From: Nitrospirota bacterium
Lineage (GTDB): Bacteria > Nitrospirota > Thermodesulfovibrionia > Thermodesulfovibrionales > SM23-35
Reading direction: 5' to 3'
NCBI GenBank assembly: GCA_040753575.1
Contig: JBFMEC010000003.1
Location: 1-38,243, forward strand
Length of the DNA stretch: 38,243 nt
Positions 1-38,243 of this stretch are shown piece by piece (positions within the stretch are counted from its first letter, which is position 1; every line of letters starts with the position of its first letter). The notes under the pieces are model-generated. The model had not been told where the DNA came from. It searched no databases and worked only from the letters and a program-made list of their open reading frames with translations. A program made the translations under genes and the position numbers.

Positions 1-1
1 C

Positions 2-229
2 CGTGGCACAGCAGGAAAAGAGAAACCGCATCCTTCTTTAACAATAGAGTGGATATTAGGACAATTTGGACCAAAGAGCAGACAGTCGGAGAAAAAATAC
101 AGTGAATTTGTCATGGCTGGCATAGGTAAAGAAGAAATCTGGAAAGATGCATTGACAATTTATCAAGCCGAACCAAGCACGGATTCTTTTGAAATGGTTA
201 TAACCTCTGAGAATGGAGAACGTCTTTGA
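2..229 (+). CDS. C-terminal fragment of an IS200-like/COG1943 (Y1 transposase-related) protein; the 5' end lies outside the window
   Basis: The open frame enters from the left edge and stops at TGA 227-229. The translation ...PSLTIEWILGQFGPKSRQSEKKYSEFVMAGIGKEEIWKDAL... resembles the segment after the catalytic core of COG1943 proteins (L.QFG....A.K.Y..FV..G.....W..L). This is recognised from memory only and is not in the ORF track because there is no start codon in the window. Confidence 0.35.
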   Translation, partial: RGTAGKEKPHPSLTIEWILGQFGPKSRQSEKKYSEFVMAGIGKEEIWKDALTIYQAEPSTDSFEMVITSENGERL

Positions 230-645
230 TAGCGTTCAATAGTAAGCCTTAAAACTGTTTTATAGAAAGGGTTCAAAATCATGTGTAGCATAGAGATATT
301 TTTGAAAACTATTAAAGAAAGGAGCCGAGCCAAATGAAGATTAACGCTTTCTGTAGTTTCTGTAACGCTCAGGTAGATGAATCAGCGGGGTGGAAAGGAA
401 ATGGTATGAATTAAAAGGGATAGGTACATTTCTAAGTCAAGGGCTTGCCAAGACTTGCTGAAGCTTGTCTCCTTTTGCAAGGCGAAGAGAAGATTTCAGC
501 TTGAAATCGGGCGAACGCTTGGAGTAGCTAAGGCAGGAGCTTCAACTTTTAAGTACATCCAATACACAATTATTCCTCATATTAGTTGAATTTTGTCACA
601 CCGATTGTAGTATCTGTTCTTGGTATCTGTTTTTGGTGTTGATTT

Positions 646-663
646 TATAGCATGCATGCTATA
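646..663. promoter_or_regulatory. Perfect 18-bp palindrome TATAGCATGCATGCTATA, a candidate operator of the adjacent TA module, embedded in a sigma70-like promoter
   Basis: The palindrome was read directly. It fills the 17-nt spacer between TTGATT (639-644) and TATACT (662-667). It lies 10 nt upstream of the toxin reading frame. A tandem 13-mer GTATCTGTTYTTG x2 sits at 610-635. Confidence 0.5.
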
Positions 664-672
664 TACTAAATT

Positions 673-1030
673 GTGGATTGGACAATCGAATACTATGAAA
701 GTCCCGGAGGGAAATGCCCTGTAAAGGAGTTTATCGATTCTCTTTCACCTGAGAGCAAGGCTAAATACATTTTTATTTGTTGCTGACCTGCTTGAGGAAT
801 ACGGTATAGGGGTTAAAGAGCCTTATGTGAAACCCTTGGCAGGAACAAAAAAGCTTTTTGAGATACGGATTAAGGATAAGTTGAATATTCACAGAATTCT
901 ATACTTTACGTTTACAGGCAGGCGGTTTGTCTTATTGCATGGCTTTACAAAAAAGACGGAAAAGACTCCCGTAAAGGAGATAGAAATAGCAGTAAAAAGA
1001 ATGGAAGAGTATATCTCAAGAAGGAGGTAA
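673..1030 (+). pseudogene. HigB/RelE-type toxin (phage Gp49/DUF891-like), disrupted by a +1 frameshift in a T-run
   Basis: Frame 1 from GTG 673 reads MDWTIEYYESPGGKCPVKEFIDSLSPESKAKYIFICC-stop (TGA 784-786). Frame 2 continues (F)VADLLEEYGIGVKEPYVKPLAGTKKLFEIRIKDKLNIHRILYFTFTGRRFVLLHGFTKKTEKTP... to stop 1028-1030. Removing one T from the T-runs at 770-778 gives one ORF with the usual family layout. The ORF track shows only the 3' part (827..1030). Confidence 0.7.
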
Positions 1031-1034
1031 ACAC

Positions 1035-1319
1035 ATGACTTATAGAGGACATAGAAAAAAGCTTTTGAAGGACAAAAGGGTAAGAGAGGAATATGAAAAG
1101 CTCCTTCCCGAATATGAGCTTGCAAGAAGCATCATTGAACAGAGGCTGAAGAAAAAGATGACACAGGGAGAGGTAGCCAAGAAAGCGGGTATGCCTCAAT
1201 CAACAATATCAAGGATTGAAGGTCTTACTCATGGGCTCCCTAAGATTTCGACACTGAAAAAGATCGCTAAAGCTCTTGATGCAAAGGTTATTGTGAGACT
1301 TGAATCCAAAAGGGCTTAG
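1035..1319 (+). CDS. XRE-family helix-turn-helix antitoxin (HigA-like)
   Basis: It starts 4 nt after the toxin stop. The HTH signature is MTQGEVAKKAGMPQSTISRIEG. The toxin-first gene order is typical of HigBA/Gp49-type modules. Confidence 0.85.
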   Translation: MTYRGHRKKLLKDKRVREEYEKLLPEYELARSIIEQRLKKKMTQGEVAKKAGMPQSTISRIEGLTHGLPKISTLKKIAKALDAKVIVRLESKRA

Positions 1320-2146
1320 AAAAAAAGTAAGCCGACTTGTTGAAACCGGCCTACCTTCGGAGGTTCCAGTAGTTCCCATCTTCCCTTTACTCCGGAATTT
1401 AATGAAGCTACTTCAATATGAAGCATTGCGATACCACAGTCCAGGCGCTTCGATATATTGAATGTATTCTTAAGATTATCTACAGAGATTGTTATGCTGT
1501 CAGGTTCAACGTGAAAGCGCCAGGGTTGGCGATTAAGAGCAGAAGGGGCGAGTCTTGCTGCTTCCAGGGACGGCCTAATCCAAAAAGTCCATTTTGTTTC
1601 TTCCAGTCCTGTAACAAGTTCGGTCAGGGGTTTCCGCTGGTGTTTCCGGCCAAAGGCCGTCATAATTTTTTCCTCCAAGGACCAATCTTTTCTGGCATGG
1701 CCGATAGGCGTTACCGCCAAAACCCTTTCATTCTCGCCGGCGCCAACTATTGTGGCTGCCACTTGCGGATGGAAAAATCCTCCTACCCAGCAGGTGTCCA
1801 GATTCAGAGCAGTTGCCTCCAGGATGATAGCTTCTCCGGTGTGGCCCACCTTTTCATGAATATTAGGGTCATCCATGTCCCCGATAAAAGCAATGAAGGC
1901 AGGTGCACCTTTGACCTTTCCGTAATGACCGATGGCGCCCTTAAAAACTTCGTCTGCTGAGTGAGTCAAGAGCACTGACCGGGCTTGCTTGAAAGGTCTA
2001 AATTCTTCGCAGACTTTTTGTAAGTGGCTCAGCAGGTATGACTCCACTGGCCTCTGTTCAAAGTTGCGTCGTGATCTTCGCTTGAAAATAGCGGCATACC
2101 ATCTTGAAAAGGGGATATCCATTTTTAATTCTCCTGAGGAAATCAT
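1316..2146 (-). CDS. Nitroreductase-family oxidoreductase (two-lobed, about 276 aa)
   Basis: Motifs RRSRRNF near the N-terminus and APSALNRQPWRF are typical of the nitroreductase fold. The gene is convergent with the antitoxin gene and their stop codons overlap (1316-1319). Confidence 0.8.
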   Translation of the reverse strand: MISSGELKMDIPFSRWYAAIFKRRSRRNFEQRPVESYLLSHLQKVCEEFRPFKQARSVLLTHSADEVFKGAIGHYGKVKGAPAFIAFIGDMDDPNIHEKVGHTGEAIILEATALNLDTCWVGGFFHPQVAATIVGAGENERVLAVTPIGHARKDWSLEEKIMTAFGRKHQRKPLTELVTGLEETKWTFWIRPSLEAARLAPSALNRQPWRFHVEPDSITISVDNLKNTFNISKRLDCGIAMLHIEVASLNSGVKGRWELLEPPKVGRFQQVGLLFF

Positions 2147-2343
2147 TTAGCCTCTGGGAATTATACCTAAAATCATGGTTTAAGATACGTGCTACAATAC
2201 ATTAGATGAGTATCTCGAAAGGGACACTGGAGCAGAATCTATGCCTCAACAGAGGTTAACAAAGTGGCTAAAGAACAAAAAAACTAACCTCAAATCCTAC
2301 CTTTTATCAATTAATTAATACCAGATTGTTACTGGTAACTTCT

Positions 2344-2360
2344 TGGCAATATTTTGGCAT
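2344..2360 (+). promoter_or_regulatory. Candidate sigma54 (-24/-12) promoter TGGCAA-N5-TGGCAT
   Basis: GG at 2345-2346 and GC at 2357-2358 have the canonical spacing (TGGCAC-N5-TTGCA, one mismatch in the -12 element). It lies about 65 nt upstream of the ORF starting at 2424/2433. rpoN is encoded in this window. Confidence 0.3.
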
Positions 2361-2423
2361 CTTGTTTAATTATTTAGTGCTATATTTTTATAAATAAATA
2401 TATTATTATAAATCTGTCAAAGA

Positions 2424-2624
2424 GTGATTTATATGAGAAGCTATAAAACAAAAAAACTCATTTCAATATTGATGGGATCACCATTTTATATGACATTAAC
2501 CACGGAAGAAAGACATTCTCTAATAGCAAGACTGGTGCAAAACTACCCATTCCTTATTCAGGATAAAGATGATGAAATAGACAAATTTGATGGAGATTTT
2601 CCAAAATTAGATGGCATCTACTAA
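2424..2624 (+). CDS. Hypothetical small protein (66 aa; the start could be ATG 2433)
   Basis: ORF only, with no recognisable motif. Its 3' end overlaps the next small ORF by 14 nt, suggesting translational coupling. Confidence 0.4.
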   Translation: MIYMRSYKTKKLISILMGSPFYMTLTTEERHSLIARLVQNYPFLIQDKDDEIDKFDGDFPKLDGIY

Positions 2625-2781
2625 ATGCATAAAATGTGGCAATGAAACACTTCAAAGAGATGGCATTTGTGTCTTATGTGAGAGAGGTATCACTCAAATA
2701 TACATGGAGTTATTAGAATTATTAAAGAAGGATGAAAAATGGGATCTACTTCAAACACTAAAGATAGTGGAAATGAGATAA
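2611..2781 (+). CDS. Small zinc-ribbon-like protein (56 aa), below the ORF-track size cutoff
   Basis: ATG 2611 to TAA 2779-2781 reads MASTKCIKCGNETLQRDGICVLCERGITQIYMELLELLKKDEKWDLLQTLKIVEMR. It has a CxxC-N10-CxxC knuckle pair. It is tightly packed between two other small ORFs. Confidence 0.4.
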   Translation: MASTKCIKCGNETLQRDGICVLCERGITQIYMELLELLKKDEKWDLLQTLKIVEMR

Positions 2782-2790
2782 AGATCTATT

Positions 2791-3042
2791 ATGAAATATT
2801 ACCCCCTTTATTCTTATAAGATAGAATATTTTTTGAATCCTGATTCTAATAAGAAAATCTTTACAGGTTTTACCTTCAATGTCAGTAACTCCGGGTTTTG
2901 CCTTTACACTTCTGAGCTTCTCAATGAAGGGCAGAAGATAGTAATCAATAATAATCTCCTTGTTGCTTCCAAACTAGCAATTGTACGCTGGATTGAAAAA
3001 TATGATGAAATTTTTTACATGGCAGGATTGGAATTTATATGA
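2791..3042 (+). CDS. PilZ-like single-domain protein lacking the RxxxR half of the c-di-GMP motif
   Basis: ...FTGFTFNVSNSGFCLYTSELLNEGQKIVI......LAIVRWIEKYDEIFYMAGLEFI matches the PilZ barrel pattern, including (D/N)xSxxG = NVSNSG. No RxxxR is present in the N-terminal 25 residues. Confidence 0.55.
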   Translation: MKYYPLYSYKIEYFLNPDSNKKIFTGFTFNVSNSGFCLYTSELLNEGQKIVINNNLLVASKLAIVRWIEKYDEIFYMAGLEFI

Positions 3043-3132
3043 TGTTTTTATATACAAAAAAGGGACAGCAACCTTTTATCAATGGTAATTGAAGAGGGTT
3101 GTTTTTTTCCTTCTTAAGGCTGACGGCCTTAA

Positions 3133-3708
3133 TTAATGTCTGCGGTGATGGGTGTGTTCCTTCCTGACGATCTTGACGGTACTTGCCTGGGGTCCTTTCT
3201 CTCCTTGCTCTTCTTCAAAGCGTACTTCCGACCCTATCTTTAGCTTTTCAAATCCGTCGAGCACGCTGTTCCGGTGGAAGTAGATCTCTCTTCCACCGAT
3301 TGTCCGGATGAAGCCGTATCCTTCCTCCGGGTAAAGTTTTGAGATCACGCCGTGGGGTAGGAGATCACGGTCTTTTACGTCTCCGTATTGGACGAGGGCA
3401 TATTCCTCAAGCTGGCGGGCTGCTTCTTCAAAGGCATGGTGTACGGCGACAAATATGTCTTCATGACTGTGGTGAAAGGGATGTTCCCGACTTACCACAA
3501 TCTGCCTCTGCGGAACATTTATTACCACCTTTGCTTTGTAAAGATTCCCTTTATGGTGATGCTTGTGAGGCTTTTCGACTGAAACCCTGCAGCTGATGAT
3601 CCCTTCATAATACCTTTCAAGCTTATCAGCCCATTTTTTGATCTCAGCCTCGATGGCATCTTCGTAGGGAGAAACATTGCGGAAAACAATTCTAAGAGGT
3701 GCTTTCAT
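3133..3708 (-). CDS. HPF/RaiA (S30EA)-like domain fused to a C-terminal cold-shock domain, with His-rich patches
   Basis: The N-terminal half (RIVFRNVSPYEDAIEAEIKKWADKLERYYEGIISCRVSVEK...YKAKVVINVP) resembles ribosome-hibernation factor folds. The C-terminal part HGVISKLYPEEGYGFIRTIGGREIYFHRNSV...GSEVRFEEEQGEKGPQA is a CSD (OB fold). His clusters are HKHHHKG, HPFHHSHED and HTHHRRH. Confidence 0.8.
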   Translation of the reverse strand: MKAPLRIVFRNVSPYEDAIEAEIKKWADKLERYYEGIISCRVSVEKPHKHHHKGNLYKAKVVINVPQRQIVVSREHPFHHSHEDIFVAVHHAFEEAARQLEEYALVQYGDVKDRDLLPHGVISKLYPEEGYGFIRTIGGREIYFHRNSVLDGFEKLKIGSEVRFEEEQGEKGPQASTVKIVRKEHTHHRRH

Positions 3709-3917
3709 AAAATGATGCTATCAATGAATACCTTTGTTGTCAATAGCAATCGATAACTTGCCCTCCCCGGTTTTAAGACATCAAAAATTTGTGATAGGAT
3801 GATATAACAAGAATTCCTGTAAGGAGAGGGAGGCATTGAAACCAATGAATATAACTTTTTGGGTATGATAAAATTTACTGTACTTAAACTTGTGCTTCAC
3901 AAAAAAGAGGAAAGGTT

Positions 3918-5468
3918 ATGAATATCGTCACGGCTTACATTATAACGTTTATAGCCAGTTTCTGCATTCTTGTAATTGAGATCGTGGCTGGTCGCATCTT
4001 GGCACCCTTCGTTGGTGTATCTCTTTATACATGGACAAGTATCATCGGCGTTGTCCTTGCAGGAATCAGCATCGGTGCATATCTGGGTGGAAAACTGGCG
4101 GACAGGTTTCCTGAAAGAAAGACTCTGGGATGGCTTCTGATGATTTCCGGGATAGCCACTCTTTCGATATCACCGGTAACAAATCTTGTTGCCGCATATC
4201 ATTTTCCCACATCCCTCATGTTGCGAATCCTTATTGTAACGACGATTACTTTTTTTGTTCCCAGTTGTATCCTCGGAATGATCTCTCCTGTAGTTGTTAA
4301 GCTTGCAATTCGTAATGTGGAAACTGTAGGCAATGTTGTTGGCAAGATTTATGCTTTTTCAACGCTTGGTTCAATCCTGGGAACCTTTGCAGCCGGGTTT
4401 TTCCTCATTTCCTGGATGGGGACGAGGCATATCATATTGGTGATGGGGGGAATATTAATCCTTACAGCCATTTCATGGGGTTCTTTATTTAAGGCAAAGA
4501 AGCCTGCCATCGGATTCCTTTTGCTTCCCTCCTTTATCCTCTGGGGCATATATGACTTGGCCTTTAAGCCACCTATTGATGCCCAGACTCGTTACTACAA
4601 AGAGAGTGATTATTATACTATAAAGGTTAAAAGGGCATTGAGTCCGGATGGGAAAGTGAGTTTGGAGGCCCTTGTGCTGGATAATCTGACTCACTCTTAT
4701 GTGAATTTGGAGAATCCATTGCATCTGGAATATAAATATGAAAAGATTTACTCCGAAGTTCTCAAATGGAGGTTTAAAAAAGATGAGGTCTTCAGAAGCC
4801 TCACAATCGGAGGTGGAGGATATACCTTTCCCAGATATATGGAGGTTTTTTATCAGAAGGCTCAGCATGATGTTGTTGAAATAGACCCTGAAATAACGAC
4901 GGTCGTTTACAAATATCTTGGATTGCCGAAAGAAACAAGGATACGCACACATAATACCGATGGCCGCTGGTTCGTCATGAACTGCAAAGAAAAATACGAT
5001 GTCATTTTCGTTGATGCCTACAACGATCTCTCAATTCCATACCATCTTACAACAAAGGAATTTGCCCAACTTCTCAAGAATATCCTGAAGCCTGATGGCC
5101 TCTTGTTGACAAACATTATCGACAATTTCAAGAAAGGTACATTTCTTCCTTCCTATATAAAGACATTAAGAGAGGTCTTTGGAGACGGGAACGTCTATCT
5201 GATATCAATAAGCCCCAATTTTGAAAGAATAAACATAAGCACCTTTGTTGTAATGACAGGGAAAGGCAATGTAAATATAGGGGACTTTGAATCTTATATT
5301 AAGAAATTTAGGGGTGAAGCCATTTCATCGGTAGTTCCAGAGGACATGTTGGATGAATTTCAGGAGAAGACTTATTCCGTAACTTTAAGGGATGATTATG
5401 CACCGGTTGATAACCTCATCGCTCCCGTCTTTGAAGAGCGCTTTGGCTATAACAGAAGACAGCGATAA
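3918..5468 (+). CDS. Fused polytopic-membrane/spermidine-synthase-like (SAM-dependent aminopropyl/methyltransferase fold) protein
   Basis: About 200 aa of hydrophobic helices are followed by a Rossmann region with LTIGGGGYTFPRY and VIFVDAYND, as in the fused MFS/spermidine synthase family. Confidence 0.85.
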   Translation: MNIVTAYIITFIASFCILVIEIVAGRILAPFVGVSLYTWTSIIGVVLAGISIGAYLGGKLADRFPERKTLGWLLMISGIATLSISPVTNLVAAYHFPTSLMLRILIVTTITFFVPSCILGMISPVVVKLAIRNVETVGNVVGKIYAFSTLGSILGTFAAGFFLISWMGTRHIILVMGGILILTAISWGSLFKAKKPAIGFLLLPSFILWGIYDLAFKPPIDAQTRYYKESDYYTIKVKRALSPDGKVSLEALVLDNLTHSYVNLENPLHLEYKYEKIYSEVLKWRFKKDEVFRSLTIGGGGYTFPRYMEVFYQKAQHDVVEIDPEITTVVYKYLGLPKETRIRTHNTDGRWFVMNCKEKYDVIFVDAYNDLSIPYHLTTKEFAQLLKNILKPDGLLLTNIIDNFKKGTFLPSYIKTLREVFGDGNVYLISISPNFERINISTFVVMTGKGNVNIGDFESYIKKFRGEAISSVVPEDMLDEFQEKTYSVTLRDDYAPVDNLIAPVFEERFGYNRRQR

Positions 5469-5501
5469 ATAAAGTTGTATTTTTGGAGAAAGGGGCAAAG
5501 G

Positions 5502-6092
5502 ATGGAAAGGATAAAAAGTGCTTTTGAAAAGGCCATGGAAAAGGTTGCCGAAATTGGTGAGCTCACTCCGGAAGAAAAAGAAAAGATAAAAGATGAAGGG
5601 AAGCTGAAAACATTACTGGCAGAATTTTACAGGGGCCGTCTTAGCTCCGAGGGATTATGGGAGAAGTTAAAGGGTGATAAAGCTTACCTTCTGAAAGAGG
5701 CTCAGCAAAATCTTGCTGATTCATTGAGATTGGAAAGTATTCCTGAAGAATTTAGACTGAGGAAAGATGGTATTTTGGCGATAGAAACTCTGAAGGAAAG
5801 ACAAAATACATCGGCAATCGAGCAAAGCCTGAAGTCCATCGAACTTTTGCAAAGGGAATATCGTGAGGGAAAAGAGAGGATCGCCGAAGAGTTGAGAGAG
5901 GAAATAGAAAGGAACCCCCATCTGAGGTTGAGACCTGTCAGAACACCTGACGGGAAAACTGTCGTTCAGGCTACTCTATCGGTTGATGAGGCTGTTCAGG
6001 CTAAATTGGCAGATTTCCTTTTAGAACATGAAAAGAGATACAGCGCCAGGTTCAATAAAATGATCGAGAAATTAAAAAAGGATTTAAGATAA
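5502..6092 (+). CDS. Hypothetical charged coiled-coil protein
   Basis: The ORF 5475..6092 is trimmed to ATG 5502 (AAAGGGG 6 nt upstream). The sequence is Glu/Lys/Arg-rich and helical, with no recognised family. Confidence 0.6.
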   Translation: MERIKSAFEKAMEKVAEIGELTPEEKEKIKDEGKLKTLLAEFYRGRLSSEGLWEKLKGDKAYLLKEAQQNLADSLRLESIPEEFRLRKDGILAIETLKERQNTSAIEQSLKSIELLQREYREGKERIAEELREEIERNPHLRLRPVRTPDGKTVVQATLSVDEAVQAKLADFLLEHEKRYSARFNKMIEKLKKDLR

Positions 6093-6689
6093 CTATACTT
6101 TTTTCACACCTTCTTTCAGTATGATGCTATATCTTGAATGTTTAAAGGAGTGAATCGTAGGTACCTTCGCAAACAACCATCCCCACTGTTTTCCGGGAGT
6201 AGGGAATATCTGTTTACCTGCCTCGAAAACTCTTACTCCCAGGGCAGGGTTATTAGGTTGATTTGATGCGGAAGTCAGGGTAAGACCTTCCATTCTGAAA
6301 TCGGGTAGAAATTCTCCGATATGAATCTTTACATTTGAATCGGGGATTGTAAAATCAGAATTAAGTTTGACTGTGTACTCCTGGATATTCTTTGTAGTTT
6401 TGTCTTCAACTAAGATCTTTGCTGCAGACCATTTGCCCTTTACAGAACCAGGCACTACTACCTGGGTCTTCCCTCGCGCCATCATCATACCAGGGGGTGG
6501 AACAGGTCTCTCTGGTGATACGGGTCCCCTCGTCACGGGACCTTGTGGCATTTGTCCCGGCGGCATAGGCATCGGCGCCGTAGGTACGGGCGTCCGGGGA
6601 ACTGGTTGGGTCTCTTTCTTTTTACAGGAACTCAACGAGAATGTCAAAAGAAGACATAACATTAGTATCAACAACTCTTTTTTCATCAT
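6093..6689 (-). CDS. Lipoprotein with a Pro-rich linker; the C-terminal domain is possibly DUF2155-like
   Basis: Signal peptide plus lipobox MMKKELLILMLCLLLTFSLSSC. A P-rich tract (PVPRTPVPTAPMPMPPGQMP...) follows. A GGAGG SD lies upstream. Its stop codon abuts the stop of the convergent gene (6092/6093). Confidence 0.7.
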   Translation of the reverse strand: MMKKELLILMLCLLLTFSLSSCKKKETQPVPRTPVPTAPMPMPPGQMPQGPVTRGPVSPERPVPPPGMMMARGKTQVVVPGSVKGKWSAAKILVEDKTTKNIQEYTVKLNSDFTIPDSNVKIHIGEFLPDFRMEGLTLTSASNQPNNPALGVRVFEAGKQIFPTPGKQWGWLFAKVPTIHSFKHSRYSIILKEGVKKV

Positions 6690-6730
6690 ATTCCTCCGCG
6701 TAAGATCTTTCTAAAGTTTGCTCCTCTTCA

Positions 6731-6823
6731 TGGCGGAGAGGCAGGGATTCGAACCCTGGGTGAGTTTTTACACCCACAACCGCTTAGCAGGCGGCTGCCT
6801 TAGACCAGCTCGGCCACCTCTCC
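6731..6823 (-). tRNA. tRNA-Ser (anticodon GCU), CCA encoded
   Basis: The reverse complement reads GGAGAGGTGGCCGAGCTGGTCTAAGGCAGCCGCCTGCTAAGCGGTTGTGGGTGTAAAAACTCACCCAGGGTTCGAATCCCTGCCTCTCCGCCA. It has a 7-bp acceptor stem, anticodon loop CU-GCU-AA, a long variable arm (GGGTG/CACCC) and a GGTTCGAATCC T-loop. Confidence 0.95.
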
Positions 6824-6873
6824 TGAAACAATTTATAATAACAACTGGATTGAACTTTGTAAAGAAGTGCTGG

Positions 6874-7731
6874 CTATGAACCCATATCACGATGGATGAT
6901 ATTTATACCCACAGGATATTTCTTTAGATAAAGTTGTAGCTTTTCCACGATGGCAGGAGAACGGTGGTTCCCTCCCGTACAGCCGATACCGACTGCTAGG
7001 TAAGACCTTCCCTCCTCAATATACTTGGGGATGAGAAAGTCCAGGAGATCTTTTATCTTGCGCATAAAGGCCTTAGCCTCTGGCTTTTTAAGCACAAAGT
7101 CGGAAACCCTTTTATCCGTCCCATTCAGTGGTTTTAATTCGGGCACGAAGTTCGGATTGGGCAAAAATCTTACATCGAAAAGTAGATCGACATTCTGAGG
7201 TGCGCCGAATTTAAATCCGAAGGAGATGAGACTGACTGACATCGCTTTGTTAACAGGTTTTCCATAAAGAGATGATACAAACTGTCTCAATTGATGTGGC
7301 GTAAATGGAGATGTATCGACAACCCGATCAGAGATCTCCCCGAGAGGAGAGAGTCTTTCCTTTTCAATCCTTATAGCTTCTTCAATATTTCCTCCGAGTG
7401 GATGGGGCCTCCTTGTCTCTTTAAACCGTCTCAAAAGTACGTCCCTTTCAGCCTCGAGAAAGAGGATGTCAGTGGGATATTCCTTCTTCAGTTTTCTAAG
7501 TACATCACTGCTTTCAGACAAAAATTCTTTTTCCCGTATGTCAATCCCGATTCCGATTTTTTTGATCTCTCTGTTTCTTGATATTATCGAAACGAATGAA
7601 TCGATGAGGGCAATGGGAAGATTATCGACGCAAAAAAAGTTGGAGTCTTCAAGGGCTCTAAGGGCAACGGTCTTGCCAGATCCAGAAAGGCCGGTTATGA
7701 TGACTATTCTTGGAAAAGTGCGATCCTTCAC
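6874..7731 (-). CDS. rapZ: RNase adapter protein RapZ (YhbJ)
   Basis: P-loop GLSGSGKT at the N-terminus and C-terminal IGCTGGNHRSP. It sits downstream of rpoN-hpf, the conserved position. Confidence 0.9.
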   Translation of the reverse strand: MKDRTFPRIVIITGLSGSGKTVALRALEDSNFFCVDNLPIALIDSFVSIISRNREIKKIGIGIDIREKEFLSESSDVLRKLKKEYPTDILFLEAERDVLLRRFKETRRPHPLGGNIEEAIRIEKERLSPLGEISDRVVDTSPFTPHQLRQFVSSLYGKPVNKAMSVSLISFGFKFGAPQNVDLLFDVRFLPNPNFVPELKPLNGTDKRVSDFVLKKPEAKAFMRKIKDLLDFLIPKYIEEGRSYLAVGIGCTGGNHRSPAIVEKLQLYLKKYPVGINIIHRDMGS

Positions 7732-8246
7732 CTTAAAGGTTCTATGAGCCCAAAATTGCCATCTTTCCTTCGATATATGACATTAATGTCTCCACTTTTT
7801 GCATTTGTGAAGACGAAAAAGTCCTTATCAAGCAGTTCCATCTGCATGGCCGCCTCATCGGGACTCATCGGTTTCAACTCAAAGCGTTTATTCTTTATAA
7901 TCCTTCCTGGTTCTACAAAAGCTGTCCTTGGCTCTGTCTCTGACTTTCCTTCATTCTTACGATGAGAAACAAGTTTCTCTTTATATTTTTTGACCTGCCT
8001 CTCCAGCTTTTCTATTACTTCATCGATTGAAGAATATATCTCTCCTGTAATTCCTTCGGCTTGAATGAGGACTCCATTAACCTTGAGCAGTACTTCTGCC
8101 TTGTGTCTGTATTTTTCTATGCTGAGGGTAAAAATAGCCTCCGATATGTTTGAGAGAAAACGGTCAAACCTCTTAATCTTCTTCTCAGCATAATGTCTTA
8201 ATGCTGGAGTAACCTCAAGGTGTCTTCCTGTCACAATGATATTCAT
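7728..8246 (-). CDS. hpf: Ribosome hibernation-promoting factor, long form
   Basis: MNIIVTGRHLEVTPALRHYAEKKI... is the S30EA domain, followed by a C-terminal dimerisation extension. It lies directly downstream of rpoN. Confidence 0.9.
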   Translation of the reverse strand: MNIIVTGRHLEVTPALRHYAEKKIKRFDRFLSNISEAIFTLSIEKYRHKAEVLLKVNGVLIQAEGITGEIYSSIDEVIEKLERQVKKYKEKLVSHRKNEGKSETEPRTAFVEPGRIIKNKRFELKPMSPDEAAMQMELLDKDFFVFTNAKSGDINVIYRRKDGNFGLIEPLR

Positions 8247-8258
8247 GGTTTCCTCCTT

Positions 8259-9701
8259 TCAGTTAGTTAATTTCCGACGCTGCATCTGTGGTGGGATTTT
8301 AAGCTCTTCTCTATATTTTGCAACAGTTCTTCTGGCGATTATGATCGAGTTATTCCTCAGCATCTCTGCTATGCGTTGGTCACTGAGAGGCCTTCGGGAA
8401 TCCTCTTCAGAGATGATCTTTTTTATGGTGTTCTTCACAGATGTTGACGAGATGCTTCCCGTGCTGCCTTGGAGGGCGCTGCTAAAAAAAAATCTGAAGC
8501 TGAAAAGCCCGTGCGAACATGAGAGATATTTATTAGACGTAACCCTGCTTACAGTGCTTTCATGCATATTCAATTTCGAGGCCACATCCCTGAGTATCAT
8601 AGGTTTCAAATATTCTAAACCCTTATCAAAAAAGTCTTTTTGAAGATTCAGGATACACTCTGTTACCCTATATATAGTCCTGTTTCTCTGGTCAAGATTT
8701 TTTAAGAGTCCGACTGCCAGGCGCAATTTTTCCACAAGAAATTGTTTTTCTTCCTTCGAGAAGACACTTTTCTGCTGAATAAGTTTCCTGTAAAGGCTAT
8801 TGATCCTCAATCTGGGGAGACCGTCGTCATTCAAGATTATCTCATATCCATCTTCCGCTTTAACCACATACACATCAGGCACCACATAATTAACAGTTCC
8901 GCCTGATAGATTTCTTCCCGGTTTCGGTTCAAGCCCTTCGATGATCTTCACGGCGGCCATCACATCTTTCAAAGGCAGGTTGTACTGCTGGGCAATCCGT
9001 GTATATTTTTTCTTTTCGAGGTCATCCAGATTGTTAGCTATCATCTTCTCCAGGATATTATTCTCGATGCCCAGACCCTTAAGCTGCAAAAGCAAACACT
9101 CTGTGATATTTCTTGCACCAACTCCGGGAGGATCAAAACTCTGAATAAGATAGAGCGCCTTCTCGACTATTTCCCTGTTGCCTCCTGCTTCTCCCATTAA
9201 TTCTTCGATCGATGCCCGCAGATATCCGTTTTCATCAATATTGCCTATTATTATCTCTCCTATATTTCTTATATCGTCCTGTTCATTGGAAAGTCTGAGC
9301 TGCCAGAGAAGATGGTCATGGAGGTCTGAACCTCTAGTAAGAAATTGATCGAAGGAGGGGGGGGTCTCTTTCCCTGGATTAAAATAACCGAGGTCTCTTC
9401 CATCAAATCCTCTTTCCTCAAAATAATCATCTACTATAAAGTTCATTAACCTTTCAAGGGGAGCTTCCGCATCATCCTGTGACTCTACAACCTCAAGAGA
9501 ATCTTTTTCTTCGGGGGTGAGTTCTTCTGTCGTGATCTCCTCTCGGGATTCTTCAAGAAAGGGATTTTCCACGAGCTCCTGATTAAGAACCTGAGAGAGT
9601 TCCAGTTGGGGCAACTGCAGAAGTTTCATCGCCTGCTGGAGCTGGGGTGTGAGTATCAGCCTCTGTGTTAACTTAAGTTCAAGTCTGCTTTCAAGAGCCA
9701 T
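8259..9701 (-). CDS. rpoN: RNA polymerase sigma-54 factor
   Basis: N-terminal Gln/Leu-rich region (LKLTQRLILTPQLQQAMKLLQLPQLEL) and a C-terminal RpoN box, ARRTVAKYRE. Confidence 0.95.
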   Translation of the reverse strand: MALESRLELKLTQRLILTPQLQQAMKLLQLPQLELSQVLNQELVENPFLEESREEITTEELTPEEKDSLEVVESQDDAEAPLERLMNFIVDDYFEERGFDGRDLGYFNPGKETPPSFDQFLTRGSDLHDHLLWQLRLSNEQDDIRNIGEIIIGNIDENGYLRASIEELMGEAGGNREIVEKALYLIQSFDPPGVGARNITECLLLQLKGLGIENNILEKMIANNLDDLEKKKYTRIAQQYNLPLKDVMAAVKIIEGLEPKPGRNLSGGTVNYVVPDVYVVKAEDGYEIILNDDGLPRLRINSLYRKLIQQKSVFSKEEKQFLVEKLRLAVGLLKNLDQRNRTIYRVTECILNLQKDFFDKGLEYLKPMILRDVASKLNMHESTVSRVTSNKYLSCSHGLFSFRFFFSSALQGSTGSISSTSVKNTIKKIISEEDSRRPLSDQRIAEMLRNNSIIIARRTVAKYREELKIPPQMQRRKLTN

Positions 9702-10423
9702 TAGAGTTTGAACTCCTCACCGAGAAAGGCTTCTCTGACTCTCGGATCAGCAACAATCTTGTCTGGTCTTCCTTCATCGAGTATCTCACCATTACTTATT
9801 ATATATGCCCTGTCTGTTATTGAAAGGGTATCCCTTACGTTATGGTCAGTCACAAGTATACCGAGCCCTTTATTTTTAAGATAATTCAATATCTTCTTGA
9901 GGTCAATAATAGCGATAGGGTCTATCCCTGCAAAGGGTTCATCAAAGAGAAGGAATAAAGGTTTTGTAGCAATTGCCCTTGCTATCTCGGTCTTTCTCCT
10001 TTCACCCCCTGAGAGTTTATAGCTGACCTGTCTTGAGAACCCTGTGAGATTAAACTCCTTCAGCACGTGGGAAACCTCGATTTCTATATCATTTTTGTTA
10101 ACCCCCCTTATCTCGAGTACAGCCCTCAGGTTATCTTCCACCGTGAGTTTCCTGAATATGGATGGCTCCTGGGGCAAATAGCTTATGCCTTTCATTGCCC
10201 TTCGGTACATCTGGAGTTTGGTTATATCCTGGTCATCGAGCAAGATTTTTCCATCATCAGGTTTCATGAGCCCTACAATCATATAGAAAGTAGTTGTCTT
10301 GCCCGCCCCGTTTGAGCCGAGCAGACCAACTATCTCTCCGGTAGTAACATAGAGGCTCAGATTCTTCACAACCTGCCTTTTACCATAAATCTTTGAAAGT
10401 CCCTTTGCCTCAAGGAGATGCAT
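9701..10423 (-). CDS. lptB: LPS export ABC transporter ATP-binding protein LptB
   Basis: Walker A GSNGAGKTT, signature LSGGERRK and Walker B LLFDEP. The start is trimmed to the ATG giving MHLLEAKGLSKIYG, just after the lptA stop. It sits between lptA and rpoN. Confidence 0.9.
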   Translation of the reverse strand: MHLLEAKGLSKIYGKRQVVKNLSLYVTTGEIVGLLGSNGAGKTTTFYMIVGLMKPDDGKILLDDQDITKLQMYRRAMKGISYLPQEPSIFRKLTVEDNLRAVLEIRGVNKNDIEIEVSHVLKEFNLTGFSRQVSYKLSGGERRKTEIARAIATKPLFLLFDEPFAGIDPIAIIDLKKILNYLKNKGLGILVTDHNVRDTLSITDRAYIISNGEILDEGRPDKIVADPRVREAFLGEEFKL

Positions 10424-10424
10424 T

Positions 10425-10892
10425 TTACTGGCTTTTCTTCGAAATGAAGACCTTACTGCCTTCAACGAGGAATCGATCCTCTTTTAAAAAATATGTCATC
10501 TTTCTGCCCGTAACCACATTTTCACGTTCTATGGCCCGGGGTTCACCGACAAAAATCGCCTTGTCTTCCTTTGCGAAATAAACTGCCTCATTGGATGTTA
10601 TTATCCGATCGCCTTTTATTAATCTAACACTTCCCGATGCTTCTATCTTTGTTACATTTCCTGTGTCTCCATCGTAATATACGAGCATCCTCTCTGCATG
10701 GAGTATCATTTCTGGTGACCTGGCCACAACAGATTTTTCAAAGAGTGCCGTATGGGTCTTGTTATCCGCTGTCAGCATCTCGGAGGTAATAATTATCGGA
10801 CCTTTCAACTCAGTAGTTTTCTCTTCAGAGAAAACGTTAGTCGATAACAGAAAGATCATCAAAAGACTACTTAAAAAATGTCGCCCTGACAT
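10425..10892 (-). CDS. lptA: LPS transport periplasmic protein LptA (OstA N-terminal-like)
   Basis: Signal peptide followed by a beta-jellyroll-like repeat pattern. It occupies the conserved lptC-lptA-lptB position. Confidence 0.8.
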   Translation of the reverse strand: MSGRHFLSSLLMIFLLSTNVFSEEKTTELKGPIIITSEMLTADNKTHTALFEKSVVARSPEMILHAERMLVYYDGDTGNVTKIEASGSVRLIKGDRIITSNEAVYFAKEDKAIFVGEPRAIERENVVTGRKMTYFLKEDRFLVEGSKVFISKKSQ

Positions 10893-11376
10893 CTTTTAAT
10901 ATCCTTACCTTTTGTTCCGAATCCGATTCCATCCCTTTGCCTTCGACTCTAAACCCCTTTCCATCTACTCTTATCCGGCCCGCTGTCTTAATATCTCCCG
11001 ATGAGGCTTCATAGTCAATCGAATCGGCCGTTATTGTATAATCTTTCGCTTCGGCCTTTATTTCACCTTCCGTGGTAAAGTTTCGATTTGATAGGTTATA
11101 AAGGGCTTTATCGGCATGAAATACTAAGCCATTTTCCTTTACCACCACTGTAATATCACTGAGTTTGGCCTTAGTTTCGTCTTCTATAAAATCTGCCCTT
11201 CGGGCAATGAGAGTCCATATCGTAATCCCTTCTTTCTTTTGGAGAACCTTGAGACCTTCAATAAAGGAGTTTCTTTTGATCTGTAGATCGTCATTAACTT
11301 CCTTCTCATTTCTCAGCATCACGAAGAGGAGACCGGAAAAGAAAAGGAAGATTATGATCAGCAAGATCTTTTTCAC
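10867..11376 (-). CDS. lptC: LPS export system protein LptC
   Basis: A single N-terminal TM anchor followed by an OstA-like fold. It lies upstream of and overlapping lptA. Confidence 0.7.
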   Translation of the reverse strand: MKKILLIIIFLFFSGLLFVMLRNEKEVNDDLQIKRNSFIEGLKVLQKKEGITIWTLIARRADFIEDETKAKLSDITVVVKENGLVFHADKALYNLSNRNFTTEGEIKAEAKDYTITADSIDYEASSGDIKTAGRIRVDGKGFRVEGKGMESDSEQKVRILKDVRATFFK

Positions 11377-11432
11377 AAAAAAAATTTTATCACAGGAAGG
11401 GAAGTAAGTAAAGGCAAATATTATGCCAGTCT

Positions 11433-12257
11433 TTATTTAAGGCTTTTATATAAGGCATCGCGCATAACATCTATTGGGGGTTTCTTCTCCGTCCAGAGTT
11501 CAAAGGCGAAGGCCCCTTGCCATAAAAGCATGCCCAGGCCGTTTAAAGTGATGCACCCCTTTTTTGACGCCTCCTCAAGAAGCGCTGTCCTCTTATAAAT
11601 GAGGTCGCAGACAATTTGATCGGCTCTGAGAAAGGTTGTTTCAAAAACCAGGGGGTCCTCTTTTTTTAATCCCAAGGGTGTGGCATTAATTATTACATGA
11701 AATCTATCAATATCGGTCATATCCTCGATACCGAAAACATTATTGCGGATCTTTCTTAAATCCCCAACCAATTTTTCTGCCCTTTCCTTATCAATATCAT
11801 ATAAGAATAAGTTCATAGCCCTTTGACTTAAATAGTAGCTTATTGCCCTCGAGGCTCCTCCTGCGCCGATTATCAAAATATCTTTCCCTTCGATAAAGAT
11901 ATTATTTTCGTCAAGTGACTTCATAAATCCTCTTCCGTCTGTGTTATAACCTATCAGTCTTCCACTGGAATTTACAATTGTATTGACTGCCCCGATGAAG
12001 GATGCTTCATCGTCAACCTGATCAAGCAAGGGGATCACCTTTTCTTTATATGGTATAGTGACATTTACTCCCCTCAGATTGAGGGCTTTTATTGCTCTGA
12101 CAGCATCTTCTAAATAATCTGGACTCACAAGAAAAGCAACATAACAGTAATCAAGCTTTAGAGCTTCAAAGGCAGCATTGTGCATTGCGGGAGATAAGGT
12201 ATGTTCAACAGGATAACCAAAAAGCCCGGTTATCTTTGTTCTGCCACTGATTTTCAT
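11433..12257 (-). CDS. aroE: Shikimate dehydrogenase
   Basis: GLFGYPVEHTLSPAMHNAAF at the N-terminus, IIGAGGASRA as the NADP site and NTDGRGF. Confidence 0.9.
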   Translation of the reverse strand: MKISGRTKITGLFGYPVEHTLSPAMHNAAFEALKLDYCYVAFLVSPDYLEDAVRAIKALNLRGVNVTIPYKEKVIPLLDQVDDEASFIGAVNTIVNSSGRLIGYNTDGRGFMKSLDENNIFIEGKDILIIGAGGASRAISYYLSQRAMNLFLYDIDKERAEKLVGDLRKIRNNVFGIEDMTDIDRFHVIINATPLGLKKEDPLVFETTFLRADQIVCDLIYKRTALLEEASKKGCITLNGLGMLLWQGAFAFELWTEKKPPIDVMRDALYKSLK

Positions 12258-13555
12258 TACGACTCTCCTGTAATGCCTTTTATTAATCCTTCGGGGTTTG
12301 ATCCAATTTTTTTCACCGGTACTCCGATCGCTTCTTCCAAATCTCTTAAGTTGATATCGTCAAGAAAATGGTCCTCTCCATCTTTTAGGACTATGTCCGG
12401 TACGATTATCAAATCATGACCTTCAATTTTTTCTGCCAGTGTTCTTATTACATCTCTACCAGTCAAAAGTCCTGCGACAGTAATATATGGCCCGAAAAAC
12501 CTGTTTTCAACAGGTATCACATCTAAAGTGAGTTTTTCTTTATCAGCAAGTTTTTCCGCAAATCTTTTCAGGAATGGGTAGAAGGAAAGTCCCGTAAAAG
12601 TGAGGAATCTCTTTTTCCGCTGGATGGGCCTGGATATCTTCAGCTTTTTTGAGCGGCTCATGAATAGAGGAACCATTCCGACTCCGTTTTCTACCTGGTG
12701 TAGATCCCCGTACTCTTTTAGTGCTGGAAAGGGAAGTTCTGCCTTTATGTATAGTTCATCTGCGCCGTAAACAATAAGGTCACCATGTTTCTTTCTGAAT
12801 CTCCTTTGAAAAGACTCGATAATTTCGATTGCTTCCCGGGCATCCTCTTTCTCGACTGCTCGGATCATATACCTTCTGTACATCGTTAACCCTACAGGGA
12901 CAACCGCAATGGACAACACGTAGGGATAGAATTTGTCGAGATCACTAATCGTCTTGCAAAGTTCTTTCTTATCATTATAGCCGGGACATAGGACAATCTG
13001 GGTATGAAGCCTGATCTTGTTTTCAGCGAAAAATCTCAGCTCCTTGAGTATATCAGAAGCCTTTGGATTTCCCAGAAGCTTGTTCCTTAAAGTTCTATTT
13101 GTTGAATGCACAGAAATATAAAGGGGACTCAACTTCTGCTCAACAATTCTCCTTCTATCTTCTTTGCCCAGATTTGTGAGAGTTATATAGTTCCCGTACA
13201 GGAAAGACATTCGGTAATCTTCGTCTTTGAGATAAAGTGTTTTCCGTAATCCTCTGGGAAGCTGTTTGACAAAGCAGAATATACAGTTATTTCTACATGT
13301 CATAATCCTGAAGGGCTTAAAATTTACTCCAATCCCCCGATCCTCTTTTCTGGCTATACGGACGATAAATCTCTTCCCCTCCCTTTCTGCTTCAATATCA
13401 AGATACTCATCGGAACTGTAAAACATGAAGTCAAGGGAATCTCTTAATTTCCGGGAGTTTACGGATATTATTACATCACCTGGAAGGAACCCCGATTTTT
13501 CAATCAGGCTTCCTGGTTGAATATAATCTATTTCAATGCCGCTCTTAGCCTGCAT
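12257..13555 (-). CDS. PDZ-domain/DUF512 radical-SAM-like protein
   Basis: An N-terminal PDZ-like segment (GSLIEKSGFLPGDVIISVN), the cluster CRNNCIFCF (Cx3Cx2C) and a long DUF512-type C-terminal region. Confidence 0.75.
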   Translation of the reverse strand: MQAKSGIEIDYIQPGSLIEKSGFLPGDVIISVNSRKLRDSLDFMFYSSDEYLDIEAEREGKRFIVRIARKEDRGIGVNFKPFRIMTCRNNCIFCFVKQLPRGLRKTLYLKDEDYRMSFLYGNYITLTNLGKEDRRRIVEQKLSPLYISVHSTNRTLRNKLLGNPKASDILKELRFFAENKIRLHTQIVLCPGYNDKKELCKTISDLDKFYPYVLSIAVVPVGLTMYRRYMIRAVEKEDAREAIEIIESFQRRFRKKHGDLIVYGADELYIKAELPFPALKEYGDLHQVENGVGMVPLFMSRSKKLKISRPIQRKKRFLTFTGLSFYPFLKRFAEKLADKEKLTLDVIPVENRFFGPYITVAGLLTGRDVIRTLAEKIEGHDLIIVPDIVLKDGEDHFLDDINLRDLEEAIGVPVKKIGSNPEGLIKGITGES

Positions 13556-14084
13556 GGGTTGCTTTCAATCCCATGTAAATATAATGTAGACCGGAGGTTA
13601 TTGTAAGTCCCGCCGCTATCCATTGAAGAACGTCATGTATTTCGAAGGGCAAATAAAAATTCATATCCACCAGCACATAGGCGATGAATAAACTCTGCCC
13701 CCATATTGTAGCCTTTCCGAGTGCTGATGGCTCGACCCTTAAGATACCGGTAATAAGGTAAAGTAGGAACCAGCCGATAATAACAATAATATCTCTGCTT
13801 ATAATGGTAATCGTCAGCCATTTTGGTATCCAGTTGTAAATAGATAGGATTATAAAAGATGTAACAAGGAGGAATTTGTCAGCCAGAGGGTCAAGAAATG
13901 TCCCCAATGAAGTCTTCTGGTTCTTGAGACGCGCAATCAATCCATCCAATAAATCTGTAACCGCAGCAATTACGAATAGGTAGAGGGCGAGGTTATAACG
14001 TTTATATATGATGGCAGTTATAAACACCGGTATGAGAACTATCCTCATTATTGTAAGTGTGTTCGGGAGATTCAAGACGCCCAT
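13545..14084 (-). CDS. pgsA: CDP-diacylglycerol--glycerol-3-phosphate 3-phosphatidyltransferase (CDP-alcohol phosphatidyltransferase family)
   Basis: Motif DLLDGLIARLKNQKTSLGTFLDPLADK (D-G-x2-A-R-x8-G-x3-D-x3-D) and multiple TM helices. Confidence 0.85.
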   Translation of the reverse strand: MGVLNLPNTLTIMRIVLIPVFITAIIYKRYNLALYLFVIAAVTDLLDGLIARLKNQKTSLGTFLDPLADKFLLVTSFIILSIYNWIPKWLTITIISRDIIVIIGWFLLYLITGILRVEPSALGKATIWGQSLFIAYVLVDMNFYLPFEIHDVLQWIAAGLTITSGLHYIYMGLKATHAG

Positions 14085-14195
14085 ATTTATTCCCTCAGCG
14101 GAAACCCAAAGATCAAAATTAAATCAGGGTTGAATCAATAAATCTCTGAATAGCTCAATATTAGTTTTGAACCTTAATCATACTTTGATGGTAAT

Positions 14196-15272
14196 CTATG
14201 GGACATTAAAGGGTAACCTTTGAAATCCAAGTCTCAAACCAAGCCTATTATAACATCTGTCATCTATTTTTCCATTAAGGTAGTTAATGAAAACCTTTGC
14301 ATGGCACTTTTCTAAAGCAAAGTCCTTCAGAGTTGATTCAAGAAGAGCTGCCTTAAATTGTCTCCCTGCGTCAATATTTCTCTTTTTAAGAAGATCAATT
14401 TCACCGAGACCAAGCCTGCAATAAATTATTCCTCTGGGATCCTTTGTCCTCCTGAAAAATTGCATTGCCTTCTTGTAATAATCTTCTGACCTCTTATATT
14501 TTCCAAGCATCTTATAAGTTGCACCAAGACTCCAGAGGGTATATGAATAGCTGACCTTATCGCCTATCGCTTGATATAATCTGGTTGCTTTTCTGAAATT
14601 TTCGATTGCGTTCCCATAATCGCCCTTCATTCTCTGGGCATTACCAATACCACAAAATGAATAGGCTATTCCAAACTTATCTCTAATATGGGAAAATAGT
14701 TTGTTTGCAGCAGTATAGTACCTTAGGGAATCCTTGAATCTTCCTGCAATACGAGATGTCCCACCAAGACCGCAAAGAGAATATCCAATGCCCGGGACAT
14801 GTTCCATGGATTTAAACATCCGGTGGGATTCCCTGAAGGTCTCAATGGCCTTTATAATATCACCCTTTATTCTTAAGGAACCTGCCTTTGCCCAGAGCGT
14901 AAAGGCAAGCCCCTCGGTGTCTCCCTTTTTTTGATATGTCCTGCTTGATTCAGCAAAAAGTTTTATCGCCTCTTTCCACCTGCCCTCTGCCCTTAAGGAC
15001 AGGCCAAGACCGACCCTGGCATCGGCGGTCTTAATTATATCTTTTTGTCCTTCAGCTATTTTGAGCGCCTCAAGATATTTTCTTATTGCCCTGCCAAAAT
15101 CACCAACCATCCTGTGTATATCACCCAAAAAAAGCAAACACTGTAATATCTTTTCATCATCGCCAGTTTTGGAGTATCCCTTTAGTGCCTTTTTGAAGAG
15201 TTTCAAGGACTCTGGAAATAGAGATCTTTCTTTAAATTCTTCGGCCCTTCTAAAGATGCTGTCAATTTCCAA
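14196..15272 (-). CDS. Tetratricopeptide-repeat protein
   Basis: About 8 tandem 40-aa units of the form G(D/R)..(K/R)A(I/L)..(F/Y)..A...... Confidence 0.8.
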   Translation of the reverse strand: MEIDSIFRRAEEFKERSLFPESLKLFKKALKGYSKTGDDEKILQCLLFLGDIHRMVGDFGRAIRKYLEALKIAEGQKDIIKTADARVGLGLSLRAEGRWKEAIKLFAESSRTYQKKGDTEGLAFTLWAKAGSLRIKGDIIKAIETFRESHRMFKSMEHVPGIGYSLCGLGGTSRIAGRFKDSLRYYTAANKLFSHIRDKFGIAYSFCGIGNAQRMKGDYGNAIENFRKATRLYQAIGDKVSYSYTLWSLGATYKMLGKYKRSEDYYKKAMQFFRRTKDPRGIIYCRLGLGEIDLLKKRNIDAGRQFKAALLESTLKDFALEKCHAKVFINYLNGKIDDRCYNRLGLRLGFQRLPFNVP

Positions 15273-15918
15273 GGAGTTTTCTTAATCTTTTTATGATGGT
15301 TCTGTAATTATCGGAGTTGAAGAAAGCTGAACCCATAACAAGGATGTCAGCTCCTGCAGCGACGATATCTTTCGAATTATCGAGCCTCACCCCACCATCA
15401 ACTTCTATAAGAGTTGAAAGGGCCTTCTCCTTGATGAGATTCTTCAATATCCTTATTTTCTCGATTGTCTGAGGTATGAAATCTTGACCTCCAAAGCCTG
15501 GATTTACAGACATAAGAAGGACCATATCCAGATCTGGCAGTATATGTTCGAGATTCCAGACAGGAGTTGCCGGGTTAAGAGAGACGCCCGCTCTTATCCC
15601 GCTCTCTTTTATCCAGTGAACAGTCCTGTGAAGATGTATCGAGGCTTCATAATGGACTGTCAGATAATCAGATCCTGCCTTTATAAAATCCCGCAGATAT
15701 TTGTCGGGTTCTTCTATCATGAGATGGACATCCAGAGGCAGGGAAGTTACTTTTCTCATCGATTCGACTATAAAGGGACCTATCGTTATATTCGGAACGA
15801 AATGGCCATCCATAATATCAATATGAAGCATATCGGCTCCGGCTTCCTCGGCAGCCTCTATTTCCTCACCGAGTTTGAGGAAATTTGCAGAAAGTATTGA
15901 AGGCGCTATCTTAACCAT
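15262..15918 (-). CDS. rpe: Ribulose-phosphate 3-epimerase
   Basis: IAPSILSANF, HIDIMDGHFVPN and VNPGFGGQ. Confidence 0.95.
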   Translation of the reverse strand: MVKIAPSILSANFLKLGEEIEAAEEAGADMLHIDIMDGHFVPNITIGPFIVESMRKVTSLPLDVHLMIEEPDKYLRDFIKAGSDYLTVHYEASIHLHRTVHWIKESGIRAGVSLNPATPVWNLEHILPDLDMVLLMSVNPGFGGQDFIPQTIEKIRILKNLIKEKALSTLIEVDGGVRLDNSKDIVAAGADILVMGSAFFNSDNYRTIIKRLRKLLGN

Positions 15919-16020
15919 ATCACATCTTAAATAAATTTAAATGTCAAAACAACTTGAATTTTGTATTTTAAGTTTTCCCCTGTTTCAGGATTTCTTAATA
16001 TTTGGTTGATAAAGTATGAT

Positions 16021-16752
16021 TTATTCCGTCCGTAAATAAATTGTTTCGCCCGCCCTTATATGTGTTCCCTGTCTGGGCTTCTGTTCACTAACAGAGACGC
16101 CATCATCTTTGATCCTTAACTTCAGATTCAATTTCTCTGCTAACTCCTTCGCCTGTTCTACGGACATACCTCTGAAGTCTGGACAGTAGTAAATGACTTC
16201 ATGAGGACCCAGACTAACAACCAGCGTAATGTAGTCGCTCACCTTCTGATCAGGTTCAGGTTTTTGCGCTAAGACTTTATCTTTCTCTACCCTCTCAGAA
16301 TGCACCCTTATTATCTTTGAAACCTTAAGTCCTTTCTGAATTACGATAGATTCGGCCTCTGAAAGTGTTTCATTCACAAGCATGGGGACCGATTGTACTC
16401 TTGGCCCTTTGCTTACAATAACCTTTATGCTCCTCCGTTCCTTAACTTTATTTCCCACGGGCACATCTTGTCTGAGTATATATCCAGGTGGAAAAGTTGA
16501 ATCATAGTCTTCACCTTCAATCTTCAGGTAAAGTCCCTTTCTCGAAAGTAACTCATTTGCTTCAACAAGGCTCTTGCCAATTAGATCGGGAACTTCCACT
16601 GTGCGGCTAAAGCTTAAAATCTTAAAGGTTAAATAGCCGAAGAGGAGGCCCAGTAATATAAAGGCAATTATATAAAGGGGGATTCTTATTAGATTATTCA
16701 TCCTTTTTATTCCCTGGATTCTCGAGTTCTTAAGACTTCTTATCTCTGACAT
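16021..16752 (-). CDS. Membrane-anchored protein with three PASTA repeats and no kinase or transpeptidase domain
   Basis: One TM helix (IPLYIIAFILLGLLFGYLTFKIL) is followed by three roughly 65-aa repeats, each starting VPDLIG/VPMLVN/CPDFRG, with the PASTA pattern. Confidence 0.8.
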   Translation of the reverse strand: MSEIRSLKNSRIQGIKRMNNLIRIPLYIIAFILLGLLFGYLTFKILSFSRTVEVPDLIGKSLVEANELLSRKGLYLKIEGEDYDSTFPPGYILRQDVPVGNKVKERRSIKVIVSKGPRVQSVPMLVNETLSEAESIVIQKGLKVSKIIRVHSERVEKDKVLAQKPEPDQKVSDYITLVVSLGPHEVIYYCPDFRGMSVEQAKELAEKLNLKLRIKDDGVSVSEQKPRQGTHIRAGETIYLRTE

Positions 16753-16821
16753 CTGCTATTTCTCTTAAAATTTTGTTATTGATTTTTTAATTTGCCCACC
16801 TCTTAGCATTCCGGCTTGTAT

Positions 16822-17355
16822 TCAGTTTCTATTCCTGCTAAAAAATTCAATAGCATCCTTGACTTTCTCCAGATCGACACTGGTGTTTAAACAAGGACCA
16901 AAGGGCCGTTCATTTGGAATGCCCAGGATCGGAAGTGGATACGTATCAAATATTCCGCTACTCAGGTCATTTTCGCATGCAACGGCAACTACAGCCTCCG
17001 GCCTTACCTCATTTACAATCCTCCTTGCAAGAGATCCACCTGTTACAACAAAAAGATCCAGATGATTTTCATCTGCAATCTGGATAAGATCTTTTATCTC
17101 GCATCTGCCACACCTTTCACAGTTATAAATATTATAGGTAAGCCTGATATTGCACTCGTTTATCTGCAGGCAGTGAGGCAGGAGAAGCAAAATCTTTTTT
17201 GCCCGGGCTCCTTCTTTTTTTACAAGTTTATTATTGAGGTTGATAATGAAACTCTGATAGGTCTTCTTTTTATTTTTTGAAAAGGAGCCAAGAATCATGA
17301 GGACCGGATATAGGATTTTAAGGGCGAGTCCCCTGAACCATCTACGTCTCATCAA
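16822..17355 (-). CDS. DUF116-family Cys-rich protein
   Basis: HCLQINECN...CERCGRCEIKDL, an N-terminal hydrophobic segment and a 14-nt overlap with fmt. The family assignment is from memory. Confidence 0.6.
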   Translation of the reverse strand: MMRRRWFRGLALKILYPVLMILGSFSKNKKKTYQSFIINLNNKLVKKEGARAKKILLLLPHCLQINECNIRLTYNIYNCERCGRCEIKDLIQIADENHLDLFVVTGGSLARRIVNEVRPEAVVAVACENDLSSGIFDTYPLPILGIPNERPFGPCLNTSVDLEKVKDAIEFFSRNRN

Positions 17356-18268
17356 AAAAGGTTCCCTCTTTAATTCTTCTTCCGTGGAGGAAATCGGCTG
17401 CAGACATCGGCCTTTTGCCCTCGGGCTGAAGCTCAGTTATCGAAATTAAACCTTCTCCTGTTCCAACAATAAATTCTTTCTCCCTGTCTTTCTCAATCCT
17501 GCCGGGCTTACCAAAACCTTCAAGAACCCTGACTTTTGTAATTTTAATTCTTTCCATATTTAAATAACAATAGACGCCGGGCCAGGGGTACATACCTCTA
17601 ACGAAATTAAATATTTCCCGGGCTGTTTTAGACCAATCAATCTTTCCATCCTCTTTTTTGAAAGTAGGGGCATAGCTTGGCGTGCCAATCTGGGGGATTG
17701 GCTTGATGGTGCCATCCCTCAGGCCTTCAATGGTTTTGATCAATAAAGAGGCGCCTGTCTCTGCTAACCTTTTGCCCAGGGTCTCGGCATTATCGGTATC
17801 AGCTATTTCCACCTCTTCCTGAAGCAGGATATCGCCCGTGTCGAGTCCTTCGTCCATCAGCATTGTTGTTATACCCGTCTTTTTTCCACCATTAATTATC
17901 GCCCACTGTATTGGAGCGGCTCCTCTATATTCTGGTAAAAGAGAGGCATGCACATTAACGCAACCAAAAGGAGGAAGTTTAAGGATCTCCGAGGACAGAA
18001 TCTTTCCGAATGCAACGACGACAATAATCTCTGGCTTCATATTCGAAAGTTCTATCAAAAATGAGGGCTCTTTTATTTTTACTGGCTGTAATATCTTGAG
18101 CCCTTTGCTGAGGGCAAGTTCTTTAACCGGGGGAGGAAAAGGGACTGAACTTCTTCCTTTTCTCTTGTCAGGCTGGGTTACGACCGCAATGACCTTCTCT
18201 CCTGAATCAAGAAGTTTAACAAGAGAGGGAACAGAAAAAGAAGGAGTGCCAAAGAAGACTATACGCAT
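17342..18268 (-). CDS. fmt: Methionyl-tRNA formyltransferase
   Basis: MRIVFFGTPSFSVPSL..., HASLLPEYRGAAPIQWAI and C-terminal LQPEGKRPMSAADFLHG. Confidence 0.95.
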   Translation of the reverse strand: MRIVFFGTPSFSVPSLVKLLDSGEKVIAVVTQPDKRKGRSSVPFPPPVKELALSKGLKILQPVKIKEPSFLIELSNMKPEIIVVVAFGKILSSEILKLPPFGCVNVHASLLPEYRGAAPIQWAIINGGKKTGITTMLMDEGLDTGDILLQEEVEIADTDNAETLGKRLAETGASLLIKTIEGLRDGTIKPIPQIGTPSYAPTFKKEDGKIDWSKTAREIFNFVRGMYPWPGVYCYLNMERIKITKVRVLEGFGKPGRIEKDREKEFIVGTGEGLISITELQPEGKRPMSAADFLHGRRIKEGTFFDET

Positions 18269-18402
18269 TTTCCGTTTCTTAACTTAAAGGGTTTTCATTT
18301 CATTCACTAAGTTCAATATCAAAATACCAGATTCTGTAGACTCAACAATTCCGATCTCAAGCTCCGCTTATTATAAGGATTAGAAATGCCAAGAATATTT
18401 GT

Positions 18403-18921
18403 TTATTTATTACTTGCGACTTCTTTCAAGAACTTCTTGTATCGTCTCTTAAAAAATTCCCTTTTTATAGGGCTCATCCTGTCAATCAGAAGTAGTCCCT
18501 CGAGGTGATCTATTTCATGTTGCAAAGCTCTAGCCAGAAGACCAGCACCTTCTATCTCCATAGTCTTCCCTTCTCTATTAAGCCCTCTTACATAAACCCT
18601 TTCGGCCCTCTTAATTGTCGTAATATAGCCGGGGATACTCAGACATCCCTCTTCAGCTTCCATAAGGCCTTCTTTGTCTATAATAACAGGGTTTATCAGG
18701 ACTATAAGTGATCCTCCATCTTCTCTCGCACTCACATCTATAACACATAGTCTCTTAGAAACGCCCACTTGGTTTGCTGCAAGCCCAACACCTCTGGCAA
18801 AATGCATAGTCTCAATCATATCGTCAATAAGATGCTCTACATTGGCATCTATATTTTCAACGAAAGAAGTTTTCTCTTTCAGAATCCTCTGGGGATATTT
18901 CTTAATCTCAAGTAAAGCCAT
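18403..18921 (-). CDS. def: Peptide deformylase
   Basis: GVGLAANQVG, EGCLSIPG and QHEIDHLEG. Confidence 0.95.
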   Translation of the reverse strand: MALLEIKKYPQRILKEKTSFVENIDANVEHLIDDMIETMHFARGVGLAANQVGVSKRLCVIDVSAREDGGSLIVLINPVIIDKEGLMEAEEGCLSIPGYITTIKRAERVYVRGLNREGKTMEIEGAGLLARALQHEIDHLEGLLLIDRMSPIKREFFKRRYKKFLKEVASNK

Positions 18922-19280
18922 AATTTATTATAAAACATTTTGAACCGCACACGGGCCAGCCTTGTTACAGCGGTTGAATGGCTAAAGGAAAAAGGTTCTG
19001 AGAAAATTTAAAAAATTTGTTACGTAAAAATCATTTGTGCACATATGGGAAACTACTTGTGGACATATTATTAGGTAAAGTTCTTGCTCCTTGTTGTGTC
19101 AGTTTTCAATGAAAGAAACAAGTGGTCAGGTTAACATGTCCAATTATGATTTTTACAAATAGTACATAAATGATATTTCCGTAACAGAAAATTTTAAAAA
19201 TTTTGAAATATAATAGTAAATTGTATATTATAGATACTTTAAAATTAAGGATACTCTGTACAAACTTTGGAGGTTTTTGA

Positions 19281-21032
19281 ATTAGGGTTATCAATTTTAA
19301 ATCAAAGGAAGAGAGAGAGATTTACAGACACAGCACATCCCATATTATGGCCCATGCTGTGAAGGAAATTTTTCCTAAGGCAAAACTCGCAATAGGTCCT
19401 GCCACAGAGGAAGGGTTTTACTATGATTTTGATATAGATAGAGCCTTCACTCCCGAAGACCTTGTATTAATAGAAGGGAAGATGTCTGAAATAATAAGGC
19501 AGAACAATCCCTTCGTGCGTAAGGTCATACCGAGGAAAGAGGCAATTGAGCTATTTAAAAGAATGGAGGAGAATTATAAAGTCGAACTTCTCGAAGAAAT
19601 ACGTGAGGAGGAAGTCTCTCTCTATGAAGAGGATGGATTTATAGATCTCTGCAGAGGACCCCATCTTGAATCGACCGGACTGGTCAGGGCCTTTAAACTA
19701 TTGAGTATTGCAGGTGCTTATTGGCGCGGGGACGAGAGGAATAAAATGCTACAGAGGATATATGGAACAGCCTTTACGGATGAAAAGGACTTAAAAGAAT
19801 ATCTTCAATTTCTTGAGGAAGTTAAGAGGAGAGATCACAGAAGGCTTGGCAAAGAGCTTGATCTTTTCAGTATAAGTGAAGAGATCGGGCCCGGACTGAT
19901 TATCTGGCATCCAAAGGGCGCAACAGTCAGGAGGATGATAGAGGATTTCTGGCTCAATGAACACTACAAGGCAGGTTATCAGATTCTTTACACGCCGCAT
20001 ATAGCAAAGCTTCAGCTCTGGCAGAAAAGCGGCCATCTCGATTATTACAGGGAAAATATGTACTCTCCCATGGAGATTGAAGGGATAGATTACGAGATTA
20101 AGCCTATGAATTGTCCCTTCCACATCCATGTTTATAAAACTGCTTTAAGAAGCTATAAGGATCTTCCCATAAGATATTCCGAGCTCGGGACGGTTTATAG
20201 ATATGAACGCTCGGGTGTTCTCCATGGTCTCTTGCGTGTCAGGGGTTTTACACAGGATGATGCACATATTTTCTGCAGGGAAGATCAGATAGAAGAAGAG
20301 ATACTCGGTGTTCTTGAATTTACGGTATTCATACTGAAAGTATTCGGTTTTGAGAAATATGATATCTACCTTTCGACAAGACCCGAGAAATATGTGGGAA
20401 TCCTTGAGAACTGGGAAAGGTCAACGAATGCCCTTAAAAGAGCACTTGAGATAAAGGAACTTCCCTATGAAATCGACATAGGTGAAGGTGTCTTCTACGG
20501 ACCTAAGATAGATATAAAAGTCAAGGATTCACTTAATAGACCCTGGCAGTGTAGCACGATACAGGTAGATTTCAATAACCCTGAAAGGTTCGCTGTAACT
20601 TACAGGGGTAAAGACGGCAGAGAGCATAGACCGATCATGATACACAGGGCCTTGATGGGTTCTCTGGAAAGGTTTTTTGGGATACTGATAGAACATTACG
20701 CCGGAGCATTTCCTTTATGGCTTGCACCTGTCCAGGTTGAAGTTCTTACTATAGCCGAAAGACATGCAGATTATGCAAAGGATCTGGCTACAAAGTTAAA
20801 ATCAGGGGGCATAAGGACAGAATTAAATATTGAAAATGAGAAGATCGGTTATAAAATCAGGAATGCCACTATAAGGAAGGTGCCATACTTGGTTATAATA
20901 GGTGATAGAGAGGCTTCTGAACACAAAATGGCTGTTAGAAAGCGTACGGGTGAAAATATCGGACCGATGATGATAGAGGAATTTATGGGGATTATAAAAG
21001 AAAAGATTAGAAATAAGAGTTTGGAAATTTAG
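19281..21032 (+). CDS. thrS: Threonine--tRNA ligase lacking the N-terminal TGS domain; the start is probably non-canonical (ATT 19281), and the first ATG is at 19347
   Basis: Class II motifs and an anticodon-binding domain are present. The in-frame sequence upstream of ATG 19347 reads [32 protein letters not shown], which continues the conserved N2 editing-domain motif. GGAGG (19269-19273) lies 7 nt before ATT 19281. A TGA at 19278 closes the frame upstream. Confidence 0.9.
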
Positions 21033-21049
21033 ATTCGGGAGGTGAAAGA

Positions 21050-21544
21050 ATAGTTAAAGATATAAGGGTTAACGAGAAAATAAAGGCGAGGGAGGTTAGA
21101 TTAATAGATGTCGATGGGAAGCAACGCGGAATTATGCCACTGATTGAAGCCTTGAAGATCTCAAAGGAAAGAGGTCTCGATCTTGTGGAAGTGGCAGCAA
21201 ATGTCAAGCCCCCTGTTTGTAAGATACTCGATTTTGGAAAATACAGATACCAGGTAAGTAAAAGGCAGACACAAAAGAAGGCAGGTGGGATTAAGGAGAT
21301 AAAGATAAGACCTCGGATAACAGAACATGACCTTGTCTTGAAAGTTAAAAATATTAGGCGTTTCCTTGATGAAGGTAATAAAGCAAAGGTGACGATGTTT
21401 TTCAGGGGAAGGGAGATTATAAGACCAGAACTGGGTATGAGGGTATTCGAGAAGATGTTAAAGCTGATAACCGGAAAGTTTAATGTTGAACAGTTACCTA
21501 AGTTAGAGGGTAATAACATAACGATGATCATAACAGCAAAATAA
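21050..21544 (+). CDS. infC: Translation initiation factor IF-3 with a non-canonical ATA start
   Basis: The track ORF starts at Met 21134, but the in-frame upstream codons read IVKDIRVNEKIKAREVRLIDVDGKQRGI, the conserved IF3 N-terminus. GGAGG (21038-21042) lies 7 nt before ATA 21050. There is no ATG/GTG/TTG in that stretch. Confidence 0.9.
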   Translation: MVKDIRVNEKIKAREVRLIDVDGKQRGIMPLIEALKISKERGLDLVEVAANVKPPVCKILDFGKYRYQVSKRQTQKKAGGIKEIKIRPRITEHDLVLKVKNIRRFLDEGNKAKVTMFFRGREIIRPELGMRVFEKMLKLITGKFNVEQLPKLEGNNITMIITAK

Positions 21545-21565
21545 GGTGTTATAAGGGAGGATGAG

Positions 21566-21763
21566 ATGCCGAAACTTAAAACCCATAGAGGGGCGGCAAA
21601 GAGATTTAAGGTTACAGGTACGGGGAAGATAATCAGGCGGAGGAGCCATAAGAGGCATCTTCTTACAGGGAAATCTGCTAAGAGGGCGAGAAGGTTAAAG
21701 AGTCCGACTCTCGTTTCAGGCAGCGAATATGCTAATATTAGAAGGCTACTACCGGATATGTAA
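21566..21763 (+). CDS. rpmI: 50S ribosomal protein L35
   Basis: MPKLKTHRGAAKRFKVTGTGKIIRRRSHKRHLL. Confidence 0.95.
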   Translation: MPKLKTHRGAAKRFKVTGTGKIIRRRSHKRHLLTGKSAKRARRLKSPTLVSGSEYANIRRLLPDM

Positions 21764-21872
21764 TAATAGTAAGAGGTTTGAATAATGATAGGCGCTGAGT
21801 TAAATAAAGAAATAGATTTAAAACTCGTAACCGTTCACTTGAAACTCTTTACCGATTAATAAGGAGGATTAG

Positions 21873-22220
21873 ATGCCGAGGGCAAAAGGTGGTTTTAAGA
21901 CTAGGAGAAGAAGAAAAAAGGTATTGGAAAGGGCCAAGGGCTATTATGGCGCCAAAAGCCGTCTTTTTAGAATAGCGAAGGAAGCTGTTGACAGGTCCTT
22001 GCTTTATGCATACAGAGATCGTAAGGCAAAAAAGAGAGAATTTAGGGCACTGTGGATTGCCAGGATAAATGCAGCAGCACGTGCACTTGGCCTGACTTAC
22101 AGCCAGTTTATGTCAAGACTGAAAAGGGCGAATATTTTATTAAACAGGAAAGCCCTCGCAGATATGGCCTACAATGATCCCTCCGCTTTCAATGCTCTTG
22201 TTGAGAAAGTAAAAGAATAG
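21873..22220 (+). CDS. rplT: 50S ribosomal protein L20
   Basis: [33 protein letters not shown]. Confidence 0.95.
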
Positions 22221-22229
22221 AAATAAAAA

Positions 22230-23243
22230 GTGGAGGATGTCCTTTCTTTTAAAAATCTCTTTGAAGAAGAGTCAAGGTCGGTTTCCTCTCTGACCGGACT
22301 TCAGCAACTCAGGATAAAATATTTAGGCAAAAAAGGCCTTCTCGCTTCAAAGTTAAAGGCCCTCTCTTCAATTCCACCCGATTTAAGACCGGCCTATGGC
22401 AAGGCAGTGAATGAAGTTAAAAGTTTCATAGAGGAGGAGATAAAAAAGAAAGAGGCCCTTCTTAAAAAAGAAGAATATCAAAGGCGCATACTTTTAGAAA
22501 CCATAGATATAACCCTGCCAGGTAAATATATCCCCTTTGGCAGAGAGCATCCCGTAAATAAGGTTCTCCATGAAATTATAGATATCTTTCAATCGATGGG
22601 ATTCAAGGTTGAAGAAGGTCCAGAGGTAGAACTTGATTATTATAATTTCGAAGCCTTAAACATGCCGAAGGACCACCCGGCACGGGATATGCAGGATACA
22701 TTTTATATTTCCTCCGATGTCATACTTAGGACACACACATCTCCAGTCCAGGTAAGGGTAATGGAAAAAACCCCCCCCCCTTTAAAGGTTATTGCCCCGG
22801 GCAAGGTTTATAGATGTGATGCTGATATATCTCACACCCCGATGTTCCACCAGGTGGAGGGATTTATGGTCGATACGGATATTGCCCTCAGTGACCTAAA
22901 GGGTATACTTGAATTATTCTTACATAGTATTTTTAGCCCTGAAACGCCTGTTAGATTCAGGCCAAGTTTTTTCCCCTTCACAGAGCCGAGCGCCGAGGTG
23001 GATATAGGATGTATCTTTTGCTCAGGGAAAGGATGCAGGGTCTGTAAGAACAGTGGATGGCTGGAGATATTAGGTGCGGGAATGATAAATCCGAAGGTCT
23101 TCGAAATGGTCGGATATGACACGAATGTCTATTCCGGGTTTGCCTTTGGTATGGGGGTAGAGCGAGTGGCGATGCTCAAATATTCAATAGATGATATAAG
23201 GCTTTTCTTTGAGAATGACATGAGGTTTTTGAGACAATTCTGA
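22230..23243 (+). CDS. pheS: Phenylalanine--tRNA ligase alpha subunit
   Basis: GTG start. HPARDMQDTFY, FRPSFFPFTEPSAEVD and GFAFGMGVERVAML (class II motifs 1-3). Confidence 0.95.
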   Translation: MEDVLSFKNLFEEESRSVSSLTGLQQLRIKYLGKKGLLASKLKALSSIPPDLRPAYGKAVNEVKSFIEEEIKKKEALLKKEEYQRRILLETIDITLPGKYIPFGREHPVNKVLHEIIDIFQSMGFKVEEGPEVELDYYNFEALNMPKDHPARDMQDTFYISSDVILRTHTSPVQVRVMEKTPPPLKVIAPGKVYRCDADISHTPMFHQVEGFMVDTDIALSDLKGILELFLHSIFSPETPVRFRPSFFPFTEPSAEVDIGCIFCSGKGCRVCKNSGWLEILGAGMINPKVFEMVGYDTNVYSGFAFGMGVERVAMLKYSIDDIRLFFENDMRFLRQF

Positions 23244-23290
23244 TGGTTACTTTGATGGTTTCTAAAACCTGGTCGCTGTCCCTGTTTTAT

Positions 23291-24133
23291 TTACGGCAGG
23301 GCAATATCAGTCAGCTTGAACGGCGATTTTATTACAGACTTCGGTGTTATGATGAATATCGCCAACTGTGCATCCTGCGGCATGGGCTTCTCAAAATCAA
23401 ACACCCAGATATCTCCCATCCTCATCGTGCTGTTAGATGTAATCCTCTTGCCGCTTTTATCCATAAATTCTATTGCTGCCACCTTTGACTCAGTGTCTTT
23501 GATGCTCAAAATAACGCTGTTCTCTCCAATCTCCATCATGCCCCCGAACAATGAGCTTAATGCCTGAACTATCGCCTCACCAAATTCTTCTACCAGAGAT
23601 CCTTCCTTTTCTTTTACTTCCTGTTTCTTCTTTTCTTTAATTTCGTTGTACTGGCTTTTTGTGAGCACGGCGATTTCCACCTGCGCCGCCTTTAGTGCCG
23701 CGTTGTTCAATGGCTTGCCCGCCGCATTCATAAAGTTATTTATGTTTGCGGTTGCATTAGGATCGGTTTTCGGGACAAATACGGTTATTTCACCAAGCAG
23801 CTCCTTTATGACAGCAGCTCTCCGTGCCGGATTTTTCAATTTGGCCTCGACCTCTGCCTGCCCAATGTTATGCTCATCCGGCAGGGTGAAATCCGTTTTG
23901 TCCCCTTCTTCTTTCAGCAGGTTCCTATCGGTATCGTCAAGCGCTTTGGTGATTTTCAGTTTCACCCCTTTTGCATCAGAAATAATATCGCCCATGACTT
24001 TCAATTTCAGTTCCATCTGTGAGAATTGTCCGGTTGTCCTTGTATCCTTCACTTCACTCACTGATACCCTCATATCGCTCGTGTAACCAGCTACTGCAAA
24101 AAGACAAAATACACAAGTCATAAAAAGTCTCAT
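23291..24133 (-). CDS. Secreted hypothetical protein (280 aa) encoded antisense between pheS and pheT
   Basis: A strong SD (GGGAGGAGG) precedes the ATG. The signal peptide is MRLFMTCVFCLFAVAGYTS. I recognise no family. Confidence 0.7.
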   Translation of the reverse strand: MRLFMTCVFCLFAVAGYTSDMRVSVSEVKDTRTTGQFSQMELKLKVMGDIISDAKGVKLKITKALDDTDRNLLKEEGDKTDFTLPDEHNIGQAEVEAKLKNPARRAAVIKELLGEITVFVPKTDPNATANINNFMNAAGKPLNNAALKAAQVEIAVLTKSQYNEIKEKKKQEVKEKEGSLVEEFGEAIVQALSSLFGGMMEIGENSVILSIKDTESKVAAIEFMDKSGKRITSNSTMRMGDIWVFDFEKPMPQDAQLAIFIITPKSVIKSPFKLTDIALP

Positions 24134-24424
24134 CCCTGCCTCCTCCCAACAATTTTTACGGTTCTTACACGTAGTGCAAATGCTTTGTTCCGAAGCCGCA
24201 TCTCTTTTTTCTCCTTATGCATTGCCATTTCAGTTAATGGGTAATATTGAAGTATTTCGGATATACCAACTCAGGTTGAAAGCGATGTAATCAGAATATG
24301 AGATTCTATGGTTCGATTATTGATTAAAACCCTTGTCTTGTCAAGAAAATTTCCTCGTGAGGTTAGATTTGAGAATAACTGAACTTCTTGTAAATCCCTA
24401 TTTTGCAAAGATATAATAAATCCC

Positions 24425-26479
24425 ATGCGTGTTCCCTTTGAATGGTTAAAGGATTTCATTGATTTCACTGCTGCGCCTGAAGAGATAGCGGATAAACTTA
24501 CTATGATCGGCCTTGAGGTCGAGGCAATCGAGCCCTCTAAAGATGATGTAGTCTTTGAGGTTAATGTAACACCAAATAGACCTGATTGTCTCAGTATAAT
24601 TGGTATTGCGAGAGAATTATCTGCGACCTTTAATATCCCATTGAAGATACCACTATGTGAGATTAACGGGGAATCCCCTTTTTCTGATTTTTCTGTTGAG
24701 ATTTTAAATCCCGAACTATGCAATAGATATGCGGGAAGAGTGATAAAGGGAGTAAATATTTATGATTCCCCTGAATGGATCAGGGTACGGCTCGAAAAGT
24801 GTGGCGTAAGGTCTATAAATAATATTGTCGACATTACAAACTATGTTCTTTTAGAGTTTGGGCATCCACTCCATGCCTTTGATCTTGATGAGATTACAGG
24901 TGATAAGATAAAGGTTGGCGTTGCAGGTCCGGGAAATAAAATTGTAACCCTTGACGGAGCCGAAAGAAATCTACCCGAAGATTCGCTTCTTATATGGGAT
25001 AGTGTGAGGCCAATCGCCATCGCTGGTGTTATGGGTGGATTGGATACCGAGGTAACAGATAATACAAAGAATATTTTTCTTGAGAGTGCCTATTTCAATC
25101 CTCTTTCGATAAGAAGGACCGCAAAAAGATTAAATCTGATAAGCGAGTCTTCCTATAGGTTTGAAAGGGGAACTGACATAGAGTTCCTTGAGAGAGCCCT
25201 TAACAGGGCTGCCCTCATGATAAGGGAGATTGCCGGTGGTATGGTTCATGAAATAATAGATGAGTATCCCATAAAATATTTCCCGGAGCCAATTGAAGCA
25301 AGATACGATAGGATTAATAAGATTTTGGGAACAGAACTTTCAAATATTACTATTTATGAGATATTGAAGAGACTTGGAATTAAAGTCGAAGATAAGGAAG
25401 ATTCCATGGTCGTCAATCCGCCCGCTTATAGACGGGACATGAAGAACGATAATGATATAGCCGAAGAGATAGCAAGACTTTATGGCTATGACAGAATTCC
25501 TAGAAGGATTCCCCGAAGCCCCCTTCCTTCTGGCCAGCCGGCTAAGAAGATGACCAATATCTTTAGGATAAGGGAGACGATGAGAAAGGCTGGTTTCACA
25601 GAGATTATTAATTACAGTTTTATGAATCCCCTGAGTCTTGACACCATTAATATTCCCGGGGATGACAGGAGGAGGAAAGTCATTGTAATAAGCAATCCCC
25701 TGAGGCAGGAAGAGTCTCTATTAAGAACAACTCTGGTTCCATCATTAATCGAAAACTTTAAGTACAATCTTGATAGAGGAATAAAGGAAATAAGATTCTT
25801 TGAGATGGCAAAGGTCTTTGAAGATATTGGGGAACCCCTTCCTTTGGAAGAGTTCAGGCTTGGAGGTGTTTTTTACAAGGAGAAGACTCCTTCTTTGTGG
25901 CGAGAGGATGCCAGCGGATTCTTCATTACCAAGGGTGCCCTGGAATCTATATTCGAGGAGTTAAAGATAAAGGAGTATTCCTTTTCTTCATCTTCCGAGC
26001 CATTTTTACATAAAGGTCAGGCTGCTGATATCTTTGTTTCAGGTTCTTATGCGGGGTTTCTCGGTCTCCTCGGTCCCGAAATAGTCGAAAGGCTTGATCT
26101 GAAGAAACATAAGCCGGAGATTATTCTTTTTGAACTCAATCTCGATCTCCTTTTGACATTAATACCTGATTCAATAAAGTACTGTCCTACTCCGAGGTAT
26201 CCGTCTGTCGAGCGTGATATCGCAATTGTAGTTGATGACTTTATTCCTGCTTTTGAGATTAAAAAAATAATAGAGTCCTTCCCGACAGAGTTGATAGAAG
26301 AGGTTTCAGTATTTGATTATTACAAAGGTGGTAATATCCCCGATGGTAAGAAAAGCCTTGCCTTCAGCGTCATCTACAGGTCCAGAGAAAAGACTCTCAC
26401 AGATGAAGAGGTTGAAAAACTTCATACCTCTCTGGTAAAGTACGTACTGAAGAAAACGGGTGGGAAATTGAGAACATAA
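24425..26479 (+). CDS. pheT: Phenylalanine--tRNA ligase beta subunit, short form lacking the B2 (tRNA_bind OB-fold) domain
   Basis: MRVPFEWLKDFIDF...MIGLEVEAIEPSKDDVVFEVNVTPNRPDCLSIIGIAREL shows the B1 helix running directly into the NRPDC motif. B3/4, B5 and the C-terminal FDX-ACB (ERDIAIVVD) are present. The protein is 684 aa. Confidence 0.95.
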   Translation: MRVPFEWLKDFIDFTAAPEEIADKLTMIGLEVEAIEPSKDDVVFEVNVTPNRPDCLSIIGIARELSATFNIPLKIPLCEINGESPFSDFSVEILNPELCNRYAGRVIKGVNIYDSPEWIRVRLEKCGVRSINNIVDITNYVLLEFGHPLHAFDLDEITGDKIKVGVAGPGNKIVTLDGAERNLPEDSLLIWDSVRPIAIAGVMGGLDTEVTDNTKNIFLESAYFNPLSIRRTAKRLNLISESSYRFERGTDIEFLERALNRAALMIREIAGGMVHEIIDEYPIKYFPEPIEARYDRINKILGTELSNITIYEILKRLGIKVEDKEDSMVVNPPAYRRDMKNDNDIAEEIARLYGYDRIPRRIPRSPLPSGQPAKKMTNIFRIRETMRKAGFTEIINYSFMNPLSLDTINIPGDDRRRKVIVISNPLRQEESLLRTTLVPSLIENFKYNLDRGIKEIRFFEMAKVFEDIGEPLPLEEFRLGGVFYKEKTPSLWREDASGFFITKGALESIFEELKIKEYSFSSSSEPFLHKGQAADIFVSGSYAGFLGLLGPEIVERLDLKKHKPEIILFELNLDLLLTLIPDSIKYCPTPRYPSVERDIAIVVDDFIPAFEIKKIIESFPTELIEEVSVFDYYKGGNIPDGKKSLAFSVIYRSREKTLTDEEVEKLHTSLVKYVLKKTGGKLRT

Positions 26480-26510
26480 ATGTTAACAAAAATTTTTCCA
26501 AAAATTTTTC

Positions 26511-26540
26511 TTGACTTTCGAGTTATTATTTTGATATAAA
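26511..26540 (+). promoter_or_regulatory. Candidate sigma70 promoter TTGACT-N18-TATAAA with an upstream A5T5-CC-A5T5 block (26488-26509)
   Basis: Hexamers were read directly. The A/T-tract block abuts the -35 like an UP element. The site lies 32 nt after the pheT stop and 23 nt before repeat copy A. Confidence 0.4.
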
Positions 26541-26562
26541 AGTAAGAGACGGATTTGTAATT

Positions 26563-26620
26563 AAAGCCACGAAGGCTTAAAAGAAGACCAGCAGGTCTAA
26601 AAGTTTTCGTGGCTTTTTTT
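26563..26620 (+). terminator. Structured repeat copy A, shaped like an intrinsic terminator (11-bp outer stem, inner hairpin, T7 run)
   Basis: AAAGCCACGAAGGCTTAAAAGAAGACCAGCAGGTCTAAAAGTTTTCGTGGCTTTTTTT. AAAGCCACGAA pairs with TTCGTGGCTTT. The inner hairpin is GACC-AGCA-GGTC. Confidence 0.6.
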
Positions 26621-26741
26621 ATTTGCCGCGGGGAAAGGAGACCGCTGTGGCAAAAATCTTCACTACAATATGAAAAATCCTCAAACTTTTTCAAACCAGA
26701 TGTTAATCATCATTCACATTATCGAAACGGAGGATTTAATT

Positions 26742-27869
26742 ATGGGTACTAAATTTCAGAAAATTTCAACATTACGACTGTTGGCCTTTTTTATATTTTT
26801 TGTGGCCCCCTTTTCAGTTCAGGCGTATGACTTGAATGAAAAGTTATCGATAGAAGGAACTTTAACAGGAGTCTACCAGTATGGAGATTTTGACTTTGAA
26901 GGAATTAAAGACTCTGACAGGGGGTCAGCTGTTCTTGATCTCGGAGTAAACTTCCATCCGGCGGATAAAGACGAATTTCAGATAACCCTCAGCTACGCTG
27001 CTGGAAACGCATGGAATAAAGTAGGTCCTTTCTCTTTGAGTCTTTACGCGGATGATCTTGAAGCTGACCTCAAAAACATAAATGGGAGAGATAGAGATTA
27101 TCTACTTGAGGCATGGTATAAGCACACCTTCGCTTTGTCAAAAAACGCATCACTTGCAGTAACAGGAGGCATCATAGATTCTACGACCTACATTGATGAC
27201 AATAAGTTTGCAAACGACGAAGTGGCGCAGTTCATGAATGAAACATTCGTGAATCATAAGAATGTAAATTTACCTTCCTACGACCTCGGAGGAGTTATAG
27301 AGTTAAATATCTCGAGCTTTTCCATCAGGGCGTTGATGATGAATACGAAATTTGAAGCCGAAGAAAATGACTTCAAAAACTATGATTACTATGCACTACA
27401 ACTCGGGTACACCCTCAATACCTCTTTAGGTGAAGGTAATTATAGGATCTATGGTTTTACAACGAACGATAAGTTTCCATGCTGGGATGAGAGGGATGAA
27501 GGTAGTCTTTATGGTTATGGAATCTCTGCAGATCAAGAACTGAGTAAGATAATCGGGGTTTTTGCAAGGTTTGGCTGGCAGAATGATAAGGCAGTAATAG
27601 TTCACGATGAGATTTATTCCGGAGGTGTCAATATAAACGGGAAATTATGGGGGAGAGAGAAAGACGAGATAGGTCTTGGTTATGCATATCTCGATGGTGC
27701 TGACTGTGGAGATATTGACAACACAAATGCTATCGAGGCTTACACCAAATTCAAGATATCCGATTTCAGCGATGTAACCTTTGATGTCCAGTACATTAAT
27801 GATAACATGAAGCATGGTGAAGACAGAGATGGATTTATTTATGGGATCAGGTTAAACGCGTATTTCTAA
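26742..27869 (+). CDS. Outer-membrane beta-barrel porin (OprB/carbohydrate-porin-like)
   Basis: The start is trimmed to ATG 26742 (GGAGGA 7 nt upstream). It has a signal peptide ending ...FSVQA, an alternating beta-strand pattern and a C-terminal ...RLNAYF with terminal Phe. Confidence 0.65.
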
Positions 27870-27906
27870 CCAATTTAAAAACTTAAATTATAAGGAGGTA
27901 GTAACC

Positions 27907-28680
27907 ATGAAAAAAGGGATCGTAAAAGCAGTATTAACAACTATGATACTCATCGTATCTGTTTCCCTGTCTTGGGCACATTTTGGAGTGATCATCCCCT
28001 CTGATGACATTGTTTCAAAGCAGGACAAAAAGGAGATAACCCTTCAGGTAAAATTCATCCATCCTTTTGAGGGACACTATATGAATATGGAAATGCCAAA
28101 GGCATTTGGCTTTATGATGGGCGGGAAGAAGCATGATCTCCTGCAAACCCTGAAAAAGAAAGCAGTAAAGGGTTTTACTACATGGGAGGCTTCATATAAG
28201 ATTACGCAGCCCGGAGACCGCGTCTTCTTTGTCGAACCAGCACCTTACTGGGAACCTGCAGAAGAAAGTTTCATCATTCATTACACGAAGGTCATAGTGA
28301 ATGCCCTCGGTCTTGAGGAAGGATGGGATAGTGAGGTAGGACTTAAGACCGAGATAGTGCCTTTAACAAGACCTTACGGACTCTGGGCAGGTAATGTGTT
28401 TCAGGGGATTGTAAAAGTGGATGGCAAACCTGTACCTTATGCAGAGGTGGAGGTTGAATATTACAATGAAGGGGGAAAGATAAAGGCACCCGATGAACCA
28501 TATATAACCCAGGTTATCAAGGCTGATGAAAGCGGTGTATTCACCTATGCAATGCCAAAGGCTGGATGGTGGGGATTTGCAGCTCTGAATACTGCTGATT
28601 ACAAGCTGAAGCATGACGATAAGGAATACCCTGTTGAGATCGGTGCTGTGCTGTGGGTGAAGACGAGGGAGATGAAATAA
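27907..28680 (+). CDS. Periplasmic DUF4198 protein, the NikK/CbiK-type accessory component of the ECF Ni/Co transporter
   Basis: The signal peptide ends [12 protein letters not shown]. It has a DUF4198-like beta-sandwich ([26 protein letters not shown]...). Its stop overlaps the cbiM start (TAATG). Confidence 0.75.
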
Positions 28681-29291
28681 TGCATATATCAGAAGGTGTA
28701 CTTTCGGCATCCGTCCTTTTGACGGGTGCCCTGATTACCGTGGGTGGAACAGCTTTGGGACTAAAGAAGATGGATTATGAAAAGATACCCGAGGTAGCAG
28801 TTCTTTCATCAGCCTTTTTTGTCGCCTCATTGATCCATGTTCCGATAGGTCCATCAAGTGTTCATTTAGTTCTCAATGGCCTTGTAGGTATACTTTTAGG
28901 CTGGATGGCTTTTCCTTCTATTCTTGTAGCCCTTGCACTGCAGGCACTCCTGTTTCAATTTGGCGGATTTACCTCTCTTGGTGTAAATACCTTTAATATG
29001 GCAGCACCGGCTGTTATAGCCTATTATCTCTTTAACTTTACAATAAGAAAAGCAAATCATTTCATAAGCATGCTTGCAGGGTTTGGTGCGGGCCTGACGG
29101 GTCTAGGACTTGGTGCACTATTCGTTGCAATAGCCCTCGTAAGCACAGGAGAGAGCTTTCTTAATGTTGCAAAGATACTGGTTGTTGCTCATCTTCCTGT
29201 GATGGTAATTGAAGGAATTATAACATCCTTCTGCGTTGTCTTTTTGAAAAAGGTAAAACCAGAAATTCTGGAGGAGGTGGGAAAAAGATGA
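28680..29291 (+). CDS. cbiM: ECF-type Ni/Co transporter substrate-capture subunit CbiM/NikM
   Basis: The start is trimmed to give the N-terminus MHISEGVLS, the family hallmark Met-His metal-binding terminus. It has 6-7 TM helices. Confidence 0.9.
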   Translation: MHISEGVLSASVLLTGALITVGGTALGLKKMDYEKIPEVAVLSSAFFVASLIHVPIGPSSVHLVLNGLVGILLGWMAFPSILVALALQALLFQFGGFTSLGVNTFNMAAPAVIAYYLFNFTIRKANHFISMLAGFGAGLTGLGLGALFVAIALVSTGESFLNVAKILVVAHLPVMVIEGIITSFCVVFLKKVKPEILEEVGKR

Positions 29292-29947
29292 AATCTGGAT
29301 TCAGGCATCTTATTTTTTGTTTACTTTTTACTTTTTGCTGTCTACTATTTGTTTCTCTTGCCAATGCCCATAAAGTAAACATCTATGCTTATGCTGAGAA
29401 TGGGTTGGTTCACTCAGAAAGTTATTTTGTTGATGGCACGAAGTGCAAGAATTCCGTTTTAGAGGTTTTTGATGAAAAAGACGGAACCAAACTCCTTGAG
29501 GGTAAGACTGATGAAGAAGGAAAGTTTTCTTTTAAAATCCCTAAGGTCACATCCCTTAAACTCGTCCTTCATGCGAGCATGGGACATCAGGCCGACTTCA
29601 CCCTTGGTGAAGATGAGGTGAGAGAGGCAATGGGTGTGAAACAGCCTCCCAAGTCACCATCTGTTAAGGTGCCCTCAAAATCAGAAGGCAGTGCTTCAAT
29701 GAAGACTCAAAAAAAGGAGACTGCAGAAATATCAGAATTAAAAGGTATATCTGAATCCGAGATAGAAGCAATCGTTGAGAGTGCTGTCGATAAGAAGCTC
29801 CAGCCTGTAATGAGGATGCTTGTTAAGCTACAGGAAAGCAGTGGAAAGCCAGGCATTACCGAAATAATTGGCGGAATTGGTTATATTATAGGTATTTTAG
29901 GAATTGTAGCGTATTTCAAAGCCAGAAGGAGAATGAAGAGAGACTGA
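29288..29947 (+). CDS. NikL-like accessory protein: signal/TM, small beta-sandwich (carboxypeptidase-regulatory-like), C-terminal TM anchor
   Basis: ...ANAHKVNIYAYAENG...LEVFDEKDGTKLLEGKTDEEGKFSFKIPK...HASMGHQADF, then the ITEIIGGIGYIIGILGIVAYF TM helix. It occupies the CbiN position between M and Q. Confidence 0.6.
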   Translation: MKSGFRHLIFCLLFTFCCLLFVSLANAHKVNIYAYAENGLVHSESYFVDGTKCKNSVLEVFDEKDGTKLLEGKTDEEGKFSFKIPKVTSLKLVLHASMGHQADFTLGEDEVREAMGVKQPPKSPSVKVPSKSEGSASMKTQKKETAEISELKGISESEIEAIVESAVDKKLQPVMRMLVKLQESSGKPGITEIIGGIGYIIGILGIVAYFKARRRMKRD

Positions 29948-29948
29948 T

Positions 29949-30698
29949 ATGCACCTCGAGGAATTTGCAGAAGGTAACTCTTTTTTACACAGGCTTGATC
30001 CAAGGGTTAAATTTATAACCGCCATCCCGTACATCTTTGTCATCGCTGTTATGCAAGGAACAAAAGGTCCATTGTTAGCCCTTATGATTTCCCTTTTAAT
30101 GATAGCTCTTAGCCGCATAAGCTTTAAAAAGCTTATTGGAAGGTTGATTGTTGTAAATACCTTTATATTGGTTCTATGGATATTCCTCCCCTTTAGTTAC
30201 CCTGGAGAGGCAGTTTTTATTATAGGTTCTCTAAGGGCTACCCATGAGGGTTTTCTTTATGCCCTTTCCATTACACTTAAGGCCAATGCCATTGTGCTTG
30301 CAACCATAGCAATCCTTGGCACATCAGAAATATTTTCCCTTGCCCATGCCCTTGTACATCTAAGAGTGCCTGACAAGCTAATTCACCTATTTTTTTTCTT
30401 CTACAGATACATTAGCGTTTTACACGAGGAATATACGAGATTAAAAAATGCAATGGCCATAAGATGTTTCCAGACAGGAACAAATATACATACATACAGA
30501 ACATATGCATATCTTGTTGGTATGCTGATAGTAAGGAGTTATGATCGCTCCCAGAGGATTTACAGGGCTATGTTGTGCAGAGGTTTTGGTGGTAAGTTTC
30601 GTGTAATGAGCCATTTTGAACTTAAAAGAGGAGATGTATTATTCGGTATACTGATGGTCTTGATAACATCATTTATGGGACTTTTGTTTCTTTTATAA
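29949..30698 (+). CDS. cbiQ: ECF transporter transmembrane (T) component CbiQ/NikQ
   Basis: The protein is polytopic. It has LDPRVKF near the N-terminus and a conserved Arg-rich cytoplasmic loop (AMAIRCF...). It lies between cbiM-like and ATPase genes. Confidence 0.85.
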   Translation: MHLEEFAEGNSFLHRLDPRVKFITAIPYIFVIAVMQGTKGPLLALMISLLMIALSRISFKKLIGRLIVVNTFILVLWIFLPFSYPGEAVFIIGSLRATHEGFLYALSITLKANAIVLATIAILGTSEIFSLAHALVHLRVPDKLIHLFFFFYRYISVLHEEYTRLKNAMAIRCFQTGTNIHTYRTYAYLVGMLIVRSYDRSQRIYRAMLCRGFGGKFRVMSHFELKRGDVLFGILMVLITSFMGLLFLL

Positions 30699-30701
30699 AG
30701 A

Positions 30702-31364
30702 ATGAGCATGGAAGAATATTTAATAGAGATATGGGATCTGGGCTTTAGCTATGCCAATGGGAGAAAGGTATTTGACGGCTTGAATTTTTCTCTTAAAAGG
30801 AGAGAGAGGATTGGCCTTACAGGCCCCAATGGTGCTGGCAAGACGACATTCTTTCATCTGATAACAGGGCTTTTGAAACCTGATTCAGGTGAGATAAAAA
30901 TATTTGGGAAGGTCAGAAGGCATGAGAAAGACTTCATAGAGGTAAGACAGAAGATTGGTCTTTTGTTTCAGGATTCTGATGACCAGCTATTTTCTCCAAC
31001 TGTTGAGGAGGATATTGCCTTTGGTCCATTAAATCTTGGGAAATCCCTTGAAGAGACAAGGACTATTGTTAGAGAAACCTGTGAGAGATTAGGGCTTTCG
31101 GGTTTTGAGAAACGGGTTACCCATCGGCTTTCAGGAGGCGAGAAAAGGCTTGTGGCACTTGCCACAGTTGTGGCTATGAATCCTGAATGTTATTTATTGG
31201 ATGAGCCTATTACAGGACTTGATGAAAAAACAGCGGATAAATTTTTAAGATACCTGAAAGAGCATGCAGATACGTATGTCATAATTACCCATGATCGAGG
31301 ATTCTTAAAGGGTGCAGTAGACAGGATTTATATGTTAAATGATAGTAAAATTACCGAGATTTAA
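30702..31364 (+). CDS. cbiO: ECF transporter ATPase CbiO/NikO
   Basis: Walker A GPNGAGKTT, signature LSGGEKR and Walker B YLLDEP. Confidence 0.9.
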   Translation: MSMEEYLIEIWDLGFSYANGRKVFDGLNFSLKRRERIGLTGPNGAGKTTFFHLITGLLKPDSGEIKIFGKVRRHEKDFIEVRQKIGLLFQDSDDQLFSPTVEEDIAFGPLNLGKSLEETRTIVRETCERLGLSGFEKRVTHRLSGGEKRLVALATVVAMNPECYLLDEPITGLDEKTADKFLRYLKEHADTYVIITHDRGFLKGAVDRIYMLNDSKITEI

Positions 31365-31457
31365 TCAAAATGGTTTTTTGAAAAAAAACTATAGAGATTA
31401 ATTCAATTTAATCTACGAAGGACTAAGCAGAGACCCCTTAGAAATTTTTAGGACTGA

Positions 31458-31510
31458 AAAGCCATGAAGGCTTTGCACCAGATAGTGATCTTTCGTGGCC
31501 TTTGTGTTTT
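31458..31510 (+). terminator. Structured repeat copy B, terminator-like
   Basis: AAAGCCATGAAGGCTTTGCACCAGATAGTGATCTTTCGTGGCCTTTGTGTTTT. GCCATGAAGG pairs with CTTTCGTGGC (two G-U pairs). The inner hairpin is CAC-CAGATA-GTG and the tail is T-rich. Confidence 0.55.
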
Positions 31511-31538
31511 GAGGACCTTTTGACCTAATCAAGCAACG

Positions 31539-31589
31539 AAGGAGCAATCCTCCTAAGAAAGGAGGCGAAAAAAAATCTTAGGAGGAAGC
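31539..31589 (+). promoter_or_regulatory. Leader with one anti-SD (CCTCCT) and three SD-like boxes; an 11-bp hairpin can sequester the real SD of the 66-aa ORF
   Basis: TCCTCCTAAGA (31548-31558) is the exact reverse complement of TCTTAGGAGGA (31576-31586), which contains the SD 4 nt before ATG 31590. The same CCTCCT can instead pair with AGGAGG (31560-31565) or AGGAG (31540-31544). Confidence 0.45.
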
Positions 31590-31790
31590 ATGGAAGAACT
31601 CGTAAAAATAAGGAGTTTACTTGATTACTGGTTAGAACATAACAATGAGCACGCAGAAATGTATATGAATTGGGCAAATAAGGCTTTGTCATTTGGTAAT
31701 GAAGAATTATCAAAAATATTCATTAGGCTTTATCTTGAATCAAAAAGATTGAATAGGCTTTTTGAGGCGGCTAAGAAAGCGAGCAGTTAG
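31590..31790 (+). CDS. Small helical protein (66 aa) with an EHNNEH motif
   Basis: A strong SD is present. The sequence MEELVKIRSLLDYWLEHNNEHAEMYMNWANKALSFGNEELSKIFIRLYLESKRLNRLFEAAKKASS is a predicted helical hairpin with an HxxxH motif. I recognise no family. Confidence 0.6.
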   Translation: MEELVKIRSLLDYWLEHNNEHAEMYMNWANKALSFGNEELSKIFIRLYLESKRLNRLFEAAKKASS

Positions 31791-31850
31791 TTCTGAAGAA
31801 CTGAATCTGCGCGACTGAATTTTACCGTTTCAGGCTGTATAAAACATTTT

Positions 31851-31901
31851 GCCATGAATAGGCCATGAAGGCTTTCTGCCAGAAGGCGGATGTCGTTGTG
31901 G
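31851..31901 (+). repeat. Structured repeat copy C (degenerate, no T-run), with a partial tandem duplication of the 5' box
   Basis: GCCATGAATAGGCCATGAAGGCTTTCTGCCAGAAGGCGGATGTCGTTGTGG. The 5' box is GGCCATGAAGGC. The inner hairpin is CTGCC-AGAA-GGCGG and the 3' half is TCGTTGTGG. Confidence 0.4.
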
Positions 31902-31990
31902 AGTATTATACTCAAATCCCGAGGGACATGACGGTTATAATACTAATAAAAATCCGGAGAGGCTTTAGCCTTATACCAGGAGGATTTGTT

Positions 31991-32263
31991 ATGAAAGGAA
32001 AACACGAACACAAACATTTGCATTCTCACAGGCATTTGCATAAACACTCCCACGAGCATCCTCACAAGGACAAAAAACACAGCCATGAGCATTTCCATGC
32101 ACACAGTCATGAACACGAGCACGAGCATGAACACGAACATACTCACAAAGGGAAATCTGAAAAGCATGATCATGAGCATAAAGACAAGCATGGTTCTCAT
32201 GATCATGACCATCCCGGACACGAGAAAGTAATACACAAGCATAAAGGCAAAACGAAAAAATAA
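31991..32263 (+). CDS. Histidine-rich protein, 90 aa with 33 His in an alternating HxH pattern; probable metal-binding/storage protein
   Basis: The start is trimmed to ATG 31991 (CCAGGAGGA upstream). The sequence is MKGKHEHKHLHSHRHLHKHSHEHPHKDKKHSHEHFHAHSHEHEHEHEHEHTHKGKSEKHDHEHKDKHGSHDHDHPGHEKVIHKHKGKTKK. There is no signal peptide and no Cys. Confidence 0.75.
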   Translation: MKGKHEHKHLHSHRHLHKHSHEHPHKDKKHSHEHFHAHSHEHEHEHEHEHTHKGKSEKHDHEHKDKHGSHDHDHPGHEKVIHKHKGKTKK

Positions 32264-32325
32264 AAAGAAGGTTCTGAACAAGAAGTTCAGAATATAAGTA
32301 ACATTTAATACGATTTAGAAAACAT

Positions 32326-32373
32326 AAAGCCACGAAGGCATGCACCGCGAAGGTGAGCTTTTGTGGCTTTTTT
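32326..32373 (+). terminator. Structured repeat copy D, shaped like an intrinsic terminator
   Basis: AAAGCCACGAAGGCATGCACCGCGAAGGTGAGCTTTTGTGGCTTTTTT. The outer stem is up to 13 bp with G-U pairs. The inner hairpin is CACC-GCGAA-GGTG, followed by a T6 run. It is preceded by a separate 8-bp hairpin TTCTGAAC/GTTCAGAA (32272-32292). Confidence 0.6.
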
Positions 32374-32397
32374 GTGTGGAGGGAAAAGATCGGAACC

Positions 32398-33150
32398 ATG
32401 AAAGGACAGAGTTACGGGATCATAACCTCGGTATCTATCCACACTATTATCATCACAATATTTCTGATGCTGTCTATTCATAAAAATGTTAATGAACTTA
32501 AAACGTTTTATATTCAATTCACGCAGATAAGGGAACCCACTATGCAAGAGCCTTCACCATTCAAAGAAATAAAGAAACATATGGTGTCTGTGGCAAACAA
32601 AAGGGATGTTAGAGAAAAAGAACATGATAACAGGATAAAAGAAGAAATACCTTTAATAAAAGAACCGCCCGTCGAAGAAAGGGAAACTGTAATTAGGAAT
32701 GATGCAACTGAGAGTTATGAGGTAGTCAAGGTAGCAAGCCTTCCTGCTTCTGACACAAAGGAATCTGCACCTATATATGGCAAAGGTCATCAAGGGAATG
32801 AAGGCACAGATAGTAGTATATCATATACGGCATCATCTGGCAGTACATCTTCTGGCATTGAGACCGAGTTCGGCTCCAGAGGAGCCCCCGCTTTCTTGAA
32901 AAGGCAATTGCCTGTTTATCCCATTCTTGCGAGAAAACTCGGCAAGGAGGGCAAGGTAGTTTTGAGGCTTTTTATAAATGAAAAAGGGCAATTGAAGGAT
33001 ATTGAAGTGGTTGAGCCGGCTGGCTATGGCTTTACAGAAGCTGCTGTAGAAGCGGTAAAGATGTCGACCTTTTCACCTGCACGTGAAAAAGGTGTAAGCA
33101 CTGCATCAAAGGCCTTGCTTACAATCCGTTTTGTTCTGAAAAAGGTCTGA
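32398..33150 (+). CDS. tonB: TonB-family energy transducer
   Basis: The start is trimmed to ATG 32398, because the GTG at 32353 lies inside the terminator-like repeat. It has an N-terminal TM helix, a charged/Pro linker and a C-terminal TonB domain (PVYPILARKLGKEGKVVLRLFINEKGQLKDIEVVEPAGYGFTEAAVEAV). Confidence 0.85.
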   Translation: MKGQSYGIITSVSIHTIIITIFLMLSIHKNVNELKTFYIQFTQIREPTMQEPSPFKEIKKHMVSVANKRDVREKEHDNRIKEEIPLIKEPPVEERETVIRNDATESYEVVKVASLPASDTKESAPIYGKGHQGNEGTDSSISYTASSGSTSSGIETEFGSRGAPAFLKRQLPVYPILARKLGKEGKVVLRLFINEKGQLKDIEVVEPAGYGFTEAAVEAVKMSTFSPAREKGVSTASKALLTIRFVLKKV

Positions 33151-33171
33151 TGCCAAGGAGAAGAAATACAA

Positions 33172-33606
33172 ATGGAATGGCTTAAGGCATTGGTTGATTA
33201 CGGAATCATCGGACTTCTAATAATTATGAGCATTATTGCAGTCGCAATAACAGTGGAAAGATATCTCATATTCAGGAAAATCAGGGTTGAAAACTTCAAT
33301 GATAAGAAAACCCTTGAAATAGAACTCACAAAAAAAATGCATATCATAGCAACTATAGGAAGCAATGCACCGTATATTGGATTGCTCGGCACTGTGCTTG
33401 GCATTATGCTCACATTTTATACAATGGGCAGGGAAGGACTGATGGATACCGGCAAGATCATGACAGGGCTTGCCCTTGCACTGAAGGCTACCGCTATAGG
33501 GCTTGTTGTTGCTATCCCCTCCATTACCTTTTATAACTTTCTTCTGAGGAAGGTGAAAGTGCTGATTGCACAATGGGAGACCATAAATGGAAGAGAAAGA
33601 ATTTGA
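33172..33606 (+). CDS. exbB: MotA/TolQ/ExbB-family proton channel
   Basis: APYIGLLGTVLGIM...ALALKATAIGLVVAIP, three TM helices. It sits next to tonB and exbD. Confidence 0.85.
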   Translation: MEWLKALVDYGIIGLLIIMSIIAVAITVERYLIFRKIRVENFNDKKTLEIELTKKMHIIATIGSNAPYIGLLGTVLGIMLTFYTMGREGLMDTGKIMTGLALALKATAIGLVVAIPSITFYNFLLRKVKVLIAQWETINGRERI

Positions 33607-33976
33607 CTATATAAATGTTATTCCGCTTGTGGATGTGATGCTTGTATTGCTCACAATTGTGTTAACTACATCGACGTTCATAGCCTCTGGAATGATCAAC
33701 GTATCGCTTCCGAAGGCATCTGCTGAACACAAGGAGATTCTGAAAAATCAGATTATATGCATTGATAGAGACGGAACAGTCTATCTCAATTCATCACCGA
33801 TAACACTTGATGAACTAAAAGACAAAATGCTTCTTCTAAACAAAATAACCCCTATCTTGGTACGTGCAGATAGGGACATCAGGCTTCAGGTATTTGTGGA
33901 TGTCTTAGATATCATCAATAACCTGGGATTCAGGAAAGTTGCAATACAGACAGAAAAGGGAGGTGAGATAAAGTAA
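33587..33976 (+). CDS. exbD: ExbD/TolR-family biopolymer transport protein
   Basis: INVIPLVDVMLVLLTIVLT, a single TM helix and a periplasmic domain. It overlaps the exbB 3' end. Confidence 0.85.
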   Translation: MEEKEFDYINVIPLVDVMLVLLTIVLTTSTFIASGMINVSLPKASAEHKEILKNQIICIDRDGTVYLNSSPITLDELKDKMLLLNKITPILVRADRDIRLQVFVDVLDIINNLGFRKVAIQTEKGGEIK

Positions 33977-34134
33977 AAAGTTAAAAATGAAAGTGAAAAG
34001 TTAGAAGAAAATCGAAGGGCAAGGATGACCTTTGGGGGGACACCCTGCCCTTGAGGGAAACGCTGCGAAATACAACGCCCCCTTGTCATTTTAACAGAAA
34101 AAGGGGGTGGGAGAAAAATTCAGGAGGTGAAAGG

Positions 34135-36165
34135 ATGGAAAGGGGTTTAAGAATTTTTATGAGTTGTCTTTTGAGCCTATTGCTAATTATTGCATCAGTT
34201 GCATTGGCAGAGGAAAATGAAAAGGAAGAAACAGAAAAGGAAAAGGAGAAAAAAGAAGAAGCGAAATCTGAAGAAATGCCTGAAGTAGTAGTTATGGGAG
34301 AGCCCTTGGTAAAGGGTTTGGAAGAAAAGCTGAAGGAGCAACCTACGACTATTCATTCAGTCTATGGAGAAGAGATTGAAAATATGGATATTAAAAGGAC
34401 CCTTGATATTATCAGGAGAATTCCCGGTGTTATGGCAGAAAACTATAACCAGCAGGGTGTTGCTGCGGCGTATTCTTTCAGGGGGTTCAGGGCAGGCCAT
34501 GGGATCGGAGCAGGTTGTTATCTGGACGGAATACCCTACAATGAAATAAACCATGTGGATGGGGATGGATATCCCGATTACAACACCATTCTGCCCGAAT
34601 CCATTGAGAAGCTGGAGGTTATTAAGGGGCTATTCTCCCCACTTTATGGAGGTTATGCACAGGCAGGCATTCTGCATTACATTACTAAAGACAGAGGCAA
34701 TGACACAAAATTAAAGCTCTCTACCGGCTCGTGGAATTATCAGCGGGGGGTCTTTGAAATATCCCGTGAATTTGAACGTTTCTATACTTATAACGGCATT
34801 GATTTTGAAAGAGGTGATGGATACAGAGACCATAGTGAATGGCAGAAAGGGACGGTTTTTTCACGGTTTGGATACAAAATTGATGAAAAATCAAATGTCA
34901 GACTAACCCTCCATTCCTATAAGATTGTCTGGGATGCTCCGGGCCCGCTTCCAAAAGCAGATTGGGATGATGGTAATTTGAAGAAGGCTACAACAGACGG
35001 CGGCGGTGATAAACAAAAATATATGGCCAGCGTCGACTACAGCCGCAGCCTGAGTAAATCTTCCGAGATTAATATAGTCGGATATGGCTATCACAGTGAT
35101 TTTACCAGGTGGGTAGGTGCGAGCAATGAGGAGAGGAACGATTTAAGGGACACATTCGGCTCACGCGTAATGTACTTCCTCTCAAGTCACATTGCAGGAG
35201 TAGAAAACGGCCTCATAATCGGTGTGGACTACGAATTTAATAACTCTGATGCGCACAAGTGGAGTGTCCAACACCCCAAAACAAGAGAGCGAAAACAGGA
35301 GACATTATCCGGTGAATTCGATTTTCACAACATAGCACTCTATTTTCAGGACGATATCAGGCTGTCCCCTTTAATAAAATTTTCGTTGGGCAGCCGCTAC
35401 GAGATACTGAAAGGTGATCTGAACAATAAACTTACTGACAAAGAAAGTTCTTACAATGAAGAGGTATTCAACCCGAAAGCTGGAGTACTAATAACACCCG
35501 TTAAAGGATTCGATATATTCGGCAATGTTGGAACAGGTTTTGTGCTTCCTGCAGGATTTAAAAAATTTGAAAATGCCAAACTCGACCCTTCAAGGCTAAC
35601 CTCTTATGAAGTTGGAACAAGGTTTCAACCTCTTGCAAAATCACTCTTTCAGTTAGCCCTTTTTCGCACTGATACCAAAGACGAGGTAATTATAGACCCA
35701 ATTACCTTGGAGGAAATAAATGCAGGCGAGACAAGACGAGAGGGTGTTGAGGTAAGCGCTGAATATTATTTCATGCCAGTTTTACTTGTCTATTTAAACG
35801 GTGTTTACCAGAAGGCAAAGTATACAGATTACAACACTCAAAGCGGGGATTTCAGCGGCAAAGATATACAGAGAGTGCCTAAGTATATAGCAAGCACAGG
35901 TATAGAGTATTTCCCAGCAAAGGGATTTTGGGGGAGTCTTACAGGAACTTATACGGGCAAACGGTGGACTGACATCCAAAATACTGTACGTGAGGATGAT
36001 TTTTTTGTTGCTAACGCCTTACTTCGTTATGCCTGGCAGAAATATACGGTAACACTCTTTGCCAATAATCTCTTCGATAAAAAATACGCTGAGTTGCGCG
36101 GTGCTACCGACTATTATCCCAATGATCCGTTTAATGTTACTTTGAGTTTCAGTATGAAATTTTAA
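34135..36165 (+). CDS. TonB-dependent outer-membrane receptor
   Basis: The start is trimmed to ATG 34135 (AGGAGGTGA upstream). It has a signal peptide, an acidic/Lys low-complexity tract, a TonB-box-like PEVVVMG, a plug (IEKLEVIKG) and a 22-strand-type barrel ending ...LSFSMKF. Confidence 0.9.
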   Translation: MERGLRIFMSCLLSLLLIIASVALAEENEKEETEKEKEKKEEAKSEEMPEVVVMGEPLVKGLEEKLKEQPTTIHSVYGEEIENMDIKRTLDIIRRIPGVMAENYNQQGVAAAYSFRGFRAGHGIGAGCYLDGIPYNEINHVDGDGYPDYNTILPESIEKLEVIKGLFSPLYGGYAQAGILHYITKDRGNDTKLKLSTGSWNYQRGVFEISREFERFYTYNGIDFERGDGYRDHSEWQKGTVFSRFGYKIDEKSNVRLTLHSYKIVWDAPGPLPKADWDDGNLKKATTDGGGDKQKYMASVDYSRSLSKSSEINIVGYGYHSDFTRWVGASNEERNDLRDTFGSRVMYFLSSHIAGVENGLIIGVDYEFNNSDAHKWSVQHPKTRERKQETLSGEFDFHNIALYFQDDIRLSPLIKFSLGSRYEILKGDLNNKLTDKESSYNEEVFNPKAGVLITPVKGFDIFGNVGTGFVLPAGFKKFENAKLDPSRLTSYEVGTRFQPLAKSLFQLALFRTDTKDEVIIDPITLEEINAGETRREGVEVSAEYYFMPVLLVYLNGVYQKAKYTDYNTQSGDFSGKDIQRVPKYIASTGIEYFPAKGFWGSLTGTYTGKRWTDIQNTVREDDFFVANALLRYAWQKYTVTLFANNLFDKKYAELRGATDYYPNDPFNVTLSFSMKF

Positions 36166-36329
36166 CTCAGAGACAAAAAAGAGAATTTTGTTTGGGCTAA
36201 ATTCTAATTATAGGCCTATAAAATTTGGAGGGAGGTGATATATGAAGCTGCTGGTTAGGATTTTAAAAGTCTAAGTGTATAAATTCTTATTAAATAAGAT
36301 GAGAGCAAAATAATCTCTACGGAGGAAAC

Positions 36330-37049
36330 ATGTGTAGAATAATCATAAGAAGCATATTAAGCGTTTTAATGGTGTTCACGTTTTTATGTCCTGTTTTCGC
36401 CCATGATATATGGGTAGAAAAACAAGATGGGAAACTTATTATTTTATATGGTCATGTCGACAAAAATAAGTTTGAGTCCATAGAGCCAGCGAAAATAAAA
36501 GAGGTAAAAGGATTTGACAAGAACGGGAAGGACATGAGAGTGAAAATTGAGCAGAACAAAGATAGTTTATCAATATCCCCTGCAAAAGAAGTAGCGGCTA
36601 TCGAACTATTTTTTGATGGTGGATACTGGGTAAAAACAACCGAGGGGTATAAAAATATATCAAAACGGGAGGCTAAAGAGTATATCGAGTCTATGCACTC
36701 CATAAAATATGGTAAATCTCTTTTCAGCTGGAACCGCAAGTTTGTAGAGCCCTTTGGAATGAGATTTGAGATAATTCCATTAAAAAATCCCTTTGAGATA
36801 AAAAAAGGGAAGGTGCTTCCAATAAAGGTGCTTTTTGAAGGCAAGCCTCTTGAAGGTGCATCAATCAAACTATCGGGTTATGGAAAAGAGACAACAGAGT
36901 TGGTAACTAATAAAAATGGTACGGCAGATATTGTTATTGAAAAGGCGGGAATTCAGATAATCACTGCACGACATAAGATTCCACTTAAAGATAACCCCGA
37001 TGCTGATAACCTTTCTCTTGGAACAGCATTGACTTTTGAAGTGAAATAG
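36330..37049 (+). CDS. Second periplasmic DUF4198 (NikK-like) protein
   Basis: The signal peptide ends VFA-HDIWVEKQDGKLIILYGH. The beta-sandwich segment LFEGKPLEGASIKLSGYG...NKNGTADI parallels the protein at 27907-28680. Confidence 0.75.
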   Translation: MCRIIIRSILSVLMVFTFLCPVFAHDIWVEKQDGKLIILYGHVDKNKFESIEPAKIKEVKGFDKNGKDMRVKIEQNKDSLSISPAKEVAAIELFFDGGYWVKTTEGYKNISKREAKEYIESMHSIKYGKSLFSWNRKFVEPFGMRFEIIPLKNPFEIKKGKVLPIKVLFEGKPLEGASIKLSGYGKETTELVTNKNGTADIVIEKAGIQIITARHKIPLKDNPDADNLSLGTALTFEVK

Positions 37050-37562
37050 ATGATTAGAATTATTATAACAGTGCTTCTGCTCCTGATATCATCAGGGGCA
37101 GAAGCCCATTCTGTCCATTATCAGGTAGAAAACAAGGGCATCAGTGTGCGGGTGTTCTATGCAGAGGATGATTCGGCAAGTTATTCCAAGTATGAGATAT
37201 TCGGGCCGGGAGACACAATTCCCCATCAGAAAGGGCGAACCGACAAAAACGGCTTCGTCTCGTTCCTTCCCGATCGTCAGGGGAAATGGGTGGTAAAGGT
37301 CTATGGAGAATCCGAGCATGGAATGCATGGCGCACAAATCGAGGTTGACGTCAACGAGGATCTCTTTATGGTCTCTTTCAAAAAACCTCTCGTTGCACAG
37401 TATAGAAAGGCCTTTGTGGGCATTAGTTTCATTCTGGCAATATTTAGCCTATGGACTCTATTGAAAAACCGAAAAAGCAAAAACAAAATATCAAAACATC
37501 ATTTTTCTGAAAAAGCAATTGATTATGGATTGTCAGAGAGGAGAAAAGATTCCGAAAAATAA
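37050..37562 (+). CDS. Second NikL-like protein (signal peptide, small beta-sandwich, C-terminal TM anchor)
   Basis: AEAHSVHYQVENKGISVRVFY...HQKGRTDKNGFVSFLPDRQGKWVV...HGMHGAQIEV, then the FVGISFILAIFSLWTLL TM helix. It has the same architecture and AH.V / G(K/R)TD..G.(F/V)SF landmarks as 29288-29947. Its ATG abuts the upstream stop. Confidence 0.55.
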   Translation: MIRIIITVLLLLISSGAEAHSVHYQVENKGISVRVFYAEDDSASYSKYEIFGPGDTIPHQKGRTDKNGFVSFLPDRQGKWVVKVYGESEHGMHGAQIEVDVNEDLFMVSFKKPLVAQYRKAFVGISFILAIFSLWTLLKNRKSKNKISKHHFSEKAIDYGLSERRKDSEK

Positions 37563-37574
37563 ATAAATAAAGAA

Positions 37575-38111
37575 CTATGATTTGGTATTAAAGAATTTTG
37601 AAGGACCTGAGAAGACATGCCATTCAGCTTCTTTGAATATTTCCCTGCACTGCTGCACAGTCATTCCCCGTTTACCTCCTGTATCCTTTTCGGTATCACG
37701 AGGATTTGATCCTGTTTCTGCCCATATTATGTTAGCTCCTGCTGCAACACCAATAACATTAGGCTCATGTGTGCAATTTCCCGGAATATCGTATCCAGTG
37801 GCTAATCTTATAACACCAAGTATGTGAGCCATTCTAGCTTCACTCACTATACCATATTCTGCCATCTCTGTGTTAAGGATAGGAATTCGTCTCATAGCAC
37901 CACTGGAAATCGGTTTTGCTTCTTTCGTGATAACAGTCTTTTCAATAAGTTCATTAATACTATGTTCCGGCCCTATAGGCTCAACACAGGTTCCGAGAAA
38001 TAAACCAGCTTCTCTTGCATTTCTAAAGGTTTGTAGCCTTCTCTCAGGCGGGATTGTTGTATCCCTCCCTTCGCCCATTCTCAAGGCATGATATATACCT
38101 AAAAAACCCAC
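37575..38111 (-). pseudogene. 5'-truncated BioB/HydE-like radical-SAM gene (C-terminal roughly 55% only)
   Basis: The translation aligns by eye with the C-terminal half of biotin-synthase-like enzymes: LKDVGFLGIYHAL.., ERRLQTFRNAREAGLFLGTCVEPIG and AAGANIIWAETG. No CxxxCxxC region is present. The frame is closed by TAA at 38178-38180 after non-homologous A/T-rich sequence. Confidence 0.5.
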
Positions 38112-38243
38112 ATCTTTTAACCTTGATTCACCATCAAAAAAATAAAAAAACCTCGTTATCCCAATAAGGATGAGGTGTTAGAATAGTTGTGCGAGCAACA
38201 AAATAACACCAACGAGGTGAATATATTATGGCACAAAAGGTAC

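Follow-up and report, generated by a model that had tools for sequence, protein, structure and literature searches.

A run of same-strand genes on contig JBFMEC010000003.1, from an uncultured member of the Thermodesulfovibrionales (Nitrospirota), raised the question of what such a cluster transports, how the substrate would reach the cytoplasm and how the genes are controlled. We analyzed a 38,243-nt stretch of this contig, referred to here as the window, in which the cluster occupies positions 26488-37562 on the + strand. A first-pass annotation had counted 13 genes; all of them were found on the + strand within this interval, but the correct count is 14. The gene families that it had named were recovered by profile searches (Pfam/NCBIfam matches per gene), and the porin, TonB and receptor genes probably start downstream of their longest-ORF starts. 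Judged from the sequence, the locus is a real 14-gene nickel-import cluster assembled from known transporter parts. The best explanation of the whole is probably that it constitutes a nickel-acquisition regulon of this bacterium, in which two modules that are separate elsewhere have been joined. Neighbourhood comparison indicated that the genes do co-occur in related genomes; the 14-gene order as a whole did not recur, and the two modules recurred separately.

The first module consists of the following genes.

26742..27869, + strand, OprB-family outer-membrane porin (PF04966, 45.6 bits)
27907..28680, + strand, NikK1, a periplasmic DUF4198 protein (PF10670, 206 bits)
28680..29291, + strand, NikM, the ECF substrate-capture (S) component (PF01891 (CbiM), 189 bits; NF004905, 281 bits)
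29288..29947, + strand, NikL1, a membrane-anchored periplasmic subunit (NF058648, 172 bits, cut-off 100)
29949..30698, + strand, NikQ, the ECF T component (PF02361 (CbiQ), 131 bits; TIGR02454, 153.7 bits, cut-off 111.8)
30702..31364, + strand, NikO, the ECF ATPase (PF00005 (ABC_tran), 106 bits)

This module belongs to the known NikKMLQO type of ECF importers. Profile searches and an alignment to PDB 4M58 placed M, Q and O in the Ni/Co ECF family, as had been proposed, with no match to a vitamin ECF family, and the DUF4198, NF058648 and 9gcb matches agreed with the reading of K and L as NikK/NikL accessory subunits. NikM begins with MHISEG, and when it was aligned to 4M58, the solved Ni-binding NikM2, Met1-His2 was kept and His62 corresponded to His67 of 4M58. 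The predicted mature N-terminus of NikK1 is a His (...SLSWA/HFGV); no direct sequence match was obtained between NikK1 and solved DUF4198 proteins. NikO is short (220 aa) and without a C-terminal extension; it shares 33% identity with the ATPase portion of P0032, a fused protein. The module recurred across 52 related loci in the form porin-K-M-L-Q-O(-DUF8180), the porin gene being located 5' of nikK in 13 of loci L001-L052 as well as in L087 and L128, and 3' of nikK in L070. Nickel would enter the periplasm through the porin and would be captured by K and L, each His-first after signal peptide removal, which would hand it to NikM. NikM would bind the metal via its N-terminal Met1-His2 and His62, and NikQ and NikO would carry out ATP-driven import.

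How these genes are controlled is suggested by repeated leader elements. When the larger ORFs in the window (those outside the cluster taken at 90 aa or longer) were scanned against Pfam, no NikR, Fur, CsoR/RcnR or two-component genes were detected, in line with the earlier statement that the cluster has no protein regulator. The only HTH protein of the window lies at 1035-1319, 25 kb from the cluster. The following features were instead located in front of the units.

26512..26541, + strand, putative promoter-like site TTGACT-18 nt-TATAAA, read from sequence, just 5' of leader copy 1
26563..26621, + strand, leader hairpin copy 1 (covariance model R1, 63.1 bits)
31458..31507, + strand, leader hairpin copy 2 (R1, 52.6 bits)
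31859..31910, + strand, degenerate leader hairpin copy without U-run (R1, 19.4 bits, E = 0.014)
32326..32375, + strand, leader hairpin copy 3 (R1, 57.8 bits)

Copy 1 has the arms GCCACGAAGGC / UUUUCGUGGC around an inner hairpin, followed by a U-run, and folds at -29.8 kcal/mol (z = -5.8); copy 3 folds at -28.7 kcal/mol (z = -4.7). At the position homologous to the degenerate copy, locus L164 has a strong copy (51.6 bits). The 11-nt core of the element, with at most one mismatch, matched five times where 0.57 matches were expected by chance; the four exact matches are all in the cluster, and the remaining one, at 1890, has a single mismatch. The pattern used to gather the wide set of elements fixed the U-run and the two stem arms, so that the apparent conservation of this set is in part circular; within the element alignment 93.7% of the cells were paired, versus 23-46% when the partners were slid. 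One stem pair covaries, being C-G in 12 sequences and U-A in 11, and both pairing and covariation likewise held on 78 sequences of other genomes. The RNA-like copies that had been claimed at the unit boundaries are three strong copies and a weak one, and covariation indicates a structured, conserved RNA. No Rfam family was matched by the element. The first downstream gene at 70 element loci encoded CbiM (9), DUF4198 (6), a receptor (6), ExbB (3), or TonB, SBP_bac_5, OprB porin and PDGLE (2 each). The element stands 5' of nickel-uptake genes and of larEBC in several phyla, and in L122 the genes behind it are larE-larB-larC and those of a NikA/BC-like ABC importer.

The conserved terminator-type hairpin that starts each unit would most likely end transcription early at sufficient nickel. 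We also considered that the repeated hairpins might sense nothing and be no more than intrinsic terminators of the usual sort or a local repeat, with control exerted by a protein encoded elsewhere. Each strong copy indeed combines a stable hairpin with a U-run behind it, no ligand or partner was identified for the hairpins, and the gene of a NikR-like regulator could lie outside the window, in another part of the genome. However, the 11-nt arm GCCAYGAAGGC is conserved across several phyla, the 3' arm covaries with it, the hairpin is associated with nickel-uptake genes, and no delta-proteobacterial NikR box was found within the cluster. Moreover, in unit 1 and its homologues the hairpin is placed ~8-20 nt past the predicted transcription start, 5' and not 3' of the genes; the related loci have TTGACA and an extended -10 at a distance to the element that matches the window's. 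We regard the terminator explanation as unlikely.

The second module follows leader copy 3 and is made up of these genes.

32398..33150, + strand, TonB (PF03544 (TonB_C), 60.6 bits)
33172..33606, + strand, ExbB (PF01618, 103 bits)
33587..33976, + strand, ExbD (PF02472, 82.7 bits)
34135..36165, + strand, TonB-dependent outer-membrane receptor (Plug 64 bits and barrel 146 bits)
36330..37049, + strand, NikK2, a periplasmic DUF4198 protein, predicted to bind nickel (DUF4198, 94 bits)
37050..37562, + strand, NikL2-like membrane-anchored periplasmic protein (NF058648 N-terminal region, 41 bits, below the cut-off of 100)

An SxxxH motif was read in the transmembrane helix of TonB. NikK2 aligned to NikK (PDB 9gcb) over its full length from the mature His1 (E = 9e-26), with His18 kept; His1 and His18 are the Ni ligands of the solved protein (PMC12537917). 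The closest solved structures to the receptor are YncD/PqqU (E = 2e-35), with FhuA and CntO also among the nearest; these relatives are uninformative on its substrate. We propose that this module would serve nickel that is scarce or chelated, adding an energised route across the outer membrane and a separate pair of periplasmic capture proteins. Alternatively, the TonB-ExbBD-receptor-K2-L2 genes could form an uptake system of their own, e.g. for a siderophore or other chelate, that is a mere neighbour of the nik operon. This idea draws on the nearest solved relatives of the receptor, on its top NCBIfam match, a siderophore-receptor subfamily (below cut-off), and on the receptors of L001-L003, which are just 25-34% identical to it. 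It seems improbable to us, since module and nik operon share their leader element, both Ni ligands are present in K2, itself a NikK, and the arrangement of element, TonB, Exb, receptor, K2 and L2 is repeated in L088 and L094. The element-headed receptor of L094 is 66% identical to that of the window. Homologues of NikL2 likewise follow receptors in L088 and L094, and in L086 and L141 K2/L2-type proteins are integrated side by side in M-K2-L2-Q-O operons. In L008, module 1 is directly followed by TonB-ExbB-ExbD-receptor.

The metal had been described as unreadable from the sequence. This was true only in part: the metal is still one that we infer, but comparative evidence favours nickel over cobalt because the NikM ligands and the K2 Ni ligands are kept, nikR is adjacent in relatives and no B12 riboswitch is present. 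A NikR gene was read next to the operon in L046, and the L175 operon runs nikR-cbiM-PDGLE-cbiQ-[ABC-His-DUF8180]-FmdE. Import of cobalt for corrinoid synthesis would fit the top NCBIfam matches of M, Q and O, which are named 'cobalt transporter CbiM/CbiQ/CbiO', and cobalt import has been predicted for a few NikK1ML1QO systems of proteobacteria (PMC2667541). Cobalamin riboswitches also occur in the same neighbourhoods as the element in L064, L094 and L143; the genes that they head, however, differ from those under the element. The window itself contains neither a cobalamin riboswitch nor cbi genes, NikR is found beside related operons, the larEBC genes preceded by the element are nickel-pincer cofactor genes, and the NikK relative 9gcb bound Ni best, with a Kd of 18 nM (PMC12537917). 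We hold out little prospect for cobalt on these grounds. Counting against the nickel reading, a zinc-binding DUF4198 protein, Zcp, is known (PMC12663993).

Between the two modules lie two genes for very small proteins.

31590..31790, + strand, DUF8180 protein, 66 aa (HNNEH) (PF26551 from precomputed annotation)
31991..32263, + strand, poly-His protein, 90 aa (33 His and 18 Lys by composition count)

The 33 His residues reported earlier for the 90-aa protein were confirmed by the count, and AGGAGG is present 7 nt upstream of its ATG. A homologue with 62% identity occurs in L164 after pheT. The DUF8180 protein is a predicted helix-loop-helix (AlphaFold pLDDT 96.9) with conserved H17, N18, H21 and E50. 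It directly follows nikO in 15 of 47 assessable loci; its absence beside nikO in two thirds of them marks it as accessory. Several of the 312 representatives of its profile are fused to ABC ATPases, and a His-rich linker is present in these fusion proteins. Short His tails were found on NikO of L086 and L141, and small Cys/His-rich ORFs near nik genes, 3' of nikO in L104 and L162 and immediately 5' of two element copies in L134. On this comparative sequence evidence, we read both mini-proteins as free-standing versions of the His-rich and DUF8180 extension that the NikO C-terminus carries elsewhere, and not as random inserts. Because the NikO of other bacteria ends in a fused His-rich stretch and DUF8180, the two mini-proteins are probably cytoplasmic partners of the ATPase. 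They would most likely act at its cytoplasmic face, where their role could be to take up and buffer the Ni that enters, or to act as a Ni sensor that throttles the pump. It is very unlikely, in our judgement, that DUF8180 instead regulates in trans, as a Rop-like helical-hairpin dimer whose binding to the leader's two similar hairpin loops depends on nickel. The protein is small and helical with a likely metal site, the element precedes DUF8180 itself in the window and in L003, L004, L006 and L073, and type-B elements contain two CCAYGAAGG motifs. Against this, several lineages carry the domain as a fusion to NikO, a membrane-associated ATPase, many element-bearing loci have no DUF8180 within reach, and no significant similarity to RNA-binding proteins was found.

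C-terminal regulatory domains of ABC importer ATPases such as MetN, ModC and MalK mediate feedback inhibition. DUF8180, as an extra C-terminal module of the ATPase, could likewise sense the cytoplasmic substrate; it has no homology to those domains, however, and is a 66-aa helical hairpin encoded by a separate gene in the window. Hpn of Helicobacter pylori is a His-rich nickel-binding protein. Like Hpn, the poly-His protein is very small, cytoplasmic and more than one third His, a likeness in low-complexity sequence for which homology is not assessable; unlike Hpn, its gene lies inside an uptake cluster and it corresponds to the His-rich linker found in NikO fusion proteins.

The nickel importers of the NikKMLQO kind (Rodionov et al. 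2004, PMC545781; Zhang et al. 2009, PMC2667541) have the same subunits in the same order K, M, L, Q, O, the same NikM N-terminus and no N subunit. Those described are mostly proteobacterial and stand behind NikR sites, whereas the cluster studied here has neither a nikR gene nor a NikR box in its vicinity, an OprB-type porin comes first, DUF8180 and poly-His genes are located 3' of nikO, and a second K/L pair follows a TonB-dependent receptor. Two of the four features that the first-pass annotation called unusual are already on record: a single genome with two distant NikK/NikL pairs had been reported (PMC2667541), and TonB-dependent nickel receptors are known, some from comparative genomics (PMC11247825). 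As with FrpB4/FecA3 of H. pylori and predicted Ni receptors (PMC11247825), a receptor and TonB-ExbB-ExbD go together with a nickel importer; the only known nickel receptor among the solved structures matched is CntO, which is distant. The window differs from such systems in that a NikK/NikL pair follows the receptor and an RNA hairpin, not a NikR site, heads the unit. With respect to IsDUF4198/NikK 9gcb (PMC12537917) and Zcp (PMC12663993), K2 aligns full-length, and K1, whose predicted mature N-terminus is a His, is a strong member of the DUF4198 family. The metal-sensing riboswitches NiCo/czcD, Mn yybP and Mg M-box (PMC11672702) are likewise cis-acting, terminator-based leader RNAs of metal-transport genes; our element, in contrast, is only ~50-60 nt long, its conserved sequence is the terminator stem itself, and it heads uptake genes and not efflux genes. 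The core transporter is of an already known kind, while the DUF8180/His-rich link and the leader element appear to be undescribed.

The putative nickel-uptake cluster (window 26488-37562, + strand) was found to lie between the pheT stop codon (26479) and a convergent gene (37575). The first-pass annotation had counted thirteen genes on one strand; the shared strand was correct, but we found 14 + strand genes, and its own list had in fact held fourteen. Its family assignments were all upheld when we searched the encoded proteins against profile libraries, with the following best matches:

porin: OprB family, 45.6 bits
K1 (NikK-type): DUF4198, 206 bits
NikM: CbiM PF01891, 189 bits; NF004905, 281 bits against a cut-off of 173; N-terminus MHISEG
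L1 (NikL-type): NikL NF058648, 172 bits against a cut-off of 100
NikQ: CbiQ, 131 bits; TIGR02454, 153.7 bits against a cut-off of 111.8
NikO: ABC_tran, 106 bits; only 220 aa
TonB / ExbB / ExbD: TonB_C 60.6 bits, ExbB 103 bits, ExbD 82.7 bits
receptor: Plug 64 bits, barrel 146 bits
K2 (NikK-type): DUF4198, 94 bits
L2 (NikL-type): NikL N-terminal region, 41 bits, under the cut-off

NikM belongs to the CbiM/NikM family and has the N-terminal Met-His and the His67-equivalent ligand of an ECF-type Ni/Co importer S component, and both the T component (CbiQ/NikQ) and the ABC ATPase are encoded beside it. NikO scored 188 bits with the cbiO subfamily model, under the cut-off of 211.8, and L2 had no significant Pfam family. 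The profile searches detected no CbiN or PDGLE match among the cluster ORFs; K1 (DUF4198) and L1 (NikL) stand in place of NikN/CbiN. The cluster also encodes a whole TonB-dependent transport system: the receptor combines a Plug domain with a 22-strand barrel domain, and TonB, ExbB and ExbD accompany it. Among solved structures, the nearest relatives of the receptor were YncD/PqqU, FhuA and CntO. The earlier interpretation held and the finding is real. The remainder of the window contains housekeeping genes, including thrS-infC-rplT-pheST, the lpt genes and rpoN. One of its proteins (191 aa, window 3133-3708, - strand) combines an N-terminal ribosome-hibernation (S30AE) domain with a cold-shock domain and a His-rich tail; a standard hibernation factor is encoded nearby at 7728-8246.

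A scan with NikQ identified 52 related loci (L001-L052), mostly from Thermodesulfovibrionales and other Nitrospirota MAGs, with up to 86% identity. The [porin]-K-M-L-Q-O core recurred throughout these loci. TonB, ExbB, ExbD or a receptor was encoded downstream of nikO in L001-L003 and L008, and L008 shares the window's junction of two modules. The second half of the cluster was also found alone, as element-methyltransferase-TonB-ExbB-ExbD-receptor-K2-L2 in L088 and as element-receptor-K2-L2 in L094, whose receptor is 66% identical to that of the window (the element being a leader hairpin with the core GCCAYGAAGGC). Since the two halves recur separately, the 14-gene order is a junction of two conserved modules and is not itself a conserved unit. 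K2/L2-type proteins are also encoded within M-K2-L2-Q-O operons (L086 and L141), indicating that they are real ECF accessory subunits.

Several independent lines of sequence evidence point to nickel as the transported metal. When NikM was aligned to the solved Ni-binding NikM2 (4M58), Met1-His2 was kept and His62 corresponded to His67. K2 matched PDB 9gcb, deposited as NikK, with an E-value of 9e-26; the alignment starts at the mature His1 (HDIWVE... against HDAWVE...) and keeps His18 (LYGHVD against LLGHPD). In 9gcb the protein supplies two Ni ligands, His1 and His18, and it binds Ni with a Kd of 18 nM (PMC12537917). K2 has both the predicted post-cleavage N-terminal His and the His18 of a Ni-binding DUF4198 protein. 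In K1 the N-terminal His is present, but the second ligand was not alignable, and comparison of K1 with solved structures gave no meaningful match. As read from the sequence, K1, L1 and L2 are also predicted to start with His after removal of the signal peptide. In addition, nikR adjoins the operon in two relatives (L046 and L175), and in L122 the element is upstream of larE-larB-larC (all over NCBIfam cut-offs) and a NikA/BC-like importer. Cobalt is a possible alternative: the NCBIfam names of the matches say 'cobalt', and cobalt import has been predicted for some K1ML1QO systems (PMC2667541). In favour of nickel, an Rfam search found no cobalamin riboswitch in the window, and those located within a few kb of the element in other loci (L064:5311-5487, L094:6441-6628, L143:2068-2277) head other genes than the element does; the one in L143 is upstream of a receptor gene. 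Zinc, which concerns the DUF4198 proteins alone (PMC12663993), is an unlikely though possible ligand. The cluster's NikKMLQO-type importer would transport nickel or cobalt, with nickel indicated by the lines given here.

Two mini-proteins are encoded between the modules. The 66-aa protein and its relatives are DUF8180 (PF26551) according to precomputed annotation; neither the 66-aa nor the 90-aa ORF matched a family in the local profile libraries, whose Pfam copy lacks PF26551. The 90-aa poly-His protein contains 33 His and 18 Lys, had no significant Pfam family, and has a homologue with 62% identity after pheT in L164. Among close homologues of the DUF8180 protein, H17, N18 and E50 are invariant and H21 is nearly so. 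Its AlphaFold model is a confident helix-loop-helix (pLDDT 96.9), and this modelled hairpin would bring H17, H21 and E50 together. Comparison with solved structures by sequence profile and fold gave non-significant matches only, led by rubrerythrin/ferritin halves and including ESCRT-III hairpins and designed helical repeats, which is at most a hint of a ferritin-like dimer. A DUF8180 profile search of 1.84 billion representatives recovered 312 relatives, mostly of 60-100 aa, and several were C-terminal fusions on ABC ATPases (P0032, P0052, P0069). In P0032, P0069 and P0039 a His-rich stretch separates the ATPase from DUF8180. The ATPase part of P0032 has 33% identity to the window NikO, and the operon of P0069 reads nikR-cbiM-PDGLE-cbiQ-[ATPase-His-DUF8180]-FmdE (L175). 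The separate nikO, DUF8180 and poly-His genes of the window therefore have a single polypeptide as their counterpart elsewhere. DUF8180 is directly 3' of nikO in 15 of the 47 assessable loci, and in L086 and L141 NikO itself carries a short His tail (NLIHEHxHRHG...). Cys/His-rich ORFs of 55-65 aa (MCCH...CCH) also adjoin nik genes, directly 3' of nikO in NikMN-type operons (L104:7801-7965, L162:3416-3607) and directly upstream of two element copies (L134:26-220). From these arrangements we infer that both mini-proteins act at the cytoplasmic face of NikO, where they could either accept or buffer nickel, or sense it and feed back on the ATPase.

The window holds four exact matches to the core GCCAYGAAGGC, always on the + strand and in intergenic gaps of the cluster. 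A fifth match with one mismatch is located at 1890, and these five matches with up to one mismatch compare with 0.57 expected by chance. The copies, as defined by folding and by R1, a covariance model for the element, are as follows:

26563-26621, + strand: stable hairpin with U-run
31458-31507, + strand: stable hairpin with U-run
31859-31910, + strand: degenerate copy (R1 model)
32326-32375, + strand: stable hairpin with U-run

Copy 1 folds at -29.8 kcal/mol (z = -5.8) and copy 3 at -28.7 kcal/mol (z = -4.7), each with a U-run, and predicted promoter-like hexamers lie directly upstream of copy 1. The element thus has the make-up of an intrinsic terminator or attenuator, a stable G+C-containing hairpin with a U-run directly after it, between promoter and gene. 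A generic promoter/terminator scan gave matches no commoner than in shuffled sequence and missed the promoter-like site read by eye. Of the 52 related loci, 19 carried the core at equivalent sites (before the porin or nikK, after nikO, before receptors), always on the coding strand except for a second hairpin arm in L024. Stem pairing was 93.7% in 24 instances, against 23-46% with slid partners, and one pair alternated, being C-G in 12 sequences and U-A in 11; 78 instances from other genomes paired in the same way. The conserved stem contains a recurrent G-U wobble, and G-U wobbles can bind metal ions. Many loci have promoter-like hexamers at a fixed short distance 5' of the element, so the hairpin begins about 8-20 nt after the predicted transcription start, too early for a separate aptamer to fit upstream of it. 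We also considered the repeat as a DNA operator and judged this less likely, as the arm spacing varies and the U-run is always present. Rfam 15 (including NiCo and Cobalamin) gave no match in the cluster at gathering thresholds, and at E up to 10 gave four chance-level matches only, none at the elements. A weak RsaE/RoxS-like match (window 34053-34123, - strand, 24 bits, E = 1.9) in a C-rich stretch upstream of the receptor gene is probably due to chance.

Variant features were noted around the element. After the U-run of the porin leader, GCCGCGGGGAAAGG (window 26622-26641) resembles the conserved arm. Its homologues are present in the leaders of L002, L006, L008, L023, L027, L029 and L031; it can pair with the terminator 3' arm, covaries with it (CGGGGC with GCCCCG in L027), and overlaps the Shine-Dalgarno sequence where the porin gene starts immediately, which suggests a second, translational layer of control. 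In L001:14265-14330, L002:13464-13525 and L003:11827-11890 the conserved arm precedes a receptor gene without a terminator, and the arm is followed by a hairpin between CUCCUGAA and UUCAGGAG, the latter being the Shine-Dalgarno sequence. A variant of this kind would act on translation. Short hairpins of the form GYUCUGAAGARC occur 3' of nikO or mini-protein genes in the window (31793-31806, 32268-32292) and after nikO, just upstream of the element, in L001, L003 and L004. Their UGAA loops resemble the receptor-leader motif CCUGAAGG.

A pattern scan of 185,579 genomes identified at least 120 stretches, and 89 of the matches listed have well-paired arms; the pattern fixed both arms and the U-run, and the apparent conservation of this wide set is partly due to that. 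Cultured organisms that carry the element include Thermodesulfovibrio yellowstonii (weak copy, L020), Desulfoluna butyratoxydans MSL71 (L120) and Thermovorax subterraneus DSM 21563 (L061). In 70 loci among the matches listed, the first downstream gene encoded CbiM (9), a small methyltransferase (9), DUF4198 (6), a TonB-dependent receptor (6), a MetA-type outer-membrane channel (4), ExbB (3), DUF3842 (3), or, with two each, TonB, FecCD, a NikA-type binding protein, PDGLE or an OprB porin. The small methyltransferases, which are SAM-dependent and among the commonest first genes (9/70 listed loci), include a subgroup with N-terminal WIEHNNYH (L088:283-993, L143:5565-6266, L164:6385-7131, L169:2132-2827), some near TonB/receptor genes. 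Homology of this motif with WLEHNNEH of DUF8180 was rejected by profile comparison (3% probability). In L122, from an Oscillospiraceae MAG, the stretch 961-7511 (- strand) holds the lar genes headed by the element, for nickel-pincer cofactor synthesis, and then a gene for a fused NikB/C-like permease and one for a NikA-like binding protein. Proteins that have an FmdE domain and a DksA-type zinc finger are encoded after the element (L057:6747-7358) and directly after the fused nikO (L175:6349-6939); L066 encodes another, 3' of a pattern match whose arms pair poorly. The DUF3842 proteins are in L079, L095 and L150. Large secreted proteins with many DxDxDG-like repeats also follow the element (L082:1084-2850, L092:1954-3699, L119:2378-4006), and that of L092 matches DUF6802.

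The absence of a regulator gene claimed in the first-pass annotation was borne out: none of NikR, Fur, CsoR/RcnR or two-component genes, and no RHH_1 or NikR_C match, was found among the scanned window ORFs. The delta-proteobacterial NikR box (GTGTTAC-N13/14-GTAACAC) was not detected in the cluster; neither mark of a NikR regulon, a nikR gene or an operator at the operon, was found within the sequence scanned. We infer that the element is a nickel-responsive attenuator, which would act through RNA-nickel binding or a bound protein. With somewhat less than even confidence, we propose that an undescribed nickel-responsive leader RNA controls the locus: a terminator with the conserved stem GCCAYGAAGGC / GCYUUCRUGGC and its G-U wobble, the stem being itself the nickel sensor or the target of an RNA-binding factor, and the terminator defining a nickel regulon across Nitrospirota, Desulfobacterota and Firmicutes. 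In this tentative proposal, DUF8180 and the His-rich peptides would also make up a new module that serves NikO in the cytoplasm by sensing nickel or handing it on.

The porin would admit nickel, and the TonB-driven receptor would do so when the metal is scarce or chelated. The K and L proteins would bind it by their N-terminal His and pass it to NikM, for import by NikQ and NikO, and the DUF8180 and poly-His proteins may receive or sense the imported nickel. When nickel is sufficient, premature termination would turn off all four units together.

In the bacterial systems known so far, nickel uptake is under the control of NikR or of other proteins that sense metals. Our literature searches found no paper describing the element, nor any for the motif name 'NiCo-AnGGAG', and no RNA with control over nickel import is listed in a 2024 review on metal sensing (PMC11672702). 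Within the searched literature, both the leader element and the link of DUF8180 and His-rich peptides to NikO appear undescribed. If true, this would be a new mode of nickel sensing, with one leader RNA shared across several phyla by nickel importers, outer-membrane routes and the genes for the nickel-pincer cofactor, and the element would be a sequence tag for locating nickel-related genes. The link to NikO gives a family of unknown function a testable role and raises an unstudied step, the fate of nickel leaving an ECF transporter. As the host organisms are anaerobes dependent on nickel enzymes, the findings are relevant to limitation by trace metals in sediments and hot springs. The transporter core itself is of a known kind, NikKMLQO (PMC545781, PMC2667541), and Zhang et al. 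had already noted a genome with two distant K/L pairs (PMC2667541); the presence of a dedicated porin and a receptor-K2-L2 module alongside the core makes the cluster a variant of that kind.

Follow-up and report, generated by a model that had tools for sequence, protein, structure and literature searches.

A candidate attenuator RNA family in the leaders of nickel/cobalt and corrinoid uptake operons

The metal-uptake locus and its repeats

The window, that is, the whole stretch of 38,243 nucleotides analysed here, carries two clusters of uptake genes, two small genes in the interval between them and four repeat copies, A to D (Table 1). The copies lie where the first-pass annotation had placed them, all on the plus strand. 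Seven sites in the window match AAAGCCAYGAAGGC with up to 2 mismatches, where 0.43 would be expected by chance: the 5′ box of each copy, the opposite-strand reading of two 3′ arms, and an unrelated site at 1887; the 9-mer CAYGAAGGC is confined to the four copies. A covariance model (CM) trained on 54 foreign copies, none of them from the window, recovered A, D and B as the only significant sites in the 38 kb; the remaining 32 kb gave no significant site, which bears out the earlier remark that the box is absent from the housekeeping DNA.

Table 1. Features of the repeat-bearing locus (CM, covariance model; bits and E-values from the scan of the 38-kb window; z relative to shuffled sequences)
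Feature	Position	Strand	Evidence or remarks
Promoter-like site 5′ of copy A	26511-26540	+	Read from sequence; homologous sites in related leaders
Its -35, TTGACT	26511-26516	+	
Its -10, GATATA or TGaTATAAA	26533-26538 or 26532-26540	+	
Copy A, leader element of porin-nikKMLQO operon	26563-26620	+	CM 59.1 bits, E 3e-10; fold -29.8 kcal/mol, z -5.8
Copy A 5′ box	26563-26576	+	
Copy A small alternative hairpin P2	26564-26578	+	AAGCC-ACGAA-GGCUU
Copy A inner hairpin P3	26586-26597	+	GACC-AGCA-GGUC
Copy A 3′ arm; U7	26603-26613; 26614-26620	+	
Leader A 3′ extension	26625-26640	+	GCCGCGGG, pairable with terminator 3′ arm CGUGGC (helix P5)
Conserved purine tract GGAAAGGAG	within 26625-26640	+	3′ of GCCGCGGG
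OprB-like porin, DUF4198 (NikK-like), CbiM/NikM, NikL, CbiQ/NikQ, CbiO/NikO genes	26742-31364	+	3′ of A; Pfam, NCBIfam
Copy B weak P1-like hairpin	31412-31422	+	UCU-ACGAA-GGA, 35 nt 5′ of box; uncertain, 3 bp
Copy B, between nikO and 66-aa gene	31458-31510	+	CM 32.0 bits, E 1.5e-4
Copy B 5′ box; 3′ arm; interrupted U-run	31458-31471; ~31489-31500; 31500-31510	+	
66-aa HW-EHN-EH protein gene	31590-31790	+	Small gene in B-C-D interval
Copy C P1 hairpin	31789-31802	+	(A)GUUC-UGAA-GAAC(U)
Copy C, degenerate	31860-31901	+	CM 10.4 bits, E 4.8; poor 3′ arm, no U-run
Copy C box AGGCCAUGAAGGC; P3	31860-31872; 31876-31889	+	P3 CUGCC-AGAA-GGCGG
His-rich 90-aa protein gene	31991-32263	+	Small gene in B-C-D interval (31590-32263)
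Copy D P1 hairpin	32272-32292	+	UUCUGAAC-AAGAA-GUUCAGAA, 33 nt 5′ of box
Copy D, leader element of tonB-exbB-exbD-TBDR	32326-32373	+	CM 47.9 bits, E 7e-8; fold -28.7 kcal/mol, z -5.0
Copy D box; P3	32326-32339; 32343-32355	+	P3 CACC-GCGAA-GGUG
Copy D 3′ arm; U6	32357-32367; 32368-32373	+	
SD GGAGGG; ATG	32378-32383; 32398	+	Both 3′ of copy D
TonB, ExbB, ExbD, TonB-dependent receptor, DUF4198, NikL-like genes	32398-37562	+	3′ of D; Pfam, NCBIfam

Copies A and D have the classic form of an intrinsic terminator, a hairpin followed by a U-run, and both fold far more stably than shuffled sequences, whereas B (z -1.3) and C (z -1.9) fold no better than shuffled sequences. Copy C gave only a partial CM match, without significance; in its box 9-mer and P3 loop it conforms to the family type, and it is a decayed member.

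The heptamer AYGAAGG, whose recurrence in the spacers had been pointed out, turns up 23 times across the window, often enough that recurrence alone is meaningless; the occurrence at 31415 does lie in the weak hairpin 5′ of copy B, at the place where other family members carry an upstream hairpin, P1, and its distance to the box fits the spacing seen in the family. The strong upstream hairpins of C and D and the promoter-like site of copy A had escaped the first-pass annotation. The P1 of copy D resembles in type those of loci L060 and L087 (CCUGAAC-RCGAA-GUUCAGG).

Distribution and gene context

Public genomes were sampled by an exact box-plus-arm pattern, which yielded at least 120 matching stretches; among the matches listed, about 66 come from Desulfobacterota, 15 from Nitrospirota and 10 from Firmicutes, the carriers being chiefly Desulfobacterota, Nitrospirota and Clostridia. 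Because of this selection, copy number per genome and box invariance are biased in the pattern set. A U-run follows in 89 of the 126 pattern matches listed. Uptake families for nickel, cobalt or corrinoids occur in 63 of the 84 terminator-type loci listed (75%), in agreement with the association with metal-transport loci supposed from the window. The 120 listed loci include CbiM (23), CbiQ (20), DUF4198 (17), NikL (14), TonB-dependent receptors (TBDR, 30), TonB, ExbB and ExbD (11 each), BtuF-like proteins (13), FecCD (9), CbiK (9) and NikA-type SBP_bac_5 proteins. The element always has the orientation of the downstream gene, which may be nikM, nikK, a porin gene, tonB, a TBDR gene, or a btuF-like or nikA-like gene. 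The proteins of matching loci are 30–60% identical to those of the window, and the gene clusters have clearly been exchanged between phyla. Half of the unclustered neighbouring ORFs were inspected, and no RNA-binding regulator gene recurred among them. Judged from these sequences, the repeat is a regulon-type motif across several phyla and is not confined to the genome of the window; its neighbours are overwhelmingly nickel, cobalt and corrinoid uptake genes, and the earlier description as locus-specific is too narrow.

A second sample consisted of 27 full-flank metagenome loci chosen solely by NikM/CbiM homology, a small and phylogenetically narrow set with 16 distinct elements. An element about 2.0–2.4 kb 5′ of nikM, like copy A, is present in 16 of the 27 (directly 5′ in L196), and another, found by eye directly 5′ of nikM in L192, brings the syntenic leader position to 17 of 27. 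Relatives nearly identical to copy A are present in L016 and at the syntenic site of those 16 loci; L142 and L143 carry a copy 3′ of nikO, but beyond the homolog of the 66-aa gene. In L166 and L197, NikR lies directly 5′ of nikK and the RNA element is absent there.

The elements occupy leader positions. Promoter-like sites lie up to 170 nt 5′ of the element in 28 of 93 cases, against 4 and 5 of 93 in controls, and the leaders of L126, L127, L132, L167 and L175 have homologous TTGACT/TTGACA and GATATT-type -10 sequences at the place of the copy A promoter. The U-run is followed in many loci, within about 20–60 nt, by a GGAG-type ribosome-binding site and a start codon, so close that there is no room for a further promoter.

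Rfam 15, against which a comparison had been suggested, contains no match to the element, and the family was not found in the literature searched. Of the 37 loci scanned, 10 contain the cobalamin riboswitch (RF00174), which never adjoins the element; it lies 240 nt to several kb away or on the opposite strand. In L113, the one locus followed in detail, the riboswitch stands apart with a promoter and terminator of its own, and a further promoter precedes the element. The element is independent of B12 riboswitches.

Conservation and covariation

The family anatomy comprises a promoter, often a P1 hairpin with an (N)NGAA loop, a linker of 25–45 nt, and a long hairpin with a U-run. In the 5′ arm of the long hairpin, CCAYGAAGG is nearly invariant, and this arm can alternatively fold into the small hairpin P2; the 5′ box is nearly invariant also in the loci picked by protein homology alone. 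P1 was found in 37 of 87 elements, against 2.5 in shuffled sequences and 2 in a control, and is absent from type-A leaders, copy A included.

The P1 helix covaries, as do the P3 stems (GACC/GGUC, CACC/GGUG, GAUC/GAUC, GGUC/GACC, AACC/GGUU), in line with the earlier observation, confirmed here, that the inner helices of the window differ in sequence yet keep pairing. In P2 the outermost pair covaries, G..C being replaced by A..U in L146, in L196 and in two L066 copies. Helix P5, between the downstream strand and the terminator 3′ arm, is 98.9% paired (alignment A6); its variable arm position pairs with the downstream partner in 11 of 11 sequences (CG 6, UG 3, GC 2) and with A15 of the box in just 3 of 11, and in the L143 group the pair is U-A. 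Type-A terminators present an A.C or A.G mismatch in 8 of 11 cases and an invariant G.U in the lower stem. The P2 alternative, with a stem of just 3–5 bp, falls about 11 kcal/mol short of the terminator fold in stability, so that read-through needs an outside contribution.

Alternative explanations

On balance, we think it somewhat probable that the copies belong to a conserved leader RNA family of conditional intrinsic terminators (attenuators) of nickel/cobalt and corrinoid uptake operons. The comparative data support the earlier suggestion that the metal locus has a selected RNA structure, serving as an attenuator or for protein binding; anatomy, conservation, covariation and gene association are seen in the sequences, and control of termination, a factor and a signal are what we infer.

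The main rival, though unlikely, is a direct-sensing riboswitch with an aptamer embedded in the terminator, in which Ni2+/Co2+, or a metabolite signalling the metal or corrin supply, would be bound by P1, P2, P3 or the imperfect helix of the terminator without the help of a protein, and binding would shift the terminator against the alternative folds. The regulon logic and the replacement by NikR suit a metal signal, tandem copies as in L134–L137 are typical of riboswitches, the mismatches and invariant G.U of type A could make termination ligand-dependent, and no regulator gene was found among the neighbouring ORFs covered. The terminator arm is also conserved in sequence far beyond pairing needs, a likeness to the HMP-PP (thiS) riboswitch, where a conserved terminator arm reportedly was the clue to a terminator-embedded aptamer. 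However, the conserved nucleotides are in hairpin loops and closing pairs and not in pocket-forming junctions or internal loops, linker length ranges between 2 and 115 nt, type-A leaders do without P1, and nothing in the element resembles the NiCo or cobalamin aptamers. The ligand-free state of an uptake gene would have to read through, yet the unaided terminator is strongly favoured.

It is quite doubtful that the elements separate transcription units as strong constitutive terminators or insulators, or that they form the 3′ ends of short sRNAs derived from the leaders, with a sequence conserved on grounds unrelated to regulated read-through, such as an sRNA seed, an Hfq-type architecture or the shared descent of a laterally spread cluster. 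The terminator form of A and D, the place of B at an operon end and the exchange of clusters between phyla would agree with this, and Hfq-type sRNAs share the layout of promoter, hairpin, A/U-rich linker, terminator and U-tail. But the box is invariant before different genes at a protein identity at which neutral intergenic sequence would be expected to be scrambled; a constitutive terminator placed 20–60 nt 5′ of the ribosome-binding site and immediately behind the sole visible promoter would shut the operon off; and the alternative helices P2 and P5 covary.

A DNA operator just 3′ of the promoter, bound by a metal-dependent repressor either as the inverted repeat GCCACGAAGGC ... GCCTTCGTGGC or as the palindrome AAGCC-N5-GGCTT of each arm, is very improbable and was rejected. 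The element is palindromic, promoter-adjacent and regulon-wide, and NikR-type operators do have long spacers (GTATGA-N16-TCATAC in E. coli), but the arm spacing varies from about 10 to 65 nt, the arms are unequally conserved (91% identity to the consensus for the 5′ box, 77% for the 3′ arm), and the changes of the 3′ arm are of G.U type on one strand (26 G.U against 7 A.C). U-runs are restricted to the gene strand, the NikM-selected set lacks 5′ A-runs, and only RNA or single-strand structure explains the covariation of the variable P1 and P3 stems.

A REP/MITE-like mobile repeat terminating by happenstance, as entertained in the first-pass annotation, would account for a short palindromic unit with conserved ends, a variable middle and several copies per locus; it is extremely improbable and largely refuted, since about 118 assemblies supply the 120 stretches listed (only two supply two), three complete chromosomes of 6–8 Mb have one listed stretch each, uptake genes accompany most terminator-type loci listed, orientation always follows the downstream gene, and the 32 kb of housekeeping DNA in the window hold no further copy. 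The chance that the element is a cobalamin riboswitch fragment or expression platform is practically negligible: its GCCAC...GAAGGC resembles the conserved GCCACUG...GGGAAGGC of that riboswitch, and GGUCAGAAGACC the B12 box, the regulon coincides in part with the classical B12 regulon (CbiMNQO, BtuBFCD-like, CbiK, corrin methylases) and cobalamin riboswitches occur in the same neighbourhoods, but membership is refuted by the lack of any match to RF00174, RF01482 or RF01689 even at E up to 10, and by the separate placement described above.

Proposed mechanism of attenuation

In the attenuator that we favour, the full unit consists of a promoter, P1 (variable stem, with the (N)NGAA loop closed by C-G), a 25–45 nt A/U-rich linker, the long hairpin with its U-run, and the ribosome-binding site. 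P2 (GCC-AYGAA-GGC), the self-folded 5′ arm, is a look-alike of P1 and of the inner P3. By default, the 3′ arm would displace P2, the terminator would form and transcription would stop. Under metal shortage, a trans-acting factor binding the GAA-loop hairpins, most likely an oligomeric RNA-binding protein with an activity set by nickel/cobalt status, would clamp P1/P2 co-transcriptionally, so that the terminator would be blocked and the polymerase would enter the uptake genes. In type-A leaders, pairing of the downstream strand with the freed 3′ arm (P5) may lock the read-through form.

Copy A would thus gate porin-nikKMLQO and copy D tonB-exbBD-TBDR, while copy B would end the nik operon and gate the 66-aa gene. 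Some copies, such as B and the elements between convergent genes, could be plain operon-end terminators. The elements are most likely on/off switches for metal import, and the presence of NikR in place of the element in two loci would represent a regulatory replacement.

Copies in the window and their gene context

The four copies of the hairpin-terminator repeat described by the first-pass annotation were all recovered at their positions, in the same orientation (see table). The 14-mer AAAGCCAYGAAGGC, searched with at most 2 mismatches, gave 7 matches in the window against 0.43 expected. Four of these are the 5′ boxes, two are the 3′ arms of copies A and D on the opposite strand, and the seventh is an unrelated site. 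Within the window, the 9-mer CAYGAAGGC is confined to the four copies. The heptamer AYGAAGG, whose recurrence in the same spacers had also been pointed out, is uninformative alone, since the window contains it 23 times. Scored with a covariance model derived from 54 copies, all from other genomes, A, D and B reached 59.1, 47.9 and 32.0 bits, all significant, while copy C gave a partial match of 10.4 bits (E 4.8) without a U-run. The model found no further significant match in the 38 kb, as expected from the claim that the box is absent from the housekeeping DNA. The window holds three solid copies and one decayed copy (C), with none in its housekeeping part.

Copies A and D have the form of intrinsic terminators (a stable G+C-containing hairpin with a U-run directly after it, on the transcribed strand), with an outer helix of 16 bp and U7 in A and of 14 bp and U6 in D. 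The U-run is interrupted in copy B and absent from copy C, which is not a terminator in this sense. Compared with shuffled sequences, copies A and D fold far more stably (−29.8 kcal/mol, z −5.8, for A; −28.7 kcal/mol, z −5.0, for D), which is not the case for B and C.

Pfam and NCBIfam annotation gave the order pheS, pheT, copy A, OprB-like porin, DUF4198 (NikK-like), CbiM/NikM, NikL, CbiQ, CbiO; then copy B, a 66-aa protein, copy C, a His-rich 90-aa protein and copy D; then TonB, ExbB, ExbD, a TonB-dependent receptor (TBDR), DUF4198 and a NikL-like protein. A promoter-like site precedes copy A and places the predicted transcript start about 12 nt before the hairpin. In copy D, GGAGGG lies at most 5 nt past the U-run, ahead of tonB. 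Additional hairpins upstream of C and D had been missed by the earlier reading.

Coordinates of the repeat copies and associated features in the window and in loci outside it (L-handles)
Sequence	Feature	Coordinates	Strand	Details
Window	Copy A	26563-26620	+	
Window	Copy B	31458-31510	+	
Window	Copy C	31860-31901	+	
Window	Copy D	32326-32373	+	
Window	−35 of copy A	26511-26516		TTGACT; −10 GATATA/TATAAA
Window	Purine tract and mini-ORF of leader A	26640-26672		GGAAAGGAG, 6 nt, then GTG GCA AAA ATC TTC ACT ACA ATA TGA (8 codons)
Window	Pairing region, copy B to 66-aa gene	31536-31590		GGAG-CAAUC-CUCC-UAAGAAA-GGAGG
Window	66-aa gene	31590-31790	+	
Window	Upstream hairpin of C	31789-31802		GUUC-UGAA-GAAC
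Window	90-aa protein, between C and D	31991-32263	+	
Window	Upstream hairpin of D	32272-32292		UUCUGAAC-AAGAA-GUUCAGAA
Window	tonB start codon	32398		ATG
Window	tRNA	6734-6823	−	90 nt; Rfam 57.9 bits
Window	12-bp hairpin	7133-7161	+	UUUAAUUCGGGC-ACGAA-GUUCGGAUUGGG; within coordinates of minus-strand ORF 6874-7731
L113	Cobalamin riboswitch	4023-4207		Own terminator
L113	New promoter	from 4603		Followed by upstream hairpin (P1)
L113	Element	from 4737		
L134	Tandem pair	2642-2802		
L135	Tandem pair	257-421		
L136	Tandem pair	2041-2201		
L137	Tandem pair	3919-4086		
L144	Type-A leader, extra hairpin	2779-2867		
L148	Type-A leader, extra hairpin	2703-2791		
L190	Type-A leader, extra hairpin	197-285		
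L166	NikR gene	3632-4051		
L197	NikR gene	3741-4157		

The 66-aa gene encodes a two-helix protein with the motif LL.HW.EHN.EH...Y..WA.KA and follows nikO in many loci; homologs were found in L125, L137, L143, L145, L154, L156, L026, L043, L049, L052, L080 and L084. The reading frame is apparently continuous with that of the NikO ATPase in L026 and L043, as a C-terminal fusion, and the homologs of L049, L080 and L143 carry His-rich tails. Searches of Pfam, NCBIfam and PDB gave no match, only weak sub-threshold EncFtn- and DUF892-like signals. The protein has the appearance of a metal-binding module, not previously described, with an accessory or regulatory role in NikMQO transporters. As a candidate RNA-binding regulator it was rejected: its HW-EHN-EH motif, NikO fusion and His tails read as a transporter accessory domain, and it has no family match.

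Other features of the window are recorded here as observations. The 90-aa protein consists mostly of H-x-H/E/D/K repeats, is histidine-rich in the manner of Hpn, and has no family match. Just 5′ of the true Shine-Dalgarno sequence (SD) of the 66-aa gene, AGGAGG, a CCUCC tract has GGAG(G) on both sides and could base-pair with either one; this region may be a translational switch. The purine tract of leader A is followed by a GTG-initiated mini-ORF; the same tract provides the SD for the first genuine gene in L016, L063, L080 and L143, and in other relatives nothing is conserved 3′ of it. The length of the minus-strand tRNA suits a class II tRNA, and a tRNA-Sec lies near the element copies of L016. 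The ACGAA-loop hairpin, located within the span of a minus-strand ORF, is probably unrelated to the element.

Anatomy of the full unit

The 140 nt located 5′ of many members were used to read the anatomy of the unit. A promoter close to consensus is present: of 93 elements, 28 have a −35/−10 pair no more than 170 nt 5′ of them, compared with 4 of 93 in downstream controls and 5 of 93 on the opposite strand. The upstream hairpin, P1, has a freely varying stem and an (N)NGAA loop with a C-G closing pair; it commonly ends 25–45 nt 5′ of the box, and merely 2–14 nt from it in the Firmicutes loci L035 and L017. Within the window, copies C and D have P1, copy B has a weak version and copy A lacks it. 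P2 (GCC-AYGAA-GGC) is a P1-like fold of the 5′ box and lies wholly inside the 5′ arm of the terminator. P2 and the terminator are mutually exclusive, which agrees with the earlier proposal that the box folds on itself in competition with the terminator stem. Tandem P1 and P2 hairpins occur in 37 of 87 elements, compared with 2.5 in shuffles and 2 in the control region.

Covariation was counted among related sequences. The first and last positions of P2 covary from G..C to A..U in L146, L196 and two copies of L066; in L176 and L154 the two positions do not covary. The inner helix, P3, varies in sequence with its pairing kept, as had been seen within the window (GACC/GGUC, CACC/GGUG, GAUC/GAUC, GGUC/GACC, AACC/GGUU), and its loops are AGNA or NNGAA. 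The loops seen in the element (AGAA, UGAA, AYGAA, AAGAA, GCGAA) have 4–5 nt, with G third from the 3′ end.

The leaders of copy A and its relatives (type-A leaders) allow a different pairing, helix P5, between the 3′ arm CGNGGC and a conserved downstream GCCN′CG that precedes GGAAAGGAG. All 11 of 11 sequences pair the variable N with the downstream N′ (C-G 6, U.G 3, G-C 2), and only 3 of 11 pair it with the box A, which is invariant. In the three sequences of the L143 group, where MAFFT had misaligned P5 and the helix was read by eye, the pair is U-A. P5 and the terminator are mutually exclusive. In the type-A leaders of L144, L148 and L190, a further hairpin of about 25 nt is inserted after the 5′ box and ahead of P3; the element is otherwise unchanged.

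Distribution across genomes

A scan of 185,579 species-representative genomes with the exact pattern AAAGCCAYGAAGGC-N10-40-TTYGTGGC returned at least 120 stretches; the random-sequence expectation is about 8, a rough inferred estimate and a figure that hairpin terminators inflate. Among the matches listed, record titles indicated about 66 Desulfobacterota, 15 Nitrospirota and 10 Firmicutes, and a long hairpin followed by a U-run was present in 89 of 126. These same matches comprised one or two stretches per assembly (two in only two assemblies), with one stretch in each of three complete 6–8 Mb chromosomes under the exact pattern.

Neighbouring genes were identified by tblastn with the window proteins and by clustering of all locus ORFs, followed by Pfam. 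Locus counts among the matches listed were: ABC ATPases, 38; TBDR, 30; CbiM, 23; CbiQ, 20; DUF4198, 17; NikL-like proteins, 14; BtuF-like binding proteins, 13; TonB, ExbB and ExbD, 11 each; FecCD, 9; CbiK chelatase, 9; and SAM methyltransferases, 8. NikA-type SBP_bac_5 proteins and permeases were also present. At least one uptake-type family lies within about 7 kb in 63 of the 84 terminator-type loci among the matches listed. Under the exact pattern and among these matches, the low copy number and the gene association largely exclude the REP- or MITE-like repeat that had been offered as an option.

About 20 of the matches listed, from Planctomycetota, Acidobacteriota and Bacteroidota, have no U-run and no metal-uptake neighbours and resemble a periodic palindrome of another kind. 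In L003, L022, L055, L058, L071, L096, L101 and L120, from these three phyla and Chloroflexota, the match lies within a longer palindrome of 8-nt periodic units (CACGAAGG / CACAAAGC ...), again with no metal-uptake neighbours, which appears to be a separate repeat family matching the pattern by chance.

Rfam 15 recognized only tRNAs and some cobalamin riboswitches in the window and the scanned loci, with no riboswitch overlapping the element; at E up to 10, the metal locus of the window and one complete P1-containing leader gave noise only. No description of the motif was found in the searchable literature (ANTAR/nickel, cbiM/nikM riboswitch candidates, Breaker-lab ncRNA surveys), and searching its sequence string retrieved PCR primers only. 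The element is a multi-phylum family found neither in Rfam 15 nor in the searchable literature.

Loci selected by NikM homology

As an unbiased, though small, sample, 80 metagenome loci were picked by homology to the window NikM alone (60–94% identity), and the model had 28 matches on their forward strand. Where the full 5-kb upstream flank was available, the model found the element in 16 of 27 loci. Fifteen of these 16 elements lie about 1.9–3.1 kb 5′ of nikM, before upstream genes that usually include the porin and/or nikK, which is the position of copy A; in L196 the element is immediately 5′ of nikM. The model overlooked a variant box, GUCACGAAGGC, in L192. Loci L134 to L137 carry tandem pairs about 105 nt apart, under one promoter and before nikK, an arrangement that resembles tandem riboswitches or attenuators. 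In L142 and L143 a copy lies 3′ of nikO, after the homolog of the 66-aa gene, roughly at the site of copy B.

The core CCAYGAAGG is unvaried in all elements of this sample but one. Identity to the consensus is 91% for the 5′ box and 77% for the 3′ arm, and the arms contain 26 G.U wobbles versus 7 A.C mismatches. The asymmetry of the arms, the one-sided U-run and the missing 5′ A-run in many copies point to selection on the gene-strand RNA, and against a DNA palindrome. An operator for a dimeric repressor was rejected on this asymmetry, on a spacing that ranges from about 10 to 65 nt, on the G.U-type changes and on the covarying stems.

In L166 and L197 a gene for NikR (PF08753 + RHH) stands directly 5′ of nikK, and the RNA element is absent there. 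The occurrence of either NikR or the element at orthologous operons is the classical pattern of regulator replacement. The spacers after these NikR genes contain GTAGCAC...GTAACAC-like repeats, which may be a NikR box.

Signal, mechanism and alternatives

In Thermohalobacter berrensis (L035) the element is followed by genes for an FmdE-Zn-finger protein, an ECF S-component, methyltransferases and a NikA-like binding protein. Desulfotruncus arcticus (L066) has three copies, before a methyltransferase and before a surface protein with a NikA-like ABC system, and in Desulfofundulus thermosubterraneus (L090) a NikA-like system follows. Nicotianamine-synthase-like genes (PF03059, 2 loci), DtxR-type repressors (2), MetE (2) and a prismane/CODH-family gene also occur near the element, and there are hints of opine-type metallophore production inside the same regulon. 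The input is most likely nickel and/or cobalt status, given the replacement of NikR and the Ni/Co-themed neighbours, including those in cultured Firmicutes. Vitamin B12 is a less likely signal because ordinary B12 riboswitches lie next door.

The earlier view of the repeat as an attenuator or protein-binding RNA gains support from the family-wide anatomy, the conservation and the association with uptake genes. In the uptake operons, a strong terminator separates the promoter from the ribosome-binding site; conservation of its 5′ arm exceeds the needs of pairing, and up to three like hairpins (P1, P2, P3) are present. The terminator is favoured over the P2 fold by about 11 kcal/mol (leader A, −27.0 vs −15.4; D, −37.5 vs −26.2 kcal/mol), so the default state would be OFF and read-through would need help. 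By the logic of ANTAR and LicT systems, we infer that under metal shortage a factor recognising GAA-loop hairpins would hold P1/P2 during transcription; in type-A leaders, P5 might then lock the read-through form.

A protein factor is favoured because the conserved bases recur in the loops of several like hairpins, with a linker of variable length between them, which is typical of sites for oligomeric proteins and not of ligand pockets. No recurrent regulator gene emerged from Pfam among the 25 commonest families listed for 150 otherwise unclustered neighbouring ORFs (GntR 3, DtxR-type 2, MarR 2). Direct sensing, in which bound metal makes termination conditional, could also account for the element, since the lower stem of type-A terminators keeps a conserved mismatch and wobble. 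Constitutive terminators or sRNA ends are hard to reconcile with the leader position. Leader-peptide attenuation was rejected: AUG occurs only in the AUGAA variants, ACG copies such as A and D lack it, and no short ORF is conserved.

Comparison with known regulatory systems

ANTAR leaders (EutV, NasR and AmiR targets) resemble the element in having two small hairpins with conserved loops and freely varying stems, the second of which shares its sequence with the 5′ strand of an intrinsic terminator and thereby makes the folds mutually exclusive, and in having multiple such terminators per gene cluster. The 3′ half of the element loop, G-A-A, fits the G-R-R of the eut 13-mer AGCAANGRRGCUY. The element differs in its long and variable linker, the third similar hairpin inside the terminator and its metal-uptake regulon. 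By definition, an ANTAR target RNA carries two six-nucleotide loops, each with A as its first and G as its fourth base (PMC8934654); the element, with (N)NGAA loops of 4–5 nt, was rejected as a strict ANTAR target. No cognate ANTAR gene was identified among the 25 commonest families listed for the 150 neighbouring ORFs.

In LicT/SacY systems, the protein stabilises a RAT hairpin overlapping the terminator 5′ arm and prevents termination. The element shares this conserved overlapping hairpin, but RAT consists of one hairpin (about 29 nt) that contains internal loops and is recognised by PTS-controlled CAT domains, and it has no sequence similarity to the element. The HMP-PP (thiS) riboswitch is reportedly a very small element with strongly conserved sequence in the terminator itself, and in both respects it is like the element. 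Its aptamer is reported to be terminator-embedded (PMC6478431). Consensus and ligand class differ, and the conserved bases of the element lie in repeated hairpin loops. Guanidine-II (mini-ykkC) RNAs also pair two small conserved-loop hairpins across a variable linker; they have kissing ACGR tetraloops and another gene context, and there is no Rfam match to the element. The base before the loop G of the element is mostly A, which makes a kissing pair of that type impossible.

Cobalamin riboswitches (RF00174) share with the element an overlapping regulon (cobalt and corrinoid uptake, CbiK), leader terminators and the same loci. They occur, with up to 128 bits, in 10 of 37 scanned loci (L011, L020, L023, L025, L038, L039, L068, L084, L104, L113). 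The resemblance of GCCAC..GAAGGC and GGUCAGAAGACC to their conserved sequences had suggested such a riboswitch, an idea rejected on the layout of L113, where the riboswitch and the element form separate units with their own promoters, and because the aptamers RF00174, RF01482 and RF01689 gave no match at the element, whether scored at the gathering threshold or with E relaxed to 10. Such loci appear to mix B12-controlled with element-controlled units, and this coexistence suggests that the two respond to different signals.

If the element acts as proposed, it would share with the NiCo riboswitch (czcD motif, RF02683) the theme of an RNA-level response in Ni/Co homeostasis. That riboswitch, which does not match the element, folds into a four-helix junction and switches efflux genes ON; the element precedes uptake genes and would therefore have to switch OFF at metal plenty. 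NikR acts on the same targets (nikKMLQO, TonB-dependent uptake) from an equivalent upstream position in L166 and L197, but as a Ni-dependent protein on a DNA operator, whereas the element is a fold of the transcript RNA itself.

Significance

Import of nickel and cobalt is controlled by DNA-binding repressors (NikR, Nur/Fur-type), and that of cobalt also by B12 riboswitches. To our knowledge, the NiCo riboswitch, an efflux controller, is the sole metal-sensing RNA known for these metals. We give an even chance to the proposal that the element is the RNA half of an unrecognised Ni/Co riboregulation, either a metal- or metabolite-sensing terminator riboswitch or the target of a new metal-dependent antiterminator, which replaces NikR at nik/TonB operons across Desulfobacterota, Nitrospirota and Clostridia. 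Being compact (about 110 nt) and testable, it is a candidate for riboswitch or antiterminator discovery, and the three cultured carriers make functional work feasible. It also gives the annotation of MAGs a practical marker of metal-uptake regulons. If the proposal is true, the element would be a new trace-metal regulatory layer before nikKMLQO, nikABC-like, TonB/TBDR and corrinoid-uptake operons, found where NikR is absent and beside ordinary B12 riboswitches, in anaerobes that lean heavily on Ni/Co enzymes such as hydrogenases, CODH/ACS and corrinoid enzymes.
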